DNA of 64,000 nucleotides from NCBI GenBank assembly GCA_008632985.1, contig QPGO01000093.1:1-64000 (forward strand), given 5' to 3'. Shown here piece by piece: positions 1 to 64,000 of the stretch (the stretch's first letter is position 1; every line of letters starts with the position of its first letter). Position numbers and translations under genes: made by a program. This DNA comes from Psammoneis japonica (Eukaryota). The notes under the pieces are model-generated. The model was not told the origin of the DNA and did no database searches. It saw nothing but the letters and a program-made list of their open reading frames with translations.

Positions 1-42
1 AGACAAAAACAAACCACGGACGCACAAGCAAATCGACAATGC

Positions 43-850
43 AGATGCTCTGTGATTTTTGAAACCCTTCGACTGTCGCGATGCCAGTCCAAAATGCAAG
101 AAAACAGCATGAAGACTAAGTGCAAAGGTTGATGGTCCAAGACACTGACATCTTTTCAGACCATTCAATCAAGGTTTTTGTCTCCCCTCCATGCTCCTCC
201 GAGTTTGTTCAAAGCCCAGCACGTCGCAGTGCACCTGGGTGCCCTCAGAGTGCGTGCACGCCCTTCTCTCGCGAGAGGAAAAAGAGCTGCTTTTTTCCAA
301 GGAGAGCACAACTTGTGTTTCACCTCTCAACAACAAACAGCACCACAGGTTGAGTCAAACACAGCCAAAGCACAGCCTCAGAGGAGGATGGGGCAAGAAA
401 GAAAATTCTCTCTCTCGAGCGGCAAACATGCTCTCTCAAGATGAGCCAAAGATGCTCTGTGATTTTTGAACCCTTCGACTGTCATGATGCCAGCAGTCCA
501 AAACACAAGAAAACAGCATGAAGGCTCCCTGCAATGGTTGATGGTGCAAGACACTGACATCTTTTCAGACCACCAGTCAATCAAGGTTTTTGTCTCCCCT
601 TCATGCTGCTCCTCCTCTCCGAGTTTGTTCAAAGCCCAGCATGTCGCAGCACACCTGGGTGTCCTCAGAGTGCGTGCACACCCTTCTCTTGTGAGAGGAG
701 AGAGAGCTGCTTTGGAAAACACAACTTGCGTTTCACCTCTCAACAACAACAGCACCACAGATTGAATCAAACACAGCCAAAGCACAGCCTCAGAGGAGGA
801 TGGGCAAGAAAGAAAATTTTCTTGAGCGGCAGACATGCTCTCTTAAGATG
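43..850. repeat. Diverged tandem duplication (~405-bp unit, two copies) in TpA/CpG-depleted DNA
   Basis: 'agatgctctgtgattttt' starts at 43 and again at ~450, and the two units stay colinear to 'catgctctct(c/t)aagatg'. Many differences are CG/TG/CA exchanges. Confidence 0.85.
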
Positions 851-3800
851 GTGGGGGGGGGGCAGCTTTCCCCATTCTGAAATGCACCAGCTCTCTGCAC
901 ACACCAGTTGATTTGACAATGTTTTTGTCAAGCCACTGGGCTTTTTTGCAAACTTTTTTTGAGCTGACATTCATGCAGAAACATGACTGCAAAGAAAAAC
1001 AAAGCTTTCCTGTCTCACAGAGGTTGGTGCTGGTGCTTTAAACTGCCATCTGCAGACATTGTGCCACTTGCAGCTCACCTCTGCTGGTGCAGACAGATCT
1101 TCAAATGAGAGACTTTTGAACGAATCACAAGGTTTTTGGTGCATTCATGTGTGTTGTGCACCATGTTTAGCGCCAAACCCATGCAAGAAGATTGAGCTCC
1201 TAAATGAAGATGAGCCAACAGCCATCATGACCAAGGCAAGAATGCAAAAATTCCAAAAAACAGGTTGACAAGGCTGCATTCCATATGTGGTCATTTGGCT
1301 GAAATTTGAGTTTGGTCTTTTTCTTTGTCTTGTGGAGAGCTCGCTGATTTTTGCTTGTGTTTGGTGTCACTCTTTCTCTCTCCTTCAGATTGCTCAGCAG
1401 TTCTTTTCACAATGCTTGTCTCTGTCAACTTGGTGCCAGCTGCAAACAACAACAACAACAGGAGCATCTCAATGAGGTGCACTTGCACACTTTTTGCACG
1501 GTGTTGTTGTGGACAATGCCTTGCAAGCACACATCAATTTTTTTTTTTGCAAACAAAAGAGACACTCTCTGCACTCAGTTTTTTGAGAGTGCATGGCAGC
1601 CAGCCAAAATGCCTGCAGGCAAGTGCAAAAAGTGTGCCCAACATTGCAAGCCAGGGTGACAAGAACATTGGCAATGTTCTGGTGTTGTGGCCATTTTGCT
1701 TCACTTTGAGGCAGCAGAACTTCTTCTTGTCCAAGCAATGAAATTTGTCAACATTTTGTCACCACCTCTTCTGCCACCTTTTGTGTTGAACAGCTGCTCC
1801 ACAGTCAACAATCTTTTCTTCTGTGCCAGTGTGCAACTCACTCAAGACTCCACCACACAGGACAGTGAACAACTTGATCTTTCTGACAGCCAGCAGCAAA
1901 CAAAAAAGAGGCAAGTCAGCTTCCCCAATTTTTCTGCCCAAACAAGTGCAGTCAGAAGGTTGCTCTTTTGCATCTGAGCTTTTTGTTGCACTGTGAAAAA
2001 TGTCAGCATTTTTTGTCAAACAACAGCTGGGCATGGTGGAAGAAACAGAAAAAAAGTGGCTCAAAGAGGCAGCAAAAACAGCCGCACACAACAGAGTTTC
2101 CTGTCAAGTTGTTCTCAGGAAAAATGACTGCCTTTTGAAGATTTTTCATCATTTGTTGTCCACACTGCCCAAGAAATGAGAATGATGGCCAGCACTTCAA
2201 AGAGAGCAGACTTGAGGAAAGAAGCAACAGAAATTGGGCAGAAGCCCACTCAAACTTGCTCACACAACATGCGTCAGCAGCATCACACTGTCTCCAACCA
2301 GCTCTGTTGAGATTCACTCTTCTGGCAACCATTTCAGAGCTGCCTCAGTCCTCCAAGGTCTGATCCTGAGGGCAAAATGGACAAGCTTGTTGTCACAACA
2401 CTTTCTAAAAGTCAAAGAAGAATGATGACTGCTTCTGCAGCAGCCCACATGCTTCACGTGGAGCACATGAGTGCTGATGCACATGTCCTCTTTGCGCCAT
2501 CTAATTTCAGTGCTTGAGCCTTTAAATCTTGATTTCCAAAACACTCCTGTTGACCAATGACAAGATCCTTGCCAGACTCCAATGTGCCATCTTGGGGTTG
2601 GGGGGTTGGCCTCTTCTTGCTGCATCGTGTGCCCTGGAGCTCCCCTTGCTCAAATGCCCAGCAGAGTTTCTCTGGATGCACATTTGCAAAAACATGTTGG
2701 CTTGGTGATCACTGTGCTGCAGTGCCCTCTTTCTCATTCTTTTTGTGCGTGCTGAAAAAGAAAGAGGTGTGCTGATCTTGAACACTCTCCAAAAAGAACA
2801 ACCTCTTGTTTTGCTTTGCTCAACCTTTGTTTTGTTTTGCTCAATGAAAAAATCATCTCATGATGTGTGTGAGAGACTCTTTTTGCAGCTCCACTGCAAG
2901 ACAGGGGCACTCCAGAATGAAAAGTCAAACATGACCCACTGTCAAACAAAGCAAGCATGCTTGTGAGTGACACATCATGTTTTTGTCAGTGCTGGTGCCG
3001 GCTGCATTTCAGCAGATGTTGGCAAGTTTAAGTTGTCTTGTGTGTCCTCCATTGTGCTTGGTTTGACAATTTTTGATCCAGTGGGCTGTTGACTTGCACT
3101 TGGCACAAGTGAGCAACTCATGGCTGTTGTCCTTTTTTCATTGACAAAGACTGCACCCCAAAGCCCCCAACTCACCCTGATGGCAAGTGTGCCAGTGCCA
3201 GCAAAAATTTCACAAAAGAGCACCAGTCGCTGCACATGTTTCTGTGTGGCTTTTTTAAAAGCAGCCAAGCAGTGGGTGCCTCAGTGCAACTGAACTCTCA
3301 GATGCCCCCCTGGCTGATGCCCCACCTGCTTCTCAACTTTTTTTTTGTGTTGGCTGGCAGGCTTTTGCTCACAGTTGTTCAAAAAGAAAATGAGGTGTCA
3401 CCTCTCCAGGTGGTTGGCTGGTCAGATTTGGCAAGTCTCCTCACTTTGGCAAGCTGAGAATCTGGACATCCCATTGGCAACTTTGTGCACTTTGGACCAC
3501 CACATCCTGGTGACTTGAGGCCAAATCTTGGGCTCACCCTTCACACCAAGTTTGCTGCACCACACATTGTCGCTGCCCAAAAAGCCACAAATTTTCATGG
3601 TGCTTGATGTCACAACTTGAAATTGCACCCAATGCAGTGCACAGTGCACACAACAAACAATGCCACATCTTCTGCTGTGGGGCTTGTTTTTTGTTCATGT
3701 GTTCTTGGTTGTCACATCATTGATCAAGGTGCAAGTGATGTTTTGCAACAACAAGATGGTGGTTGACTTGAGGGTGGCCATGGTTGGATTTCTTGTTGCT

Positions 3801-4440
3801 GCTGACCATCATGCAATGTTTGGACATGCTGGATGCTGGCAAGCAGTGGCGTGCTTTGCAAACTTTTGCAGCACTCTCATGACTGTGGCGCACTTGAGTT
3901 TACAGCCGCTGGGGGTTTGTTGCCACCATTGATGGCACTGTCTGCATCTGCAACATTTTCAGTTTCCAAGTGTGAGGCAGTCATTGTGTGGACAATGTGC
4001 CACACATGATTTTCAGCAAGGAGCAGCGGAAATGGGCAGCAGCGGTGGGCCTTGCAGCGCTGAGCCAAAATGTTCACAGTCATGGTTGCCCTTCCTTGTT
4101 GCACCCACATGTTGTTTGTGCAGCACTTTTTTTTTGCCAGCTGGCTGCCCCTCTTGCAGGAGTCTGCTGTGCCAGAGCTGCTGCCCTGGCTGGTGATTGG
4201 CCACCCAGTGCTGTGTGTTCATCACATCTGCGGCCACCCCTCTTGCAGAAATCTGCTGTGCCAAAACAAACTTCACCAGGAGGGTTGGGGTCTTGCAGCA
4301 GTGTGCAAGATGTGTGCTCATTGCATCCATGGTGTGGTGCCAAAACCACTTTTGGCTTTTGTTTCAAATGTGCTGCTCACTGGACAGTGGATTTTTTGAT
4401 CTTCCACTGGTGCATGTCCTGCCACATGCACTGCAGCTCT
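850..4440. other. Heavily degenerate TpA/CpG-depleted sequence, probably transposon relic(s); family not recognisable
   Basis: Near-absence of TA and CG, excess TG/CA, only short Cys/His/Gln-rich ORFs without recognisable motifs. Confidence 0.5.
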
Positions 4441-4447
4441 TGACTGC

Positions 4448-6340
4448 TTTCTTCTGTTTTTTTTTCTTCTTTGGTTTGTCTCGGGAGTGAGGTTTTGTTA
4501 GAATGATTGGGGTCTGTGGTGTTGGAAGAGGTTGGTCTGGGGAAATGTGTGGTGGGAGGGGTGTGCGAAGCGCTTGGGGATGGAGAGAAAAAGGGTGGGC
4601 CCAAAATGCAGACAGATGGTTGAAGTGAGGAGTTGTCAGCAAGGGCAGGATGGTGAAGTGGCTGAGCTTGGCAAGAAGAGAGATGGTGGGAGAGAGCACA
4701 GCCAAAGTTGAGGCTGAGGATTTGAGAGGCCCAGAGTTGAGGTGTGACGGTGTGACAAGAGGAGCCAAAGTGGTCTGGGGAAAGTTGTTTCCAGGCCATG
4801 TCAGAGTGGGCGAGGAGGTCGGAAGGGGCAAGCAGTGAATTGGCGAAGGCAGAGAAGGATGCTTGAGAGTTGGAGAAGGAGGATGGGTTTGTCCAGGGTG
4901 TGGTTTGGGAGGAAGGGGTGGGATGGAGGCAGATGTTGAAGAGGAGGAGCCAAAGAAAAAGACATGAAAATGGTGCCCAATGCTGCCCAGGTGGTCAAAT
5001 GTAAAAGGGAGGAGGAAGAGTCCAGCTTGTTTGATGGCATCAATGACACATCAGAGCTGGGGGCAGATTGTGCAGAGCAACCAAGAAGCTTGTCCCGTGT
5101 GCTGCTGAGGCGAACCTTGTTTGGTGGGTTTTCAGGGACAGGCAACCAGGTGCAGGAAGTGGGGGAGCTGGTGGTGCGGTGACATCAACAGCCAAGAAGT
5201 GATGAGTGGACAGATGGGGCGTTGGGTGGTGTGGAGCCAGGAGTGAGTTGAGCGCTGATGTCAGCAGGGCATTTGAGGGGGTGGTCAGCTGGGAGACCTG
5301 CTGGTTCAAGGTGGGCTTGTTGGTGGGAGAGGCACAGGCCGCAAAGGGGGGCCCAGGGTGTCAATGATGGTGTGGATGGTGTCACAAACATGGTTGGACA
5401 GCGGGCTTTTGTGCATTTTGGAGCATGCAAAGGCGCGGTCACCGAAAGGGTCGGGGCGGGCGTGGCCACATGGGCAGTCATGTTGGAGCAAAGCAGAGGA
5501 GATCATTGGGAGGCACAGCTTGCAGAGGAGAAGGAGTGTGAAAAGGTGTGATGGAAGTTGGTTGGCAGCAGAGGATCGGGAGGGAGAGTGCAGGAAAAGG
5601 CTTGTCAGAGGAGACAGAAGGGGTGGAAGGGCTGGTTGTGTGGAAGGATCAGCAAGGATCAGAGGAAGGGTGTCGGTTTTGTGGTGGTGCAAATGAAGGT
5701 GTTGTGCAAGACTGCACAGGTCATGGTGTTTGATGGCATGCTTGAGAGAGGCAAAGGAGGGGGAGTCAAAACGGAGGAGAATGGGAGCGCAGTGATGGAA
5801 GATGCGGCAGAGGGAGGAGAGGGTGGAGCGCGGGTTGGACCATGAGCCAAGAGAGGCAGAACAGCTCAGAGGGAGGTGAAAGACATCACCACCATTGAGT
5901 GGGATGCCATGCTTTGTGCAGCACATTGATTTTGTCAGAGAGGTGATGAGAGCTGGGGTGGCGATGGCGGAGATGTCGCGACATCCGACACCGCCTGAAG
6001 AAGCGGGCAGGTTGGCGATGAGTTTGGCAGCTGAAGGGAAAGGGGGAGAGTGTTGAGCAAGGCAAGCAAGGAAATGCAAGGAATGGCCAATGATTTTGTT
6101 GACAAAAGGCAATGCCCATTGGAAAGGGGGTTGAGAGATCGTTGGAGTGCGCGAGGTTGAAGCACGCATCAGCCACGAGGATGTGGGTGGCAGAAGGGAT
6201 GGAGCATTTCTGGAAGAGGGTGCTTTGTGTTTGTTCATTGGTGAGGCGGTTGGCGAGGTGTCGGAGGTCTGAGGCAAAGGATGTGGCTTTGTCTTGAATG
6301 AAGTTTGCTGTGGCAGAGTCACAGTCATGTGCTCTCCTGC
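4448..6340 (-). mobile_element. 5'-truncated degenerate non-LTR retrotransposon of the restriction-like-endonuclease type (CRE-like)
   Basis: Minus-strand frames give 'NLPASSGGVGCRDISAIATPALITS' (RT thumb LP..GGLG-like), 'CPCG..DPFGDRAFAC..SNHVCD' (zinc-knuckle region), 'CPADI' (RPADI-like RLE motif) and 'LLPFTFDHLG'. An A-rich 3' tail lies at ~4448-4477. Confidence 0.7.
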
Positions 6341-7232
6341 CTGCGACTCCCGACAAAAAAAGCGGGGGCCCAGTTTTTGGAATGCATCATCACACTGCCT
6401 GTTAAACCTGGAGGATCACACCCCACAGTGTAGGGCCCTAGGTTAAACCATCATCATGCAATCTGTTGCACACATTAAACTGCAGTCTGCTCTAGCTGGG
6501 CACATGGACAGGCCTTTTGTTGCACGCAAGAAGGAGAGTGAGTGGGATCTTGTCTGAGAACTCTTGTTTGATTCTCATTGAACAAGTTCCTCAGGAGAGA
6601 AAAGACTCGTCTGCAGCATGTGGCAGGCGCATCATCCTCCATGGCACATTCGTTCAATGGCATCTTCTTGAAATGGATGGTGTCTGCCATTGCGGTTCGT
6701 TTGCGTGCACTGTGTGTGCTGCACTGTGCACGCACCATGCGCTCGTCGTGGTCCGTGCTGCGTGGTGCGGCACGTAGCACTTGGTACGTCCTAAGTGGCT
6801 CATAACCCACCTCGCCAGACAAAATAAACTGGGGAGCCCCAGCTCCCCCCTAGACTAAACCCATAAGCCTGCTGGTGGGCCGATTGATTGATTCCCAGAT
6901 TGTCGAAAGAGTTCGCCAAACCGTTAAATCTATATATCTTTTATTCATTGCTAATGATTGACTTTAACTCGACGGACTCGATTTCCGCGAAAGGGCGACA
7001 AGCCAAGCAAAGCGACAAGCGACATTACATCGCTCACAAACTCGCAAAAAAAGCACACACACACGAATATCCACCAAGGCCACAACGTGGTAGGCGGGAA
7101 TAAAGCGAACAACGCGGAGCTCCAACGGCAAATAAGAACCTGCCGACTGTCGAGAACCGAGAAACTCCTGCCAACAGTCGTAAGCCACAAAGGGCCAAGT
7201 GGACTAGACGAAGAAAGAAAAGTAGTGTGACG

Positions 7233-8979
7233 ATGTTGGTGCCACCACTCTTGGCAAGTTTTTGTTTATTTCTATTATGGATACCGATCGCTGCCACTAA
7301 TCATAGTTTTTTCCTACCCGAGGGGTTTAGCCTTCCAGAAGGCGTTTCTTTGGATATGATGGAAGAGGCTGGTCGGACAGCTTTCAAGAAACTCTTGAGC
7401 AAGCTCTTCGCCGACAAATTCAGATCGTCATCAGCACGTGCATTGAACACTTATGAGTGTAATAGCGTAATCGATGTTGTTTCAGCAAGTGATTTTAGGG
7501 AAGAAGTTCGAAAGTTTTTTCTAGAAAACGCGGGTGACAACGATCTTGTAATGATTATCGCAACGGAACTAATCCTCCTTAGGCTCCAGACCGACTTTCA
7601 GGTTTGGAAGGTTTGCGCTAAATGCGAAGACATTGAGGAGCCACCAGAATTTGGTTGTAGTGCTGATGATTACGGTATGCACCAATCGGTTTCTATGTAT
7701 TTGTGCGGTGCTTTTTCCAACAATTCTCCTGATGTTTCGACATTCTTCGCGTAGGATACGATGCTATGCATTCGGGTCTCCTTCTCGCGCCCTACGATAT
7801 CGACCAAGGGCGTATCATTCACGGAACTCGATCTGTAACTCTAGTTTTGCCGGCCGGTGGTGCTGCTCCAAGTGAGTCTTGGTCTTTTCCCATTGAGAAC
7901 GTAGTAGTTATCCCTTCCGTCATTTTCGCTACATTATCCAACAGCTACGCTCTTCTCCCCGATTCCATTGGCTTTGGTGAAAGCTGGGATTACAACAGGA
8001 CTTTTGCAATCCGTCGACCAATTGCTACTGCCACTGCTCCTTTAATTGCCAAGGCGGAAAGCATCGTTCGGGAACAGACGGACTGTACTTCTGCAATGGC
8101 CGATGCCTTCTCGATCTTGGGGTACAGTGAAGGAGCCCACAGCTCCGTGGTGGTTGCTGACATGTTGGACAAGATGGGAAAGACGGTCATTTCTCTTCAC
8201 GCAGGTACTGCATTTTAAATATTACTTTGCTGCCCCCTTTTGGTCATCAACTCACTGGACGTTGTTTGTTCTTGGACCTCAGGTGGAGGCCCATATAGAT
8301 TGTCATCGGCGCAAATTATCTTTGGCTTTCAAGAGCTCAAATCAGGAACCTATTCAGAAGGTCTACCCTTGATGACTGCGCATTTGGCCTCAGCATACTC
8401 CTCGACTGTTCAAGGTATCGCGAACTATCAACAGGGTCAAGATTTTTTGGATCCGAATTACCGTGAAGCTGTTGTCTATGCCGCGAATAACGGGGAATGG
8501 TTTAATGCTGCAAGGCCCTGCCGGATTTCCCACTTGATGCGTTGAATCAGGACATGCTTGCCATCATTGACGAAGCAATTCAGGTAGGGGAATCGAAGCC
8601 GTGTGAAAGATATGTGGACGACAAGACGGATAAAATCTGCGAGGCACTCATGGACAACGATGTTGTTGAGATCCTTGAAGCTGTTACAGGATACCCCGTG
8701 TATCTCTGCCACTCAGAAGAGGATGATTATGTAGCTTATGAGAATCTTCCTGATTTGAGCAATCCGAATTTGCAGCTTACCACCGTATCGGGCACACATA
8801 TCGAGGCCTACGGAGAGTGCTTTGCGGAGACGTTGCCTTACTGGCTTGACGACGCCAACGTACGAAACTTTGAAGTGACGGACAAGACCGTTCCGGGAGG
8901 TTGTTCTGGCACGTCGCCGTTGCCGTCGCCGCCTTCAAGTTGCAGTGCCATTCTTAGATTCTTTGGACTGTGCGACTGA
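7233..8979 (+). CDS. Secreted alpha/beta-hydrolase (lipase-like), multi-exon
   Basis: N-terminal hydrophobic signal peptide, GYSEG nucleophile elbow, 'LCHSEEDDYV' and a late His ('SGTH'). Introns 7675-7754, ~8204-8282 and probably one near 8490-8550 (last boundaries uncertain). Confidence 0.75.
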
Positions 8980-9278
8980 GGGCTGTCAAAATGTTTAGAG
9001 CTGGTAGTGATATTCTAAAGATGTCGCTACTTCAAATCTCTTGTTGCAAACCATCTTGGAAATTCTGTTGATTGCTTCAACATACGTATGTGTTCGTTTG
9101 GAGTGAACAAACTTTGATAGGAACATTGCGTCCGTAGGGGAAATGAGTGAAAGTACTACTCTAATTCAGGCTTGCGCTACGACTAGAGTAGTGCACCTGT
9201 CGCCTGATGTGGTGAGAAAGACCAGTGGCGCAGTCAGAGGGTGCATAAGTATCCAGACAAATGACACTGAAACTTGTG

Positions 9279-10221
9279 TTACTTTTTCCCAAAATACGCC
9301 GTCAGCGGTTTGCTATTCGTGACGACCGGCTGTGTGGCCGCCGACTTGTTTTGTTTTTGCTGCTTGTGTTGTCGACTCTGTTCACGAATCAAATCGCGAA
9401 CGTCTTCACGCAAAAACAAAAACTGTTCTCGCGATGAGCACACTTGAGCCACATCCTCAGGCAACAACTTGCGGCGGTTTTGCAAGTTGGCAACCTTTAC
9501 CGATTCCTGTCCCAATTTGATTAAAGCCATTTCCGTGCATTTCGTAATCAACAGAGTAGCTTCTTTGGACATACCCTTGACTTCTGGATCTAATTTGCAT
9601 ATTTTACGAATCCGAGCCACAGGCATGACTAGATCGGTTTGGGACGATTGCTGCTGAGGCAAAGCGACGTCACCGTACTTGGCCTTGTATTCTTCCAGCT
9701 CCTTGGCAACCCTTTCACGTTCTTGTGCGGCTAATTCTTGGTATGGAACTTTGTCTTCTGCGCTCAATTCCGACCAAGCTTGACCCGTCAAGCGAGCAAT
9801 GATACCAACGCCTTCTCCGGGGTGCTGTATTAATAAGAAGTCAACAATACAGAAAAAGGGTTTCAGAAATGAGAAAAATCAGAAATTCCTAACCGTATGA
9901 TACAAGGCACTATTCATAACCTACAGCAGCTTGAAACTCTGGTCGTTTTTCTTCTGCAAAGAGAAAATACGCCGTTCGAGCCTTCTTGATGGGACGCGGC
10001 GGAGGAGGTGGCTTTTCCGGAGTTTCATTTTTCTTTTCTGACAAGCCGTCCGACTTTTTCTCTGGCGACTCTTCTGTCGTCGCTTCTTCTTCTTCCGCTT
10101 CCTCTTTGGTCTCGGGCTTTTCCAAAGGTTCTTTGGAGGGTTCTCTTTCCTTTGAAATGTCCATAGCTTCGTTTGCTTTGTTGGATGGCGGTACGTTTTC
10201 TTCTTCGACAGCGACCGTCAT
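9279..10221 (-). CDS. HMG-box plus C-terminal histone-fold (NF-YC/Dpb3/CHRAC-type) protein
   Basis: 'IKKARTAYFLFAEEKR...WSELSAEDKVPYQELAAQERER' (HMG box split by an intron ~9826-9921) followed by 'MPVARIRKICKLDPEV..MSKEA' (H2A-like histone fold). Confidence 0.8.
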
Positions 10222-10491
10222 TTTCAATTTTGCGCTGTCGGAGTTGGATTTTTTGTGCGCCCGACTTTTTGGCGCGACAGACAGAGTACCTTAGTCGAAT
10301 AAGTCGAAAGATTTTTCGCGCAGAATCGTTCGCGAGCGCGCGTTCCCAAATCTCGCAGCCCAACAGCCCAAAACGGAAAACACGTCCATGAGCATCGAAT
10401 CATCAATCGCACATACAAAGCAACAGCAACAAAACAGCCAAGCTATTCCATTTTGTATTGCAAAGCAAAGTCCACCACACATCGCACAATC

Positions 10492-11701
10492 ATGTCTAAG
10501 CGATCTCAAGATATTCAGCTTACCAAGGATGATGACGAAGTAGAGGTGGGAGACAACGCGGGACAGTTTACAAAGGCGGGAGCACAAGAGCTGAAGAAAC
10601 GTCGGATTGTATCTGTGAAGAAACAGTAAGTTGTTGTGTTGATCGTGTCATTGTACTTGATGCGGGTTTATATGCCGTGTCTCACCATGGTATTGTTTGC
10701 TCTTGTTCTAATTCAGTGAGGCGAAGCACGCGGCTCTGTCGTCTTCTCCCGCTCGAGCCAATCCGTTTGCGAAAATATCCTTTGCTACAGCATCTGCTTC
10801 GGGTTCGGCGGCTAAGCCTGCAGCAGCACCTGCGGCTTTAACCGTTGAGCAACAGAAAAAGCAGCTCATGCGTCAAATGCTGGGTTACATTGAGACCAAC
10901 ACCCGAGATTATCCTCGCGCCGTGCTCAAGGACGCCGTTGTCGAGTACAGTTTTCACTTGCGTGCGTTGAAGGTGCGGGACGCATGCAATGAAAAGGAGA
11001 ACAGCGGTGCTGTCAAACCTTCGACCAAGGAGAACAGCAACAGCACCGGTGCTGCGAGTCCCTTTGCTGGAGGATTCACGGCTCCAGCAGGCGCGACCGC
11101 CGCTGCTCCTGCTCCTGCTCCTGCTCCCACTTTTGGTTTCCTTACTGCGCCATCGACAACTGCGCCCGCAAGCAGTTCTACGTCAGGCTTTTCGCTTGCT
11201 GCTCCTCCCACAGCAGCCCCAGTTGCGGCCACTACAAGCCCTACTACGAATCCCTTTGCACCCGCTTCTCCTTCAGCCGCGGCACCCGCTGTTACTGCAG
11301 CCAACTCTCCTCAAGGGAACGCGAAGGCTGACGAGACAGGAGGCTCTGATCCCAATTGGACTGAGCGCTACGCAGTTCGTGCCATGCTCTACAGGCAGAG
11401 TGACGGTGAGGATACCCCCAAATTCTATGGCACGCATGCCCTGGTTATCAGTACTTCCAAAGAGAACGGTAAAAGCCGCATGATTATGCGAAACGAAGTC
11501 AAGAAGATTATGCTCAACCTGAACATTGAGAAGGGCATGCCCTTTGAGAAAAAGGTAGAAAAGGGCGGGAATGGAAAAGCCAAAGCATCTTGTTTCTTTA
11601 AGGCCTCGGAGAACGGGACACAGAAGCGATTTTATTTCAGAGTCAAGCCAGAAAATGTGGATGCCTTGTACAACATCTTGACAGAGTTGGCGTCAGAGTA
11701 A
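10492..11701 (+). CDS. Nup50/Nup2-like nucleoporin with C-terminal Ran-binding-like domain
   Basis: Starts MSKRSQDIQLTKDD...FTKA..LKKRRIV (NUP50 N-terminal motif); intron 10626-10716; Ala/Pro-rich linker with NPF/FG-like motifs; C-terminal 'SRMIMRNEVKKIMLNLNI' RanBD-like. Confidence 0.75.
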
Positions 11702-11881
11702 GTCGCATCCGGCCTCAGGAACTCACTCGGGATGCATCATGAAAAATTTTCGTGGAAAGAAGGGGGTATGTGGACGCCTTGTTCAACATCTTGACAAGTT
11801 TTGGCGTCAGAGTAAGTCGCACCCGGCATGAGAAGCTCACTCGGGAGGCATCATGAAAATGTTCGTGGAATGAAGGGGGTA
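11656..11881 (+). repeat. ~113-bp tandem duplication of the Nup50-like gene's 3' end and 3' UTR
   Basis: 'tgtgga(t/c)gccttgt(a/t)caacatcttgaca...gaagggggta' occurs at 11656-11768 and 11769-11881. Confidence 0.9.
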
Positions 11882-12789
11882 ATAGTTTAGTCGTAAAGTA
11901 AATTCAACTTTGCAGAAACATTAGTGTATTGCAGACATGTCCGGAGAAACAAGGCTGTTAATCCCTTGACAGTTTTGTTTTGGCAGGACTTGTTTCGAAT
12001 CACGTTGCGGGTGCGCTTTGAACAGTGCTGCATTTCCAGTCATTTCCACATTCTTTCTCGGCATCGTTCTCATTTTTCTCATTGCCTTCAATCCCATTCC
12101 TTTCAACTTGACCTCTTCCAGTTCCCAACACACTCCTTGCAATTCTCACAGCTTGGGTTGTTGACTGGGATGTCATCTGCACCTTCCATGATCTGACAAT
12201 TGACTTGTTGAGTGAAATGGCTTTGTGTGTGGGATGCTCTGTCACTTGTGCCTGGGCTGGGTGCTCCTCCAAATGTTGCATAAAAAAGATCTGCTTTCAC
12301 CTTGTGTTTGTTTTTGCATCCTACATGTTTCAAGTGTTCCTCCTCATGTGAAATGTCAAGGATGATGTGTTCAATGTTGATCCTCAATGCATGCCTGTCT
12401 CTTTCCTGTTTGGTCAGCAGTGTGCAAAGGAGGGCAAATCAGCAACCCAGGCACAGCAGCACAAAGCCATTCCCTTGGAAGCTGTGTGCACTGGCTTGTT
12501 TTCTGCATTTTCAATCAACTCCCTTTTTGGCAGTTCTGGCCTTAGTCATCTGTGCACCAAGGGCTCTTTTCATCACAGCACTTGTGCTTTGCACCAGTGC
12601 AAGGGGATGGGAGTTGCCTTGCCACCCTGCCTGAGATTTGCTGTTGCCTCCTTGTTGACCACATGTCATTTTTGATGGGCTTGCATGTTGCCTGCAGTTG
12701 CCCCTGCACTTCCTGTGGCTTCCACTCTCCTGCATGTCTTTTTTTGAACATGGCACAAGCTCAACTTTTCCACACAGTTGTTGTGCAAC

Positions 12790-14200
12790 AAACATGAAAA
12801 CCTCACAAGTGGTGCACTCTATCCAGCAATTCCTGCTGCAGTGCCATGGCCAAGCTGCAGCAGGCATTGTTCTGTGCATCAATCTTGGAACAACAAAACA
12901 GCCAATGGCCAGATTTAAAGTTTGAACAGAGAAAGAGTCATGGCAACCAGCATTGAGCACAATGAGGCACATTGTGGGATCAACAACTGAAGCACAAAGG
13001 ATGCAGAGATGTGAAATCAAGGTCTTGCTGACTGCAGCTGTGTGTGCTGCACATGCACCATGTGTGAGGGAAACAAGAGTTGTCTTTCCAGTGCACCACA
13101 TGCAGATGGAGAGCACTGCACTTGGGAAGATCCTGTGCACTTTGTGTTGCTGAGATGAGACTCTGTGTTGGTCATTTGGCAAATTTTCCCTGCTGTCTTT
13201 AGAGTCTCATTGCAAAGAAGGCTTTGCCACAGCAGCCCCCAGCACAAACTCCTGCAAAATACAAAAAAAACTGTTCATGAAGATGTTCTCCAACAATGGC
13301 GCCAAATGCCAGAAATCAGCTGGTCAAGATGAGAGGTCAAACATCTCCAGAAATGCTTGCATTGTGAGCTGGCTGCTCTCTCCACAGTGCAAAAGGCTTT
13401 GGGCTGGCAAGAAAAAGGCCACAAGAATGACAGCATTCATGAAAAAGTGCTCAGCGCCATTTTTGACATTCTTTGCATCAACAAAGCCAGAACATTTTGG
13501 AAAACAGCAAGGTGCATTGTGTGGTCAACAATTGAAAAAGCAAGAGCAAAGGGTGCACTGATGTGAGAGCAAGATCTTGCTGAATGTGGTGGTGTGTCAC
13601 ACATGATGCCTGTGGTGTGAGTGGAAAGCAAGCACTTCCTTTCTGGTGTGCCTTGTGCAGATGCAGACAGCGCTGCAATTGGAAGGATCCTGTGCATTTT
13701 GAATTGACAAAGGGAGACCCCATGTTGGTCATTTGGCAATCTGCTTGATGTGTTGCCCAAGAATCTCACATTGCAGCAAAAAGTTGGGATGTCACAGTTT
13801 TTGCACTGACTCCTTTGCAGAAAAACATCAGAAGACTTGCTGCCATGAAAATCTCCTCCAACAGTGGTGCCAAATGCAAGGGTGCTGTTGTGTCTTGCAC
13901 AAAATCAGCTGATGAAGAGGAGAGATCAGCTCCACTCAGAGCACTTGCCAACATTGCTCTCCAAAGAACACATGAAAGGTGCTTTGAGATGGGGTGGGGT
14001 TCACACAGCAATGGCAGCTGCACCAACAGCAGAGTGGTGCTCAAAAAGCACACTGCTGACATTTGTTTTGTCAACAAAGCCAGAACATTTTGGAGAACAG
14101 TTTTCCCACACACCATGGTGGTTGCCAACTCTGCAATGGAAACAAGCCAGAGGCAACATTCTGGGAACCCCGTGCACTCTCCAAATGAACAATGACTGTG
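12790..14200. repeat. Three diverged tandem units (~480-570 bp) in degenerate DNA
   Basis: Shared markers 'catgaa..ctc..caa..tgg(t/c)gc' at ~12793, 13276, 13844; 'tcaacaaagccagaacattttgga' at ~13478 and ~14071; 'tgttggtcatttggcaa' at ~13166 and ~13723. Confidence 0.65.
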
Positions 14201-14281
14201 TGTGTGATCTCTTCAACCCATGGTCCTTCATCTCATCCCCAGCTGAACATGTTTGCACAGCTCTGCTGAAACTGCAGAAAC

Positions 14282-17039
14282 TGTTGGAACATTGGGGTGC
14301 AAGGCAGTTTGCACAGGTGAAGGGTGCACTGATGGTTGTTGATGATGTGGCAAATTTGTGTTTGCAGCTCCTCTTGAGTTGTGGTGCAGCATGCATGCAG
14401 ACAAAAGGTCATTTTTGTCACGCCCTTTGTGACATTTAAAGGCTGTAACACGTCACCGTGACACATCAACTCTTGTTGGCAGCTGTGTGTTGCACTCCTC
14501 CCCATGTGTCACGCGTCCATGCGGCTCTTTGCTGACGTGCACTGACACTGCACGGTTTTGGCGGAACAGTGTGGGTGCGCACGAAGGAACGTACAGAACT
14601 GCACAGAGTTTTACGCGTTCGACAGTGATCAACGTTGCTGCAGACAACTCCCACTCAGGGTTTCGAACCCCTGGCCTCCTGCCCAATGGTTGCGAGATGA
14701 ACCACTCCGCTGTGAATTCACAACGCAGCATGCATGCAGACAAAAGGTTGTTTTTGTCAAGCCCTTTGTGACATTTAAAGGCTGCAACACGTCGCCGTGA
14801 TGCATTGACTCTCATTGGCAGCTGTGTGTTGCAGTGGGTCTTGTGCTCACTTTTTGGCTTTTGCACCAGGTTGGCACAACAACAGCGTGCATCATGCCTC
14901 GCTGCTGGACAACACGGCGAGACCGTGCATGAGCCTCTTGTGTGTGGCAACGTGGTGTTGTCGACACGCACCTGGGAAGCACGACCACAGGAGGGTGTGG
15001 CTCCAGGTCTCAGGCAATTCCAGAAGGATGCCAAGAGAGCATCCGTGTGAAGCACACCAGCCCATCGTCTGGCCCACGATGGCAGCGTGATTCCACACGA
15101 TGACATCACTCGTGCATGGCGCGTGATGGCTTGATTCGCATGATCCACAATGTGAACGCACGATTGATTTGATGCGATCCAAATGCGAACGAACAGAGAT
15201 TTGGCAAGATTCCCCATTCGCACGATCCCATTTTCTCTGCTCTAAACTGGCTCACAATTTTCACAACGACAAAGTCGCAACACATCTTCTTTTCAGCACC
15301 CAGCACACACACAGGGCAAGTGGTGGCAGCAACAAAAATGTGTTTGCACTCCATGCAGCAAGAGTTCAGGGATTGGCAAGACTGAGTGTGTGCCAGCCAG
15401 CAAGCCGTGAAATCCCAACACAGAAGAAGCCAAGAAAAAGGCTGGCTGGCAAGTCATCAAGAATCCAAAGGTGTGAGTTGTGTCAGTGGATGATTGTGGC
15501 AAACAAGCTGGCTGGACAAAGGCAAAGAGACAATCTCTGGAGGGCCTTGCTGCAAGGAAGCTGTCAAGGGTCTGTGCTGAAAGAGGGTGCAGTGATGTTG
15601 TGTTGGGCCAGAGACATGGCTGGGCAAGGATGCAGCAGCTGAGTGTGGAAGCAAAAATGATTTGAAGGAGTGGGTGCATGATGCCATTGCTGAGTTGGAT
15701 CAAGAACAGGCAGATTGTCACATGGAGACCACAAGAAAAATGAGAGAGCATGTTGGAAAAGAATGTTCAGGTGCCACCGGAGATGCAGGCACTGGTGTCT
15801 CTGAGGCAGCAGAGCAACAAAACGGAGGAGCCGGAACATCCATCGGGCGATGCCATGTCTCAGAAAAGGACAAGACAATCGGAAGGAAGCAATGTGATCA
15901 CCACATGAAACAGGATGCAATCTGCAAGATGCAGAAGGCAAAGGCATTTTATGTGGTTGTGGGACAGTGCACTGAGGCTGTCCACCACAAGGTTGAAGGA
16001 GTGACAGTGTCTGAGAGGGTCACAAAAATGTGGGACAGTGTGGTGGCACCATTGGAAATTCTCAAGTCAATTTTGTTTGAGGAAACAAGAGAATCTGCTT
16101 GCATGTCCAGGTGGCTGAGGCTTGGAAGCAGCTGGCACTCATTTGTCAGGATGAAGGAGCAAGAGGCACTTCAAGATTGTTGCTGGAATCAGCTCATGAG
16201 TGGTGTTGAGATGGCGGAGAAGGGTCTTGCAACAAACTCATTCCTGAACAATTGTCAAGAAAGAAGGTGGGTTTAACAGGGATGCCAACAATGTCTGAAA
16301 CAAAGAAATGAGAAAAGAACAAGGTGTCTGTGGCACCACCAATGGAAGGCACAAGGAATGTTGTCATGTCTTGAAAGACCTGCACAGGCAGTTTGAGCTG
16401 GGGGGATGGATGATTTTCCCAATTTGGCTCAGGAGACACTGCAGGTGTTGGACACATGTGGGTCCAAAAAAAAACCTGAGAGCACAAGCTTTGTGCGAAA
16501 TGAGAAAAAGCAGACCAAACGCTGGAGCTGGAAATGCAACAAGGTTGGGCATGTGAAAAAGGGCTGCCCTTCCTCCTTTGCTCCATGATGATGATGAGAT
16601 CATTCATCAGTGGAGTCAGACAGTGCAAGCTTTGGGAATTGGCAGAGCAGTCAAAGTGGTGTTGGGTGGCATGGTTTCCAAATTTTGCCCTCCTGTGGTC
16701 ATCGCGCATTGGGTCAATCAACTGATGGCTCTTGTGCGAAGTGTGAAGGAGTGTGTCAGAACATTGGGGTGCTGTGGGGCAGTTTTCTTGCAGGACAGAC
16801 AGACAACATTGCAGTGAAGTGTGCACTGATGATTGTTGATGATGTGGCAAATTTGCACTCGCAACTCCGGTTGAGTTGCAGGTCTTGTGCTTGCTGTTTG
16901 GCTTTTGCGCTGCTGGTTGACACGGCAGCAGCGTGGCAGCACCAACACGGAAATGTGTTTGCAAAAATCTGTGCAGGGTGAGTTCAGGGATCGGTGAGAC
17001 TGAGCGCACAACCAGTCAGCAAGCCATGAAATCCCAACA
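14282..17039 (+). mobile_element. Non-autonomous gag-only LTR retroelement, copy 1, with two nested insertions in the 5' LTR
   Basis: Termini TGTTGG...CCAACA; 5-bp TSD GAAAC (14277-14281, 17040-17044); 5' LTR 14282-15420, 3' LTR ~16754-17039 after purine tract GAAGGAG; internal gag-like 'KAKAFYVVVGQCTEAV'. Confidence 0.8.
14385..14833 (-). mobile_element. TRIM-like element (449 bp) with 110-bp terminal direct repeats and an internal tRNA-like segment
   Basis: Repeats 14385-14494 and 14724-14833 (outer ends TG..CA); 4-bp TSD GTGG (14381-14384, 14834-14837); 'ctcctcccc' next to the left repeat reads as a polypurine tract on the minus strand. Confidence 0.75.
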
Positions 17040-17313
17040 GAAACATGATGCCAAGAGGGAGCCTGAGCATTCGGAGATTTTTTTTTGTGGCAGGACACAT
17101 CCTGCCGCATCGTCTCGTGCATCGTTCAGTGTGGGAGAGATCGACGGGATCGGGACGGGGCGCGGGCGGTGCACGCATGCGTGCACAGCGATCCAGTCGC
17201 ACAAGATAAGGATTCTTCATTCGCGATGTCGGATAGTTGTTGCTGTTCACGCATCCGGATGATTCACAAGAGCGAGCGACGTCGTTGTTTATATTTCATT
17301 GGGAGTGTACAAC

Positions 17314-18126
17314 ATGAGTCCTGTCCCTTCCGCAAATGAGTTTCGTCATTTGATCAAGCGCGATCCCAGTGAGCCAAATCTTGGAGATGGCACAGGTACG
17401 AAGTGCGAACTCGTTTGATTTTTTCATGTTGCCGTGTTTGGTGCTAACCATGCTTCATGTTTGCGTGGCATAGACGCCATGCCGTTAATGGAGGAACATA
17501 AAACTATTGATCTCTCCGTTTCTCAGGGAATCACCACTCCTGGTCCTTTATTTGTGGACTCCTTTACTGTTACCAACTTGAAGGACAGCACACCGTATGC
17601 AGGAGGGATTTGTCTGAAGGGAAGAAGAATGCAGTCTCATCTTTACCTCGAGGATGGAAAGGGCAACGTCCTTGCTGTTCTGTTGAAAGAAAAGGGACTA
17701 AGGGACCACAAGCAATTCAAAATCTGTTCTCACAGAAAGTTCCACGACAGTCAACAGCCTCTTCTAGCTAAGGATGACAAGGGACGACCTCTCTACTGCT
17801 GGGCCAAGACAAGCGATGACAAATTTCACAACGAGCAGCTCAAAGTCGAGGTATTTTCCCACAAACATGGCGGAAAGTATGTTGAAACTTACACATCCCA
17901 ACCGCATCCCCTCAAGGGTGGACTCTCGACTCAGACGTACCACTTCCCTCCCATCTCATTCAAAAGGAGTGATGGTAGCTACGTCGCATTTGTTACCGAA
18001 AAGGAACGAGAAAACCCTCTTTCCGGGCCATCTTTTGCGGTTCACGTTGCTCCAGGCATGGATCCTTGCTTGATGATTTGCTTCATTGGTATTCTCACTG
18101 AGTTCGAACAGGGTTTTCTCTCTTAA
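17314..18126 (+). CDS. LURP-one/tubby-C-like protein
   Basis: Exon 17314-17395, intron 17396-17473, then ORF ending 'FAVHVAPGMDPCLMICFIGIL', the typical final strand plus buried helix of the tubby-C/LOR fold. Confidence 0.6.
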
Positions 18127-18414
18127 AGCCGTTGTTGCGAAAACTTAGGGCCCCTATCCGTGGTGTGTTTTCTGTTGGTGGTTTTGAATTTTTAATTGTG
18201 TTAAGTTATATAGCAAGTAGGAAACCATTCAAGGTATTAGTTACAACGTGGCCTTGTGCTCTACTACGGGATTCCGTGTTCTTCTTGGTTTGCTGGTTTG
18301 TATTACATACAATACGTTAGGAACCGAGCAACCATAACTACGCGGTTCAACATGTTACGCACTGAAAGGAATGCGGTTGATGGAAGCTATACCGGTATAC
18401 AGCTTTCCCCTACT

Positions 18415-18620
18415 GAAGATAGAAGAGAGTGCTAGCTACTCTACTCTCTTCAGTAAGAGAGGGCCCTATCTCTCTGATCTATCTGCTCTTCTGCCCACCT
18501 ACCGTATTATCTGCCCGCCAACTCTCTAGAGAGAGAGTAGAGAGTAGGAGTAGCTACTCTAGAGAGTCTCTCTACTAGCTCTACTAGAGCTACTCTCTAC
18601 TCTCTAGTAGAGTGAGGCTA
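18415..18620. repeat. Low-complexity TAGAG/CTCTA/CTAG-rich tract
   Basis: For example 'ctctctagagagagagtagagagtaggagtagctactctagagagtctctctactagctctactagagctactctctactctctagtagag'. Confidence 0.8.
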
Positions 18621-19397
18621 CCGTGATTTTGGATATTTTCGATGACTTTGAAACTGTGGAACACTTGGGGGTCGCGATTTGGAGTTTTTGACCCCCAGAC
18701 CTATTTTAATGCACGCCCACATGTCTGTAGAATGCATTAAAATACCAACGGTCCAAATCAGGTCGTGTTTAGCATATCAAAAGTGTTCCACAATTTCGGT
18801 TGCTCGCCAATCAAAGAAATGAGGCACAACATTAATTATTTTAATAATTATATATATTTCAATGATCACACCCAAAACTCATACCTCATCTTCCGAAAAA
18901 ACCGCCAGAGCTTACCCCCCCCATTCCCCCCCACGGAATGAGCAGACTCTCAGCTTTCCATCGATGTATCGCATGTGGGGTAACTGTGCGTACAAAATTT
19001 CAACTCATCATAAATACTCAAGTGCACGGTACGCTCGATATCGACCGGTAGGCCCACGTGCGTGCGTACCGTATGTACGTACCGACAGTCTGTCAATGGT
19101 TGAGAGCTCGTGACGAGCTGGACAACGTCAAACACATGTTGTATCGGTCGGAGTGAGCGGAAAGCGAATGTTTGTCGTTGAAAATTTGGTATTTATTTAA
19201 GTAAAAATAACTGTTATATTCGCCTTTTTTTAATTGATTTTTATGTTTATATAAAATCGTTAATCATATCATAAATGTGACATTTAATCCGGGGTTCGGG
19301 AATATCATACAGGTTTGAATACTATATAAATTACTTATGGGACACCTTGTTTCTACACTTTGCTCTTGTTCTGGAGCTTTCACAATGGACGATATCA

Positions 19398-19460
19398 AAA
19401 ATCGGCTTTCGTCACTCGCTAGAACTGGGTGTTTTCTAGCGAGTGACGAAAGCCGATTTT
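19398..19460. other. Perfect 27-bp inverted repeat with 9-nt loop
   Basis: aaaatcggctttcgtcactcgctagaa (19398-19424) / ttctagcgagtgacgaaagccgatttt (19434-19460). Confidence 0.95.
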
Positions 19461-19719
19461 CGATAAGTGTTTTCAGTATCGAGATTTTTGAACAGCAAAA
19501 AAACTTCGCTACCATTGACAGACCGTCGGTAGGGAGGAAATCGGTCTGACCTTCGCCTCCGACCGTTCCGAAGCAGAACACGAGAACACGATGCGACACG
19601 CGAGAGGCGAGAGGCGGCGAGAGCACACGCGCACAGCATCAACGTTGTTTCGTTGAAGCCCCTCCTCTCCTTTGTTGTCACAGCCCCCCCTAACCAATAG
19701 TGCCCAGTTCAGTGTAAGA

Positions 19720-20221
19720 ATGAGCGGTTATGCATCGCGAAGGTCGTCAAATGTGAGTTCTCAGAGAGATGGGAGATAACTCATTTGTTCCATATGTTTT
19801 CTTGTTTTCTTTCATGATTCCTCATCTCTGTCTGTTTTTCGCTCGCTGCTCGCAGTCCCGACTTCCACCCGAAGTCAACCGCATCCTCTATGTGAGGAAC
19901 TTACCGTTTAAGATCACAGCAGAGGAGCTATACGCAATATTTGGGAAATATGGAGCGGTTTTTCAAATTCGATTGGGCGATAAGAGCAAAGACACTCGGG
20001 GCACTGCTTTCGTGGTGTACGAAGACATTTATGATGCCAAGGCGGCCGTGGATCATTTAAGTGGATTTAATGTTGGAGGGCGCTATTTGATTGTGCTGTA
20101 CTACCAGCCCGTTAAGTTTCAGAAGCGAATTAATGCAGAAGAGAAACAGAAAGAGCTCGATGAGCTGCGAAGGCAAGTCAAGGCAAAGAAAGCAAAATTG
20201 GCCAGGGAGAACGACGATTAG
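19720..20221 (+). CDS. SF3B6: Splicing factor 3B subunit 6 (p14), RRM protein
   Basis: '[37 protein letters not shown]....[33 protein letters not shown]'; intron 19753-19855. Confidence 0.95.
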
Positions 20222-20444
20222 CAAAAAAGTTGCTTGTAACGCTGCGAGAAACATGAAACACGGGGAACATTGTGGTTTCTGTGCTACTCTAGAAAGATAT
20301 GGCGCGAGTTGAACATTTGTTGTGTATTACTTGAACGCATGGTGGCGAATTTCTTTGAGAGATTTCGTAGTTCAGACTGTTTCCTTGTCGCCTTCAGTTC
20401 AGGAGGCACAAGACATGACGATGCACAAACTTAAGGAAACCTGA

Positions 20445-21068
20445 CTATGTTTCATCTATTCCTAGAAAGTGCTCCCAAGAGATCCACTTTCCTAATCGTC
20501 CGTAATACTCGTCGGGTCGAGCTGGTACATAAGGATTTCTTTTCTCGCCCATGCTGATCCAAGCCTTCCACTCTTCTTCTGTATTCCATCGACTCCACGC
20601 CTTGACCCACTTTCTGCATTCCTCATAAGGTAGGAATCGCGGCCCTGCCTTGAGAAATCGTTTTGTGTTTTGCTCCTCCAGTCGAAGCTTTTCCACTCTC
20701 CAATTCAAATCCTCAATGACGGACAGCTCGCCGTCACCAATAGTCTCATCGTCTTTTTCATCACTATTCTTTGTCATTCCAAGTTGAGGTCGAGGCGCCA
20801 TGACCTCTTTCAATACAATAGCTCTATTTCCAGCGCACGCCAATGATGCCATGCCGAATCCTTTGGAGGAAGTCATCGACTTCATCAAAATTATCCATGC
20901 CAAAATACAACATTTTGGGATTCCTCTTTTCCGCTTCTCGATATAAAGCGAGGGCTTCATGGTTTTAAGCATCTTTGAACTCAGCTGTGATGAACTTCTT
21001 AGGTTGGTAGAGCGTTGGCACAGTCTTGGAGCACAATGAGAAAGCACAGATGATGATGTTGTCGTCAA
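20445..21068 (-). CDS. Hypothetical protein with C-terminal Trp-rich module (phage-integrase-repeat-like); true start uncertain
   Basis: 'FLPYEECRKWV...W..EEEW..W....VPARPDEYY...W.SW..FLG'; normal dinucleotide composition. Confidence 0.6.
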   Translation of the reverse strand: MTTTSSSVLSHCAPRLCQRSTNLRSSSQLSSKMLKTMKPSLYIEKRKRGIPKCCILAWIILMKSMTSSKGFGMASLACAGNRAIVLKEVMAPRPQLGMTKNSDEKDDETIGDGELSVIEDLNWRVEKLRLEEQNTKRFLKAGPRFLPYEECRKWVKAWSRWNTEEEWKAWISMGEKRNPYVPARPDEYYGRLGKWISWEHFLGIDET

Positions 21069-21514
21069 AAATTCCGATCGTCGCTCCGCCGCCTCGGAGG
21101 GAGGTTCCGTGCGCAGTAGTTTGCTACTAACATTCTACGTAGAACGTTACGACGTCATGATTTCCGGGTCACTAAAGGGACAGCGCGTCTTTTGCTGCAT
21201 CTTATCGATCGATTCAACACATGGGTCTGACAAGGACTAAGTTCATTCAGTCATAAGGACTCAATTCGGTTTTTTACTGGTGGCACACGACGAGAGGCGC
21301 CGTGCACGACCAAGCAACAATGAGAATGTCACCACAGTGCTCCTCACTGAGACAAGGCTGATGCACGCACGTTTCCTTGTGGAGACAACATCACAAAGTG
21401 CATGAGATGTGGGTGCCAGGGAAATGCCATCTTTCGTGTGTGAGAGGGCTCCTGGGAAAGAGAGCAAACCAAAAATGAACACACATGGGTGTCACTGCTG
21501 GAAGCAAGGGGGTG

Positions 21515-23526
21515 TGTTGGAGCTGGGGTGAGAGGTGGCTTTCACAGGACAGACAGACAAAATTGCAGTGAAAAGGGCACAATGACGACCATGGATGATG
21601 TGGTGAATTTGCGTTCATGGCTCGGGCTGAGTTGCAGGCTTTGGGCTCACTTTTTTAGCTTCTGTGCTTGGTCAAAACAGCATCGCTGCAACAGCAGCAC
21701 TTGGTGTCACCGGGATGTGTTTGCAAGAGATGCGATGAGTTCTGAGTCAGCAAGGCTGAGCACACACCTGTCAGCAAGTCATGAAACTCAAATGCAGAAG
21801 CTAAAAAGTCACAGCATGACACTCAAAGGGAGCAGTTCAGCTCAAAGGCAAAGGCACTGGTGGTGGGAAGCCACCAGGAGAGCCCCCAAGAACATGGGCC
21901 ATGAAGTCGTCAGGAGGAATCCAAAGGCGCACACCTCACGTTGGCTGGTGGATCATGACAAACAAGCTGGCTGGGTGAGGGTGAAGAAACAATCTCTGGA
22001 GGGTGTTGCTGTGAGGAAGCTGTCAAGGGTCTGCTGAAAGAGGGTGTGGCAACAATGTGTCAGGGTCAGCGAGGCTGAGCATGTGACAGCATGCGAGCTG
22101 CAAGGGAAACTCCAACATTGGTGCCGGATGACATGGGCAAGGACAACAGCTGAGTGTGGGGAAGTGCAAAAGATCAAAAGGAGTGTGTGAATGACTCCAT
22201 TGCCAAGCCAGGTTGGCAGGCAGATGGCTGCAAAGAAACCATGAGGAAAATTGACGAGCATGTGTCGGGAGAGTGTGCTTGGGCCAAAGATGCAGGCACT
22301 GCTGGCATCTCTGAGGCAGGAAAGCATGCCAAAAGAGCCAGAGCATCCATTGGAAGACACCACATCAGGGAAGGACAAGGCAGTCTGGGGCAAGCAATGT
22401 GTGATCACTGCGCAAAACAGAGTGGCCGTGATCAACAAATGATGCAGAAGGCAAAGACATTTGATGCAATTGTGGGATAGCGCGCCCAAAAGCTGCTGTC
22501 CATCAAGGTCAAGGAGTGTGATGGAGTGTGTGAGAGTTACAAAAAAGTGGGGCATGGCACAGCACTGTTGGAAATTCTCAAGTTCATCCTGGCTGTTTGA
22601 CGCAAATGTGAGGATCCACTTGTGCATGTCCAGGCAACTGGGCGAGGCTTGGAAAAAGTTGGCGCACTCAGTTTTGTCAGGATGAAAGAAGAGAGGTGCC
22701 TCAAGATGACTGCAGCGAGTTTGTGAGCATTGTTGAGATGGTGGAAGGGTCCCACAGCAAAGTTCTCCCAGAAAAGTTTGACAAGAAAGAAGACAAGTTC
22801 AGCAAGGACACTGACGACACTCACAAAAAAACAAGTTCTTGTCAGTGGCACTGCCAGTGGAAGGCACCAAGGAACATTGGCATGTCTTGAAAGACCTGCA
22901 TTGGCAGCTTGCACTGGGGGTTGATGATTGTCTCAAGTTGGCCAAGAAGGCACTGCAGATGCTGGGTGCACATGAGGCCAACAAAAACCTGTGGGTGCAA
23001 GCTTTGCACAACAAAGAAAACAGCAAGTCAAGTGTTGGAAATGCAACAAGAAGGTTGGGCATGTGAAAAAGGATTGTCCTCAACTCAATGGCAGTGATGA
23101 TCATTTGTCTGTGAAATCAGATGCCTCAGGCTGTGGGAATTGGCAGAGTGGTTGAGGTGGCATTGGATGTGGCATGGTTTCCAAGTGTCATCCTCCCATG
23201 CTTGGTGCACATGAGGCCCAATCAATTGACAGCTGTTGTGAGGGAGTTTGTTCGAATGTTGGGGTGAGAGGCAGTTTTTGCAGGACAGACAAACAACATT
23301 GCAGTCAAGGACACAGTGCTGACAATGATTGCAGATCATGTGGTGAATTTGCATTTGCAGCTTGGGCTGAGTTGCTGGTCTTGTGCTTGCTTTTTTAGCT
23401 TCTGCACCCAATGGACACAGCAACAGTGCTTGACAGCATTGGGGATGTGTTTGCAAGCCATGCAGTGAGTTTGGAGTCAGTGAGACCAAAAGGGCACACC
23501 TGCGGGCAAGCCACAAAACTCCAACA
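21515..23526 (+). mobile_element. Non-autonomous gag-only LTR retroelement, copy 2 (2012 bp)
   Basis: Termini TGTTGG...CCAACA; 5-bp TSD GGGTG (21510-21514, 23527-23531); LTRs ~21515-21794 and 23249-23526; purine tract GAGGGAG before the 3' LTR; interior colinear with 15420-16750. Confidence 0.8.
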
Positions 23527-24725
23527 GGGTGGGTGCACATGGAAAAAGTTGAAATTCACACAGTGAAAAGAGTGCTTTCTTGACTCCAAGCAGTGTTTTG
23601 CGATGGCAGCACACTGTGGTCTGTCAGCTGACCAGATCTGCTGCACATGTGGTCAGACTGAGAGCCGCAAGATCTGGCTGCCTCTTCACTCTTTCTTGCT
23701 GGTGGCATGCATGGCTGTTGCTGTGTCTCCTGTTTGAGATTGGCTCAGTTTGTGATCCAAGCAAGCTTGCTTTTGTGTTTTTTTCTTTTTCTGCAAGTTT
23801 TTTCTCATGGAGCCAAGACATTTGTTGGGCCACAAGACAGCACTGCTTTTCTGCTGTGGGGTTGCAGGGTCAACTGCCCCCTCCAGGGTGCCGCTGGGGT
23901 GCCAAGCAAGTTGGAAAAGACATTTTCTGATGCCCTTGCCAAGATCACTGTGGTGTTCCAACAACACATCCCCAAGAGTCACAAAGTGCCTGCAAAAGAG
24001 ACTTTTTGTAGTGACAACTGAACTGAGCCAGTTTTTTGTTGATGAAAAGCATTCCCAATTATCCACAGTTGGTGTTGACCCCTTGGCTCTCACATGCACC
24101 ATCCATTGCACACATTTTCAAGAAAGCATCTCTCAAGGTGCAAGCCCCAATCATTGACAACAAACCATCTCAACTCTCAAGACAGATGTTGGGCCACAAA
24201 CTCCAACTTTCTCAAAAGAATTGCCTCACAAAAGCGATCATTGTGGTTGGAACACTGCACCTCTTCTTTGAACCTGGCCTGAAACATGCTCATGGGGACT
24301 GGAATGAATTTTTCGACAAACCTTTTCTGCAGGCCCAGAAGTGTGCCCCAAGACTCCAGTGGAGCGGCCTGCCAAATCTGGCTTGTCCAATGTCTCGGAT
24401 CTCATTGAGACATTGAATGAGAACCACGCTGCATCAAAAACGCCACCATTCAGAGCAGGTCTTCATTGAGTTAGAAACCATTCAGTGGTTGAGGATTGGC
24501 TCCATTTTTGCCTCTTCGAGACACGGACAAAAAAGTTGTGCAAGCTAAAAACATCTTGAAAACTGCACAGCGACGGGACGATGAGAAATCATGAACAGGA
24601 CGAGACGCAAGCAACAACGAGACTGGTGACTCAGCAAAGGATTGTCTACTTTTCGATTGACATTACAAGTGAGCTGACGCACTGCCGCAAAACACAGCCA
24701 AATTAAATCTCGGGCCCAGCAAAAT

Positions 24726-26730
24726 CTAGCCCAAGAGTGAAGTCGCCTGAATCATCCACGCAAAAACAAGCTTTTCGTTAGCACGCTTTCGCATCGCCTT
24801 CCAATGCTTGGTCAACTTGCCGTTGTCCTTTTCTAGCGATATCAGATTGGCAAGAAACATTTCCAGCCAACGTTCTGCTTCGGAGGCAGCGCCTGCATCT
24901 AAATTGCAGTAACCGCGTTCAAATTGCAGGGTCAACCAGCGATCAGCATCCAACCCTACTTCGTTTATGAGTGTCACAATGTTGTCAAAGGCTTCTTTGT
25001 GTGCAGCAGACTGTGCCTGTTCCGAAGAGGTAACATTGAAGCATCGCCCAAAGATTCGGGCCTGGAAAACAAAGCACATCGCGAGACCGAAACTAGCTCT
25101 ATCGATGTCCTCGAGACTTTCGCTGGTGTCGAACTTGGCAGACGCAGCCATCGGGTGCTGCATGGCTTTCTGACGATTCCTCTCTGAAAGTGCAAGCGGG
25201 TCGTTTCTGACGACGCGAGTCATCATTCCCAGAGCGAGGGGGAGTGGATGATCCGGAGGGCACGCTTCGACAGCAGCTTGTGCCGGTCCCATGTCCTGAG
25301 CATCCAGAGCAAAATCCAAAGACAGCATCCAATGCGTCGCTTGGGGCTTTTCTCTTGACGAGCTTCTTGGCCTTTGCCCAGAGATCGTAAGGATCAAGGG
25401 TTGCATCCAAAGGTGGCAACTTTTTTACGGCTTGCATTCTTTTAACACTTTTCTCTTTTTCCTTTTCTTGCTGCTTGCGAGAGCGCTTCGCATTCTTACA
25501 CAGCTGCTTGTGCCCTGCTTTCCAAGACTTCACTTGACACTCTCGGGAGCAATACACCGCAGATCTACACTTCTGACATAGCTTCGGGTTCGGAACGAGT
25601 TGTTTGCATTGATGACATTCTTGGTGACTGAGCAGGTTTGCATCGAGCCCTGCTATTAGCACCTGTAGAGCATCGCGGCTTGACCAATCAATTCTCTGGC
25701 GAACAAACGGAGGAAGCGCATTACGCTAGGCCTCGGCGCTATCCCAGCACTTTGTAACCATTGCTTTGTCCTTCTCACAAGCATAAACGGAGCAAAGAAA
25801 GTATTCTGCAGCAACGGCATGTCCGTAATCTAAAGGAGTCAATCTGTCCTTGTATTTCTCAACGTCACCAATGACGTGCAAAAGGCATTCTTTCGATTCA
25901 TCCATACGACCAAGATTAAAGAGGACTTTCCCGCGTGACTTTTGAATTTCCCAGCGTTCGAAGGAATCCTTTGGGGTTAAGTTGACAGCTTGGGTCAGCG
26001 CTTAGAGAGCCACGGAGGTCTTATGCATTGACATGTAGGAAGATGCAATGGCATTTCGTAGTCTCCAATCCTTCGGTCGAATTTTAATAGCATTGATAAA
26101 GGAGGGAATCGAGTTCTCCACTCTAGTGGCTCGCAGAATGCATGCCATGACCGCATTTGCCGACGCAACCACTTGTGGTTCATCGTGATTTAACAGACTC
26201 TGAGCAGCCTTTGTCAGTTTTTGATATGCTTTGATCAAACTAAACTTTCCATCGACGGCAACCTTACGCAAGGTTTTGCACCTATTTCGAAGCAGAGGTT
26301 CCTCCGCGATGGCAATGAGCTGCGCATCCGAGACATGGATCAAGCCGCGTTCGTTTGCTTCGACGGTTGTCCATTCTTCGGGGCATTCCACATCGGAAGT
26401 GGACATCGTGAATTGCTCATTTGCCAAACTCTTTTCGTCGTCATTCTTCAGCCGTGTATGCGCCAAGTCCCGAGAAAGCTGGTCACTGGTAGGGTCGTCG
26501 AGAATTGCTTGCGCTGATTGGCGTTCTACTTCCATCCTCAGTCGCTGCTCTTGTTCATAGCAATCATCCCGATGTACCTCCAGAATGCACTCAGGTCGTA
26601 CAGCGACAACTTTATCGGTGTCTTGCACACGCACGGCATATCGGCCCTTCGTGGTGTGGAATTTGACGATTTTGCCCAATTGACCATTGCACTGAGGCTG
26701 ATTCTGCAAGTTATGGATCATCACATCACT
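24726..26730 (-). pseudogene. Disrupted gene for an SH3-like/TPR-like/MYND zinc-finger protein
   Basis: MYND 'CHQC...CQKCRSAVYCSRECQVKSWKAGHKQLC'. The frame continues through TAA (26002-26004) and TAG (25726-25728), with a frameshift near 25330. 5' end uncertain (ORF extends to 27105). Confidence 0.65.
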
Positions 26731-27547
26731 GCCGATAGGGAACAGTCTCGGCTTTCTGACGAGCAGAAGACATTTTGAATTAGAATCTCGAGCAGCTTCA
26801 AGAGATCCACCCTTTCGCTTTTGGGATTGCAACTTGGAACCAAAGACGATGATTTTTGTCGACGCAAACGACGACAGACGACAGATCCATGGAGCAAAGT
26901 TGTCAACTGCGATTCTTCGAGTTTGAGTTGCTCTGGTGAGCTGAGGAGAACAGATGAAACTCGTCCAGCAGACTGCAGACCACGAGCAAACAAGCCGCAA
27001 AAGCCGCCCAACGCTTAAGATGTCCTGCAGTGTGCCTTGCTCGTCGCCTGTTGTCACAAACAGCTGGGAGGTGAGTGCTGAGCTGTTCACAGTTGTTGCA
27101 GACAAGGAGAGTCCAACGCTGCCGAGTTCATTGCCATTTGGGCAGAGATCTCACTCAGCTGGCCTCTCTAATCTCTAGCTACTAGAGTAGCAGAGTGTCT
27201 ATCTGCCTGGGGTCGCTATTGGGTGGTGTTTTCGATGCGACTCATCATCTGTGAGAAGGGCGAGAGCGCATCCAGCATGCGTACGTGCGTGCAGGCAATC
27301 GGAATCAGATCGGAATATTCAACGGAAATGTTTTGGCGGGAAGTAAACAAGTCAAATATTGGTTTTCCCTATATTATTCAACCTTGAAATTGTATATAAT
27401 CAATGAAGGTATTCATATTCCAGGGATTTAAAATTTATAGGCAATTTTTCTTTTTTTTTGCTCTTGTTTGCTCACACAATTCGTTCTGTTGTTGTTTGCC
27501 GGCACTTTAGGCATTCTCATTCTCATTCGTTCTCATCGAAAGTCGCA

Positions 27548-28513
27548 ATGAGGGTCAAGCGGGTGCTGTCGATCTGGGCCATCCCACTCTCTCTTGTTCA
27601 GTACACGGTGATTCCGGCTTCAGTTGACAACACTGCTGTAAGATGGCGGCACCGTTGCAATCTGGACGAGACGTATCTCAATGCCGGGATCATTGACCAC
27701 TTCCGAACTGTTTACTCTTCGCATTCAATAGATCAAAACAGACTGAATGCTGCCCATCAGGATTACACCCATCCGTGTTCACATCACACAAATCGGGCTT
27801 ATTCCTGGACCTATAACGAGGAACAGACCCTGCATGGTTTTCTGGAGTCCACCTTGTTTTTGCCAATACATCTCTTTTGGTTTTTGTATGTCATTCTTTG
27901 CATCCTTGCCACGGCTTACGGTGCTCTATTGGAAACACACCCTGTCTTGGTAAAAAGCTTCACTGCAGCAATGATCGGGGGAATAGGAGACACGATGGCA
28001 CAAATATTTGAGAATGCTGCTTTTCTTGACGACGAAAGCAATCATAACGAGAGTGATTGCGAAAAACAAAAATTTGAATACAACTTCCGTCGAACGCTTT
28101 CAAGTGCTGCAGAGGGACTGTTCGTCTCAGGTCCTCTTATGCATTTTTCTTATGATTACTTGGAAGCTGTTATTCCTGTGAATGGCAAGAGTAGTCATAT
28201 TGCAATGAAATGGGCTGCAACCGTTGCCCAGGTTGCTTTCGACGCCCTTGTCATGGACCCTGTGTTTGTTGGTACTCTTTTTCTAGTACCTGCGATTTTG
28301 GAGGGTCGCAGTCGCTCGATACCCCACATATTCAAGAAAAATTTCATACCGGCTGTCCAGGCTTCCTGGCTGTCGTCTCTGCTCTTTTCGCCTTTGCAAT
28401 GCTTGGCGTTTCGGTACCTTCGATTGGAATTTCGAGTGCTTGCAATGAATTTTCAAGACGTGCTTTGGGAGGGGCTTGTTAGCTTTATTGCGCATCGGAG
28501 CCATAAAACGTGA
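27548..28513 (+). CDS. Mpv17/PMP22-family membrane protein
   Basis: 'LETHPVLVKSFTAAMIGGIGDTMAQ', 'GPLMHFSYDYLE', 'FDALVMDP', 'Q.LAFRYL..EFRVL'. Confidence 0.85.
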   Translation: MRVKRVLSIWAIPLSLVQYTVIPASVDNTAVRWRHRCNLDETYLNAGIIDHFRTVYSSHSIDQNRLNAAHQDYTHPCSHHTNRAYSWTYNEEQTLHGFLESTLFLPIHLFWFLYVILCILATAYGALLETHPVLVKSFTAAMIGGIGDTMAQIFENAAFLDDESNHNESDCEKQKFEYNFRRTLSSAAEGLFVSGPLMHFSYDYLEAVIPVNGKSSHIAMKWAATVAQVAFDALVMDPVFVGTLFLVPAILEGRSRSIPHIFKKNFIPAVQASWLSSLLFSPLQCLAFRYLRLEFRVLAMNFQDVLWEGLVSFIAHRSHKT

Positions 28514-28880
28514 ATTGATAGGTTGAGTTGATGCATTGGTTACTAACACAATAATTCTTAAAATAGATAAGTTTTGGAACGGCATGTATTATTGTGATTC
28601 CGTATCTGCTCAACGAATCTCGGTTGACTCCTCTTTCCGAAACGCATTGGGTTTACTGTGCTGAAAAACGTTGCATACTGAGTTCAACCTCAGAGGCTTG
28701 GGAAATGCACCGAAGCACCGTGAGGATAGGAACCTCATCAGTAGCTGCCACTCACCTTTTGGTCTCTTCTTCGGATCTTAGCAAGCATATTTTTAAATGG
28801 GCAGTAGTTCGTCGATATAAGTAACAATGGATTTATTTTTGTAATGCTCTATGCAAAAGACCGTACTATCGAAAAAGATA

Positions 28881-29467
28881 TCACAATCCCAACTCAGTCA
28901 ATCCAGGATGGTCTTCTGGTCGTGGAGCATCCCACGGCCAATGAAATTTTCGCTCTTCCTCGGTAATAGGAACATCATTAATAGATGCATGACGCTTCGC
29001 CATCAGTCCGTTGCTGTCGAATTCCCAATTCTCGTTCCCTGAAAAGAAGACGAAGTACGATACTGTCAGCTCGTCCCGAATGGAGAGCAGCTACAAGCAC
29101 TAGTATTTCAGTGAATGTGACACTCACCGTATGCACGAAACCATTTACCATCTTCATCGTGATATTCATAGGCAAATCTGACGGCGATACGGTTTTCTCC
29201 ATAGCACCAAATCTCTTTGATGAGACGGTATTCTAGCTCGCGATCCCATTTTCCTGACAGGAAGGCGGCAATCTCGTCTCGGCCCTTGACGAACGTAGAC
29301 CGATTCCTCCATTCTGAGTCGACAGTGTATGCCATTTTGACCTTGTCGGGATTTCGACTATTCCACGCATCTTCTGCCATTCGCACTTTCTTGATTGCAG
29401 TTTCCAGCGTAAAGGGAGGAACGGGAGGCTTGATCTCGGACGTGATGGATGCGGCAGCAGCACTCAT
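28881..29467 (-). CDS. DUF1348 / SnoaL-NTF2-like protein
   Basis: '[35 protein letters not shown]...[13 protein letters not shown]....RIAVRFAYE', one intron (~29039-29128), then 'NENWEFD..GLM..RHASIND'. Confidence 0.9.
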
Positions 29468-29888
29468 TCTTTCGTAGTGACAGTTGTTGAAATGAATTTA
29501 TGAGCGGTTCGGAATATTTCGTAACAGATCCAAGAGAACTCCAACGAAATATATTGACGAAGATCAGCATCATGAATGAAAGATGCCTGTGCGGGCGATC
29601 TCGCAATAAATTCGATTCGCTTCATCGAGCGGAACAAAACCAAAACAAAAACGCTCGGGAAAGATTTAGCGGCTGCGACATTGAGTCGTGATTGAGCAAA
29701 ATGATGATCGGGTGGTGGATACGTAGAATGTATAACAAAACCTACGTGACCACGTCATCCACGAGTCGAAAACCTGAAGGTGAATGAAAGTCCAAGCCAA
29801 CCATTTTTTTGTCGGCGGCAGCGAAACTGAAAACAAGCTGTCGACGCACAATCGTTGTTTGCTTTCACGACGTTCGCTGACTGCAACA

Positions 29889-31844
29889 ATGACGACCGAC
29901 TTTATCGCTTGCAATGTTGATGATTGCCAAAAAAATGCAAAGCTGGTCTCACCAAAAGCGTTGTGCGAACATCTGGCGTCTGGCACTGATGATGAGCAAA
30001 CCCTCCGCGAGAATCGCTCGCCTTTTAATTTGTGGCACCTGCAACCTCGTGTTCTCTGGTCCACAGCAAACCTTTCAACGGTGACTCATTTGTTTGGCCA
30101 AGCTCTCGATTTTCCGGTCTTTGATGCGCTCCAGCTCCAGATGGGTTCCAGTCCTGGGTGGGACTCCGTGTGACATTGGGCCCGTAGAATTTTGCGTGCG
30201 AGCTCCGCAGTGAATTTGTGCTGCAATGAAAATGTAAATGATCGCCAACAGAAAAAGAGGCAATTTTACGAACGCATCTCCTCCTTCATGCTTGCAGCAC
30301 ATCATTGACAGTTTGCCCGGGTGTGTTCTGCAGACATTAAAGAACACACCCAGCGCATTTTCATTCTCACAAATGTTGAAAATAGAAAGCCTTTGGCTTC
30401 GCAAAACAGGGAGTGTGAAGCAATTTCGTAGAATTTAACATGTAGAAATGTGCGCGCGCAACATGCGACGCGACCCAGCTCCAGGTGTGGGACCTCGCAC
30501 TGCTGCACTGTGACATCAACAGTTTTTTGGATCGAGTCGCATGTCGTGCATGCACATTTCCACGTGTTAAATTCTATGAAATTGTTTCACACTCCCTGTT
30601 TTGCGAAGCCAAAGGCTTTCTATTTTCAACATTTGTGAGAATGAAAATGCTCTGGGTGTGTTCTTTGATGTCTGAAGAATGTGCACCCTGGCAAACTGTC
30701 AACCAATGATGTGCTGCAAGTGTGGAGGAGGAGATGCACTCGTAAAATTGCCTCTTTTTCTGTCGGTGATCATTTGCATTTTCATTGCTTTGCAAATTTG
30801 CTGCGGAGCTTGCACGCAGAATTCTGCGGGCCCAATGTCACACGGAGTCCCACCTGGGGCTGGAACCCATCCTTTGTCAGTCCGGCAGGAGCTCATGCAC
30901 TTTGCGACCCAAAACACGTTGAATGCTCCACAGCAAGGGCACGCGGGCGAGACGGGATCAAAGCAATTTTTGGACTGTTGCAGCATGCGACCAGGTTGAT
31001 CGAAGATGTTGCTGCAGTGGCGCCGAACTCAAATCTCTGGTGCCAATCGCATCTTCTCAAAGACCGCCAATTGACTCTTTGGCTCTTGAAACATGCCATC
31101 CAAGCAGGCTGCAAAGGCACATTTCTGATGGTGGACTCTGTTGAGTTTGGATGACATGAGGTGGATGCATGCAATGGGTGAGTTAAAATGCAGCCTTTCT
31201 CACACATGGCTTTTTCGACAGAATGGGAGCTCGCTCAGTTTCGATGCCCTTCCGCCGCCTCACAGATTGGCCAATTGTGACAAGGAAGGTCAATCAAACC
31301 TCGAACAGATGCACAATGGCAAAGCTGAAAAGGCCCGGGGCCAGAATTCTGAGCAAATGTTCGAGCAAGATGTCACATGGGATGATCTGAGATGGCTCAA
31401 GCAACATTGCAAAGGCCTCCCGCTGGTTGTCAAAGGCATCATGACTGCAGAGGATGCCCGCTCGGCGGTGGAAAATGGCGCCAATGGAGCAATGGCATCC
31501 AACCATGGTGGAAGAGCCCTCGGCACATTGCTTGCCTCTGTTGATGCACTTCCAGAGGTTGCAAAGGCCGTTGGTGGCCGCATTCCAGTGCTGTTGGACG
31601 GAGGAGTGTGGCGAGGGATGGATGTTCTGAAGGCTCTTGCGCGACCGCAGTGGGTGTCGGGAAACCCACATTCTTTGCCTTGTCTGCAAATGGCGAAGAA
31701 GCCATCATTGACATGTTGAAAGTGCTGAAGACCAAGCTGGAAGCCGCCATGGCAACATGCGGTGTTGAAAGCATTCATGAAGTGCAAGCAAGCCTCGTGA
31801 CTCGTCACCCCGTCCGTGAACCCTGCATTCATTCGTCGCCATGA
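29889..31844 (+). pseudogene. FMN-dependent alpha-hydroxy-acid oxidase (glycolate oxidase-like) pseudogene interrupted by a foldback insertion
   Basis: 'LASGTDDEQTLRENR', 'PRVL', 'PVF|VSPAG', 'TWDDLRWL', 'LPLVVKGIMTAEDA', 'SNHGGR', 'VLLDGGV.RG.DVLKALA'; with a stop, frameshifts and Tyr-to-Cys/His changes. Confidence 0.9.
30124..30871. mobile_element. 748-bp foldback/MITE-like insertion (two ~335-bp inverted arms)
   Basis: 30140-~30475 is the reverse complement of ~30528-30871. 5-bp TSD CTTTG (30119-30123, 30872-30876). Removing the insert and one TSD restores ccg gtc ttt gtc agt ccg (PVFVSP). Confidence 0.9.
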
Positions 31845-31906
31845 GAAGTTCCGAGGAGGCAGCTTGGTGACCTCCAGCTGGAGAGCTTGTTTTCAATGCG
31901 CCTGTG

Positions 31907-32685
31907 TCATGTGATCCACTGCGGGTTGTTCTCTGTTTCCAAGCATGCCATTTCACTGAGTGTCGTGCAACAATGCAGCCCTTTGGCTTGCGCTTCTTCC
32001 AAAAAGGACTCGATCGCGGTGAAACATGCTTCTCGAAAGCCACATTCAGGCATGTGGAAAATGGCAATGCTCCCATCTGAATGCATCTGGTGCAACATCA
32101 ATGGAGCAACATGGCTTGCATCAGACGCGGAGTCTGAGAAGGCCCAATCATCGCAGCAAGAGTCACACCAAGCACATGTCTGAGCCCCCGTTCGCTTGCG
32201 ACTTCCTTCATGCGTCGCGTCATGAGTCCCTGAGGTGCTCGAAACCATCTGCCACTCTCGACACCTCCATTGATCTCGTTTAAGAAGCTGTTGGAATTCT
32301 GGAGTTCAGCATCGAATTCGTCCTTTGACAGTCTGGAGAAATGCCCTGAAATGTCTTCGCAAAGATGGCTCCCCAACTCATGGCACTCACGGATGAGTTC
32401 ACTCGCAGTTTCAAGCGTCGTGCACTCGGCACAAACAAAGAAAGTTGCATGAGCATTGAAGCGTTGCAAAAGATCCATAATTTCCGGTGGCATTGACGAT
32501 TCAGACCCTCCTCTCGAAAGTCCATCGTCAATCGTCAATGCAACGCAGCCCTCCACGTTCTGCCCTTCAAAGCAAAACCTTGTGTTTCTGCACACTGGGA
32601 AAAGTTTGACCAGCCGTGTCAATTTTCGTACCCCTGTGGATGATGTCATAGCTTTCCAGAACAATTTGATTGCACCCTTCGACAT
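31907..32685 (-). pseudogene. Polysaccharide deacetylase (NodB/CE4-like) pseudogene
   Basis: 'VALTIDDG', 'AHATFFV', 'HELGSH', 'WFRAPQG', 'HVLG/DSCCDDW', 'GSIAIFH'; frameshift ~32165; TpA-depleted. Confidence 0.8.
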
Positions 32686-33010
32686 TGCTGCTTGTTGATG
32701 ATTGTGCTGTGAGCCAGCATCTTTTGAGATGTGCTTGCAACACGGAGACCGAGGAGGCAGAATGTTTTGGGGGAAAGCACCCACAACCCAGCATAAAACC
32801 AACACGTATGTCCCAACAGCAATCTCCAGCCTCTTCATGAGCGTCCAGCACTGAAGCCATTCGCTCTCTACGTTGTTGTCATCAAAGAAGCAACAACGCC
32901 GTAAACCGTCAACAGCGATCATTCGATCATCGCACCGCACGCTCGTGACTAAAAAATGAGGATGACGTCAGCGAACTTTTCGACGACCGAGATTACGCGA
33001 ACGAACGACC

Positions 33011-34309
33011 ATGGTCAAAGCACGAAGAAAAGCGGCCCGGGAGAAAGCAACAAAAAGCGACACCATGGCACGAGTTATTGCGATATTATTGTGTCACCTC
33101 GTTCTGGTGATGTCGTTCTCATCGAGCAGTCGCAGTGCCGTCAACGTGAGAAGAACTGGGCAGTCGCGACGTCTGTCTCGAGAACAAAGAACAGAGCCTG
33201 GTCCGGTCACAGCGGACAGCGATGAACCGGAAATGTCAGAATCAAGACGGGCGCTTCTTTCTTCATTTGCAGCTGGAGCTATGCTAGGGATGATTTCACT
33301 TTACCCTGCTGAAACAGATGCGATTGAAACTGCTGGTAGCAATGTTGATGCTGATACGTCATCCTTTACGGAATCCCCAGAGCTTTTGGTTTCTTCCTCC
33401 GAGGCTGCAGCCGTAGATTGGGGAGGAATAGTTCAGAAAGCAAGTAAGAAGGCGCTCGGAGGAGGCAAAGCTGGCGCTTCAGCTGCTGTTGTGCAAGTGG
33501 GATCCCTAATGTGGTTGCGTACAGCGATGAACTATCAGTATCGATATGGTGGCAATTTAGTAACTTCTCTAGAAGCACTTTGGGCTGAAGGTGGCGTGGC
33601 ACGATTGTATCAAGGTCTACCCTTTGCATTGGTTCAGGGACCGTTGTCTCGATTTGGAGATACGGCAGCAAACGTGGGAGTCCTGGCATTGCTGGAGAGC
33701 TTTGATGTGACGGCATCTCTTCCGCTCCCATTGAAGACTGCGTGTGGGAGTCTGACAGCTGGATTGTGGCGGATATTCATCATGCCTGTAGACACTTCTA
33801 AAACAGCCATGCAAGTGGAGGGCAAGGATGGGTTGGAACGTTTATGGACAAAAGTCGGTAGAGAAGGGCCATCACCACTCTACCAAGGAGCCTTTGCGTC
33901 AGCAGCAGCCACTTCTGTGGGTCACTTTCCATGGTTTCTAACATACAACTTCCTCAACGAGGTCATACCCGCAGTGTCTGCATCCGACGACCTCTTTTTG
34001 TCCCTCGTGCGTTCCGCCTTTCTGGGTCTCTGCGCATCAGGTGTTTCAGATACATGTTCCAATAGTCTTCGAGTAATCAAAACGACAAAGCAGACAGCCG
34101 GCCTCGCAGCTGCACCGACCTCAGAAGAATCGAACGGAACACCTGTGGAGCTTTCGTACAAGGAAGCAGTGAATCTAATTATTGAAAAGGACGGATTCCT
34201 TGGGCTCTTCGGTCGAGGCTTGCAGACTCGACTTTTGACAAACGCTATCCAAGGAGCTCTGTTCTCCGTGCTCTGGCGATACTTTCAGCAGGTTGGTGGT
34301 GCTCAATGA
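33011..34309 (+). CDS. Mitochondrial-carrier-family protein with N-terminal targeting extension (start possibly ~33065)
   Basis: 'LMWLRTAMNYQYRYG', 'LYQGLPFALVQGPLSRFGDTAAN', 'MPVDTSKT..Q', 'GLFGRGLQTR'. Confidence 0.85.
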   Translation: MVKARRKAAREKATKSDTMARVIAILLCHLVLVMSFSSSSRSAVNVRRTGQSRRLSREQRTEPGPVTADSDEPEMSESRRALLSSFAAGAMLGMISLYPAETDAIETAGSNVDADTSSFTESPELLVSSSEAAAVDWGGIVQKASKKALGGGKAGASAAVVQVGSLMWLRTAMNYQYRYGGNLVTSLEALWAEGGVARLYQGLPFALVQGPLSRFGDTAANVGVLALLESFDVTASLPLPLKTACGSLTAGLWRIFIMPVDTSKTAMQVEGKDGLERLWTKVGREGPSPLYQGAFASAAATSVGHFPWFLTYNFLNEVIPAVSASDDLFLSLVRSAFLGLCASGVSDTCSNSLRVIKTTKQTAGLAAAPTSEESNGTPVELSYKEAVNLIIEKDGFLGLFGRGLQTRLLTNAIQGALFSVLWRYFQQVGGAQ

Positions 34310-34342
34310 TAGAACTCAAAGTCATGTCCTTATATGTAGCAG

Positions 34343-36691
34343 TCACACGATGTCTTCATCTTCACTAGCTGGCGGCACCACGAATCCAACAAGTCCCAGC
34401 TTTTGTGTCGCCCAACTGTCCAGTAGCTCCGTAGGAGGTGTAACATGCACTGCTTTGTATGCCCAGAGCACATTGGCAATGGACTGAGCACTTGCGTCTT
34501 GTATCTGTTCCATCAACGCGGCAGAGAGTCTCGAGAATACCTCCCGGTCGCCAATCTTCATTCTACCCATAGCGTACAGGACATTGGAGACCTCTTGTGG
34601 AGAAGGATTCAACGATACAATCTGCCTTGTCAACTCTGAGATGGTCTCTTTGTTATTGTATCCAACTCTCGCTAAGCCCCAAATAATGTTGGCAACCTCC
34701 CGAGATGAAAGACTGGATACCAGCTCCTGTGTTCGGAATACCAAGGGATAGACAATGGAAGGTTCTTTGATATAGAGCCGTCCACAGGTCCATATGGATT
34801 GCGCAACATCGTTTGTCGTTAGTGTTGGTGCTTGCAAAGCCAGGTATCTGGCAAATTCCTTGGCGCATGATACGTAGTGCGGGAGAGTCTTTCTCCGCGA
34901 CTGTTTTCGGAAAATTGTCATTTTGCCGCATGCCCAAAGGCTCTGTGCCACTTGTCTGGCAGTGCACTCTTCCAACCCCAGCGCAACACGTCCCGCCAGG
35001 GCATCAAAAACCATCATATCATCTACATGTGAAGCCCGAGCATAGGCAAACATGATTGCTGAGGCTTCCCTTGGTTCAAATTCCATGGGCCACAAATGCG
35101 CTCCGAATTTATCAAACAACTGGGTGAGAAGATCTTCAACTTCCTGTTCGTACTTCTTTGTATCAGGACCGTCTCGAAATGCGAGGGTAGTGAAGCTTGT
35201 CAGTATCCGCCCGGCGGTCGTTGGTGTGCATTTCCTACACTTGTCCGAATCAAGCAGCTGATGAGCAAGCTCTACCAACACCTCGTGGTCCGTCCAATGA
35301 GTTTGAGTTGCAAAGTAACGAAACCGGCTGATTTCGACACAGTTGCATAGAGAGAGAAATTTATGATCGACATTGGATTCAGGAGCGAATAGAACTCGGG
35401 CAGCGCGAACGTAGGGCGTCATGATGACTTCGTTATCAGGATGAAGAAGCGCAGCAAACAAGAGAATCTCGGCCACACGACGAGGTTCCATTTGCTCTTC
35501 TCCAGCGCAGACCAACTTTCGAAACCGTTCTCCCAATCGTCCGACTGAGTTCGGCTGAGACACGAGGTCCAGTCTAAGCAAGCATGACAAAATTCGCTTA
35601 ACGTCGGTCAATGTAACTCTGTCTTTAGAGGCTATGGTGCTCGCACAGGTATTATGACAGAGTTGTGCCAGAATAGGTTCGGTCGTATTGATTCCAAGAC
35701 TTTGAGCGATATCCAATGCTTTGGTCATTTGTCGTGTCGTAAGTGGCGACTCTTGTCGATCTGCCAAATCACGAAGGACCGTAAAGCACATTACCCTTGC
35801 CTCTTCGCGCATCTTTGAAGTCGCATTTGACGATAGCACTTTTGTGGCTACAAGAGCGCGAAACATATCCGAGTTGGCGGCGTGTTCCCGGACTGATTTC
35901 TTTCGAAGGCGTCGCATAAAGGGTATGGGAGAGACAGGGTGTTGGTCCAGCCTTGAGCAAACATTAAGAATTCGAGAAAGATCATAGGCCTTCAAGGCAC
36001 CCAAGGAGTCACCTCGTCCCAGTCGATCACAGGCAGTTTGTACAAAATCAGAACAATCAGACATCAATCTCAGAGAAGCCATCGTTTCGAGACTCTGAAC
36101 CAATCGTTTCGGTCCTACAGCCTTAATGTAGCGCTCTTGTTGGTCATCAATCAGGTCACACACTTTACTAGCAAGTGGTTTCAGTTTCGGATTGTATCCA
36201 CCAGCAAGTTTTCCAAGCGAAATCAACACATCCGATAAAGCATACACCGTAAGGTTCGTCGTTGTGTTGGGCGCCGTCACAACAGCTGTACCAACATTTT
36301 CCAACAACATGGCCAAAGTGCTTCCACTCTCGATATCAATTTCTGAAAAGCAAATTAAATCAACTGTTTTATGTAGCGCAGCAGCGGCAACATTAGGGCC
36401 CACTCGTGTTTCAGGTTTTGAATTACTCTGCTGAATGCTTCTCTGAGCGTTGCTTACGGAAGGATTTGCCCACAGAGAAAACTCGAGGATGTCGTGAACG
36501 TGGTCGAGGGTCTCGCAACTTCGGAGAGACCAAATGACATCAGCTTCCATTGAAGCGATATCCGCGTCAAAACGATGGGGTTGTCCTAAAGCCGAAAAAG
36601 CCACGCATTTCTGCGCCGACGCCGCAGTCGCGACGAAAAACGCATAGATTATTTTCATGCTGTTAACAGCACTCTGCCTCTTTAGAAACAC
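34343..36691 (-). CDS. Helical-repeat (OPR/FASTK-like) organellar RNA-binding protein
   Basis: Repeated 'Q/RE.(S/A)N..W(A/G)..R' units in the C-terminal half; signal-peptide-like N-terminus 'MKIIYAFFVATAASA'. Confidence 0.7.
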   Translation of the reverse strand: MFLKRQSAVNSMKIIYAFFVATAASAQKCVAFSALGQPHRFDADIASMEADVIWSLRSCETLDHVHDILEFSLWANPSVSNAQRSIQQSNSKPETRVGPNVAAAALHKTVDLICFSEIDIESGSTLAMLLENVGTAVVTAPNTTTNLTVYALSDVLISLGKLAGGYNPKLKPLASKVCDLIDDQQERYIKAVGPKRLVQSLETMASLRLMSDCSDFVQTACDRLGRGDSLGALKAYDLSRILNVCSRLDQHPVSPIPFMRRLRKKSVREHAANSDMFRALVATKVLSSNATSKMREEARVMCFTVLRDLADRQESPLTTRQMTKALDIAQSLGINTTEPILAQLCHNTCASTIASKDRVTLTDVKRILSCLLRLDLVSQPNSVGRLGERFRKLVCAGEEQMEPRRVAEILLFAALLHPDNEVIMTPYVRAARVLFAPESNVDHKFLSLCNCVEISRFRYFATQTHWTDHEVLVELAHQLLDSDKCRKCTPTTAGRILTSFTTLAFRDGPDTKKYEQEVEDLLTQLFDKFGAHLWPMEFEPREASAIMFAYARASHVDDMMVFDALAGRVALGLEECTARQVAQSLWACGKMTIFRKQSRRKTLPHYVSCAKEFARYLALQAPTLTTNDVAQSIWTCGRLYIKEPSIVYPLVFRTQELVSSLSSREVANIIWGLARVGYNNKETISELTRQIVSLNPSPQEVSNVLYAMGRMKIGDREVFSRLSAALMEQIQDASAQSIANVLWAYKAVHVTPPTELLDSWATQKLGLVGFVVPPASEDEDIV

Positions 36692-36999
36692 ACTCTTTAG
36701 TGCCGCATTCTTATGGGGTGGGATCGAATACTTGAAGGATCTCTACTAGAGTTGCTCGGAACGCGGAGATCGATGTGTTGGACGTTGGACGGCGTGTGCG
36801 GTGGGTGGTGAGCCGGAGCATAGGCAGGGCCGGTGAGAATACGGTGCCGGTAGCACGGAAAGACGTGCTGGAAGAGGAAGCAGCAGCGCTGCAAGCAGCG
36901 CAGCAGGACGGCGGCGGTGGTGGTAATGAGATTGGCAGGTAGATGGATGATTCGAAAGAGCCAGGAGCTGGATGGCCCAGGATGGGGGAGCAGAAGAGA

Positions 37000-39030
37000 A
37001 GCAGGAGGACCCAAAGCAGATGGGAGACACACACAAATTGCCAAATTCTTTGGAGACAATCAACCCGCGCCAGCGGGAAAATCAAAAAAGACACTCCTGT
37101 GCGACTGTTGACCCAACGATCATCTCCACTTGGCACGTGGGGTTGGCTTTTCAGTTCAGCACATGTTTGACTTAAAAGCTGAGTTTTGCAAACATGTCAA
37201 GAACTGTTGGACTCATGTCATCTTGAGAAGAGCTTTGCACCAGCCGCGCACACAGAGGTTGTTGTGAGGAGGTCTGTTCAAGGGGGCACCCTCCAAATGA
37301 AATGAGTGGCAGCACTCTTTTTAGAATGGGTGCTGACGGAAGCTCCATCACTCTGCCCTGGCCTTCAGAGAGTGGCTGCTCATCACAAACCACCACTCTT
37401 GGGTGGCTCCCATTGTTTGAGACCCAGCAGGTCAAGTTGCGTGTGGCAGCAGCAGGGCAGGGTGAGGAGAGACAGCCCCCAGATGGCAGGTGTTTTGGCT
37501 GTTCTTGCGAAAAAAGGCATCTTCAGCTGCTGTCAAGATGCTGGCAATGAAATTTTGGTGATGTGTTGACTTCATTCTTGCCAACAAGTCTTTTGTCACT
37601 TTTGACCTTTTCTTGCACTTCTGGTGCCTCCTTGGCAGCATTGAGCATCAACTTTGTGACTGTCCTTTCTTTTCATCCACAGCATGCTGTCTCTGCCACC
37701 ACTGATGTTGCCCCATCCATCTAGCCACCTGCCTGGCTGTCTGGCAGCAGCCTGTTTTGTGTGTGAGCACCAAGTTTTTGAGCAAGAACTGGGTGTCTCC
37801 TGAGCCAGCACCTTCACAACCATCACATCTGCTCCCCCCTTCATCCTTCACCCACGCCAGTGTGCTGCACCATGCAGCAGTCAATTGGCCAAGATCAAAA
37901 GCAGAACAAGAAAGGGCTCAACAAAGAGCGGTTGCTCAAGAGCAGCTGTTTGCTGCTGCTCATGTCATCCTTCAGCTGAGAGCAAGGGTGGCAAGTGGGA
38001 GGCATTGAAAGCAACTGCTGCAAAGGCAAAAGACGCTCTCCACATCAAGAGGTCATCCCCAAGGGTGTGTGCAAATCAAAGCTGTCTGTGGAGGAAAGCA
38101 GCATCCTTCCACCTCCCACAAAACGTTCTGACAAGAGGAAGTCATTTGAGAGTTTTTTGCCTTTCAAGTGCAAAAGACAAGCTCTCAACATTGGCCACTG
38201 GAATGTTGTCAGAGCACTTGTTTGTTGAGTTTTGTTGGATTCCCTGGTCCTGTGCATCTTTTGTTTTACAAACCATTGCAGCAATTTCCACCTCACAAGA
38301 AAATGCTGTGCTTTGTGAAGAGTGGCTTGTTGTTCACACAGCATGTTGAGACACATGCTCTCTTTTGCTGCTTTGCAATGACTGGCCCATCTCATTTGAA
38401 GTTGTGCATGCTGGGAAAAGCAGGCAACAATGTGAAAATCTTCTCCACATTTCTTGGTCACATTGTCATCATCATGGTCTTCACATGGTTGCCAACTCAT
38501 TTCACACACACCAACTTAAGCTCTCAAGCACCTTGGAGAGCCATCTTTTCCACATTTGATTTAAAAGAAGGCAACCTTGAAACAAAAACCCAAATTTCAG
38601 AACTCTTGCAAGCACATGGATGCAGTTGCAAATGATTTCCATGAGCATGAGATGCTGTTCTGGAACTTCACCTCTCAAGCACCAACTGCTCAAAATCACA
38701 GCACCGCTCAACACAGTCCTGTGCAGCTGCAAATTTGCAATGCTCTCATCACTGCTGCTGTGAATGTTGGAGCCCCACAAGTCCCCTGCCACTGATCAAC
38801 ACAAAGAGGCTCAACATTGATGCGTGTCAAGCAGAAGCTCAAATCTGCAGGAAAGAGAAAATGCTTTGCAGCAGTTCCCAAGCAATTTTGGCCAGCACAC
38901 ATGGCCCCAATGCCCAATCACCCACTCCCAAAACAAAATGCTGATGGCCTGGATCAACCATCCCAGGAAATTTGAAAACCCCAATCGAACCTTTGCCACG
39001 CCCACCTGCACATTCATTCCGGGCCGGGGT
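37000..39030 (+). mobile_element. Degenerate DNA-transposon relic, possibly piggyBac-like
   Basis: TpA/CpG-depleted; fragments 'FEVVHAGK' and 'SCKHMDAVAND' resemble piggyBac FEVY.GK and Y.KYM.AVD..D once Tyr is restored. No convincing terminal repeats. Confidence 0.35.
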
Positions 39031-39264
39031 TAGAACCAGAAGACCAAACACAGCGCCCTTCGATGTCCTAGCGCGCGACAGGTGGTGGGACGAGATGCGA
39101 TGGCGTGCCTAATCGAATGTTTCGGAAGCAGGAAATACAGTGTGTGAATTCATTTGGAATCGACTACTAGTGTGATAGTCGTAATTGCCTCGGGTACATG
39201 TTGATATCCTGTATAAACATTTTCTGAGTCTCACAGCGTACTAGCTACTAGATTCAGTCCTTCA

Positions 39265-41194
39265 CTACTTAAGATCCACAGGTAGTCCCATCTTTTCTAG
39301 TCGATCTTCAAGCGCCGTTCTTTGTTTCATGCCGTACTTCTTTTCGTCTCCAGGCAACACTTGTCCAAGCGTGCTTCCTTCGGCCCGGTCCAAATTCTCC
39401 GCATCCAAGCCCTGTTGCATGATTTGCTTTTCAAGCGCCGCAATTGTCCTCTTCAACAGGCGTTTTTCATTCCGTCGGTGTCTTACTGCCATGCGTTGAT
39501 TGTAACTCAATAGACGAAAGAGGCCCTTGTCTTTAATAATAGCGGCATCGTCGGCTTCCTTTTGAGGGTATTGGCGCAATTGACGGCGGACAGCTTGAAC
39601 AACCGATTTCAATACGGCAGCCTCATTGGCGGCCGAAATAGGACGTCGGAAATCGAATTCCATCAGTGGCTTGCCCCTAAATCAAGGAAGGCGACGGATC
39701 AATATGAGAGCATTGATCCACGCGAGCAACAGTAACAGTATTATGAGTGTTGGGGTACGTACCGAGTATCTTCTGGTGAAATTTGCATCAGACGGAGATA
39801 TTCCAACATTTCGATTGGATAACGATCTGCGTAGCAAGGAAAGTCTACCGTGTTTTCTCTCCTGACTTCCTTCAGGAATTCGAGTTTCTCCTCCGCCAAA
39901 GGGTCCACCGGTACATTTTCATCTGCGAGAGCCTTGACAAAAGAAGCAGTTCGAGGAGCAATAGAGACGGTCACATCCACGGAATTGTAAGGATTCCGTT
40001 CCACCGCAAAGCCGTAAAGAAGCAGCAGGTCTGCGTTTGACTTTGGTCCATACGATATGTAGATTTGTTCCATGCGACGGTATCCACGATCGGCATACAA
40101 AATGATTTCCTCTTCTCCCGTTTTAAAGAGCCAATCTCCGGATTCACGAGCATCAATATATGCGCCAGAAAAGGGTGAGTGGTTAATGAGATCAGCATAG
40201 GGAACCATCGCAAGGGCCTCTCCCTGTTTCAGACTCCGAAGTCGAATCGCTCTCGAAAACAACATTGTGAATGCCCAAACCCAATTCTCATACGTGAAAT
40301 GCTACAACAGCAAACAGAAAAAGGGAGAGAAATGTTAACCCCATATATAATGATGGCGCAGGATTCAGCGAAACAATCGTCGAAACCTACTTCTTTCGGG
40401 AAGCGATCCGGGAATTTGCTAATCAATCCATCTTCTCCGCCGAGAAGCATTTCATATTCACTTTTAAGTTTCATTTGAAGACTTTTGGTGGCTGCCACCA
40501 CTGGAGAACCCTCGAGAAAGGCCAAGTCGTCATCATTCCACGTAAAGGTGGGATTGACTTCGTCCACCTCTGGCAAGACGTCCATGTAAGGCTTGTAATA
40601 GGACTTGTCGCCCATGACGTATCTTTCATGAATCAACTGACAGGCAATCGCAAGATACTCATTGATTTCTCTGGGAAGAGCATCCTTGCCCAACGCCTTG
40701 CGTGCCGACTTTTTCGTCATGCACAATTTGAGAGGAATCTTGAGCAATTCATCACCATCATTAATGTCACGACGCGCCAACAAACCACGTCCTGAAGATT
40801 CATTGGTAATTTCATCACGAGTCTCGGTTGAAATCGCCATTGGGTGTGGGGCTTCACCCCACGAGGACGCTTCCGACAAGTAAACGTCGCCCTCTTCTTC
40901 CAGCCACTTCGTCAGGCGGGCATTGGCACTCAACTTTGTATTTGCGTTTCCACCGTCGCTGCTCCCCAAGAGGCCTTTCATTTTCATTTCCTTTTCAAAT
41001 TCGCCGGGAATAATTCCAGTGCTTTCTTCTAAGGCTTTGGACCATTCCGAATCTCCACCCTCTCCACCCGCCATAAAGAGCCTCTTACCAGCAGGTCGGC
41101 ACGATGAAGGACACACAAAGGAATCAACCTCTAAAATCCATGGCGCCAACAAGACGATTCTCGGGAATGACACCATCGTTAAACACGGCTTCAA
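39265..41194 (-). CDS. SET-domain lysine methyltransferase, Rubisco LSMT-like
   Basis: 'SGRGLLARRDI..G..LLKIP', 'MVPYADLINH', 'EQIYISYGPKSNADLLLLYGF', substrate-binding C-terminus; introns ~40300-40390 and ~39680-39760. Confidence 0.9.
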
Positions 41195-41519
41195 TACGTA
41201 TCAGCTTGACTCGGTTCGTGCTTCCGAATGGACGCAATATTAACAACATCGAAGCTTACAACACAGCGTCGAGTGCATTGAGCATGTTGCAGCGCAAAGA
41301 GAAAAAAGATGAAAGAACGGTGGCCGCTGACGGAGGGAACGCAAGTTGAAGCTGACGTCACCATGGCATGGTAAGTCCGTCCGTCGTACGGTATTCACTA
41401 TGCATGATCGCGGCGGGAAGCGGGCAGACCGAAAAAGCTAAACCCAAAATAAAACTTCGCAAACTCTTGGTCCAACAATAACCGACCAACAAAAGTCATA
41501 CGGTGAAAGCTTTCCATAT

Positions 41520-42401
41520 TTACCGCCACCAGGCATTCACGCTGATACTACTTTCCACTGTGCGAACAAAATGGAACCATTTCTTTGGGATGTACAAGAG
41601 GTCGCCGGGAATCAGTGTGCATTCCTTTGCTGGTGATACATTCGCCAACAGTGGGTATCGTTTCAGGTCGGGTGGCTCTTCTGGATTGATTTGAGAAGTA
41701 TTCTTTTGATTTCCATCGTAGCCTGCGTACAGGGATTCGTCCGGAGGGTAAAGGAGACAACGCTTGGTCCCGACGAACTGCATCAAAGCATTGTCCAACG
41801 GATCAGTGTGCAGAGGCGAGACGCACCCATAAGGACCTATCCAAATCATTGTGCTGTAAAGCTTTCCTTCTCCCACACTAAGGCTTGAGTCTTTGCAAAA
41901 GTCTGGCACGGAGAAGTCTGCGTGGAGTTCTTCAAACACATCATTCTGGGCCAGATACACCAGCTCGTCACTCGGAGGAGGCTGGGGTCCAGTTCTGCCA
42001 TGACGTTCTTCAAAAAATTGCAAATACGAAAGAAAGTCTCCAAACCGTATGTCGGATCGTTGGGATTTGGCGTAATTCCCTCCCACTTCCACATGGCAAA
42101 CTTTGTCTTCTCCAACGGTTTCTTGCAAGTAAGACAAATCGTTCCACTTGTGCGTTGCCTCTGCTGCAGCAACTGCACCTCTCAGGACCACTGGTTGTTG
42201 CGCGTCAAAATAGGGACGCACTGTCTCTGATATTTCAAGCTGAGTCCACAATCCTTTGGAGCTCGTCTCCTCTTGGATTGGAACGAACGGCATGGCATCG
42301 ACAGAAGAGAAAGATCTTGTAGAACAGCACTGAATTTTGGTTTCCACGTTTATTTTCTCAACTTTAGGTAGCATGCGTAGCATAACTCGTACGACTGACA
42401 T
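41520..42401 (-). CDS. JmjC-domain (JMJD5-like) 2-oxoglutarate/Fe oxygenase
   Basis: 'YLAQ', 'WIGP.G.VSPLHTDP.DN..Q.VGTK', 'PGDLLYIPKKWFHFV......SVN.WW'. Confidence 0.9.
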   Translation of the reverse strand: MSVVRVMLRMLPKVEKINVETKIQCCSTRSFSSVDAMPFVPIQEETSSKGLWTQLEISETVRPYFDAQQPVVLRGAVAAAEATHKWNDLSYLQETVGEDKVCHVEVGGNYAKSQRSDIRFGDFLSYLQFFEERHGRTGPQPPPSDELVYLAQNDVFEELHADFSVPDFCKDSSLSVGEGKLYSTMIWIGPYGCVSPLHTDPLDNALMQFVGTKRCLLYPPDESLYAGYDGNQKNTSQINPEEPPDLKRYPLLANVSPAKECTLIPGDLLYIPKKWFHFVRTVESSISVNAWWR

Positions 42402-42762
42402 CGTGGATCCGTTCAGTGCCTGTTTTGTTGTGGAATAATACGCAGCTTATTGTGTTTGTTGTGATGGTTGTGTTGCTTCGAGATAAAGATCGAGAACGCA
42501 AGGAGAATGTGCCGATTTTTGGATTTTTCCCGCGCGTCCGTCCGTTTGTCGCACTCCCGCGCCGCTATCGATTCGCGATTCCGCGATGACGCATGTTTTG
42601 ACTTGTCGTCACATTTTTTTTGACAACTCGCTCAGCTTGTTCGACCGTGTCACAAGTCACAATGGTAGCAATGATGCCCTTATTCCGATTCTCTCGGTTG
42701 TGCTCTGTGGTTTCAGTGACTTTGTGGATTTTAACTCTAGACAGTCTCATTCTTGAACAATC

Positions 42763-43640
42763 TATGCCGCGCATCTCAGCCATTTCTCGCGTCTGGGTGA
42801 ACGGAAGGACCCTGGTCACTGCGAAATTCGGATGCAGCGCTTTTGTGAAAGGTTGGTAAACAGAAGACGACTTTGTTTGCTATCTAAGCTTTATGATTCC
42901 CTATTTTTTCTCATTTTTGTGTCTTTGTAATTCTTTTCGCGGCTGGCATGTTAGTCCCCGCGAGATCTTCACGGCTCGGTGCGCCCAAGTTTGAGGTAGA
43001 GCATTTCTCGACGGCCAACCCACAAGGCGAAGCACCGATTCCCGACTATCCCACGACATCCGAGGGGTTTGTTCCCCGCTACGAAGGTCCAGCGTTGGAG
43101 GACATGACCGAGGAACAGCGAAAGATTCGTGACGCAATTGTTGCCACTCGAAAACGCACTGGACTGTCCGGTCCGTTTGGACCTTGGTTGGCAGTTCCTG
43201 ATATCGCGGAACCAGCTCAAGCGTTAGGACGCGCATGCCGCTACGGTACATCTCTTTCATTTCGTGAATCAGAACTGGTCATTCTCTTGACTGGAGCAAA
43301 AACAAAGTCTCATTCAGAATTTGATATTCATCAAGGAGAGGCGCTCCGGGCTGGTTTGTCGCTAGAGATTATCCAATCCATTCCTCGTGATGACGCCTTT
43401 AGTCTAGACGCAGTGATGAGAAATGTTGTACCCCTTCTGGCCAACAGGCGAGAAGTCGCAATGGCAATTTTTGCCTCTGAGCTCTTGGACACGTACACAG
43501 TGTCGGACGAAACGTACTACGCAATGAGAGAAGCATTAGGAGGGGAAGATTCGGTACTGGTTGAGATCACAAGCATCGTTGGCTACTACACTTACGTTTC
43601 ATATACTCTCAATGCTTTTCAGATCCCTTCTAAAAAGTAA
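42763..43640 (+). CDS. Carboxymuconolactone-decarboxylase/AhpD-like protein
   Basis: 'GPFGPWL..P', 'RESELVIL......SEFDIH..EA..AGL', 'LVEITSIVGYY'; probable first exon 42763-42851 (uncertain). Confidence 0.8.
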
Positions 43641-43728
43641 AGCATTGCGTCACGTGGCATAAACCAATCTCTCTATTGTTCATCACGACGTACATGCCAT
43701 TTCTCGTAGTCGTTCTTGTTCTCCTTTC

Positions 43729-44527
43729 TCAGCCATCGGCGATCTCTGTTTCGGTATAAGGAGTAGAGAAGGTTTTCATATCATCACAACTTTGTTCACA
43801 AAGTTGCTTTGATACTATCATTGCCATATCTTTTGCAGACTCCGCTTTCAAATCCAGCTCCACTTCTCGAAAGCATTTGGCATAGTTGCACTGCTCAAAA
43901 CCCAAACTCCCAAATAGATTTCTGGATGCAGTATTTTCTTCCTTGATTTTACAGTAAAATCGTCTAATTCCCAACGCTTTGGCCCCGTACATCATCATCA
44001 AACAGGATGCTTCTCGTCCCATACCTTGCCCGCGGACACGTTCCTCTGCAATCATAATATCAAGTTCCGCCTGCGTTTTGTCTTCTTTATCCGTCTCATC
44101 GTCGCTGCAAGGCTCGTCATCATGGTCACCTTCTTCAACTGACAAAAATAGATTTACATCTCCAACCATGGCGCTCAAATTTTGTACAACATAGCTCTCG
44201 GCTGTGGCTTGTTCAAACTCGCTACATTTTTGTTTCTCCAACACGATAAAGGTGCACTTTTCTGGATCATCTCTCCAAGAATGTTGCATTTCAATTTCTT
44301 CCTCTAGACTCAATGGCTCTGATCCAGTACTTTCCAATAGAAACGGGTCCTTCATCCATTCATGGTATTTGTCGACATGCTCCGGTCCTTGAGAAAATCA
44401 AGAATGCAGCAATGTGAGCATAAGATTGGCTGATGAATTGCATTCCACTCCAACGCTGAAAGAACTCACGATATGGAACAAGAATGCACTTGTTTCCAAC
44501 AATGCACGTTTCGTAGTTGTCCCTCAT
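43729..44527 (-). CDS. NAT9: NAT9-like GNAT N-acetyltransferase
   Basis: 'ILVPY|..HVDKYHEWMKDP.L...TGSEPLSLEEE.EMQ.SW..D..KCTFI', 'MVGDVNLF', 'AELDIMIAE..RG.G.G'; intron ~44390-44469. Confidence 0.85.
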
Positions 44528-44636
44528 CCAGGAAAAGCCGCCCCCTTCGAATCTGGTTGTCTTGTCGTTGTCGTCGGTGCTTTGGAATGAAAGGTGCGCG
44601 TGCGATGAGAACGGAAACGAAGCGATGCCGCCAGCA

Positions 44637-44831
44637 AGTTGACGTCTGTCAATCTACCTGTCGACTGCGCGTGATCGCGCGCTTCAATTTTCAAATTCCG
44701 CCATCAAAACTCTGCTCGATGTTGCAGTCATAATTTTCAGTCAACGACTTTTGCAACAACAACAGCTACTAGTTTACAACCTTGAGCATCAGCTCTTTCG
44801 ATATCTACAGTTATACATCGGTGTAACAAGT
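44637..44831 (+). repeat. Copia 5' LTR
   Basis: Matches 51861-52055 with 4 transitions (44649, 44681, 44721, 44823). Confidence 0.95.
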
Positions 44832-45334
44832 GGTCATCGAGCCCAAACGTAGTGTGCAGAGTCTTTGACCGGAGCTGCACCGATCCACCGCGTTCTCGTC
44901 GAACGCGACAGTCATCTCAAGCCGTCGATCGTCCGTTTCAAACGGAATCGCCGTTCATCGATTCGACAGACGTCTCCAGTCTATCGACGTCGATGCTACG
45001 TACAGCTGAGCCTCCCTCCTTCGTCGACAGGCTCGTGCGCATTTTCCCGCCACCGGAGCCGATCCACGGAGCCGGAATCATCATCGTCAAGCGTCGTCAT
45101 TTTTGGCCGTTGCGACACCAAACCCGGATTGAGTCGTTTCGAACTCTCCGAGTCTATACCAAGTCAAGACCTGCCTCTCACGCTATTCGACGACGACACT
45201 CTCGTTGCCGATTGATTGTTGAGCTTCTGTGGCAGTCTCCCAACGACACGGCATCAAGAACTTCATTTTGCCGTTTGTGTTTCAAACTCTACGTAGCTTC
45301 AGTGCCAAGTTCTACGCATTGATTCAGATCCACC

Positions 45335-48300
45335 ATGGCCGGAACGCCGTCAAAGACTCCGTCCAAGACCCCCAAGGGTGCCAAGACTCCGCAACAGAGG
45401 AGTCAGACTCCTCGAACCAGCAATGGGACACCTGCTGCTCCCGCTGGTAAGAACGGCAGTTCCACCACAGGAGCTAATCAACCTCCGCCTCCTCCAAGGC
45501 GTGGAGGGATCCATCCAGAACATGGGCGACACATGGGCGGTTCTCCGTTAGACGACGACTGCAAGCCCAAGCTGCCTCGTTCCCACCGCTCAACCAACCA
45601 GTCTCGCGACAAGAAGATTCTACCGCACATCGAGCGCACTCTTCGCGAAGCTCGAGACGGAACACTCGTCGTCAAGTTTGACGGAAACCTCGAGCTCACT
45701 GACACGACCTCCAACGAGCTCGATCAATCCCACTTCGTTCAAGCCATCCGCACCCTTGTCAAGGAGCATGGCTTGGAGAACTTCTTCGCTGTGAAACTCG
45801 AGAAGAAGGTTGTGTCGCCATTCGACCATCTCCACTCTTTTGCGGTCGACGAGGTGATTGCCGAGTGCCTTCATCGCGCCAACGTCGCCAAGGACTTCAC
45901 TGCCTGTGACGATTGCGAGCACAACGATGTCGCTCTCTCCCGATTGGTTGTTGAGTCTAGAATCTCCCACCGATTCCGCGAGAAGATCGAGGTCCAATTT
46001 GGACATGACGATCTCTTTGAGTGCTGCCCCGGTCAAGTCTATTTGATGATGGCTTTGGACACTTGCAATGCGTCTGCCGCACATGACGTTGCCCAAGCCG
46101 CTGAGGACCTTGATGCTCTGTCACTTGCATCCTACCCGGGTGAGGACGTGACTGAGTTTGCCACCGAAGCTCTCCGTCTCACCAAGCTGCTCCAAGCCGG
46201 GCATGCGTTGCCTGTCGACCTCGGGTCGCGCATTCTCAAGAAGTGCCAGAAGACCTCCTGTGAGGCATTCAATCGCAAGATTTACGCCAAGTTGGACAAG
46301 GTGTCGACCATGGAACACAAGCATCGCCTTGGCGATCCCAAGGCGATCACCGCGGACTCTGACCATGATGAACTCGGGCCTGCAGCGTGCATTTCCTTCT
46401 TGCAGAAGGAGCATCGCTTCTGCGTCACCGATGAGGATTGGCCCGGACTTTCAACCAAGCTCCCTCAGAGCAACAACGCTTCCAAGACTGGAAAAGGAGC
46501 CTGCAATGCATGTGGTGCTCTGGACCACTGGGCCAACGATCCCAAGTGTCCCAAGCATGCCGAACGTCAGAAGCGCAAGAAAGAAAAGCGTGAGCAGCGT
46601 CGACAGAACAGTCGCAAGGACAACCCGACGGTTCCACCTGCCACTGCCCCGCCTCCTGTGTCTTCCGTTGTGGTTGACACTGTCCCTGCTGACAAACAAG
46701 CCAAACTCAAGGAGTTGCTCACCAACGAGCCCCATTGTTACACCCGTCCGGCGGATCCATCCAAACCCGTCGTGAACAAGTGCGGTTCGACCACGCATTT
46801 TTGTGGAAAGTGCACTTGCAAGCACACCGGCATTCGGGGGATGTGTGCGAATCACAAGGAGTCAGATCATGTTCGCAAACCACCAAAACAAGAACCACCT
46901 GCGGCCAATCTTACCTCCATTGACGACCCAGATTCGGGCGTCCCACCTGGGCCACCCGCTCAGACTACTCCAGACCCAACCAATGTGCCCGAGCCCTCTC
47001 CTGCTGAGGACGAGCTTGTTTGGACTGGATTCCATTGTTGTGTGGTTGAGGACTCGTCTCCTCCCACCCCGTCTGTCACACGAGTCTCCTGCAAACCCGC
47101 TTCTGCGTCTCAGAGGGAGCGCCTGCCAGTTGCAGTCGAGACCGTCGAACCTGAAGATGCTGACGACTTCAGCGATTACTTCGATGCATGTGACGACCTG
47201 TCTTGGGACGATTCCATTGTTGTGTTTCCGCCCACGACTCCTCCTTCATCCAGTGTCCCTACTTCGGGTGCTCCGGCTCCTGCGGCTGAGTTCTTCTTCG
47301 ATGCCGAGTCCGGACCCGAACCCGCGCCGGATCCACCGTTTCCCCAAGCTCACCATCTGTTGCTGTGGGATCTCCTCAAGCTCCCGCTCTTTTGGATCTC
47401 TGCAATGCTTTGGGAGGGTCTCCTGTGGCTCGTCTGCTCCCAGGATGATCCCCCCCCTCCTCCCCGCCGTGTACGTCGCCTCAAGCACCGCCCTGCGCTG
47501 CATCGCTGCCCCTGTTGTTGGGGCGTGATTGCATGCGCGATTGCGCTTTGGCATTTTGTGTGCGGCGGCGCTGTCCCTCCCCACCCCTTTCAATCATTGG
47601 ACCGCCTCTCTTCTCAAACATACGAAGTTGTCTCCGCTCTCGATGAGCGCGTTGATCTGTCGCCCGGTGCGTTCGTCCAGTGCCATGCCATCAAGGTCAG
47701 ACAATTCAAATGTGAGTTGGCGCGCTCAGAGGGAGACAAGCAAGACACCGCCACTCTGCCTTTCGAACTTTCCGAGTTGGTTGACAAGAGTGACAACGAC
47801 GATTTCTTTGATGCGCACACGGAGCTCCCCGTCCATGCGGAATGCTTCTTCGATGCTGACACCTTCCGCGAGTCTGACTGCTCGAGCCCAGATGTCTTCG
47901 GCATTGCTGACTTGTGTCACGCCCGCTACTTCGTCGACTGTCCAACACTCCGGAGCTCGCTACGGAGGATCCATCGGCTTCCCCCACTTTGCCGACCTCC
48001 GCTGCACTTCGTGCCATTTCCGGGGAGACCCAACTCACGCGTCTCGCCGCTGATCCCCAGGCCCTCTTCCATGTCGGACCAAGTGATCTCCAGGTTGTTT
48101 TTGACACTGGTGCCTCGCAGGCCATCACTCCTGACGAGAAAGATTTTGATGGTCCGATCAAGTGCTGCCGGACCCCGCTCCGCCTCGGCGGCATGGCTGA
48201 CGGCATGAGCATCACTGGTGAGGGCACCGTCACATGGACCTTTCAAGCCAGGGAGGGTCACGAAATCACTGTCCAGCTCCGCGCCTGTCTCGTCCCATCC

Positions 48301-51300
48301 TCCAAGGTTCGCCTGCTTTCTCCACAACGTCTCTTCCATGCAGACGGCATCAAAGGACATTTTTGGGGTGACAGTGAGATTTTCAAGGTTTGTTTCGCAG
48401 ACACGCCGGAGTTGATGCTCGAGTGCGACGAGCGCTCCCACTTGCCGGTTGGCCATGCGACTCTCGGTTCCATCCATGCACCACAAGTCAATTTGAGCGC
48501 TATTGGCGACCCGGGTGACCTCAATCTGTCTGCTGGACAGAAGCTTCTCAATGAATGGCATGCGCGCTTTGGGCACTTACATTTTCCCAAGATCCAAGCT
48601 CTGCTCCGCGGCCATCCGTTCGAGGCCATGAAATTCAAGGCAGCATCCAAATGCGACATTCCAAAATGCGGCACATGCGAATGTGCCAAGGCTCATCACC
48701 ATTCTTTGAAGTCTGCCATTCACAAATCCGACCCCAAGCGCGATGGCGCGTTGAAGGCTGACCATCTCAATCCGGGCCAGTCCGTCAGCGTCGACCATTT
48801 CGAATCGCGTCTCAAGGGCCGTGCCTGTGATTCATGCGGCAAACCGTCCTCCCAGCAGTGTGTTGGCGGCTGCATCTTTGTCGACCACGCCTCTGGTTAC
48901 ATCCACGTTGAACACCAAGTCGGTTTCTCCGCTGTCAAGACTGTTTGAGCGAAACAGGCATGTGAGACCATGGCAATGGGACACGGCGTGATCGTCCAAA
49001 CTTGCCTCACCGACGGTGGCGCTTTCAAGGCCAACCAGTTCGTTTCCCATGTCCACAACTCCCAGCAACGCATGCACTTTTGTGGCACCAACGCTCATCA
49101 TCAAAATGGTGTTGCCGAACGCTCCATTCGGTCCATCTCCAATGTGGCTTGCGCCATGATCCTCCATGCTTCGATTCACTGGCGTGGCGGCATCGACAGC
49201 TCTCTGTGGCCCATGGCAGTGCACTGTGCTGCCCACATCTATGATGCTGCTCCCGGCGCCCATGGTCTGTGTCCCGCCGACATCTTTGCTGGCTCCACCG
49301 TCCCGCACCACCGCCTCCACGATCTCCACGTTTGGGGTTGTCCCGTCTATGTCTTGGATCCCAAATTGCAAGAGGGCAAGAAACTTCCCCGTTGGCAGCC
49401 GCGTTCTTGGCGTGGTGTCTTTCTCGGACTCAGTCACATTCATGCCAGTGAGGTGCCATTGGTCCTCAATCTCAATGCTGGCTCCATTGCTCCCCAGCAC
49501 CACGTCGTGTTTGATGATCTCTTCACCACGGTTGCTTCGATCGCAAGGGAGAGCGAACCGCCGGATCACTGGGAAGAATTGTGGTTGGAGAATGCCACTC
49601 AAATTCCCTTGGACTCGTCCGATGGACCGTTGTTCCTTCAAGACGACTGGCTGCTCCTGCTGAACTTGAACAGAAACGACGATGTGAGACTGGGGAACGC
49701 AATGTTCGCGCTGCACGTCAACAGCAGCAGAACTTGCCAAAACCCGTTGAGAAGCCAACACCTGCAGCGGATCCTTTACCAACTCCAAATCCACCGCCGT
49801 CTGCACCATCGATGCCAACAACTGCAGTTGATCCATCACCGACACCACCGCCACAAACACCGTTGCTTCAAAACCCATCATCGCCAACGCCTCCAGTTGA
49901 CGATCCTCCACCTTCAGTCGCACGTCCGCCACCTGCCCATCCACGACTGCTCCAGTCCCACCTGAACCTTCATCCACGACTGAGACACCAGGGGTGCGCC
50001 GATCCCAACGGTCGAACAAGGGTGCGCGCACAACTGCTCGTTTCGCCGACGAAGTGTATCTGGCTTCTGTCATCCCTGACGATGTTGGAGGACAACAGGC
50101 TCAGCTTGCCTGTTTGGCTGAGATCCAGACTGACTGTGATTCGGGTGTTTTGGATATTCAGGACCCGCGGATCTACGCCGCTAAAGTCAAACGCGATGCG
50201 GACAATCCGAGTGTTCGCGAGGCCCTCTCGGGTGATTTCGCTGAGCATGCATTGAAGCCATGAAGACGGAGGTGTCTGCTCTTGTCCATCGTAAAACGTG
50301 GCAATTTGTGAAACGGGAGAAGTCAATGAATGTGCTCAAGTCCACGTGGGCATTCAAGTTGAAACGATTACCGGATGGCACGCCGCTTGAGTTCAAAGCG
50401 CGATTTTGTGTCCGAGGAGATCTGCAAAAAGAGGGAGTTGACCACTTCGAGACCTGCGCTCCAGTGGTCCAATGGTCGACTGTCCGTCTCGCACTGAGTG
50501 CTGTCCTGCAAGAAGGATGGACCACCCGTCAGGTCGATTGCACCAACGCTTTTGCGCAGGCCGAGATGACGGAAGACGTTTGTGTCGAACCACCCAAGTG
50601 TTTCGCTCCCAGTTTGGGATCCAATGTTGTCGTAAAGCTGCTCAAGAGTCTCTGCGGTCTCAAGCAAGCTCCCAAGTGCTTCTTTGACAAGCCACGTGAA
50701 GGATTGTTGGAACGTGGATGGACCCAGTCGCAAGTCGACCCGTGCCCATTTTTCAAGGACGGCATGATTTGTGCAGTCTATGTTGATGATGCCATCCTTG
50801 CTGGCAAGAATGGAGCCGCTCTAGAAAATGAGATCAAGGCTCTAGGCATCCAAGACGATGAACAACGCCATGCATTCGAGTTGCGAAACGAGGGAGAAGT
50901 TGGTGACTTCCTCGGCATCAAGATTCGCAAAACCGGACCCAAGGAATTCCTCCTTGCCCAGCCTGGACTCATTGATGAGGCCCTCAAGACAGCTGGCATG
51001 GAAGATTGCCGCTCTTCTCCCACTCCTGGTGCTGCCTCTCCATGTCATGCGGATAAAGAGGGAGCCGAATTCGACGAGAACTGGGACCACCGTTCCGTCA
51101 TCGGCATGTTGATGCATCTGTCATCCAACTCCCGACCAGACATCTGCTGCGCCACGCATCAAGCCGCCCGTTTCTCACATGCTCCCAAGCATTCCCATGC
51201 GATTGCGGTGAAGCGCACTCTGCGCTGCTTGCAAGGCACTGAGGACAAGGGACTCTGTCCACGCCCTGGCGACAACGAACGTGTTGATTGTTTCGTTGAC

Positions 51301-51840
51301 GCCGACTTCGCCGGCCTCTACGGTCACGAAGACACTCAAGATCCGGTCAGCATCAAGTCCCGCACCGGTCATGTCATCTTGTGTTGCGATTGTCCCATTT
51401 TATGGGTTTCTAAGCTACAGATGCAAATGGCACTCTCCACTGTGGAAGCCGAGCACCTTGCTCTGTCGGCTGCGATGCGCGACCTGATTCTGATTCGTGA
51501 AATTTTGAAGGAATTCAAGTGTCATGTTTTCGGTCTCACGGATTACAAGACCCCTGCCACCACCAAGTCCAAGGCCTTTTCAGATGTAAAGGATGGTGCG
51601 ATCCCTTCTTCAGTGGTTTATGAAGATAATCAGGCGTGCCTCAAGTTTGCAAAAATGGCCAAGTTGTCTCCACGTGCCAAACACATTGGTGTTCCCTGTC
51701 ATTGGTTCCGCACCAAGGTTGAGGCTCTTGAGATCCGGATTGAGCCTGTAGGAACTGATTCCCAGTTAGCTGATCAATTTACGAAGGGACTTATTACTGA
51801 CAAGTTTGAATCTGGTCGGTTGAGTCTCTCAGGCTGGTGG
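45335..51840 (+). pseudogene. Copia gag-pol polyprotein, with frameshifts and a CGA-to-TGA-like stop at 48946-48948
   Basis: Zinc knuckle 'CNACGALDHW', protease 'FDTGAS', 'WHARFGH', integrase 'SVDHF..TDGG..QNGVAER', RT 'KARFCVRGD..YVDD', RNase H 'DADFAG..EAE..EDN..ADQFTK'. Confidence 0.95.
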
Positions 51841-51860
51841 GCTCTACGGTTGAGAGGGAG

Positions 51861-52055
51861 AGTTGACGTCTGCCAATCTACCTGTCGACTGCGCGTGATC
51901 GCGCACTTCAATTTTCAAATTCCGCCATCAAAACTCTGCTCGATATTGCAGTCATAATTTTCAGTCAACGACTTTTGCAACAACAACAGCTACTAGTTTA
52001 CAACCTTGAGCATCAGCTCTTTCGATATCTACAGTTATACATCGGTATAACAAGT
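51861..52055 (+). repeat. Copia 3' LTR
   Basis: Direct repeat of 44637-44831, preceded by the PPT and followed by the TSD. Confidence 0.95.
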
Positions 52056-52192
52056 CAGCAAGGTGCGCGACGCGACGCGGTGCGGTGCGTGTCCGTTTGT
52101 ATGTACGTCCGTCACTTCTACTTTCAACTCACCTCTCTAGTTTCTTTGCAGTTCAAAACAAGGAAGAGATCTTGCAATTAATCTCAAAAGAT

Positions 52193-53490
52193 TCACTCCA
52201 TTGATTTGTCGAGAGCTGTTGCAAGCTGTTGCCAGCCTTGCAAGTGAGTTTCGATGGGAATCACACCATTCTCGTTTCCAATGGACCACTCAAACCGGGA
52301 TCTGTATCCCTGGCCAAACGCAGGGTGTGTGTCCGGTATGGCGCCAACACGTGTCAACACTCGAATTCCAGTCTCTTTCTCAATCTCACTGCAAGCTCTG
52401 TTAATAATATCATTGGAATGTCGCATGTATCCATGCACCATGTTCACACCTGGCACGTCGGGGTCAAACGAGACGACATCATTGATCGCTGGCTCTTCAG
52501 AGAGTACCTTGACTATTTGAATCATTTTGTCTCGCTTTTCCGCAAAACTCATTATTTGAGGATCGAGCCAATTCGTTTGATAGCCAATCATTCCGGAAAC
52601 AGCATACGGAAGCAACGTGTAGAGATTGCCTCCAAAACGGCGAAGCCAGATTCGAGACTGTGCGCAAAAGTCTTCTTTCCCATAACATTGCTCCAGACAA
52701 ACCTCCGAGACCTTTATAAAAGGAAATATAGACTGAATCAAACGGCTCTGACATTTTTTCAGCGTCTTGTCATATCCTGCGCTAGCCTCGAAAATGCGGG
52801 CACCGTCACAGTGGAAAGCTACTCCCTCTTTCTTGCATAAATCTCGAATACCAACAATGTCGTCCCAGCTGGTAAGCTTTCCACCAAGTTCGCGATGAGG
52901 GAGCTCTAAAATAAGTGTCGACAATGTTTCTCCCACAGAGCTTCTGCCATCAACTGCCCGCTTGTGATTCTCAAATGACGTTTGAACGTCGTGAAAGGAC
53001 ATTGGAGGCACGCTGTAGCCATTCTTGACCTGCTCTTGCGTGGAAATAATCACGGGTTCCATCTGCAGCAGTTCTTTATACGCTTCGTTTCATGCAGCAT
53101 CAAATGTGACGAGTGATGGCATGCGAAATATCGCCGGTTTGTTTCACCAGTGGATGAATGAATCAGCAAGGCAATCGCCTGTGCCATGACTCCGCTCGGC
53201 ATAAACACTGCGTCGTCCATTCCAAATTCGTCCGCAATTTGTTTCTCAAACTTTCGAAGAAACGATCCTTGATCTGTCTTGTCGAAATCACCGTATACGT
53301 CGAACGAATCAATGCCGAATCGTTCGCATTCTTTACCGATTTCGGCCATGGTTTGTGCTGGAGGCATGTTAGGGTGAGGGAGCTGCAACGCGATCTTTTG
53401 CTGTGCCATAGCCATGACTCCCTGGTTGCTCGCGATATACCACACTATTAGACAACACAACAGAAATAGCATCATCTTATTCTTTGTCAT
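52193..53490 (-). CDS. Low-specificity threonine aldolase / beta-eliminating lyase (frameshifts in this sequence)
   Basis: 'FMPSGVMAQ', 'HSSHLMLHE', 'ELPHRELGG', 'HCDGARIFE', 'DSVYISFYKGLGG' (PLP lysine). Motifs lie in different frames (shifts ~53080, ~52760, ~52680). Confidence 0.85.
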
Positions 53491-53738
53491 GATGGAAGTA
53501 GTTGTACTCTAGCTATGTGAGAGATAGATGAACGACGAGCGGCAACATTGATTCATCGTGCAACTGGAGGAGATCGCAGAGGCAATCTGGAAATCTGGAA
53601 ATCTTGCGGATCTTGGATCTTGCGCCCATCATGCCGGGAGGCATGCAGACGAATCATTTGGGTACAGTCATTATTAGTTAGTGCAGTAATTGCGTTGCAT
53701 GCATGCATTGCATGCATGTGTGCCAGCTGGGCACGGCA

Positions 53739-54590
53739 GTCAAAAATGGCGTGACGTAGACAAGGCCATTGTTGACATGCCTCCAGCAAAAGCGCAACTG
53801 AAATGCCAACAGTTTGCTTGCCATCTTCCAATGCTTGCCATTGCACTCAATCACCAGCCCCTCTGTCACGTGACTGGTGCTGCTGGAATGCAAAAAAAAT
53901 CAGCCGCTGGTGCACACCGCCGTCACGGCGGTCATGAGGAAGTGCGCATCAATGCAGCTCACATCATCTCTTTGCACAGACACAATGAGGGGTAACAGCT
54001 GAGTGGGCATGGCCACTCCAGCAGTTTGACAATGCTTTGGTGTGTCCAATGGTTCCCCACAAAAAGAGTGCGCCAGGAGGCAGTGCGTGCTGCCTCGTGT
54101 CCTCTCGACATTCCCGCCAGTGCTTTGAGAGACGATGAGATTTGACTCAGGCATGCAGACGAATGCCAGCTGGGCAGTCCGTCTGTCCATCCGTCGAGAG
54201 TCAAAAATGGCGTGACGTAGACAAGGCCATTGTCACTTGCCTCCAGGCAGCAAAAGTGCAGCTGAAATGCCAACAGTTTGCTTGCCATCTTCCAATGCTT
54301 GCCATTGCACTCAATCACCAGCCCCTCTGTCATGTGACTGCCGAAATGCAAGTGAAGTCAGGCATTGGTGCACACACCGCCATCGCGGTGGTCATGAGGA
54401 AGCGTGCGTCAATGCAGCTCACATCATCTCTTTGCACAGACACAATGAGGGGTGATGGGTGAGTGGGCATGGCCACTCCAGCAGTCTGACAATTCTTTGT
54501 GTCCAATGGTTCCACAGAAAGAGTGCGCCAGGAGGCAGTGCTGCCTGTCCTCTTGCGCCATTCCCGCCAGCTCTTTTAGAGATGATGAGA
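53739..54590. repeat. Tandem duplication (~460-bp period) within degenerate domain 53550-55680
   Basis: 'gtcaaaaatggcgtgacgtagacaaggccattg' at ~53739 and ~54200, colinear for about 390 bp. Confidence 0.85.
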
Positions 54591-55961
54591 TCTTCTTTCT
54601 CAAGCCCCCCCTCCTCGTTTCAAATGAAAGCACTTTGCACTGCTCATTCCTTGCTTCTCACTGTCATTCTTGACAATGAGCTCAATCTTCTCTGCAAAGC
54701 ATGTGCCACAACAAGTGAAAAAGAAGAAACACGCAACAAGCTCTTTTGGGGCAAACACACACGTGCTGCACAGGCCCCGGCTCCTCCTTCCTGCTGTGTC
54801 AAATGTTGGCAAAAAAGAGCTGGTCACTCTTGGGCTGGGATTGCACATGCAAGTGGGCTGCAACATCCATCAATGTCTCTTCCGCCAGCTCACATCATTG
54901 CTTTTCTCAACAGATTCTTTCAACTCTCTCAAGCAAGGAAAACTTGCTCATGTGTTTCAGGATGCCCCACTCTGTCTTCCTTTGCCCTCCTCTCCTTGAT
55001 TTCCATTTGAAAGACATGTGCTCCATCTTGCACTCATTGAGTGCACAAGCTTGTTGATGCTCCATTTTGTCGTTCATTGCCACCACTTCACACTTGGTGC
55101 TGAACACACAGGGGGTGAGGTGGGATTCTCCCAAGGCACCCACTGTGATGGCAGCTGGGCCAACACAGTGGGTGAATCTGTCCTGTTTTAGAAGACTTGC
55201 ACCAGATGGACAAAAAGCAACCACACTTGGCTGGGTGAAAAGGACTGAGAAATCTGGGGAGGAAATGTGAAATGAAGACCCCCAACTTTCACTTTTGATC
55301 ATGCAAGACATGAAAACCAGAAATGGTGTGACCACATGATGAGCTGGACAAGCAGTGCCAGAAGCACTTCTGCTTTCCTCTTTTCTTGCAAATTGTGCAT
55401 CAAGTTTGACATTGCCTGCCTGCAGTTCACCATGCATGAGTGCGCTAACTTCAGCTGCGCAAAACCCTTTGGAGACACAAAGCAAGCGAGCAACATTTCT
55501 TTAAAATCTTCTGCTCTTCCCCCATTCATCTGCAAGTCATTGTCACCACCGTCATGCTGTCACTCCTGCAAGACTGTGATCTTATTTCTCTTTCCCACAT
55601 GCATCACATGCAAATGACAAATGTGGTCTCTGCCTCGCTTCTCCTTCCTGTGGCACACAGCATCAGCAGCTCCAGCTGCCACAGTAGAGTAGAGGGCACT
55701 CAGTAGCAGCAAGAGTAGGGACTGCTCTTCGAGAGTCTATTAGACCTAGAGCCAGAGGAGAGGCAGGCAAATTAAACGATTAAAGTGTTTTACCAAGACC
55801 ATGACCGTTGCTGCTTCTCACTCTTACCTCTCTCCACTGGAGAGCGGCTTGCACTTCGAAACATCTCATTTCTTGCCTGCCCTGCAAACCTGCTGCCAGC
55901 TCTCTAGACAGCGCAGTCTATAAACTTACAAACTATGAAATGTACCTAAATCTACAGTCAC

Positions 55962-57651
55962 CTAAGTCTGCGCCTTTTCCTTAGCAAGTTCCTGCCGAAC
56001 TTCGTCAGAAAGATATGTGCTGGCAGTCATTGGATGTCGTTTGTGGTGAGCCACCATGGCCCTGATGTTTTCCATGCCCACCTTTAGATTTTCAAATGAA
56101 GGACCATAACTGAATCGAACGTTTGAAATACATTTCGACTTGTCAACATGACGAACCGATCGAGGATTACGTCAAAGAAGCATCCAGGAACAATGATGAT
56201 CTTATACTTGGTGCACTCCTCCAAAAAGATGAGGCAATCATTGAGCGGTGGAGGCAAGTCGGACAGGTCTGCCCAAATGTAAAATGTTGCAGTGGGTTGC
56301 CACTTGACCTTGATACCGACCTCCGCCAGCTCCTTGAGGAGAAAGTCACGCTTTGCCTTGAAGTGTTTCTGTAGCGCCCATGTGTCTCTACGGATGAAGT
56401 CCAGGTCCATGAGAGGGAGTGCGAGGCGTTGAAGCGGTGCGTTTGTACCGCCATCGAGGTAACTTCCAGCACTTGCAAGCAAGGAAACAATGGAAGCTGG
56501 TGCTACAACCCAACAGCACCGAAAGCCAGGGCATCGCCAGTTCTTGGTGAGTCCATTGACAATGAGAACAGGATCCTCGTTGACATCGTCTTGTTAGAAA
56601 GATACGACGAATTCGGTTTATGCGTAAGTACGAAGCATAATATGAAACGACAAAAGCGTACTCGTTGTATCTCGATAGCTTGACTTACCAATGTACTTGG
56701 CGCTCGACACTGTCTTTGGCCAATTGGTGTCGTCATCGGCGCCTCCGTCGAACGGCGATGTCGCCGTGCCATCGTAGTAATAATGGGAGTAAAACTCGTC
56801 CATAACGAGGGCTACATTATGATCGCGACCAATGCGAACATACTCCTTGAGATTATCACCTTCAATCGACCGTCCAGTTGGGTTGGCTGGATTACTTAGG
56901 AGGATGGCACCAAGGCCTCTTCCAATACACTGAAACTCAAACTCCTCGGGCGTCATGAGAGCCTCGTTCACATCGCGGTGCAAAAGAATCGTCGGAGTGA
57001 TCCTCTGAAAGAGTCCGAGTGCTTGTTCATAGGCTGTGTAATCCGGACTAAAGAAACCAACCTGAGTTTCCGCCATGGCAGCCATGATGCGAGTTAGTCC
57101 CGCTCGACCGCCGGGAACAACGCAGACATTGTCTGCAGTATACTGACTCTCCTTCCCATGACGATAAAGGTGGTTGTAATATTTGGCAACCTTTTCACGG
57201 AGCTCTGTAATACCAGTGTTGGGTGCGTATTCCACTTCATTGTCATGGATTGTTATTTCATACTTGCGAGGTGGAGCTCCTTCAATTGGACCGGTCTGTG
57301 GAGAGATCATAACGAACACAGGAATATGAAACGCATCAGAAATACTTGACAGCATTCATTTTTCAATTCGAAAAAGCATGATAAGCTTGCCTCAGGAGCG
57401 CCTTGTCCCATGTTTGCCCACGCTGTATCATCTGGATGAAATCCGCGCTCTCTGGCACGTGAGGTTGCATAGATTACTCCAGTCTGCTCGACGCGACGAA
57501 ACGTTGGAAAGCGATTTTCTTCGTGAGCGGAGAGACCAAGCAACTCGCCAGCCTTCTCTGTCTTTTCAGATTTCGTATGGTGATACTTGGCGTATGCCAG
57601 ATAGGTGTTGGTAATCATGTCATGGTGCTTTTGGGTGGATTGGTTCGCCAT
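55962..57651 (-). CDS. PLP-dependent class I/II aminotransferase (aspartate aminotransferase-like), multi-exon
   Basis: 'WANMGQGAPE|TG', 'YAP.TG..ELR', 'PGGRAGL', 'SNPANPTG', 'DEFYSHY', 'KNWRCPG.R', 'TFYIW'; introns near 57300-57390 and 56610-56685; possible frameshift ~56165. Confidence 0.85.
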
Positions 57652-57986
57652 GGTGTACTCAGTAGGGTTGGGTGTTGGGTGTGGCGTTCGATGATGATGT
57701 CTTCTCTTCTATCTCAGTCGCGCGAATCGAAAAGATCCGTATCCGAGATCTTACGTACGAAGGACGCTCACACGTACGACGGACAGCATCAAAGGTGAAA
57801 ATCGCAAAATCATCAACAGAAAATGAAGAAAATCCAATCAAAATCACAAAACTGACACAAAATCGAAGAATAGGAGATCGGAGATCGACAATCGACAGCA
57901 AGCGCCATGGCCATGGCCGCGGGCTAAAATAGGAGAGAACGAAGACGCCGCAACCGCTAAAAATACTGCGATTAGGAAGATTATCC

Positions 57987-59257
57987 ATGGAAAACGCTAC
58001 GCATGCACCGACCCCCGAGACTTCAGTGGAAGGCTTGCAACACATTCCAGCTCATCTTCAAATTAAGGTCTTGCACGTTGACAGCAGTATTATTGTGATT
58101 GCAAAGCCTTGTCATCTCCGGAGCGTACCCGGTCATGCCACTCCACCTCCACCCGACAAAGCAATAATGCGTCCGAAAAAACGACCCAGAAACACACAAC
58201 AAGTTGATGTTGATGCTGGCACACAAAGAACAGCTCAGGAGGCGTGGGCGGCGGCGATTGAAAGCTTTGCTCACGCTGGAGATGACACTGTTGATGTTGA
58301 CGACTCATCAAGTGCCACAGAGTTAACCAATCACGATTTCACGAAATCCTTCTTAAAACGTCTTTCAGAAACTAGAAACACAAGCGCGATTCCACGAAAG
58401 TGGAAACTCTTTTGGAAATATGTACAGCGAAGTCGACAACGTTTGGTTGCTGAGGAAGTAACCGAGGATGAAGTTGAACCTCTAGTCAAGAACGTCTACG
58501 AATTAATTAGAACTCGACAAGAGCGATATATGAATCTTCCTGAGCCAACTATACACGAAGAGTCTGCGCTGGGCCAATTAGGGCTTATGGGCTATGGGCA
58601 CCTCAAGAATAAATCAAGCCCGCCCAGGGGTATCCACGTTGTGCATCGTCTCGACTGTGAGGTGAGTACGTGTAATTGAAAGGATAAGATTGAGTCCAAA
58701 TGATCTATTCAGAATACCGTATTTTTCCGATCTTGCAGACATCAGGAGTCATGGTCTTTGCTAGAACTGAAAATGCCGCGTCGTTCTTGTGCCAGGCGTG
58801 GAGGGAGCGAGAAAAGGTCGAAAAGCTATACCTAGCTCGGGTTCAGTCTTGGCCACCCTTTCACGACAAGCAACAGCGCGAGGGAGTCATCGACTTGCCA
58901 CTTGCTCCCAGCAAAGAACGTCTCAAGTGGGAGGTACGAACGGATGGTACAGGCAAGGAGAGCATTACAAAGTGGAAGGTGAAGGACGAGCCCCACAAAC
59001 CGTCCTCGGATCAAACAGTATTGCTGGAACTATCCCCCGTCACAGGGCGTACGCATCAGCTACGAATCCATTGCGCAGCAGTGGGTGGCGGAATATGCGG
59101 TGATTCTCTCTATGGTGACAACAAGGTTGAATGGAAGGAGGATAAAGCATCTTGTTCTGCCACCGACACCATGCTCAACCTGCATGCGCACATTCTCAGA
59201 TTCCCACATCCAGAAACGAGTGACGTTGTTGAGTTCGTTTCGCCTCCGCCATGGTAA
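57987..59257 (+). CDS. RluA-family pseudouridine synthase
   Basis: 'KP..L.SVPG', 'VHRLDCE|TSG', 'TGRTHQLRIH', 'GDSLYG', 'LHA..L.F.HP'; intron 58662-58738. Confidence 0.92.
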
Positions 59258-59352
59258 TGAGAGTCAGAAGATGAAAACCCTACGTTTAAAAGTATGAGTA
59301 AGGTTTTATGCATAAGATAGTCCTCTAGCTATCTCGCCTGGGTCGCGAGTGA

Positions 59353-60055
59353 TTATTCTTTGAGCCCAGTTCTCGCCTGTTGCATTCCGTCGAGCGCACC
59401 CTGAATGAGCAAGTCCCTTTCTTCAAGGTGGTTGGTTCGAAAATTTTCAAGAGCTGCTGCGAAAGATTCCAATGCATTGCTAAAGGATCCAAGCATGAGG
59501 CGCACCCATGCGATGTTATTCAGCGTTCTGCCTTCTTGAATTGTGTTGGCTCCAAAATGCAAACGTGTCAGCTTCAAGACTTCGTCGTAGCAGCAAAGTG
59601 CTGTGGTGTAGTTTCCGCAATTGAAGTGAACTGTTCCAATGTTGTTAATAGTCGCAATCATTTCGACAGACTTGAGTCCAAACAACCTCTTTTTAATTCG
59701 AAGACTCCACTCGTACGTCTCCAGAGCTTGTTTGTAAAAGCCCCTGCATGATAAGAGCAAAACCATGTTTGAAATTAGAACCGAGGTAGAGAAGTCGGGA
59801 GGGGAACGAGCCCACGGTTGAGATCACTCACTTTTTTCTGTAAATGAAACCGATATTATTCAAAATGCTAAAGAGTTCCACTAGATCTTGCCGCGTCTGA
59901 GGCTTCTTTTGTGAAATTGCTTGTCCGTACAGCTGCAACGCCTTGTCGAATTCATTGTTCTGTACACATTTGTTTCCTTCCAAAATGATATTCTTTCTAT
60001 CAGAGACTCGTGCTCGTGTATCTGCTATGGTTTCTTTTGAATCGTTGCCGTTCAT
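59353..60055 (-). CDS. Small TPR-repeat protein
   Basis: 'ILNNIG', 'ATINNIGTVH..G.Y..AL', 'TLNNIA'; one intron ~59745-59830. Confidence 0.75.
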
Positions 60056-60551
60056 TGTTGCCTTACAAAGAAGTTGATTCCCAACAAAGTGAGCTGTGCA
60101 AAGCGAGTTTGGCGATAAAAATACCTAGATTCGTCTTGAGTCTCTTACCTTGACGTTTCTGGTGGCAACATCGTCCTGCTGTTGCTGCTGCAAGAGAATC
60201 ATACGAGAATCTTATGAATGGGTAGGTTATCGCTACGAGGAAGAAGTTTGTACTGTAGGGCGGCAATGAAAACGTTCATTCATGACAAAGAGAATACTAA
60301 GAATCAGTGGCCATGGAAGATTCGATTTCTGGTTGATGAATCTCGAAAATGTGAGCTGGTGAAGCTCAGTTTTCCGGGTTCTTGTTATCACGAACATGTG
60401 CCTTCCCGTTCACCCAGTCACGAGTGTGAGCGGCTGCCTACCGGTACCTGCCTGGGCAAGATTACGCACAGGTTAGTGTTGCTACAGTTGTTTAAAGCCT
60501 AAGTCGTACAGATAATCCTCCATCATGAAAAGTACAAGGAACTGGGTCGAA

Positions 60552-62402
60552 CTAGACATCCTTGAATGCTTTTCCTTTTCCCTTGAGCAGTCGGCTGGCA
60601 ACAGGCAAAAGGTACAACTTGACGACGACTCCTATCAACACAAGCCCAATTCCCTTGCTCGCCATACTCCATGACAGCCATCTACTGGCAAATATCTCTT
60701 GTGTAGCATCATATTCTAGTGACGCACCGCCTTCAAGATAGACATTGAAACCCTCCAAGGCACCATCGTCTTGCAAGAGACGCAGCTTTTCTCGTGCGGC
60801 CTTGAGCCATCGAATTCCGTCTCGCGAAAAAGGATCAAAGCCCAACGTGGCCTTGATATACATGGTTCTGTCATCGTGCGATGTAAAGTGTTCAGCAAAA
60901 TGATTAAACAAATGAAGCAGCTCCACGGGACAATGTGGCTTGTTGTGATCGAGACAAAGACCGGCAGCGACAAATAGTGGATACGGAACAGGGTTGTTTC
61001 GTAAAAAGGCAGCTCCATCATAGCTAGTTCGATAATGATGAGACTTGAAAGCATCGCGCCCATGAGCGTCTTTGTTCTTGAAACCAGTCTCGCCATACAT
61101 TTCGTCCATGACTTCACCCAAGTGCTCTTGCAAGTTTCCATCCTCGGTTCTCTGTGGCACCGAGTCAAGATTGACCATACCCATACCCATCACCATTTCC
61201 AAATCCTCTTCAATCTCTTCTTCCTTAGGTGCCACTTCGGTATCAACCACCACAAACGCCTCCATGACATTGTGCATGATTCGAAAGGCCTCCTTGTTGT
61301 TGGCGTCATGCTCTGGACTAGCTTCAAAGACAATACGGTATGGACTCACTCTGCCGGGTCCAAAGAGCGATGCCAAGCGCTGATACGCAATCATGGATGG
61401 CTGTGACGATGGAAGAAGTGTATCGAGTGGTCTCAAGTCCTTGGAGGGAGCCACCGTTTCAGACTGAAACAGCGGTAGGCCCGTGTAGGTCACATCCACA
61501 TAATCCGGCGAGTGTAGTTCTCCATAGCGCTGAATCGTGTCAATAACGGATGAATCATAGTCGTTGGAATCCTTGGGAGGGACGACAAAGTCAATCTCCA
61601 CGAGAATCGTGCGTCCATCGGGAGTAGCATACTTTGATTCAGCAATATGAGGAAGAGTCGCTTGAAGAGAAAAGTACGACCTGACGTTCACAAGCGGCGT
61701 TTGTTTCAAATCCTTGTGTCCCATTCGATGCAGAAGGGTAGTTAAGTGCTCTAAAAGATATGTTTCGAATCCCAAGGCGAAGTCCTTGGTTTCCGTATCG
61801 GTAGCAATCATCACGTCATCTCTTTCAGGGGCTTGATCCAGGAGGCAGAAGATCGTTCCCGGGTTCAACGGATCATCCATTCCAATCCAACCGCTCTCGT
61901 TTGTCTTGAACGACTGTCGGAACAAATTCATGGCTTTATGACTTGGTGAATTCTTTACAGGAATTGGACGAAACGCAAAGACGTCGTTGCTTATGGAGCT
62001 CGACATGCTTCTGGACCATACCCACGATCCGCCCAGAATGATGAGCAACGCCAATGCTACCCAACCCTTGCCATTCTCAAACCGTGATCGCAGCTTTCCA
62101 TCAGTAAACCTATCTTCCAATCGACGAGGCGAGTAAAAGGGTGACGAGAAGAATCGAAGCTGAAATCTCCGCAAGGCAGTTCCAATCTTTTCAGCCGGAG
62201 TATAGAATTCCTGACCACCATAGTGATGGGGCAACAACACGTCTGCTTCTGCTGTGGCTTTTGGGACTTCCACACTTGACCTGGAAGACTTAGGAGAAGG
62301 TGTCTCAAATCCAAACACACCGTCTTCGGCGGCGTATGGCGTTGAGGCGGCCAACGCTGGGACCTCGTTCATCATGGTTGATTTCGTGTGGATGCGTTCC
62401 AC
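60552..62402 (-). CDS. Membrane-anchored protein with MMPL/RND-like soluble segments
   Basis: 616-aa ORF with two hydrophobic segments; 'TYTG.P', 'LLP...PS..AY..L...FGPG...P', 'DPFS..G..W' resemble MMPL extramembrane domains. Recalled similarity, not searched. Confidence 0.5.
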   Translation of the reverse strand: MERIHTKSTMMNEVPALAASTPYAAEDGVFGFETPSPKSSRSSVEVPKATAEADVLLPHHYGGQEFYTPAEKIGTALRRFQLRFFSSPFYSPRRLEDRFTDGKLRSRFENGKGWVALALLIILGGSWVWSRSMSSSISNDVFAFRPIPVKNSPSHKAMNLFRQSFKTNESGWIGMDDPLNPGTIFCLLDQAPERDDVMIATDTETKDFALGFETYLLEHLTTLLHRMGHKDLKQTPLVNVRSYFSLQATLPHIAESKYATPDGRTILVEIDFVVPPKDSNDYDSSVIDTIQRYGELHSPDYVDVTYTGLPLFQSETVAPSKDLRPLDTLLPSSQPSMIAYQRLASLFGPGRVSPYRIVFEASPEHDANNKEAFRIMHNVMEAFVVVDTEVAPKEEEIEEDLEMVMGMGMVNLDSVPQRTEDGNLQEHLGEVMDEMYGETGFKNKDAHGRDAFKSHHYRTSYDGAAFLRNNPVPYPLFVAAGLCLDHNKPHCPVELLHLFNHFAEHFTSHDDRTMYIKATLGFDPFSRDGIRWLKAAREKLRLLQDDGALEGFNVYLEGGASLEYDATQEIFASRWLSWSMASKGIGLVLIGVVVKLYLLPVASRLLKGKGKAFKDV

Positions 62403-62742
62403 GATTTCTGTTGGGGTGCGCCGCCGCTTTGTGTGTGATTTGAATTTAGGTCAGCCTAACGGATGATCATTAAAATAGCTATGTCTCTGAAGCTTTTTAA
62501 CATAGAAGTTATCATAACTTTTATTAGATTACTGATATCAAAAATAAAGATAGCCCTTGTCTGTGCGTAGACTAAGTAGAAAACTACGAACCCATAAGTG
62601 AAGTTTTCACAGACAAACGGCAAAGCAGATGGCACGTCATTGCCACGTCATCAACAGAATTCTGCTGATTGATGTCATCACCTCCCCTCATTTTTTTTCT
62701 TCTTCGAAAATTGTCGAAAAAGAACAAAAAGATCCAGGAACA

Positions 62743-63621
62743 ATGACACGAAAGATCGGAAGCGCTTCGCTGCTTTTCCTCCTCACCAAAGGTGCCAATA
62801 CCTTGATTTTGGGTCCACCCAATCGGGTGATTGTATCACCATCGGTCGCCAAGGCAGATTTTCTTAACCTCGGTTCCGATTTGGAGGCGGCCGTGGCGGG
62901 CGGGGCCGAGTGGCTTCACTTCTCGGTACAGGACGGTCGTATGGTCCCCAAGATTTCCTTTGGTGCCCCGGTGGTGGCATCGTGTCGAAATGCCTTCCCC
63001 AACACGGTCTTTGATGTCAAGTTGGGATGCGTCGAACCAGAACATCGGGTCGACGATTTCGTCAAGGCAGGTGCCGACATTCTCAGTGTTCATCCAGAAA
63101 GTACTGTTCAACTCGGGGCGGTGATTAACAAAATTGATAGCGCAGGAATAGCACCCGGTGTCGTGTTGAACCCAGGAACGAGTATTGCGTCTGTGGAACA
63201 TGTTCTCGATCAATGTAAAGTAGCAGTGGTCATGTTGGTGAGTACCGGTATGACTCATGTACACCGTATTTCCATATTTCTGGTCCTCTTATGATGATTA
63301 CAACAATTCACGCCTCTCGATATACCAATGCAGGTCAATCCCGGATATGGTGGACCAAAATATATGAAGCAAGCCGTAAACAAGATTCGGGAGCTTCGTC
63401 AACTCAAGCCAGACTTGCACATTTCGGTAGATGGTGGTGTCAACGAGAAGAATGCTCCTGAACTCATTGCTGCTGGAGCCAATGTCTTGGTTGCTGGAGG
63501 CGGCGTATTCAAGGCGCCCGATAAGACTGTGGCCATTAACACTCTCAAGGCTTGTGGTGCGTCAGACAAGGTATTCCATACAGGTGGGGCCTTTCGGCAA
63601 GCACCTGGTCCCATGCCGTAG
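62743..63621 (+). CDS. Ribulose-phosphate 3-epimerase-like protein with divergent active site
   Basis: 'VSPSV..ADF.NLG', 'VEPE.RV.DF.KAGAD..SVH.E', 'GVVLNPGT', 'VNPGYGG', 'VDGGV', 'AGANVLVAG'; intron 63238-63333. Confidence 0.88.
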
Positions 63622-64000
63622 TGTTATTAATGATGGCTTGAGTGGTCGAACCATATTACGACGTAGAGTAGAAATAATTGAGATACGAATGTAAACATGC
63701 CTTATAGACTGGCGGCTCTAATAATATACCGGCACCTAGATGCAGCACCATGCAATGTAAAATGACTGAAGATTCTACCAGCTGCTAGTGTGGCACCGTC
63801 AAGTAACGACACAAAGCATGATGAATCTAATCTGATTGGCGTTCTTCACAAGCCAGGGAACCCGAAAGTCTTCTCTAGTAGCCACTGCTAGAGCTGCAGC
63901 TGGCTAGCTAGATCTCAGAGGAAGCTTACGCTTTCACGTGGAAAGCAAATCTTGCTCGCGGCCCAAATGTCCTCAATCATTGTTCTTGAGCATCAGTGAC

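Follow-up and report, generated by a model that had tools for sequence, protein, structure and literature searches.

The tract at 29744-32793 of the window (the whole 64-kb stretch of DNA analyzed here) is most probably a redundant, dead copy of two ordinary host genes from a diatom-like alga, mutated by a regional process that acts at the DNA level and turns TpA into TpG or CpA. This reading rests on what was observed: the changes are polar (copy 2, a second copy of the block, and homologues have TA where the window has TG or CA), of the A/T dinucleotides TA alone is lost, an intron and the DNA upstream are mutated as well, the tract has sharp edges, and copy 2 is unmutated.

Table 1. Features of the TA-poor block, in window coordinates
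Feature	Position	Strand	Details
TA-poor tract	29744-32793	.	From dinucleotide counts
FMN-dependent 2-hydroxy-acid (glycolate) oxidase-like pseudogene (FMN_dh), exon 1, first part	29889..30119	+	ATG 29889; Tyr to Cys 29964, Tyr to His 29970
Foldback (hairpin) element, 753 bp	30120..30872	.	Inserted in the codon run PVF/VSPAG, with TTTG on both sides
FMN_dh exon 1, second part	30873..31177	+	In-frame TGA 31152-31154; Tyr to Cys 31041, 31110; Tyr to His 31050
FMN_dh intron	31178..31238	+	61 nt, GT..AG, single TA at 31184
FMN_dh exon 2	31239..31844	+	Tyr to Cys 31276; Tyr to His 31312; stop 31842-31844
NodB-type polysaccharide deacetylase pseudogene	31990..32838	-	ATG 32838; Tyr to Cys 32592, 32424, 32158

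Loss of TA from a sharply bounded tract

Outside the foldback, the tract retains 7 TA dinucleotides in 2,297 bp (29903, 30026, 31184, 32281, 32478, 32629 and 32649), where about 83 would be expected from the density in the flanks. Shuffling the foldback-free sequence 2,000 times gave a mean of 137 TA and a minimum of 107, so the shortage is far outside chance. In the same sequence the ratio of observed to expected counts is 0.05 for TA, 1.59 for TG, 1.45 for CA and 0.75 for CG. The ratios for AA (1.35), AT (1.00) and TT (1.21) mean that TA alone is depleted among the dinucleotides made of A and T. The surplus of TG and CA (about 97) matches the TA lost (about 76) together with the CG lost (about 17). 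CpG is only mildly reduced while TA is nearly gone, corresponding to losses of 13% and 92%, and the two strands of the tract have been mutated about equally.

The tract ends sharply, with no fading, and extends 376 bp beyond the left end of the foldback and 1,921 bp beyond its right end. It proved to be slightly wider than the block described in the original prediction. The 145 bp upstream of the FMN_dh ATG contain no TA at all. Since this upstream DNA and the intron are also mutated, the process works at the DNA level. Native codon bias and GC-biased conversion were considered as sources of the composition and were ruled out, as TA alone falls and relatives retain it. FMN_dh genes at 18 environmental loci have TA ratios of 0.31-0.86, so a lack of TA is not a native trait of this family.

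Two convergent genes, both broken

The tract holds two genes arranged tail to tail, and each of them is broken. As predicted, they are a glycolate-oxidase-like gene on the + strand, recognized by Pfam FMN_dh (PF01070; E 1.8e-39, 136.2 bits against a curated cut-off of 24.9), and a NodB gene on the - strand, recognized by Polysacc_deac_1 (PF01522; E 1.3e-15, 57.9 bits against a curated cut-off of 23.1). The nearest homologues of both genes come from diatoms. The best protein match to FMN_dh has 72% identity over its best part and about 50-64% elsewhere, and the best match to NodB has 49% identity.

A tblastn search with homologues covers the FMN_dh gene over its full length in 4 pieces. Each altered motif named in the original prediction is present: DDCQ (TGC at 29925), ALCEHLASG (TGC at 29964, CAT at 29970), LWHL (CAC at 30036), WCQSH (TGC at 31041, CAT at 31050), AGCKG (TGC at 31110) and GAMASNHGG (GCA at 31495). 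Exon 2 also has GCA in place of Val at 31561 and 31686, as at 31495. Near 31640-31645 a frameshift is seen, with about 7 nt absent where homologues have ALG. At the tblastn columns conserved among 60 homologues, with 9 rows within the intron left out, 59 of 254 residues are changed. None of the 8 conserved Tyr is kept (4 are Cys, 3 His and 1 TGA), while a control JmjC gene in normal DNA at 41520-42446 keeps 8 of 9. A single TpA transition would account for 15 of the 59 changed residues, and a single CpG transition for 16. Changes of the CpG type, of which the original prediction named Arg to Trp and Arg to Gln, also occur in the block: two each of R to W and R to H, three of T to M, and one each of R to Q and R to C. 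Nine FMN_dh changes are A:T to G:C outside TpA; these may reflect a process less strict than the one in Bigelowiella natans, or paths of several steps. With its 753-bp insertion, the TGA at 31152, the frameshift and the changed residues, the FMN_dh gene is, by its sequence, a pseudogene and not a working enzyme. It is not a processed retrocopy, a possibility ruled out because the intron is retained.

The NodB gene differs from copy 2 by 2 extra bases near 32164, which shift the frame, and the first stop in the frame of the ATG falls at 32098-32100. At the columns conserved among homologues, none of its 5 Tyr is kept (3 are Cys and 2 Phe). TpA fits 3 of the 17 changed conserved residues, and Tyr to Phe is a transversion, so the protein only weakly suggests the TpA signature.

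These results bear out the view that genes other than retroelements were mutated by genuine TpA substitutions with CpG decay alongside. They also agree with the original argument against reverse transcription or RNA editing, given the changes in the intron, in the upstream DNA and on both strands.

An unmutated second copy

Public contigs from the same sample confirm the window sequence and contain, in addition, a second version of the whole block that lacks the foldback. The contig depth of this copy 2 is 58.7, compared with 56 for the window version. One of its contigs passes over the foldback site, joining 30119 directly to 30873, and another spans both gene ends (31381-32025) in the same convergent layout. 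The second copy to which the original prediction pointed is thus present, and its TA density is normal: over the 258 bp at 29862-30119 it has 9 TA, the background density, against 2 in the window.

A comparison of the two versions by sequence context also bears out the expected TpA bias. Among 29 listed differences, 7 have TA in copy 2 and TG or CA in the window, and none has the reverse. CG in copy 2 faces TG or CA in the window 6 times, with 3 in the reverse direction. The rest are 8 other transitions and 5 transversions; these 13 of 29 differences could have arisen in either lineage, and such background changes are expected in an old pseudogene. The 29 differences are those belonging to copy 2 among the 40 listed of 631 difference rows, and represent about 330 bp of FMN_dh and none of NodB.

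We weighed the possibility that the tract is an artefact in which modified bases in silenced DNA were misread as G or C and TA is really present. The contig runs come from one sample, shared with the source of the assembly, and so are not independent of it, and their sequencing platform is not on record. However, contigs built from k-mers at about 58-fold depth give the identical TA-free sequence, with exact contigs reproducing 37165-38787 (0 differences) and 31381-32025 (2 differences), and copy 2 retains its TA in the same run. The 753-bp insertion, the indels, the transversions and the longer intron of copy 2 are lesions that miscalls cannot make. An artefact is therefore extremely improbable.

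In the DNA-like run X1 the intron of copy 2 is longer than the 61 nt of the window. A copy 2 contig in run X2 has exactly 50 exon letters with the intron absent; the same run does not cover the window version of the block, which is a hole in coverage and not a finding on expression. Homology to copy 2 extends at least 95 bp past the right edge of the tract, where the window retains TA. Judged from depth alone, copy 2 would be a paralogue or a very divergent allele. The copy 2 protein was not found in the protein collection, and an intact neighbor gene likewise gave nothing above 65%, so the organism's own proteins, copy 2 among them, seem to be absent from that collection.

Other TA-poor blocks in the window

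Seven TA-poor blocks with sharp bounds occur in the 64-kb window, in a background of 15-25 TA per 500 bp. One of them is a Copia element, and the block at 29744-32793 is the duplicate. In the five others, which are TA-free and poor in CpG, none of 59 open frames of at least 110 aa scored above a Pfam cut-off, with one sub-threshold DUF match, and a separate Pfam scan of 21 frames, 8 of them longer frames belonging to these five blocks, gave no match for those 8. The repeats at 22134-23527 and 15621-17040 differ by 39 CA/TG double mismatches, which indicates that the copies were mutated independently. The older TA-free blocks show strong CpG decay, with a CG ratio of 0.22.

Inside the Copia element, CpG is normal (0.91) and TA is low (0.16). 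Its coding parts are poor in TA, but TA is retained at the YVDD active site and in the LTRs, the latter although LTRs are repeats. Tentatively, active copies of Copia may have adjusted to the process through the loss of TA from their coding parts.

What marked the block

The target of the process is probably DNA that is silenced or redundant, rather than foreign sequence as such. In the model that we favor, the spare copy, with its two convergent transcription units, would have been silenced as a unit and mutated afterwards; silencing of the spare copy as a unit is our best guess for the trigger. Limited to the region, the process would turn A:T into G:C at TpA whichever strand is concerned, and the same process would have emptied the repeat blocks of the window of TA. 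Ordinary CpG decay would have run alongside, much more slowly. The foldback would have been inserted later, into a gene that was already dying.

An alternative, raised in the original prediction, is that silencing spread from the foldback. As a hairpin of very high copy number, the element could give rise to double-stranded RNA or heterochromatin that the mutator follows, and the duplication would then be irrelevant. The element does lie inside the tract, and its family is hugely abundant, found on very many contigs of the run with a summed depth of 24,000-69,000 against about 58. Its arms (30140-30307 with 30704-30871, 88% complementary, and 30326-30477 with 30528-30679, 91%) differ by mismatches of the TpA and CpG types (5 CA/TG, 3 CA/TA, 1 TA/TG, 8 CA/CG and 3 CG/TG), and the copy without the foldback is unmutated. 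Yet the foldback keeps 12 TA, a ratio of 0.23 that stands above the 0.05 of the DNA around it, and the tract is lopsided about the element with sharp ends. This fits an insertion after most of the TA had been lost, and spreading from the foldback is an unlikely trigger.

A strict repeat-induced mechanism, in which a duplicate is detected by its homology and mutated as in fungal RIP, would make the tract the duplicated segment itself. Copy 2, which matches the entire block and has equal depth, agrees with this, as do the other TA-free blocks, which include repeat families whose members were hit independently. The duplication foreseen as a trigger is therefore real, but its partner has normal TA, and homology continues past the right edge into window DNA that retains TA. 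At 33.5-36.3 kb, second versions with 1-5% differences are seen in the reads, yet TA is normal there, and TA is likewise retained in the two Copia LTRs. We regard a strict mechanism of this kind as rather improbable, and favor silencing of the redundant copy.

The gene pair might instead have been captured by a transposon or carried on an integrated virus, and been targeted as an invader. Integrated viruses and transposon genes are the targets described for B. natans in the available text of the preprint, and a NodB gene was found beside FMN_dh at none of the 18 environmental loci, most of which are short and few long, so that this absence says little in either direction. No terminal repeats were found flanking the tract at its bounds, however, and the diatom affinity of both genes, the spliceosomal intron and the same convergent layout in copy 2 also speak against an invader, making a foreign origin quite unlikely.

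Relation to known systems

The process may well correspond in kind to the TpA-only hypermutation measured in mutation-accumulation lines of B. natans. In that case the predicted enzyme would be a TadA/ADAT-type polynucleotide adenine deaminase with activity on DNA. In the natural tRNA substrate of the TadA/ADAT family, a U precedes the target A.

In B. natans, TpA-only hypermutation affects integrated NCLDV and virophage DNA, as well as transposon genes, with reverse-transcriptase genes among those depleted and an NCLDV region at a Rho of 0.45, according to the available text of the preprint (Mettrop et al., bioRxiv 10.64898/2026.01.13.699255). The same source states that ADAR prefers a U preceding the edited A (bioRxiv 10.64898/2026.01.13.699255). 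As far as that text goes, the two cases share several features: TpA becomes TpG or CpA, both strands are affected, the changes stay within sharply limited regions, and they leave a lasting footprint in which TA is low and CA and TG are high, including depleted reverse-transcriptase genes. Here too, the TA to TG or CA polarity and a confinement to discrete foreign or repeated regions were found, whereas other classes of mutation are frequent. The differences from the account available are several. B. natans is a rhizarian alga and the relatives here are diatoms. Depletion is near saturation here, with ratios of 0.04-0.05 against the Rho of 0.45. The DNA targeted here is a pair of host-type genes that has been duplicated, although tables S2 and S6-S11 of the preprint may include host-type genes. 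Finally, some of the A:T to G:C changes fall at sites other than TpA, CpG changes are common, and the process is known here from its footprint in the sequence. The literature searched yielded no account of TpA hypermutation in diatoms, and the 2026 B. natans preprint, in its available text, was the sole precedent found there.

Like RIP, the process resembles a region-bounded mutational genome defense that wrecks repeats and duplicated genes with a dinucleotide preference. RIP in ascomycete fungi changes C to T at CpA, creating TpA, and hits both copies. The direction here is opposite, as TpA is destroyed, and copy 2 is untouched.

Deamination of 5-methylcytosine at CpG cannot remove TA. Changes of CpG to TpG or CpA are found in the block, at 16 of the 59 changed residues, and are strong in the older blocks, but TA is nearly gone from the tract with a mild loss of CpG, and the Copia interior combines normal CpG with low TA.

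ADAR and APOBEC editing of retroelements depends on passage through RNA or cDNA and shows a strand bias. Clustered transitions with a neighbor preference are a feature in common; unlike such editing, the process here hit the intron, the upstream DNA and genes on opposite strands about equally.

Implications

Within the literature available to us, this footprint was known from one rhizarian alga. It is now seen in a diatom-like genome, almost complete, and on ordinary metabolic genes. The duplicated host-type pair shows that foreignness is not required for targeting, and the intact twin in the same genome provides a matched before-and-after pair for the mutation spectrum. Whether DNA is marked for targeting by its copy number, by silencing or by a hairpin insert can now be tested across whole genomes in ecologically major algae. 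Tentatively, diatoms may possess a genome defense that uses DNA adenine deamination to erase TpA wherever DNA is silenced or redundant, even in host genes, at a rate about 18 times that of CpG decay in the tract. In this more speculative proposal, the defense would be shared with chlorarachniophytes and hence ancient in SAR, and active Copia would have adapted by shedding coding TA. Should the enzyme prove to be an adenine deaminase that acts on DNA, engineered adenine base editors would have a counterpart in nature.

Results

Compositional landscape of the window

By Pfam, the window carries host-type genes (RanBP1, Mpv17/PMP22, a mitochondrial carrier, JmjC/Cupin_8) and one Copia-type retroelement (gag-pre-integrase, SH3_retrovirus, RVT_2). 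For the three genes searched, FMN_dh, NodB and JmjC, the named close homologues are all from diatoms (Nitzschia, Thalassiosira, Mayamaea, Fragilariopsis, Fistulifera, Cylindrotheca, Seminavis, Chaetoceros), and the best identity in the collection searched tops out at 62-72%. The window accordingly belongs to a eukaryote, a diatom-like alga whose near relatives are missing from that collection.

Whole-window observed/expected ratios are 0.36 for TA, 1.33 for TG and 1.39 for CA. This average masks a two-state distribution of TA: background DNA has 15-25 per 500 bp (observed/expected ~0.55), and seven blocks with abrupt boundaries have 0-4. CpG is also almost gone in five of the seven (CG 0.22, TA 0.04), where none of 59 open frames of at least 110 aa reached the Pfam cut-off. 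It is largely kept in the block under study (CG 0.75 versus TA 0.05) and normal in the Copia interior (CpG 0.91, TA 0.16). Because these two retain CpG, the losses of TA and CpG are separate processes, TA loss being the faster. A repeat pair at 22134-23527 and 15621-17040 (68% alike) has 39 positions that read CA in one copy and TG in the other; these double mismatches are the hallmark of separate hits on a common ancestral TA or CG.

The Copia LTRs retain many TA, and two of their four differences are TA/TG. The element looks young, possibly working, and tolerant of, or adapted to, the TpA mutator. Its reverse transcriptase motif YVDD is intact near 50782, and its ~2,200 translated residues include only 15 Tyr.

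Relative to background TA (n=1,313), the TA surviving in TA-poor blocks (n=90) favor TTAA (3.0x), CTAA/TTAG (2.7x) and GTAA/TTAC (1.5x) over ATAC/GTAT (0.2x) and ATAT (0.3x); though the numbers are small, the bias may point to a mutator preference that reaches beyond the dinucleotide. The TA-richest part of the window, 18001-19500 (35-40 TA per 500 bp), contains a 73-bp palindrome (19393-19465), hairpin-forming DNA without TA loss.

Features of the locus and TA-poor blocks of the window
Feature	Position	Strand	Remarks
TA-poor tract	29744-32793		Delimited by TA positions
FMN-dependent 2-hydroxy-acid (glycolate) oxidase-like gene	ATG 29889	+	FMN_dh, E 1.8e-39
FMN_dh exon 1	29889 to 31177	+	Split by foldback
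FMN_dh intron	31178-31238	+	61 nt, GT..AG
FMN_dh exon 2	Ends at stop 31842-31844	+	
NodB-type deacetylase gene	ATG 32838	-	Convergent with FMN_dh; Polysacc_deac_1, E 1.3e-15
Foldback element	30120-30872		753 bp; arms 88-91% complementary
Copia-type LTR retroelement	44637-52055		LTRs 195 bp, 97.9% identical: 44637-44831, 51861-52055
TA-poor blocks	1-6000, 12001-17000, 21501-24500, 30501-32500, 37001-39000, 45501-51500, 54001-55500		500-bp scan
TA- and CpG-poor blocks	1-6000, 12001-17000, 21501-24500, 37001-39000, 54001-55500

The TpA signature in two disabled genes

The block is an unprocessed segment of two genes. FMN_dh is dead, as the foldback splits its conserved PVF|VSPAG, an in-frame TGA stands at 31152 and about 7 nt are lost near 31640-31645. 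The NodB frame is broken near 32164, where the window has two bases more than a second version of the block found in public reads (copy 2). The foldback family occurs in thousands of contigs of the sample (summed depth 24,000-69,000 versus ~58) and behaves like a high-copy MITE-like element.

Outside the foldback, the tract holds 7 TA in 2,297 bp, against a mean of 137 and a minimum of 107 in shuffles (n=2,000) and 83 expected from flank density. General A/T to G/C drift is excluded, since AA (1.35), AT (1.00) and TT (1.21) are undiminished. The excess of TG plus CA (~97) matches the lost TA (~76) plus the lost CG (~17). Native TA poverty of the FMN_dh family is contradicted by 18 environmental loci, in which the TA ratio of the coding span is 0.31-0.86.

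Conserved columns were defined by tblastn of 60 FMN_dh and 44 NodB homologues onto the DNA (agreement thresholds of 70% and 60%), excluding nine rows within the intron. FMN_dh keeps 195 of 254 columns and none of its 8 conserved Tyr, now TGY (4), CAY (3) and TGA (1). NodB keeps 89 of 106 columns and none of 5 Tyr, now TGC (3) and TTC (2). The JmjC control in normal DNA keeps 108 of 113, with Tyr still TAY in 8 of 9. A single TpA transition fits 15 of the 59 altered FMN_dh residues (Tyr to Cys/His, Val to Ala as GCA, Ile to Thr as ACA, Ile to Val after T), and a single CpG transition another 16 (Arg to Trp/His/Gln/Cys, Thr to Met). The rest are 9 A:T to G:C and 1 G:C to A:T in other contexts, 9 transversions and 9 two-step changes. 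The signature is weaker in NodB (TpA 3, CpG 0; in other contexts A:T to G:C 1 and G:C to A:T 5; 7 transversions, 1 two-step). The TpA signature and the accompanying CpG-type Arg changes, both read from sequence alone in the original prediction, are thus borne out.

The FMN_dh intron has one TA in 61 nt, the 145 bp 5′ of the ATG have none, and the intergenic DNA between the genes is also affected. Strand balance is about equal (FMN_dh Tyr to Cys 4, to His 3; differences from copy 2, TG 4 and CA 3). Together with the unprocessed state of the segment, this argues for a process acting on double-stranded genomic DNA and neither RNA nor cDNA; the original prediction had judged a tie to reverse transcription or RNA editing unlikely. 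With 92% of TA and 13% of CpG lost from the tract, the per-site rate at TpA would be, as a rough estimate, about 18 times as high as that at CpG.

A second, unmutated copy

Reads came from one public sample (runs X1 and X2). X1 contigs of even depth (~58) reproduce the TA-free sequence, perfectly over 37165-38787 and with 2 differences over 31381-32025, which excludes an assembly slip as its source. At 26097, 26124, 26334, 26690, 27103 and 31018, all covering X1 contigs disagree with the window, by transitions only; the cause is either variation between strains or haplotypes, or error in the assembly.

The original prediction had suggested looking for an intact copy, and copy 2 answers to this. 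In X1 its depth is 58.7 versus 56 for the window's own version, from which it differs at 93 positions, plus 11 gaps, over 650 bp across both gene ends. X2 contigs supply 1,254 letters over 29862-31879 and 889 over 31996-32888. Copy 2 lacks the foldback, with 30119 joined to 30873 and TTTG flanking both sides. Its intron in X1 is longer than the window's 61 nt; in X2 exactly 50 letters face the window's 50 exon letters plus intron, and this contig looks spliced, though run X2 is not recorded as RNA. Summed depth is ~125-154 at 29270-32538 and 58-61 in the flanks (26001-28335, 32539-33472, 39077-40000). Because this sum doubles and does not hold constant, we infer from depth alone that copy 2 is paralogous, not allelic.

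Over 29862-30119, 2 TA are left in the window against 9 in copy 2, the background density. Of the 40 difference rows listed (of 631), 29 concern copy 2 and span ~330 bp of FMN_dh: copy-2 TA faces window TG (4) or CA (3) seven times and the reverse never, and copy-2 CG faces TG/CA six times, the reverse three; 8 other transitions and 5 transversions complete the set. In a loose end of an X2 contig, homology continues 5′ of the ATG with, by eye, an extra copy-2 TA against window CA.

Second versions of 33473-36274 also occur in the public runs, with ~1-5% differences, summed depth ~2x the flanks and normal TA. They could represent a larger or a separate duplication, which bears on the trigger question. 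At 34608-34619 the window differs from both contigs.

Discussion

The process seen here is probably of the same sort as a recently described TpA process that is proposed as a genome defense. Mutation-accumulation lines of Bigelowiella natans, a chlorarachniophyte, carry two integrated viral regions with a mutation rate of ~6e-7 per site per generation, nearly all changes being A to G or T to C and every one at TpA; Mettrop et al. propose an ADAT2-like DNA adenine deaminase and a defense against foreign DNA (bioRxiv 10.64898/2026.01.13.699255). The word "diatom" is absent from the available text of that preprint, the single close precedent in the literature searched, where we found no report of TpA hypermutation in diatoms. 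The footprint in the window is alike in kind, but it lies in a different SAR lineage, is far more complete and falls on host-type genes.

As to what the process is and at which level it acts, the original prediction was correct; it offered two triggers. The first, recognition of the block as a repeat, gains from the existence of a second copy. However, strict homology sensing of the RIP type, which mutates duplicated DNA, should not spare copy 2, the TA-normal second versions at 33.5-36.3 kb (1-5% differences), the TA in the Copia LTR pair, or those at 32794, 32807 and 32869, where homology reaches at least 95 bp beyond the right edge. We consider this trigger unlikely. Silencing that spread from the foldback is equally improbable: within the tract, depletion is mildest in the foldback itself (TA 0.23 versus 0.05 around it), and the tract is asymmetric about this element, with abrupt edges.

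The tract runs from 145 bp 5′ of the FMN_dh ATG to 45 bp within the NodB coding region. It coincides fairly well with the two convergent transcription units, which makes silencing of the pair as a unit our favored guess. There is about an even chance that a redundant gene pair was targeted in this way: the spare pair would have been silenced as a single unit, then mutated by virtue of being silenced DNA, and the foldback would have inserted afterwards. The locus offers a matched gene pair, mutated and unmutated, and is evidence that targeting is possible without foreign origin.
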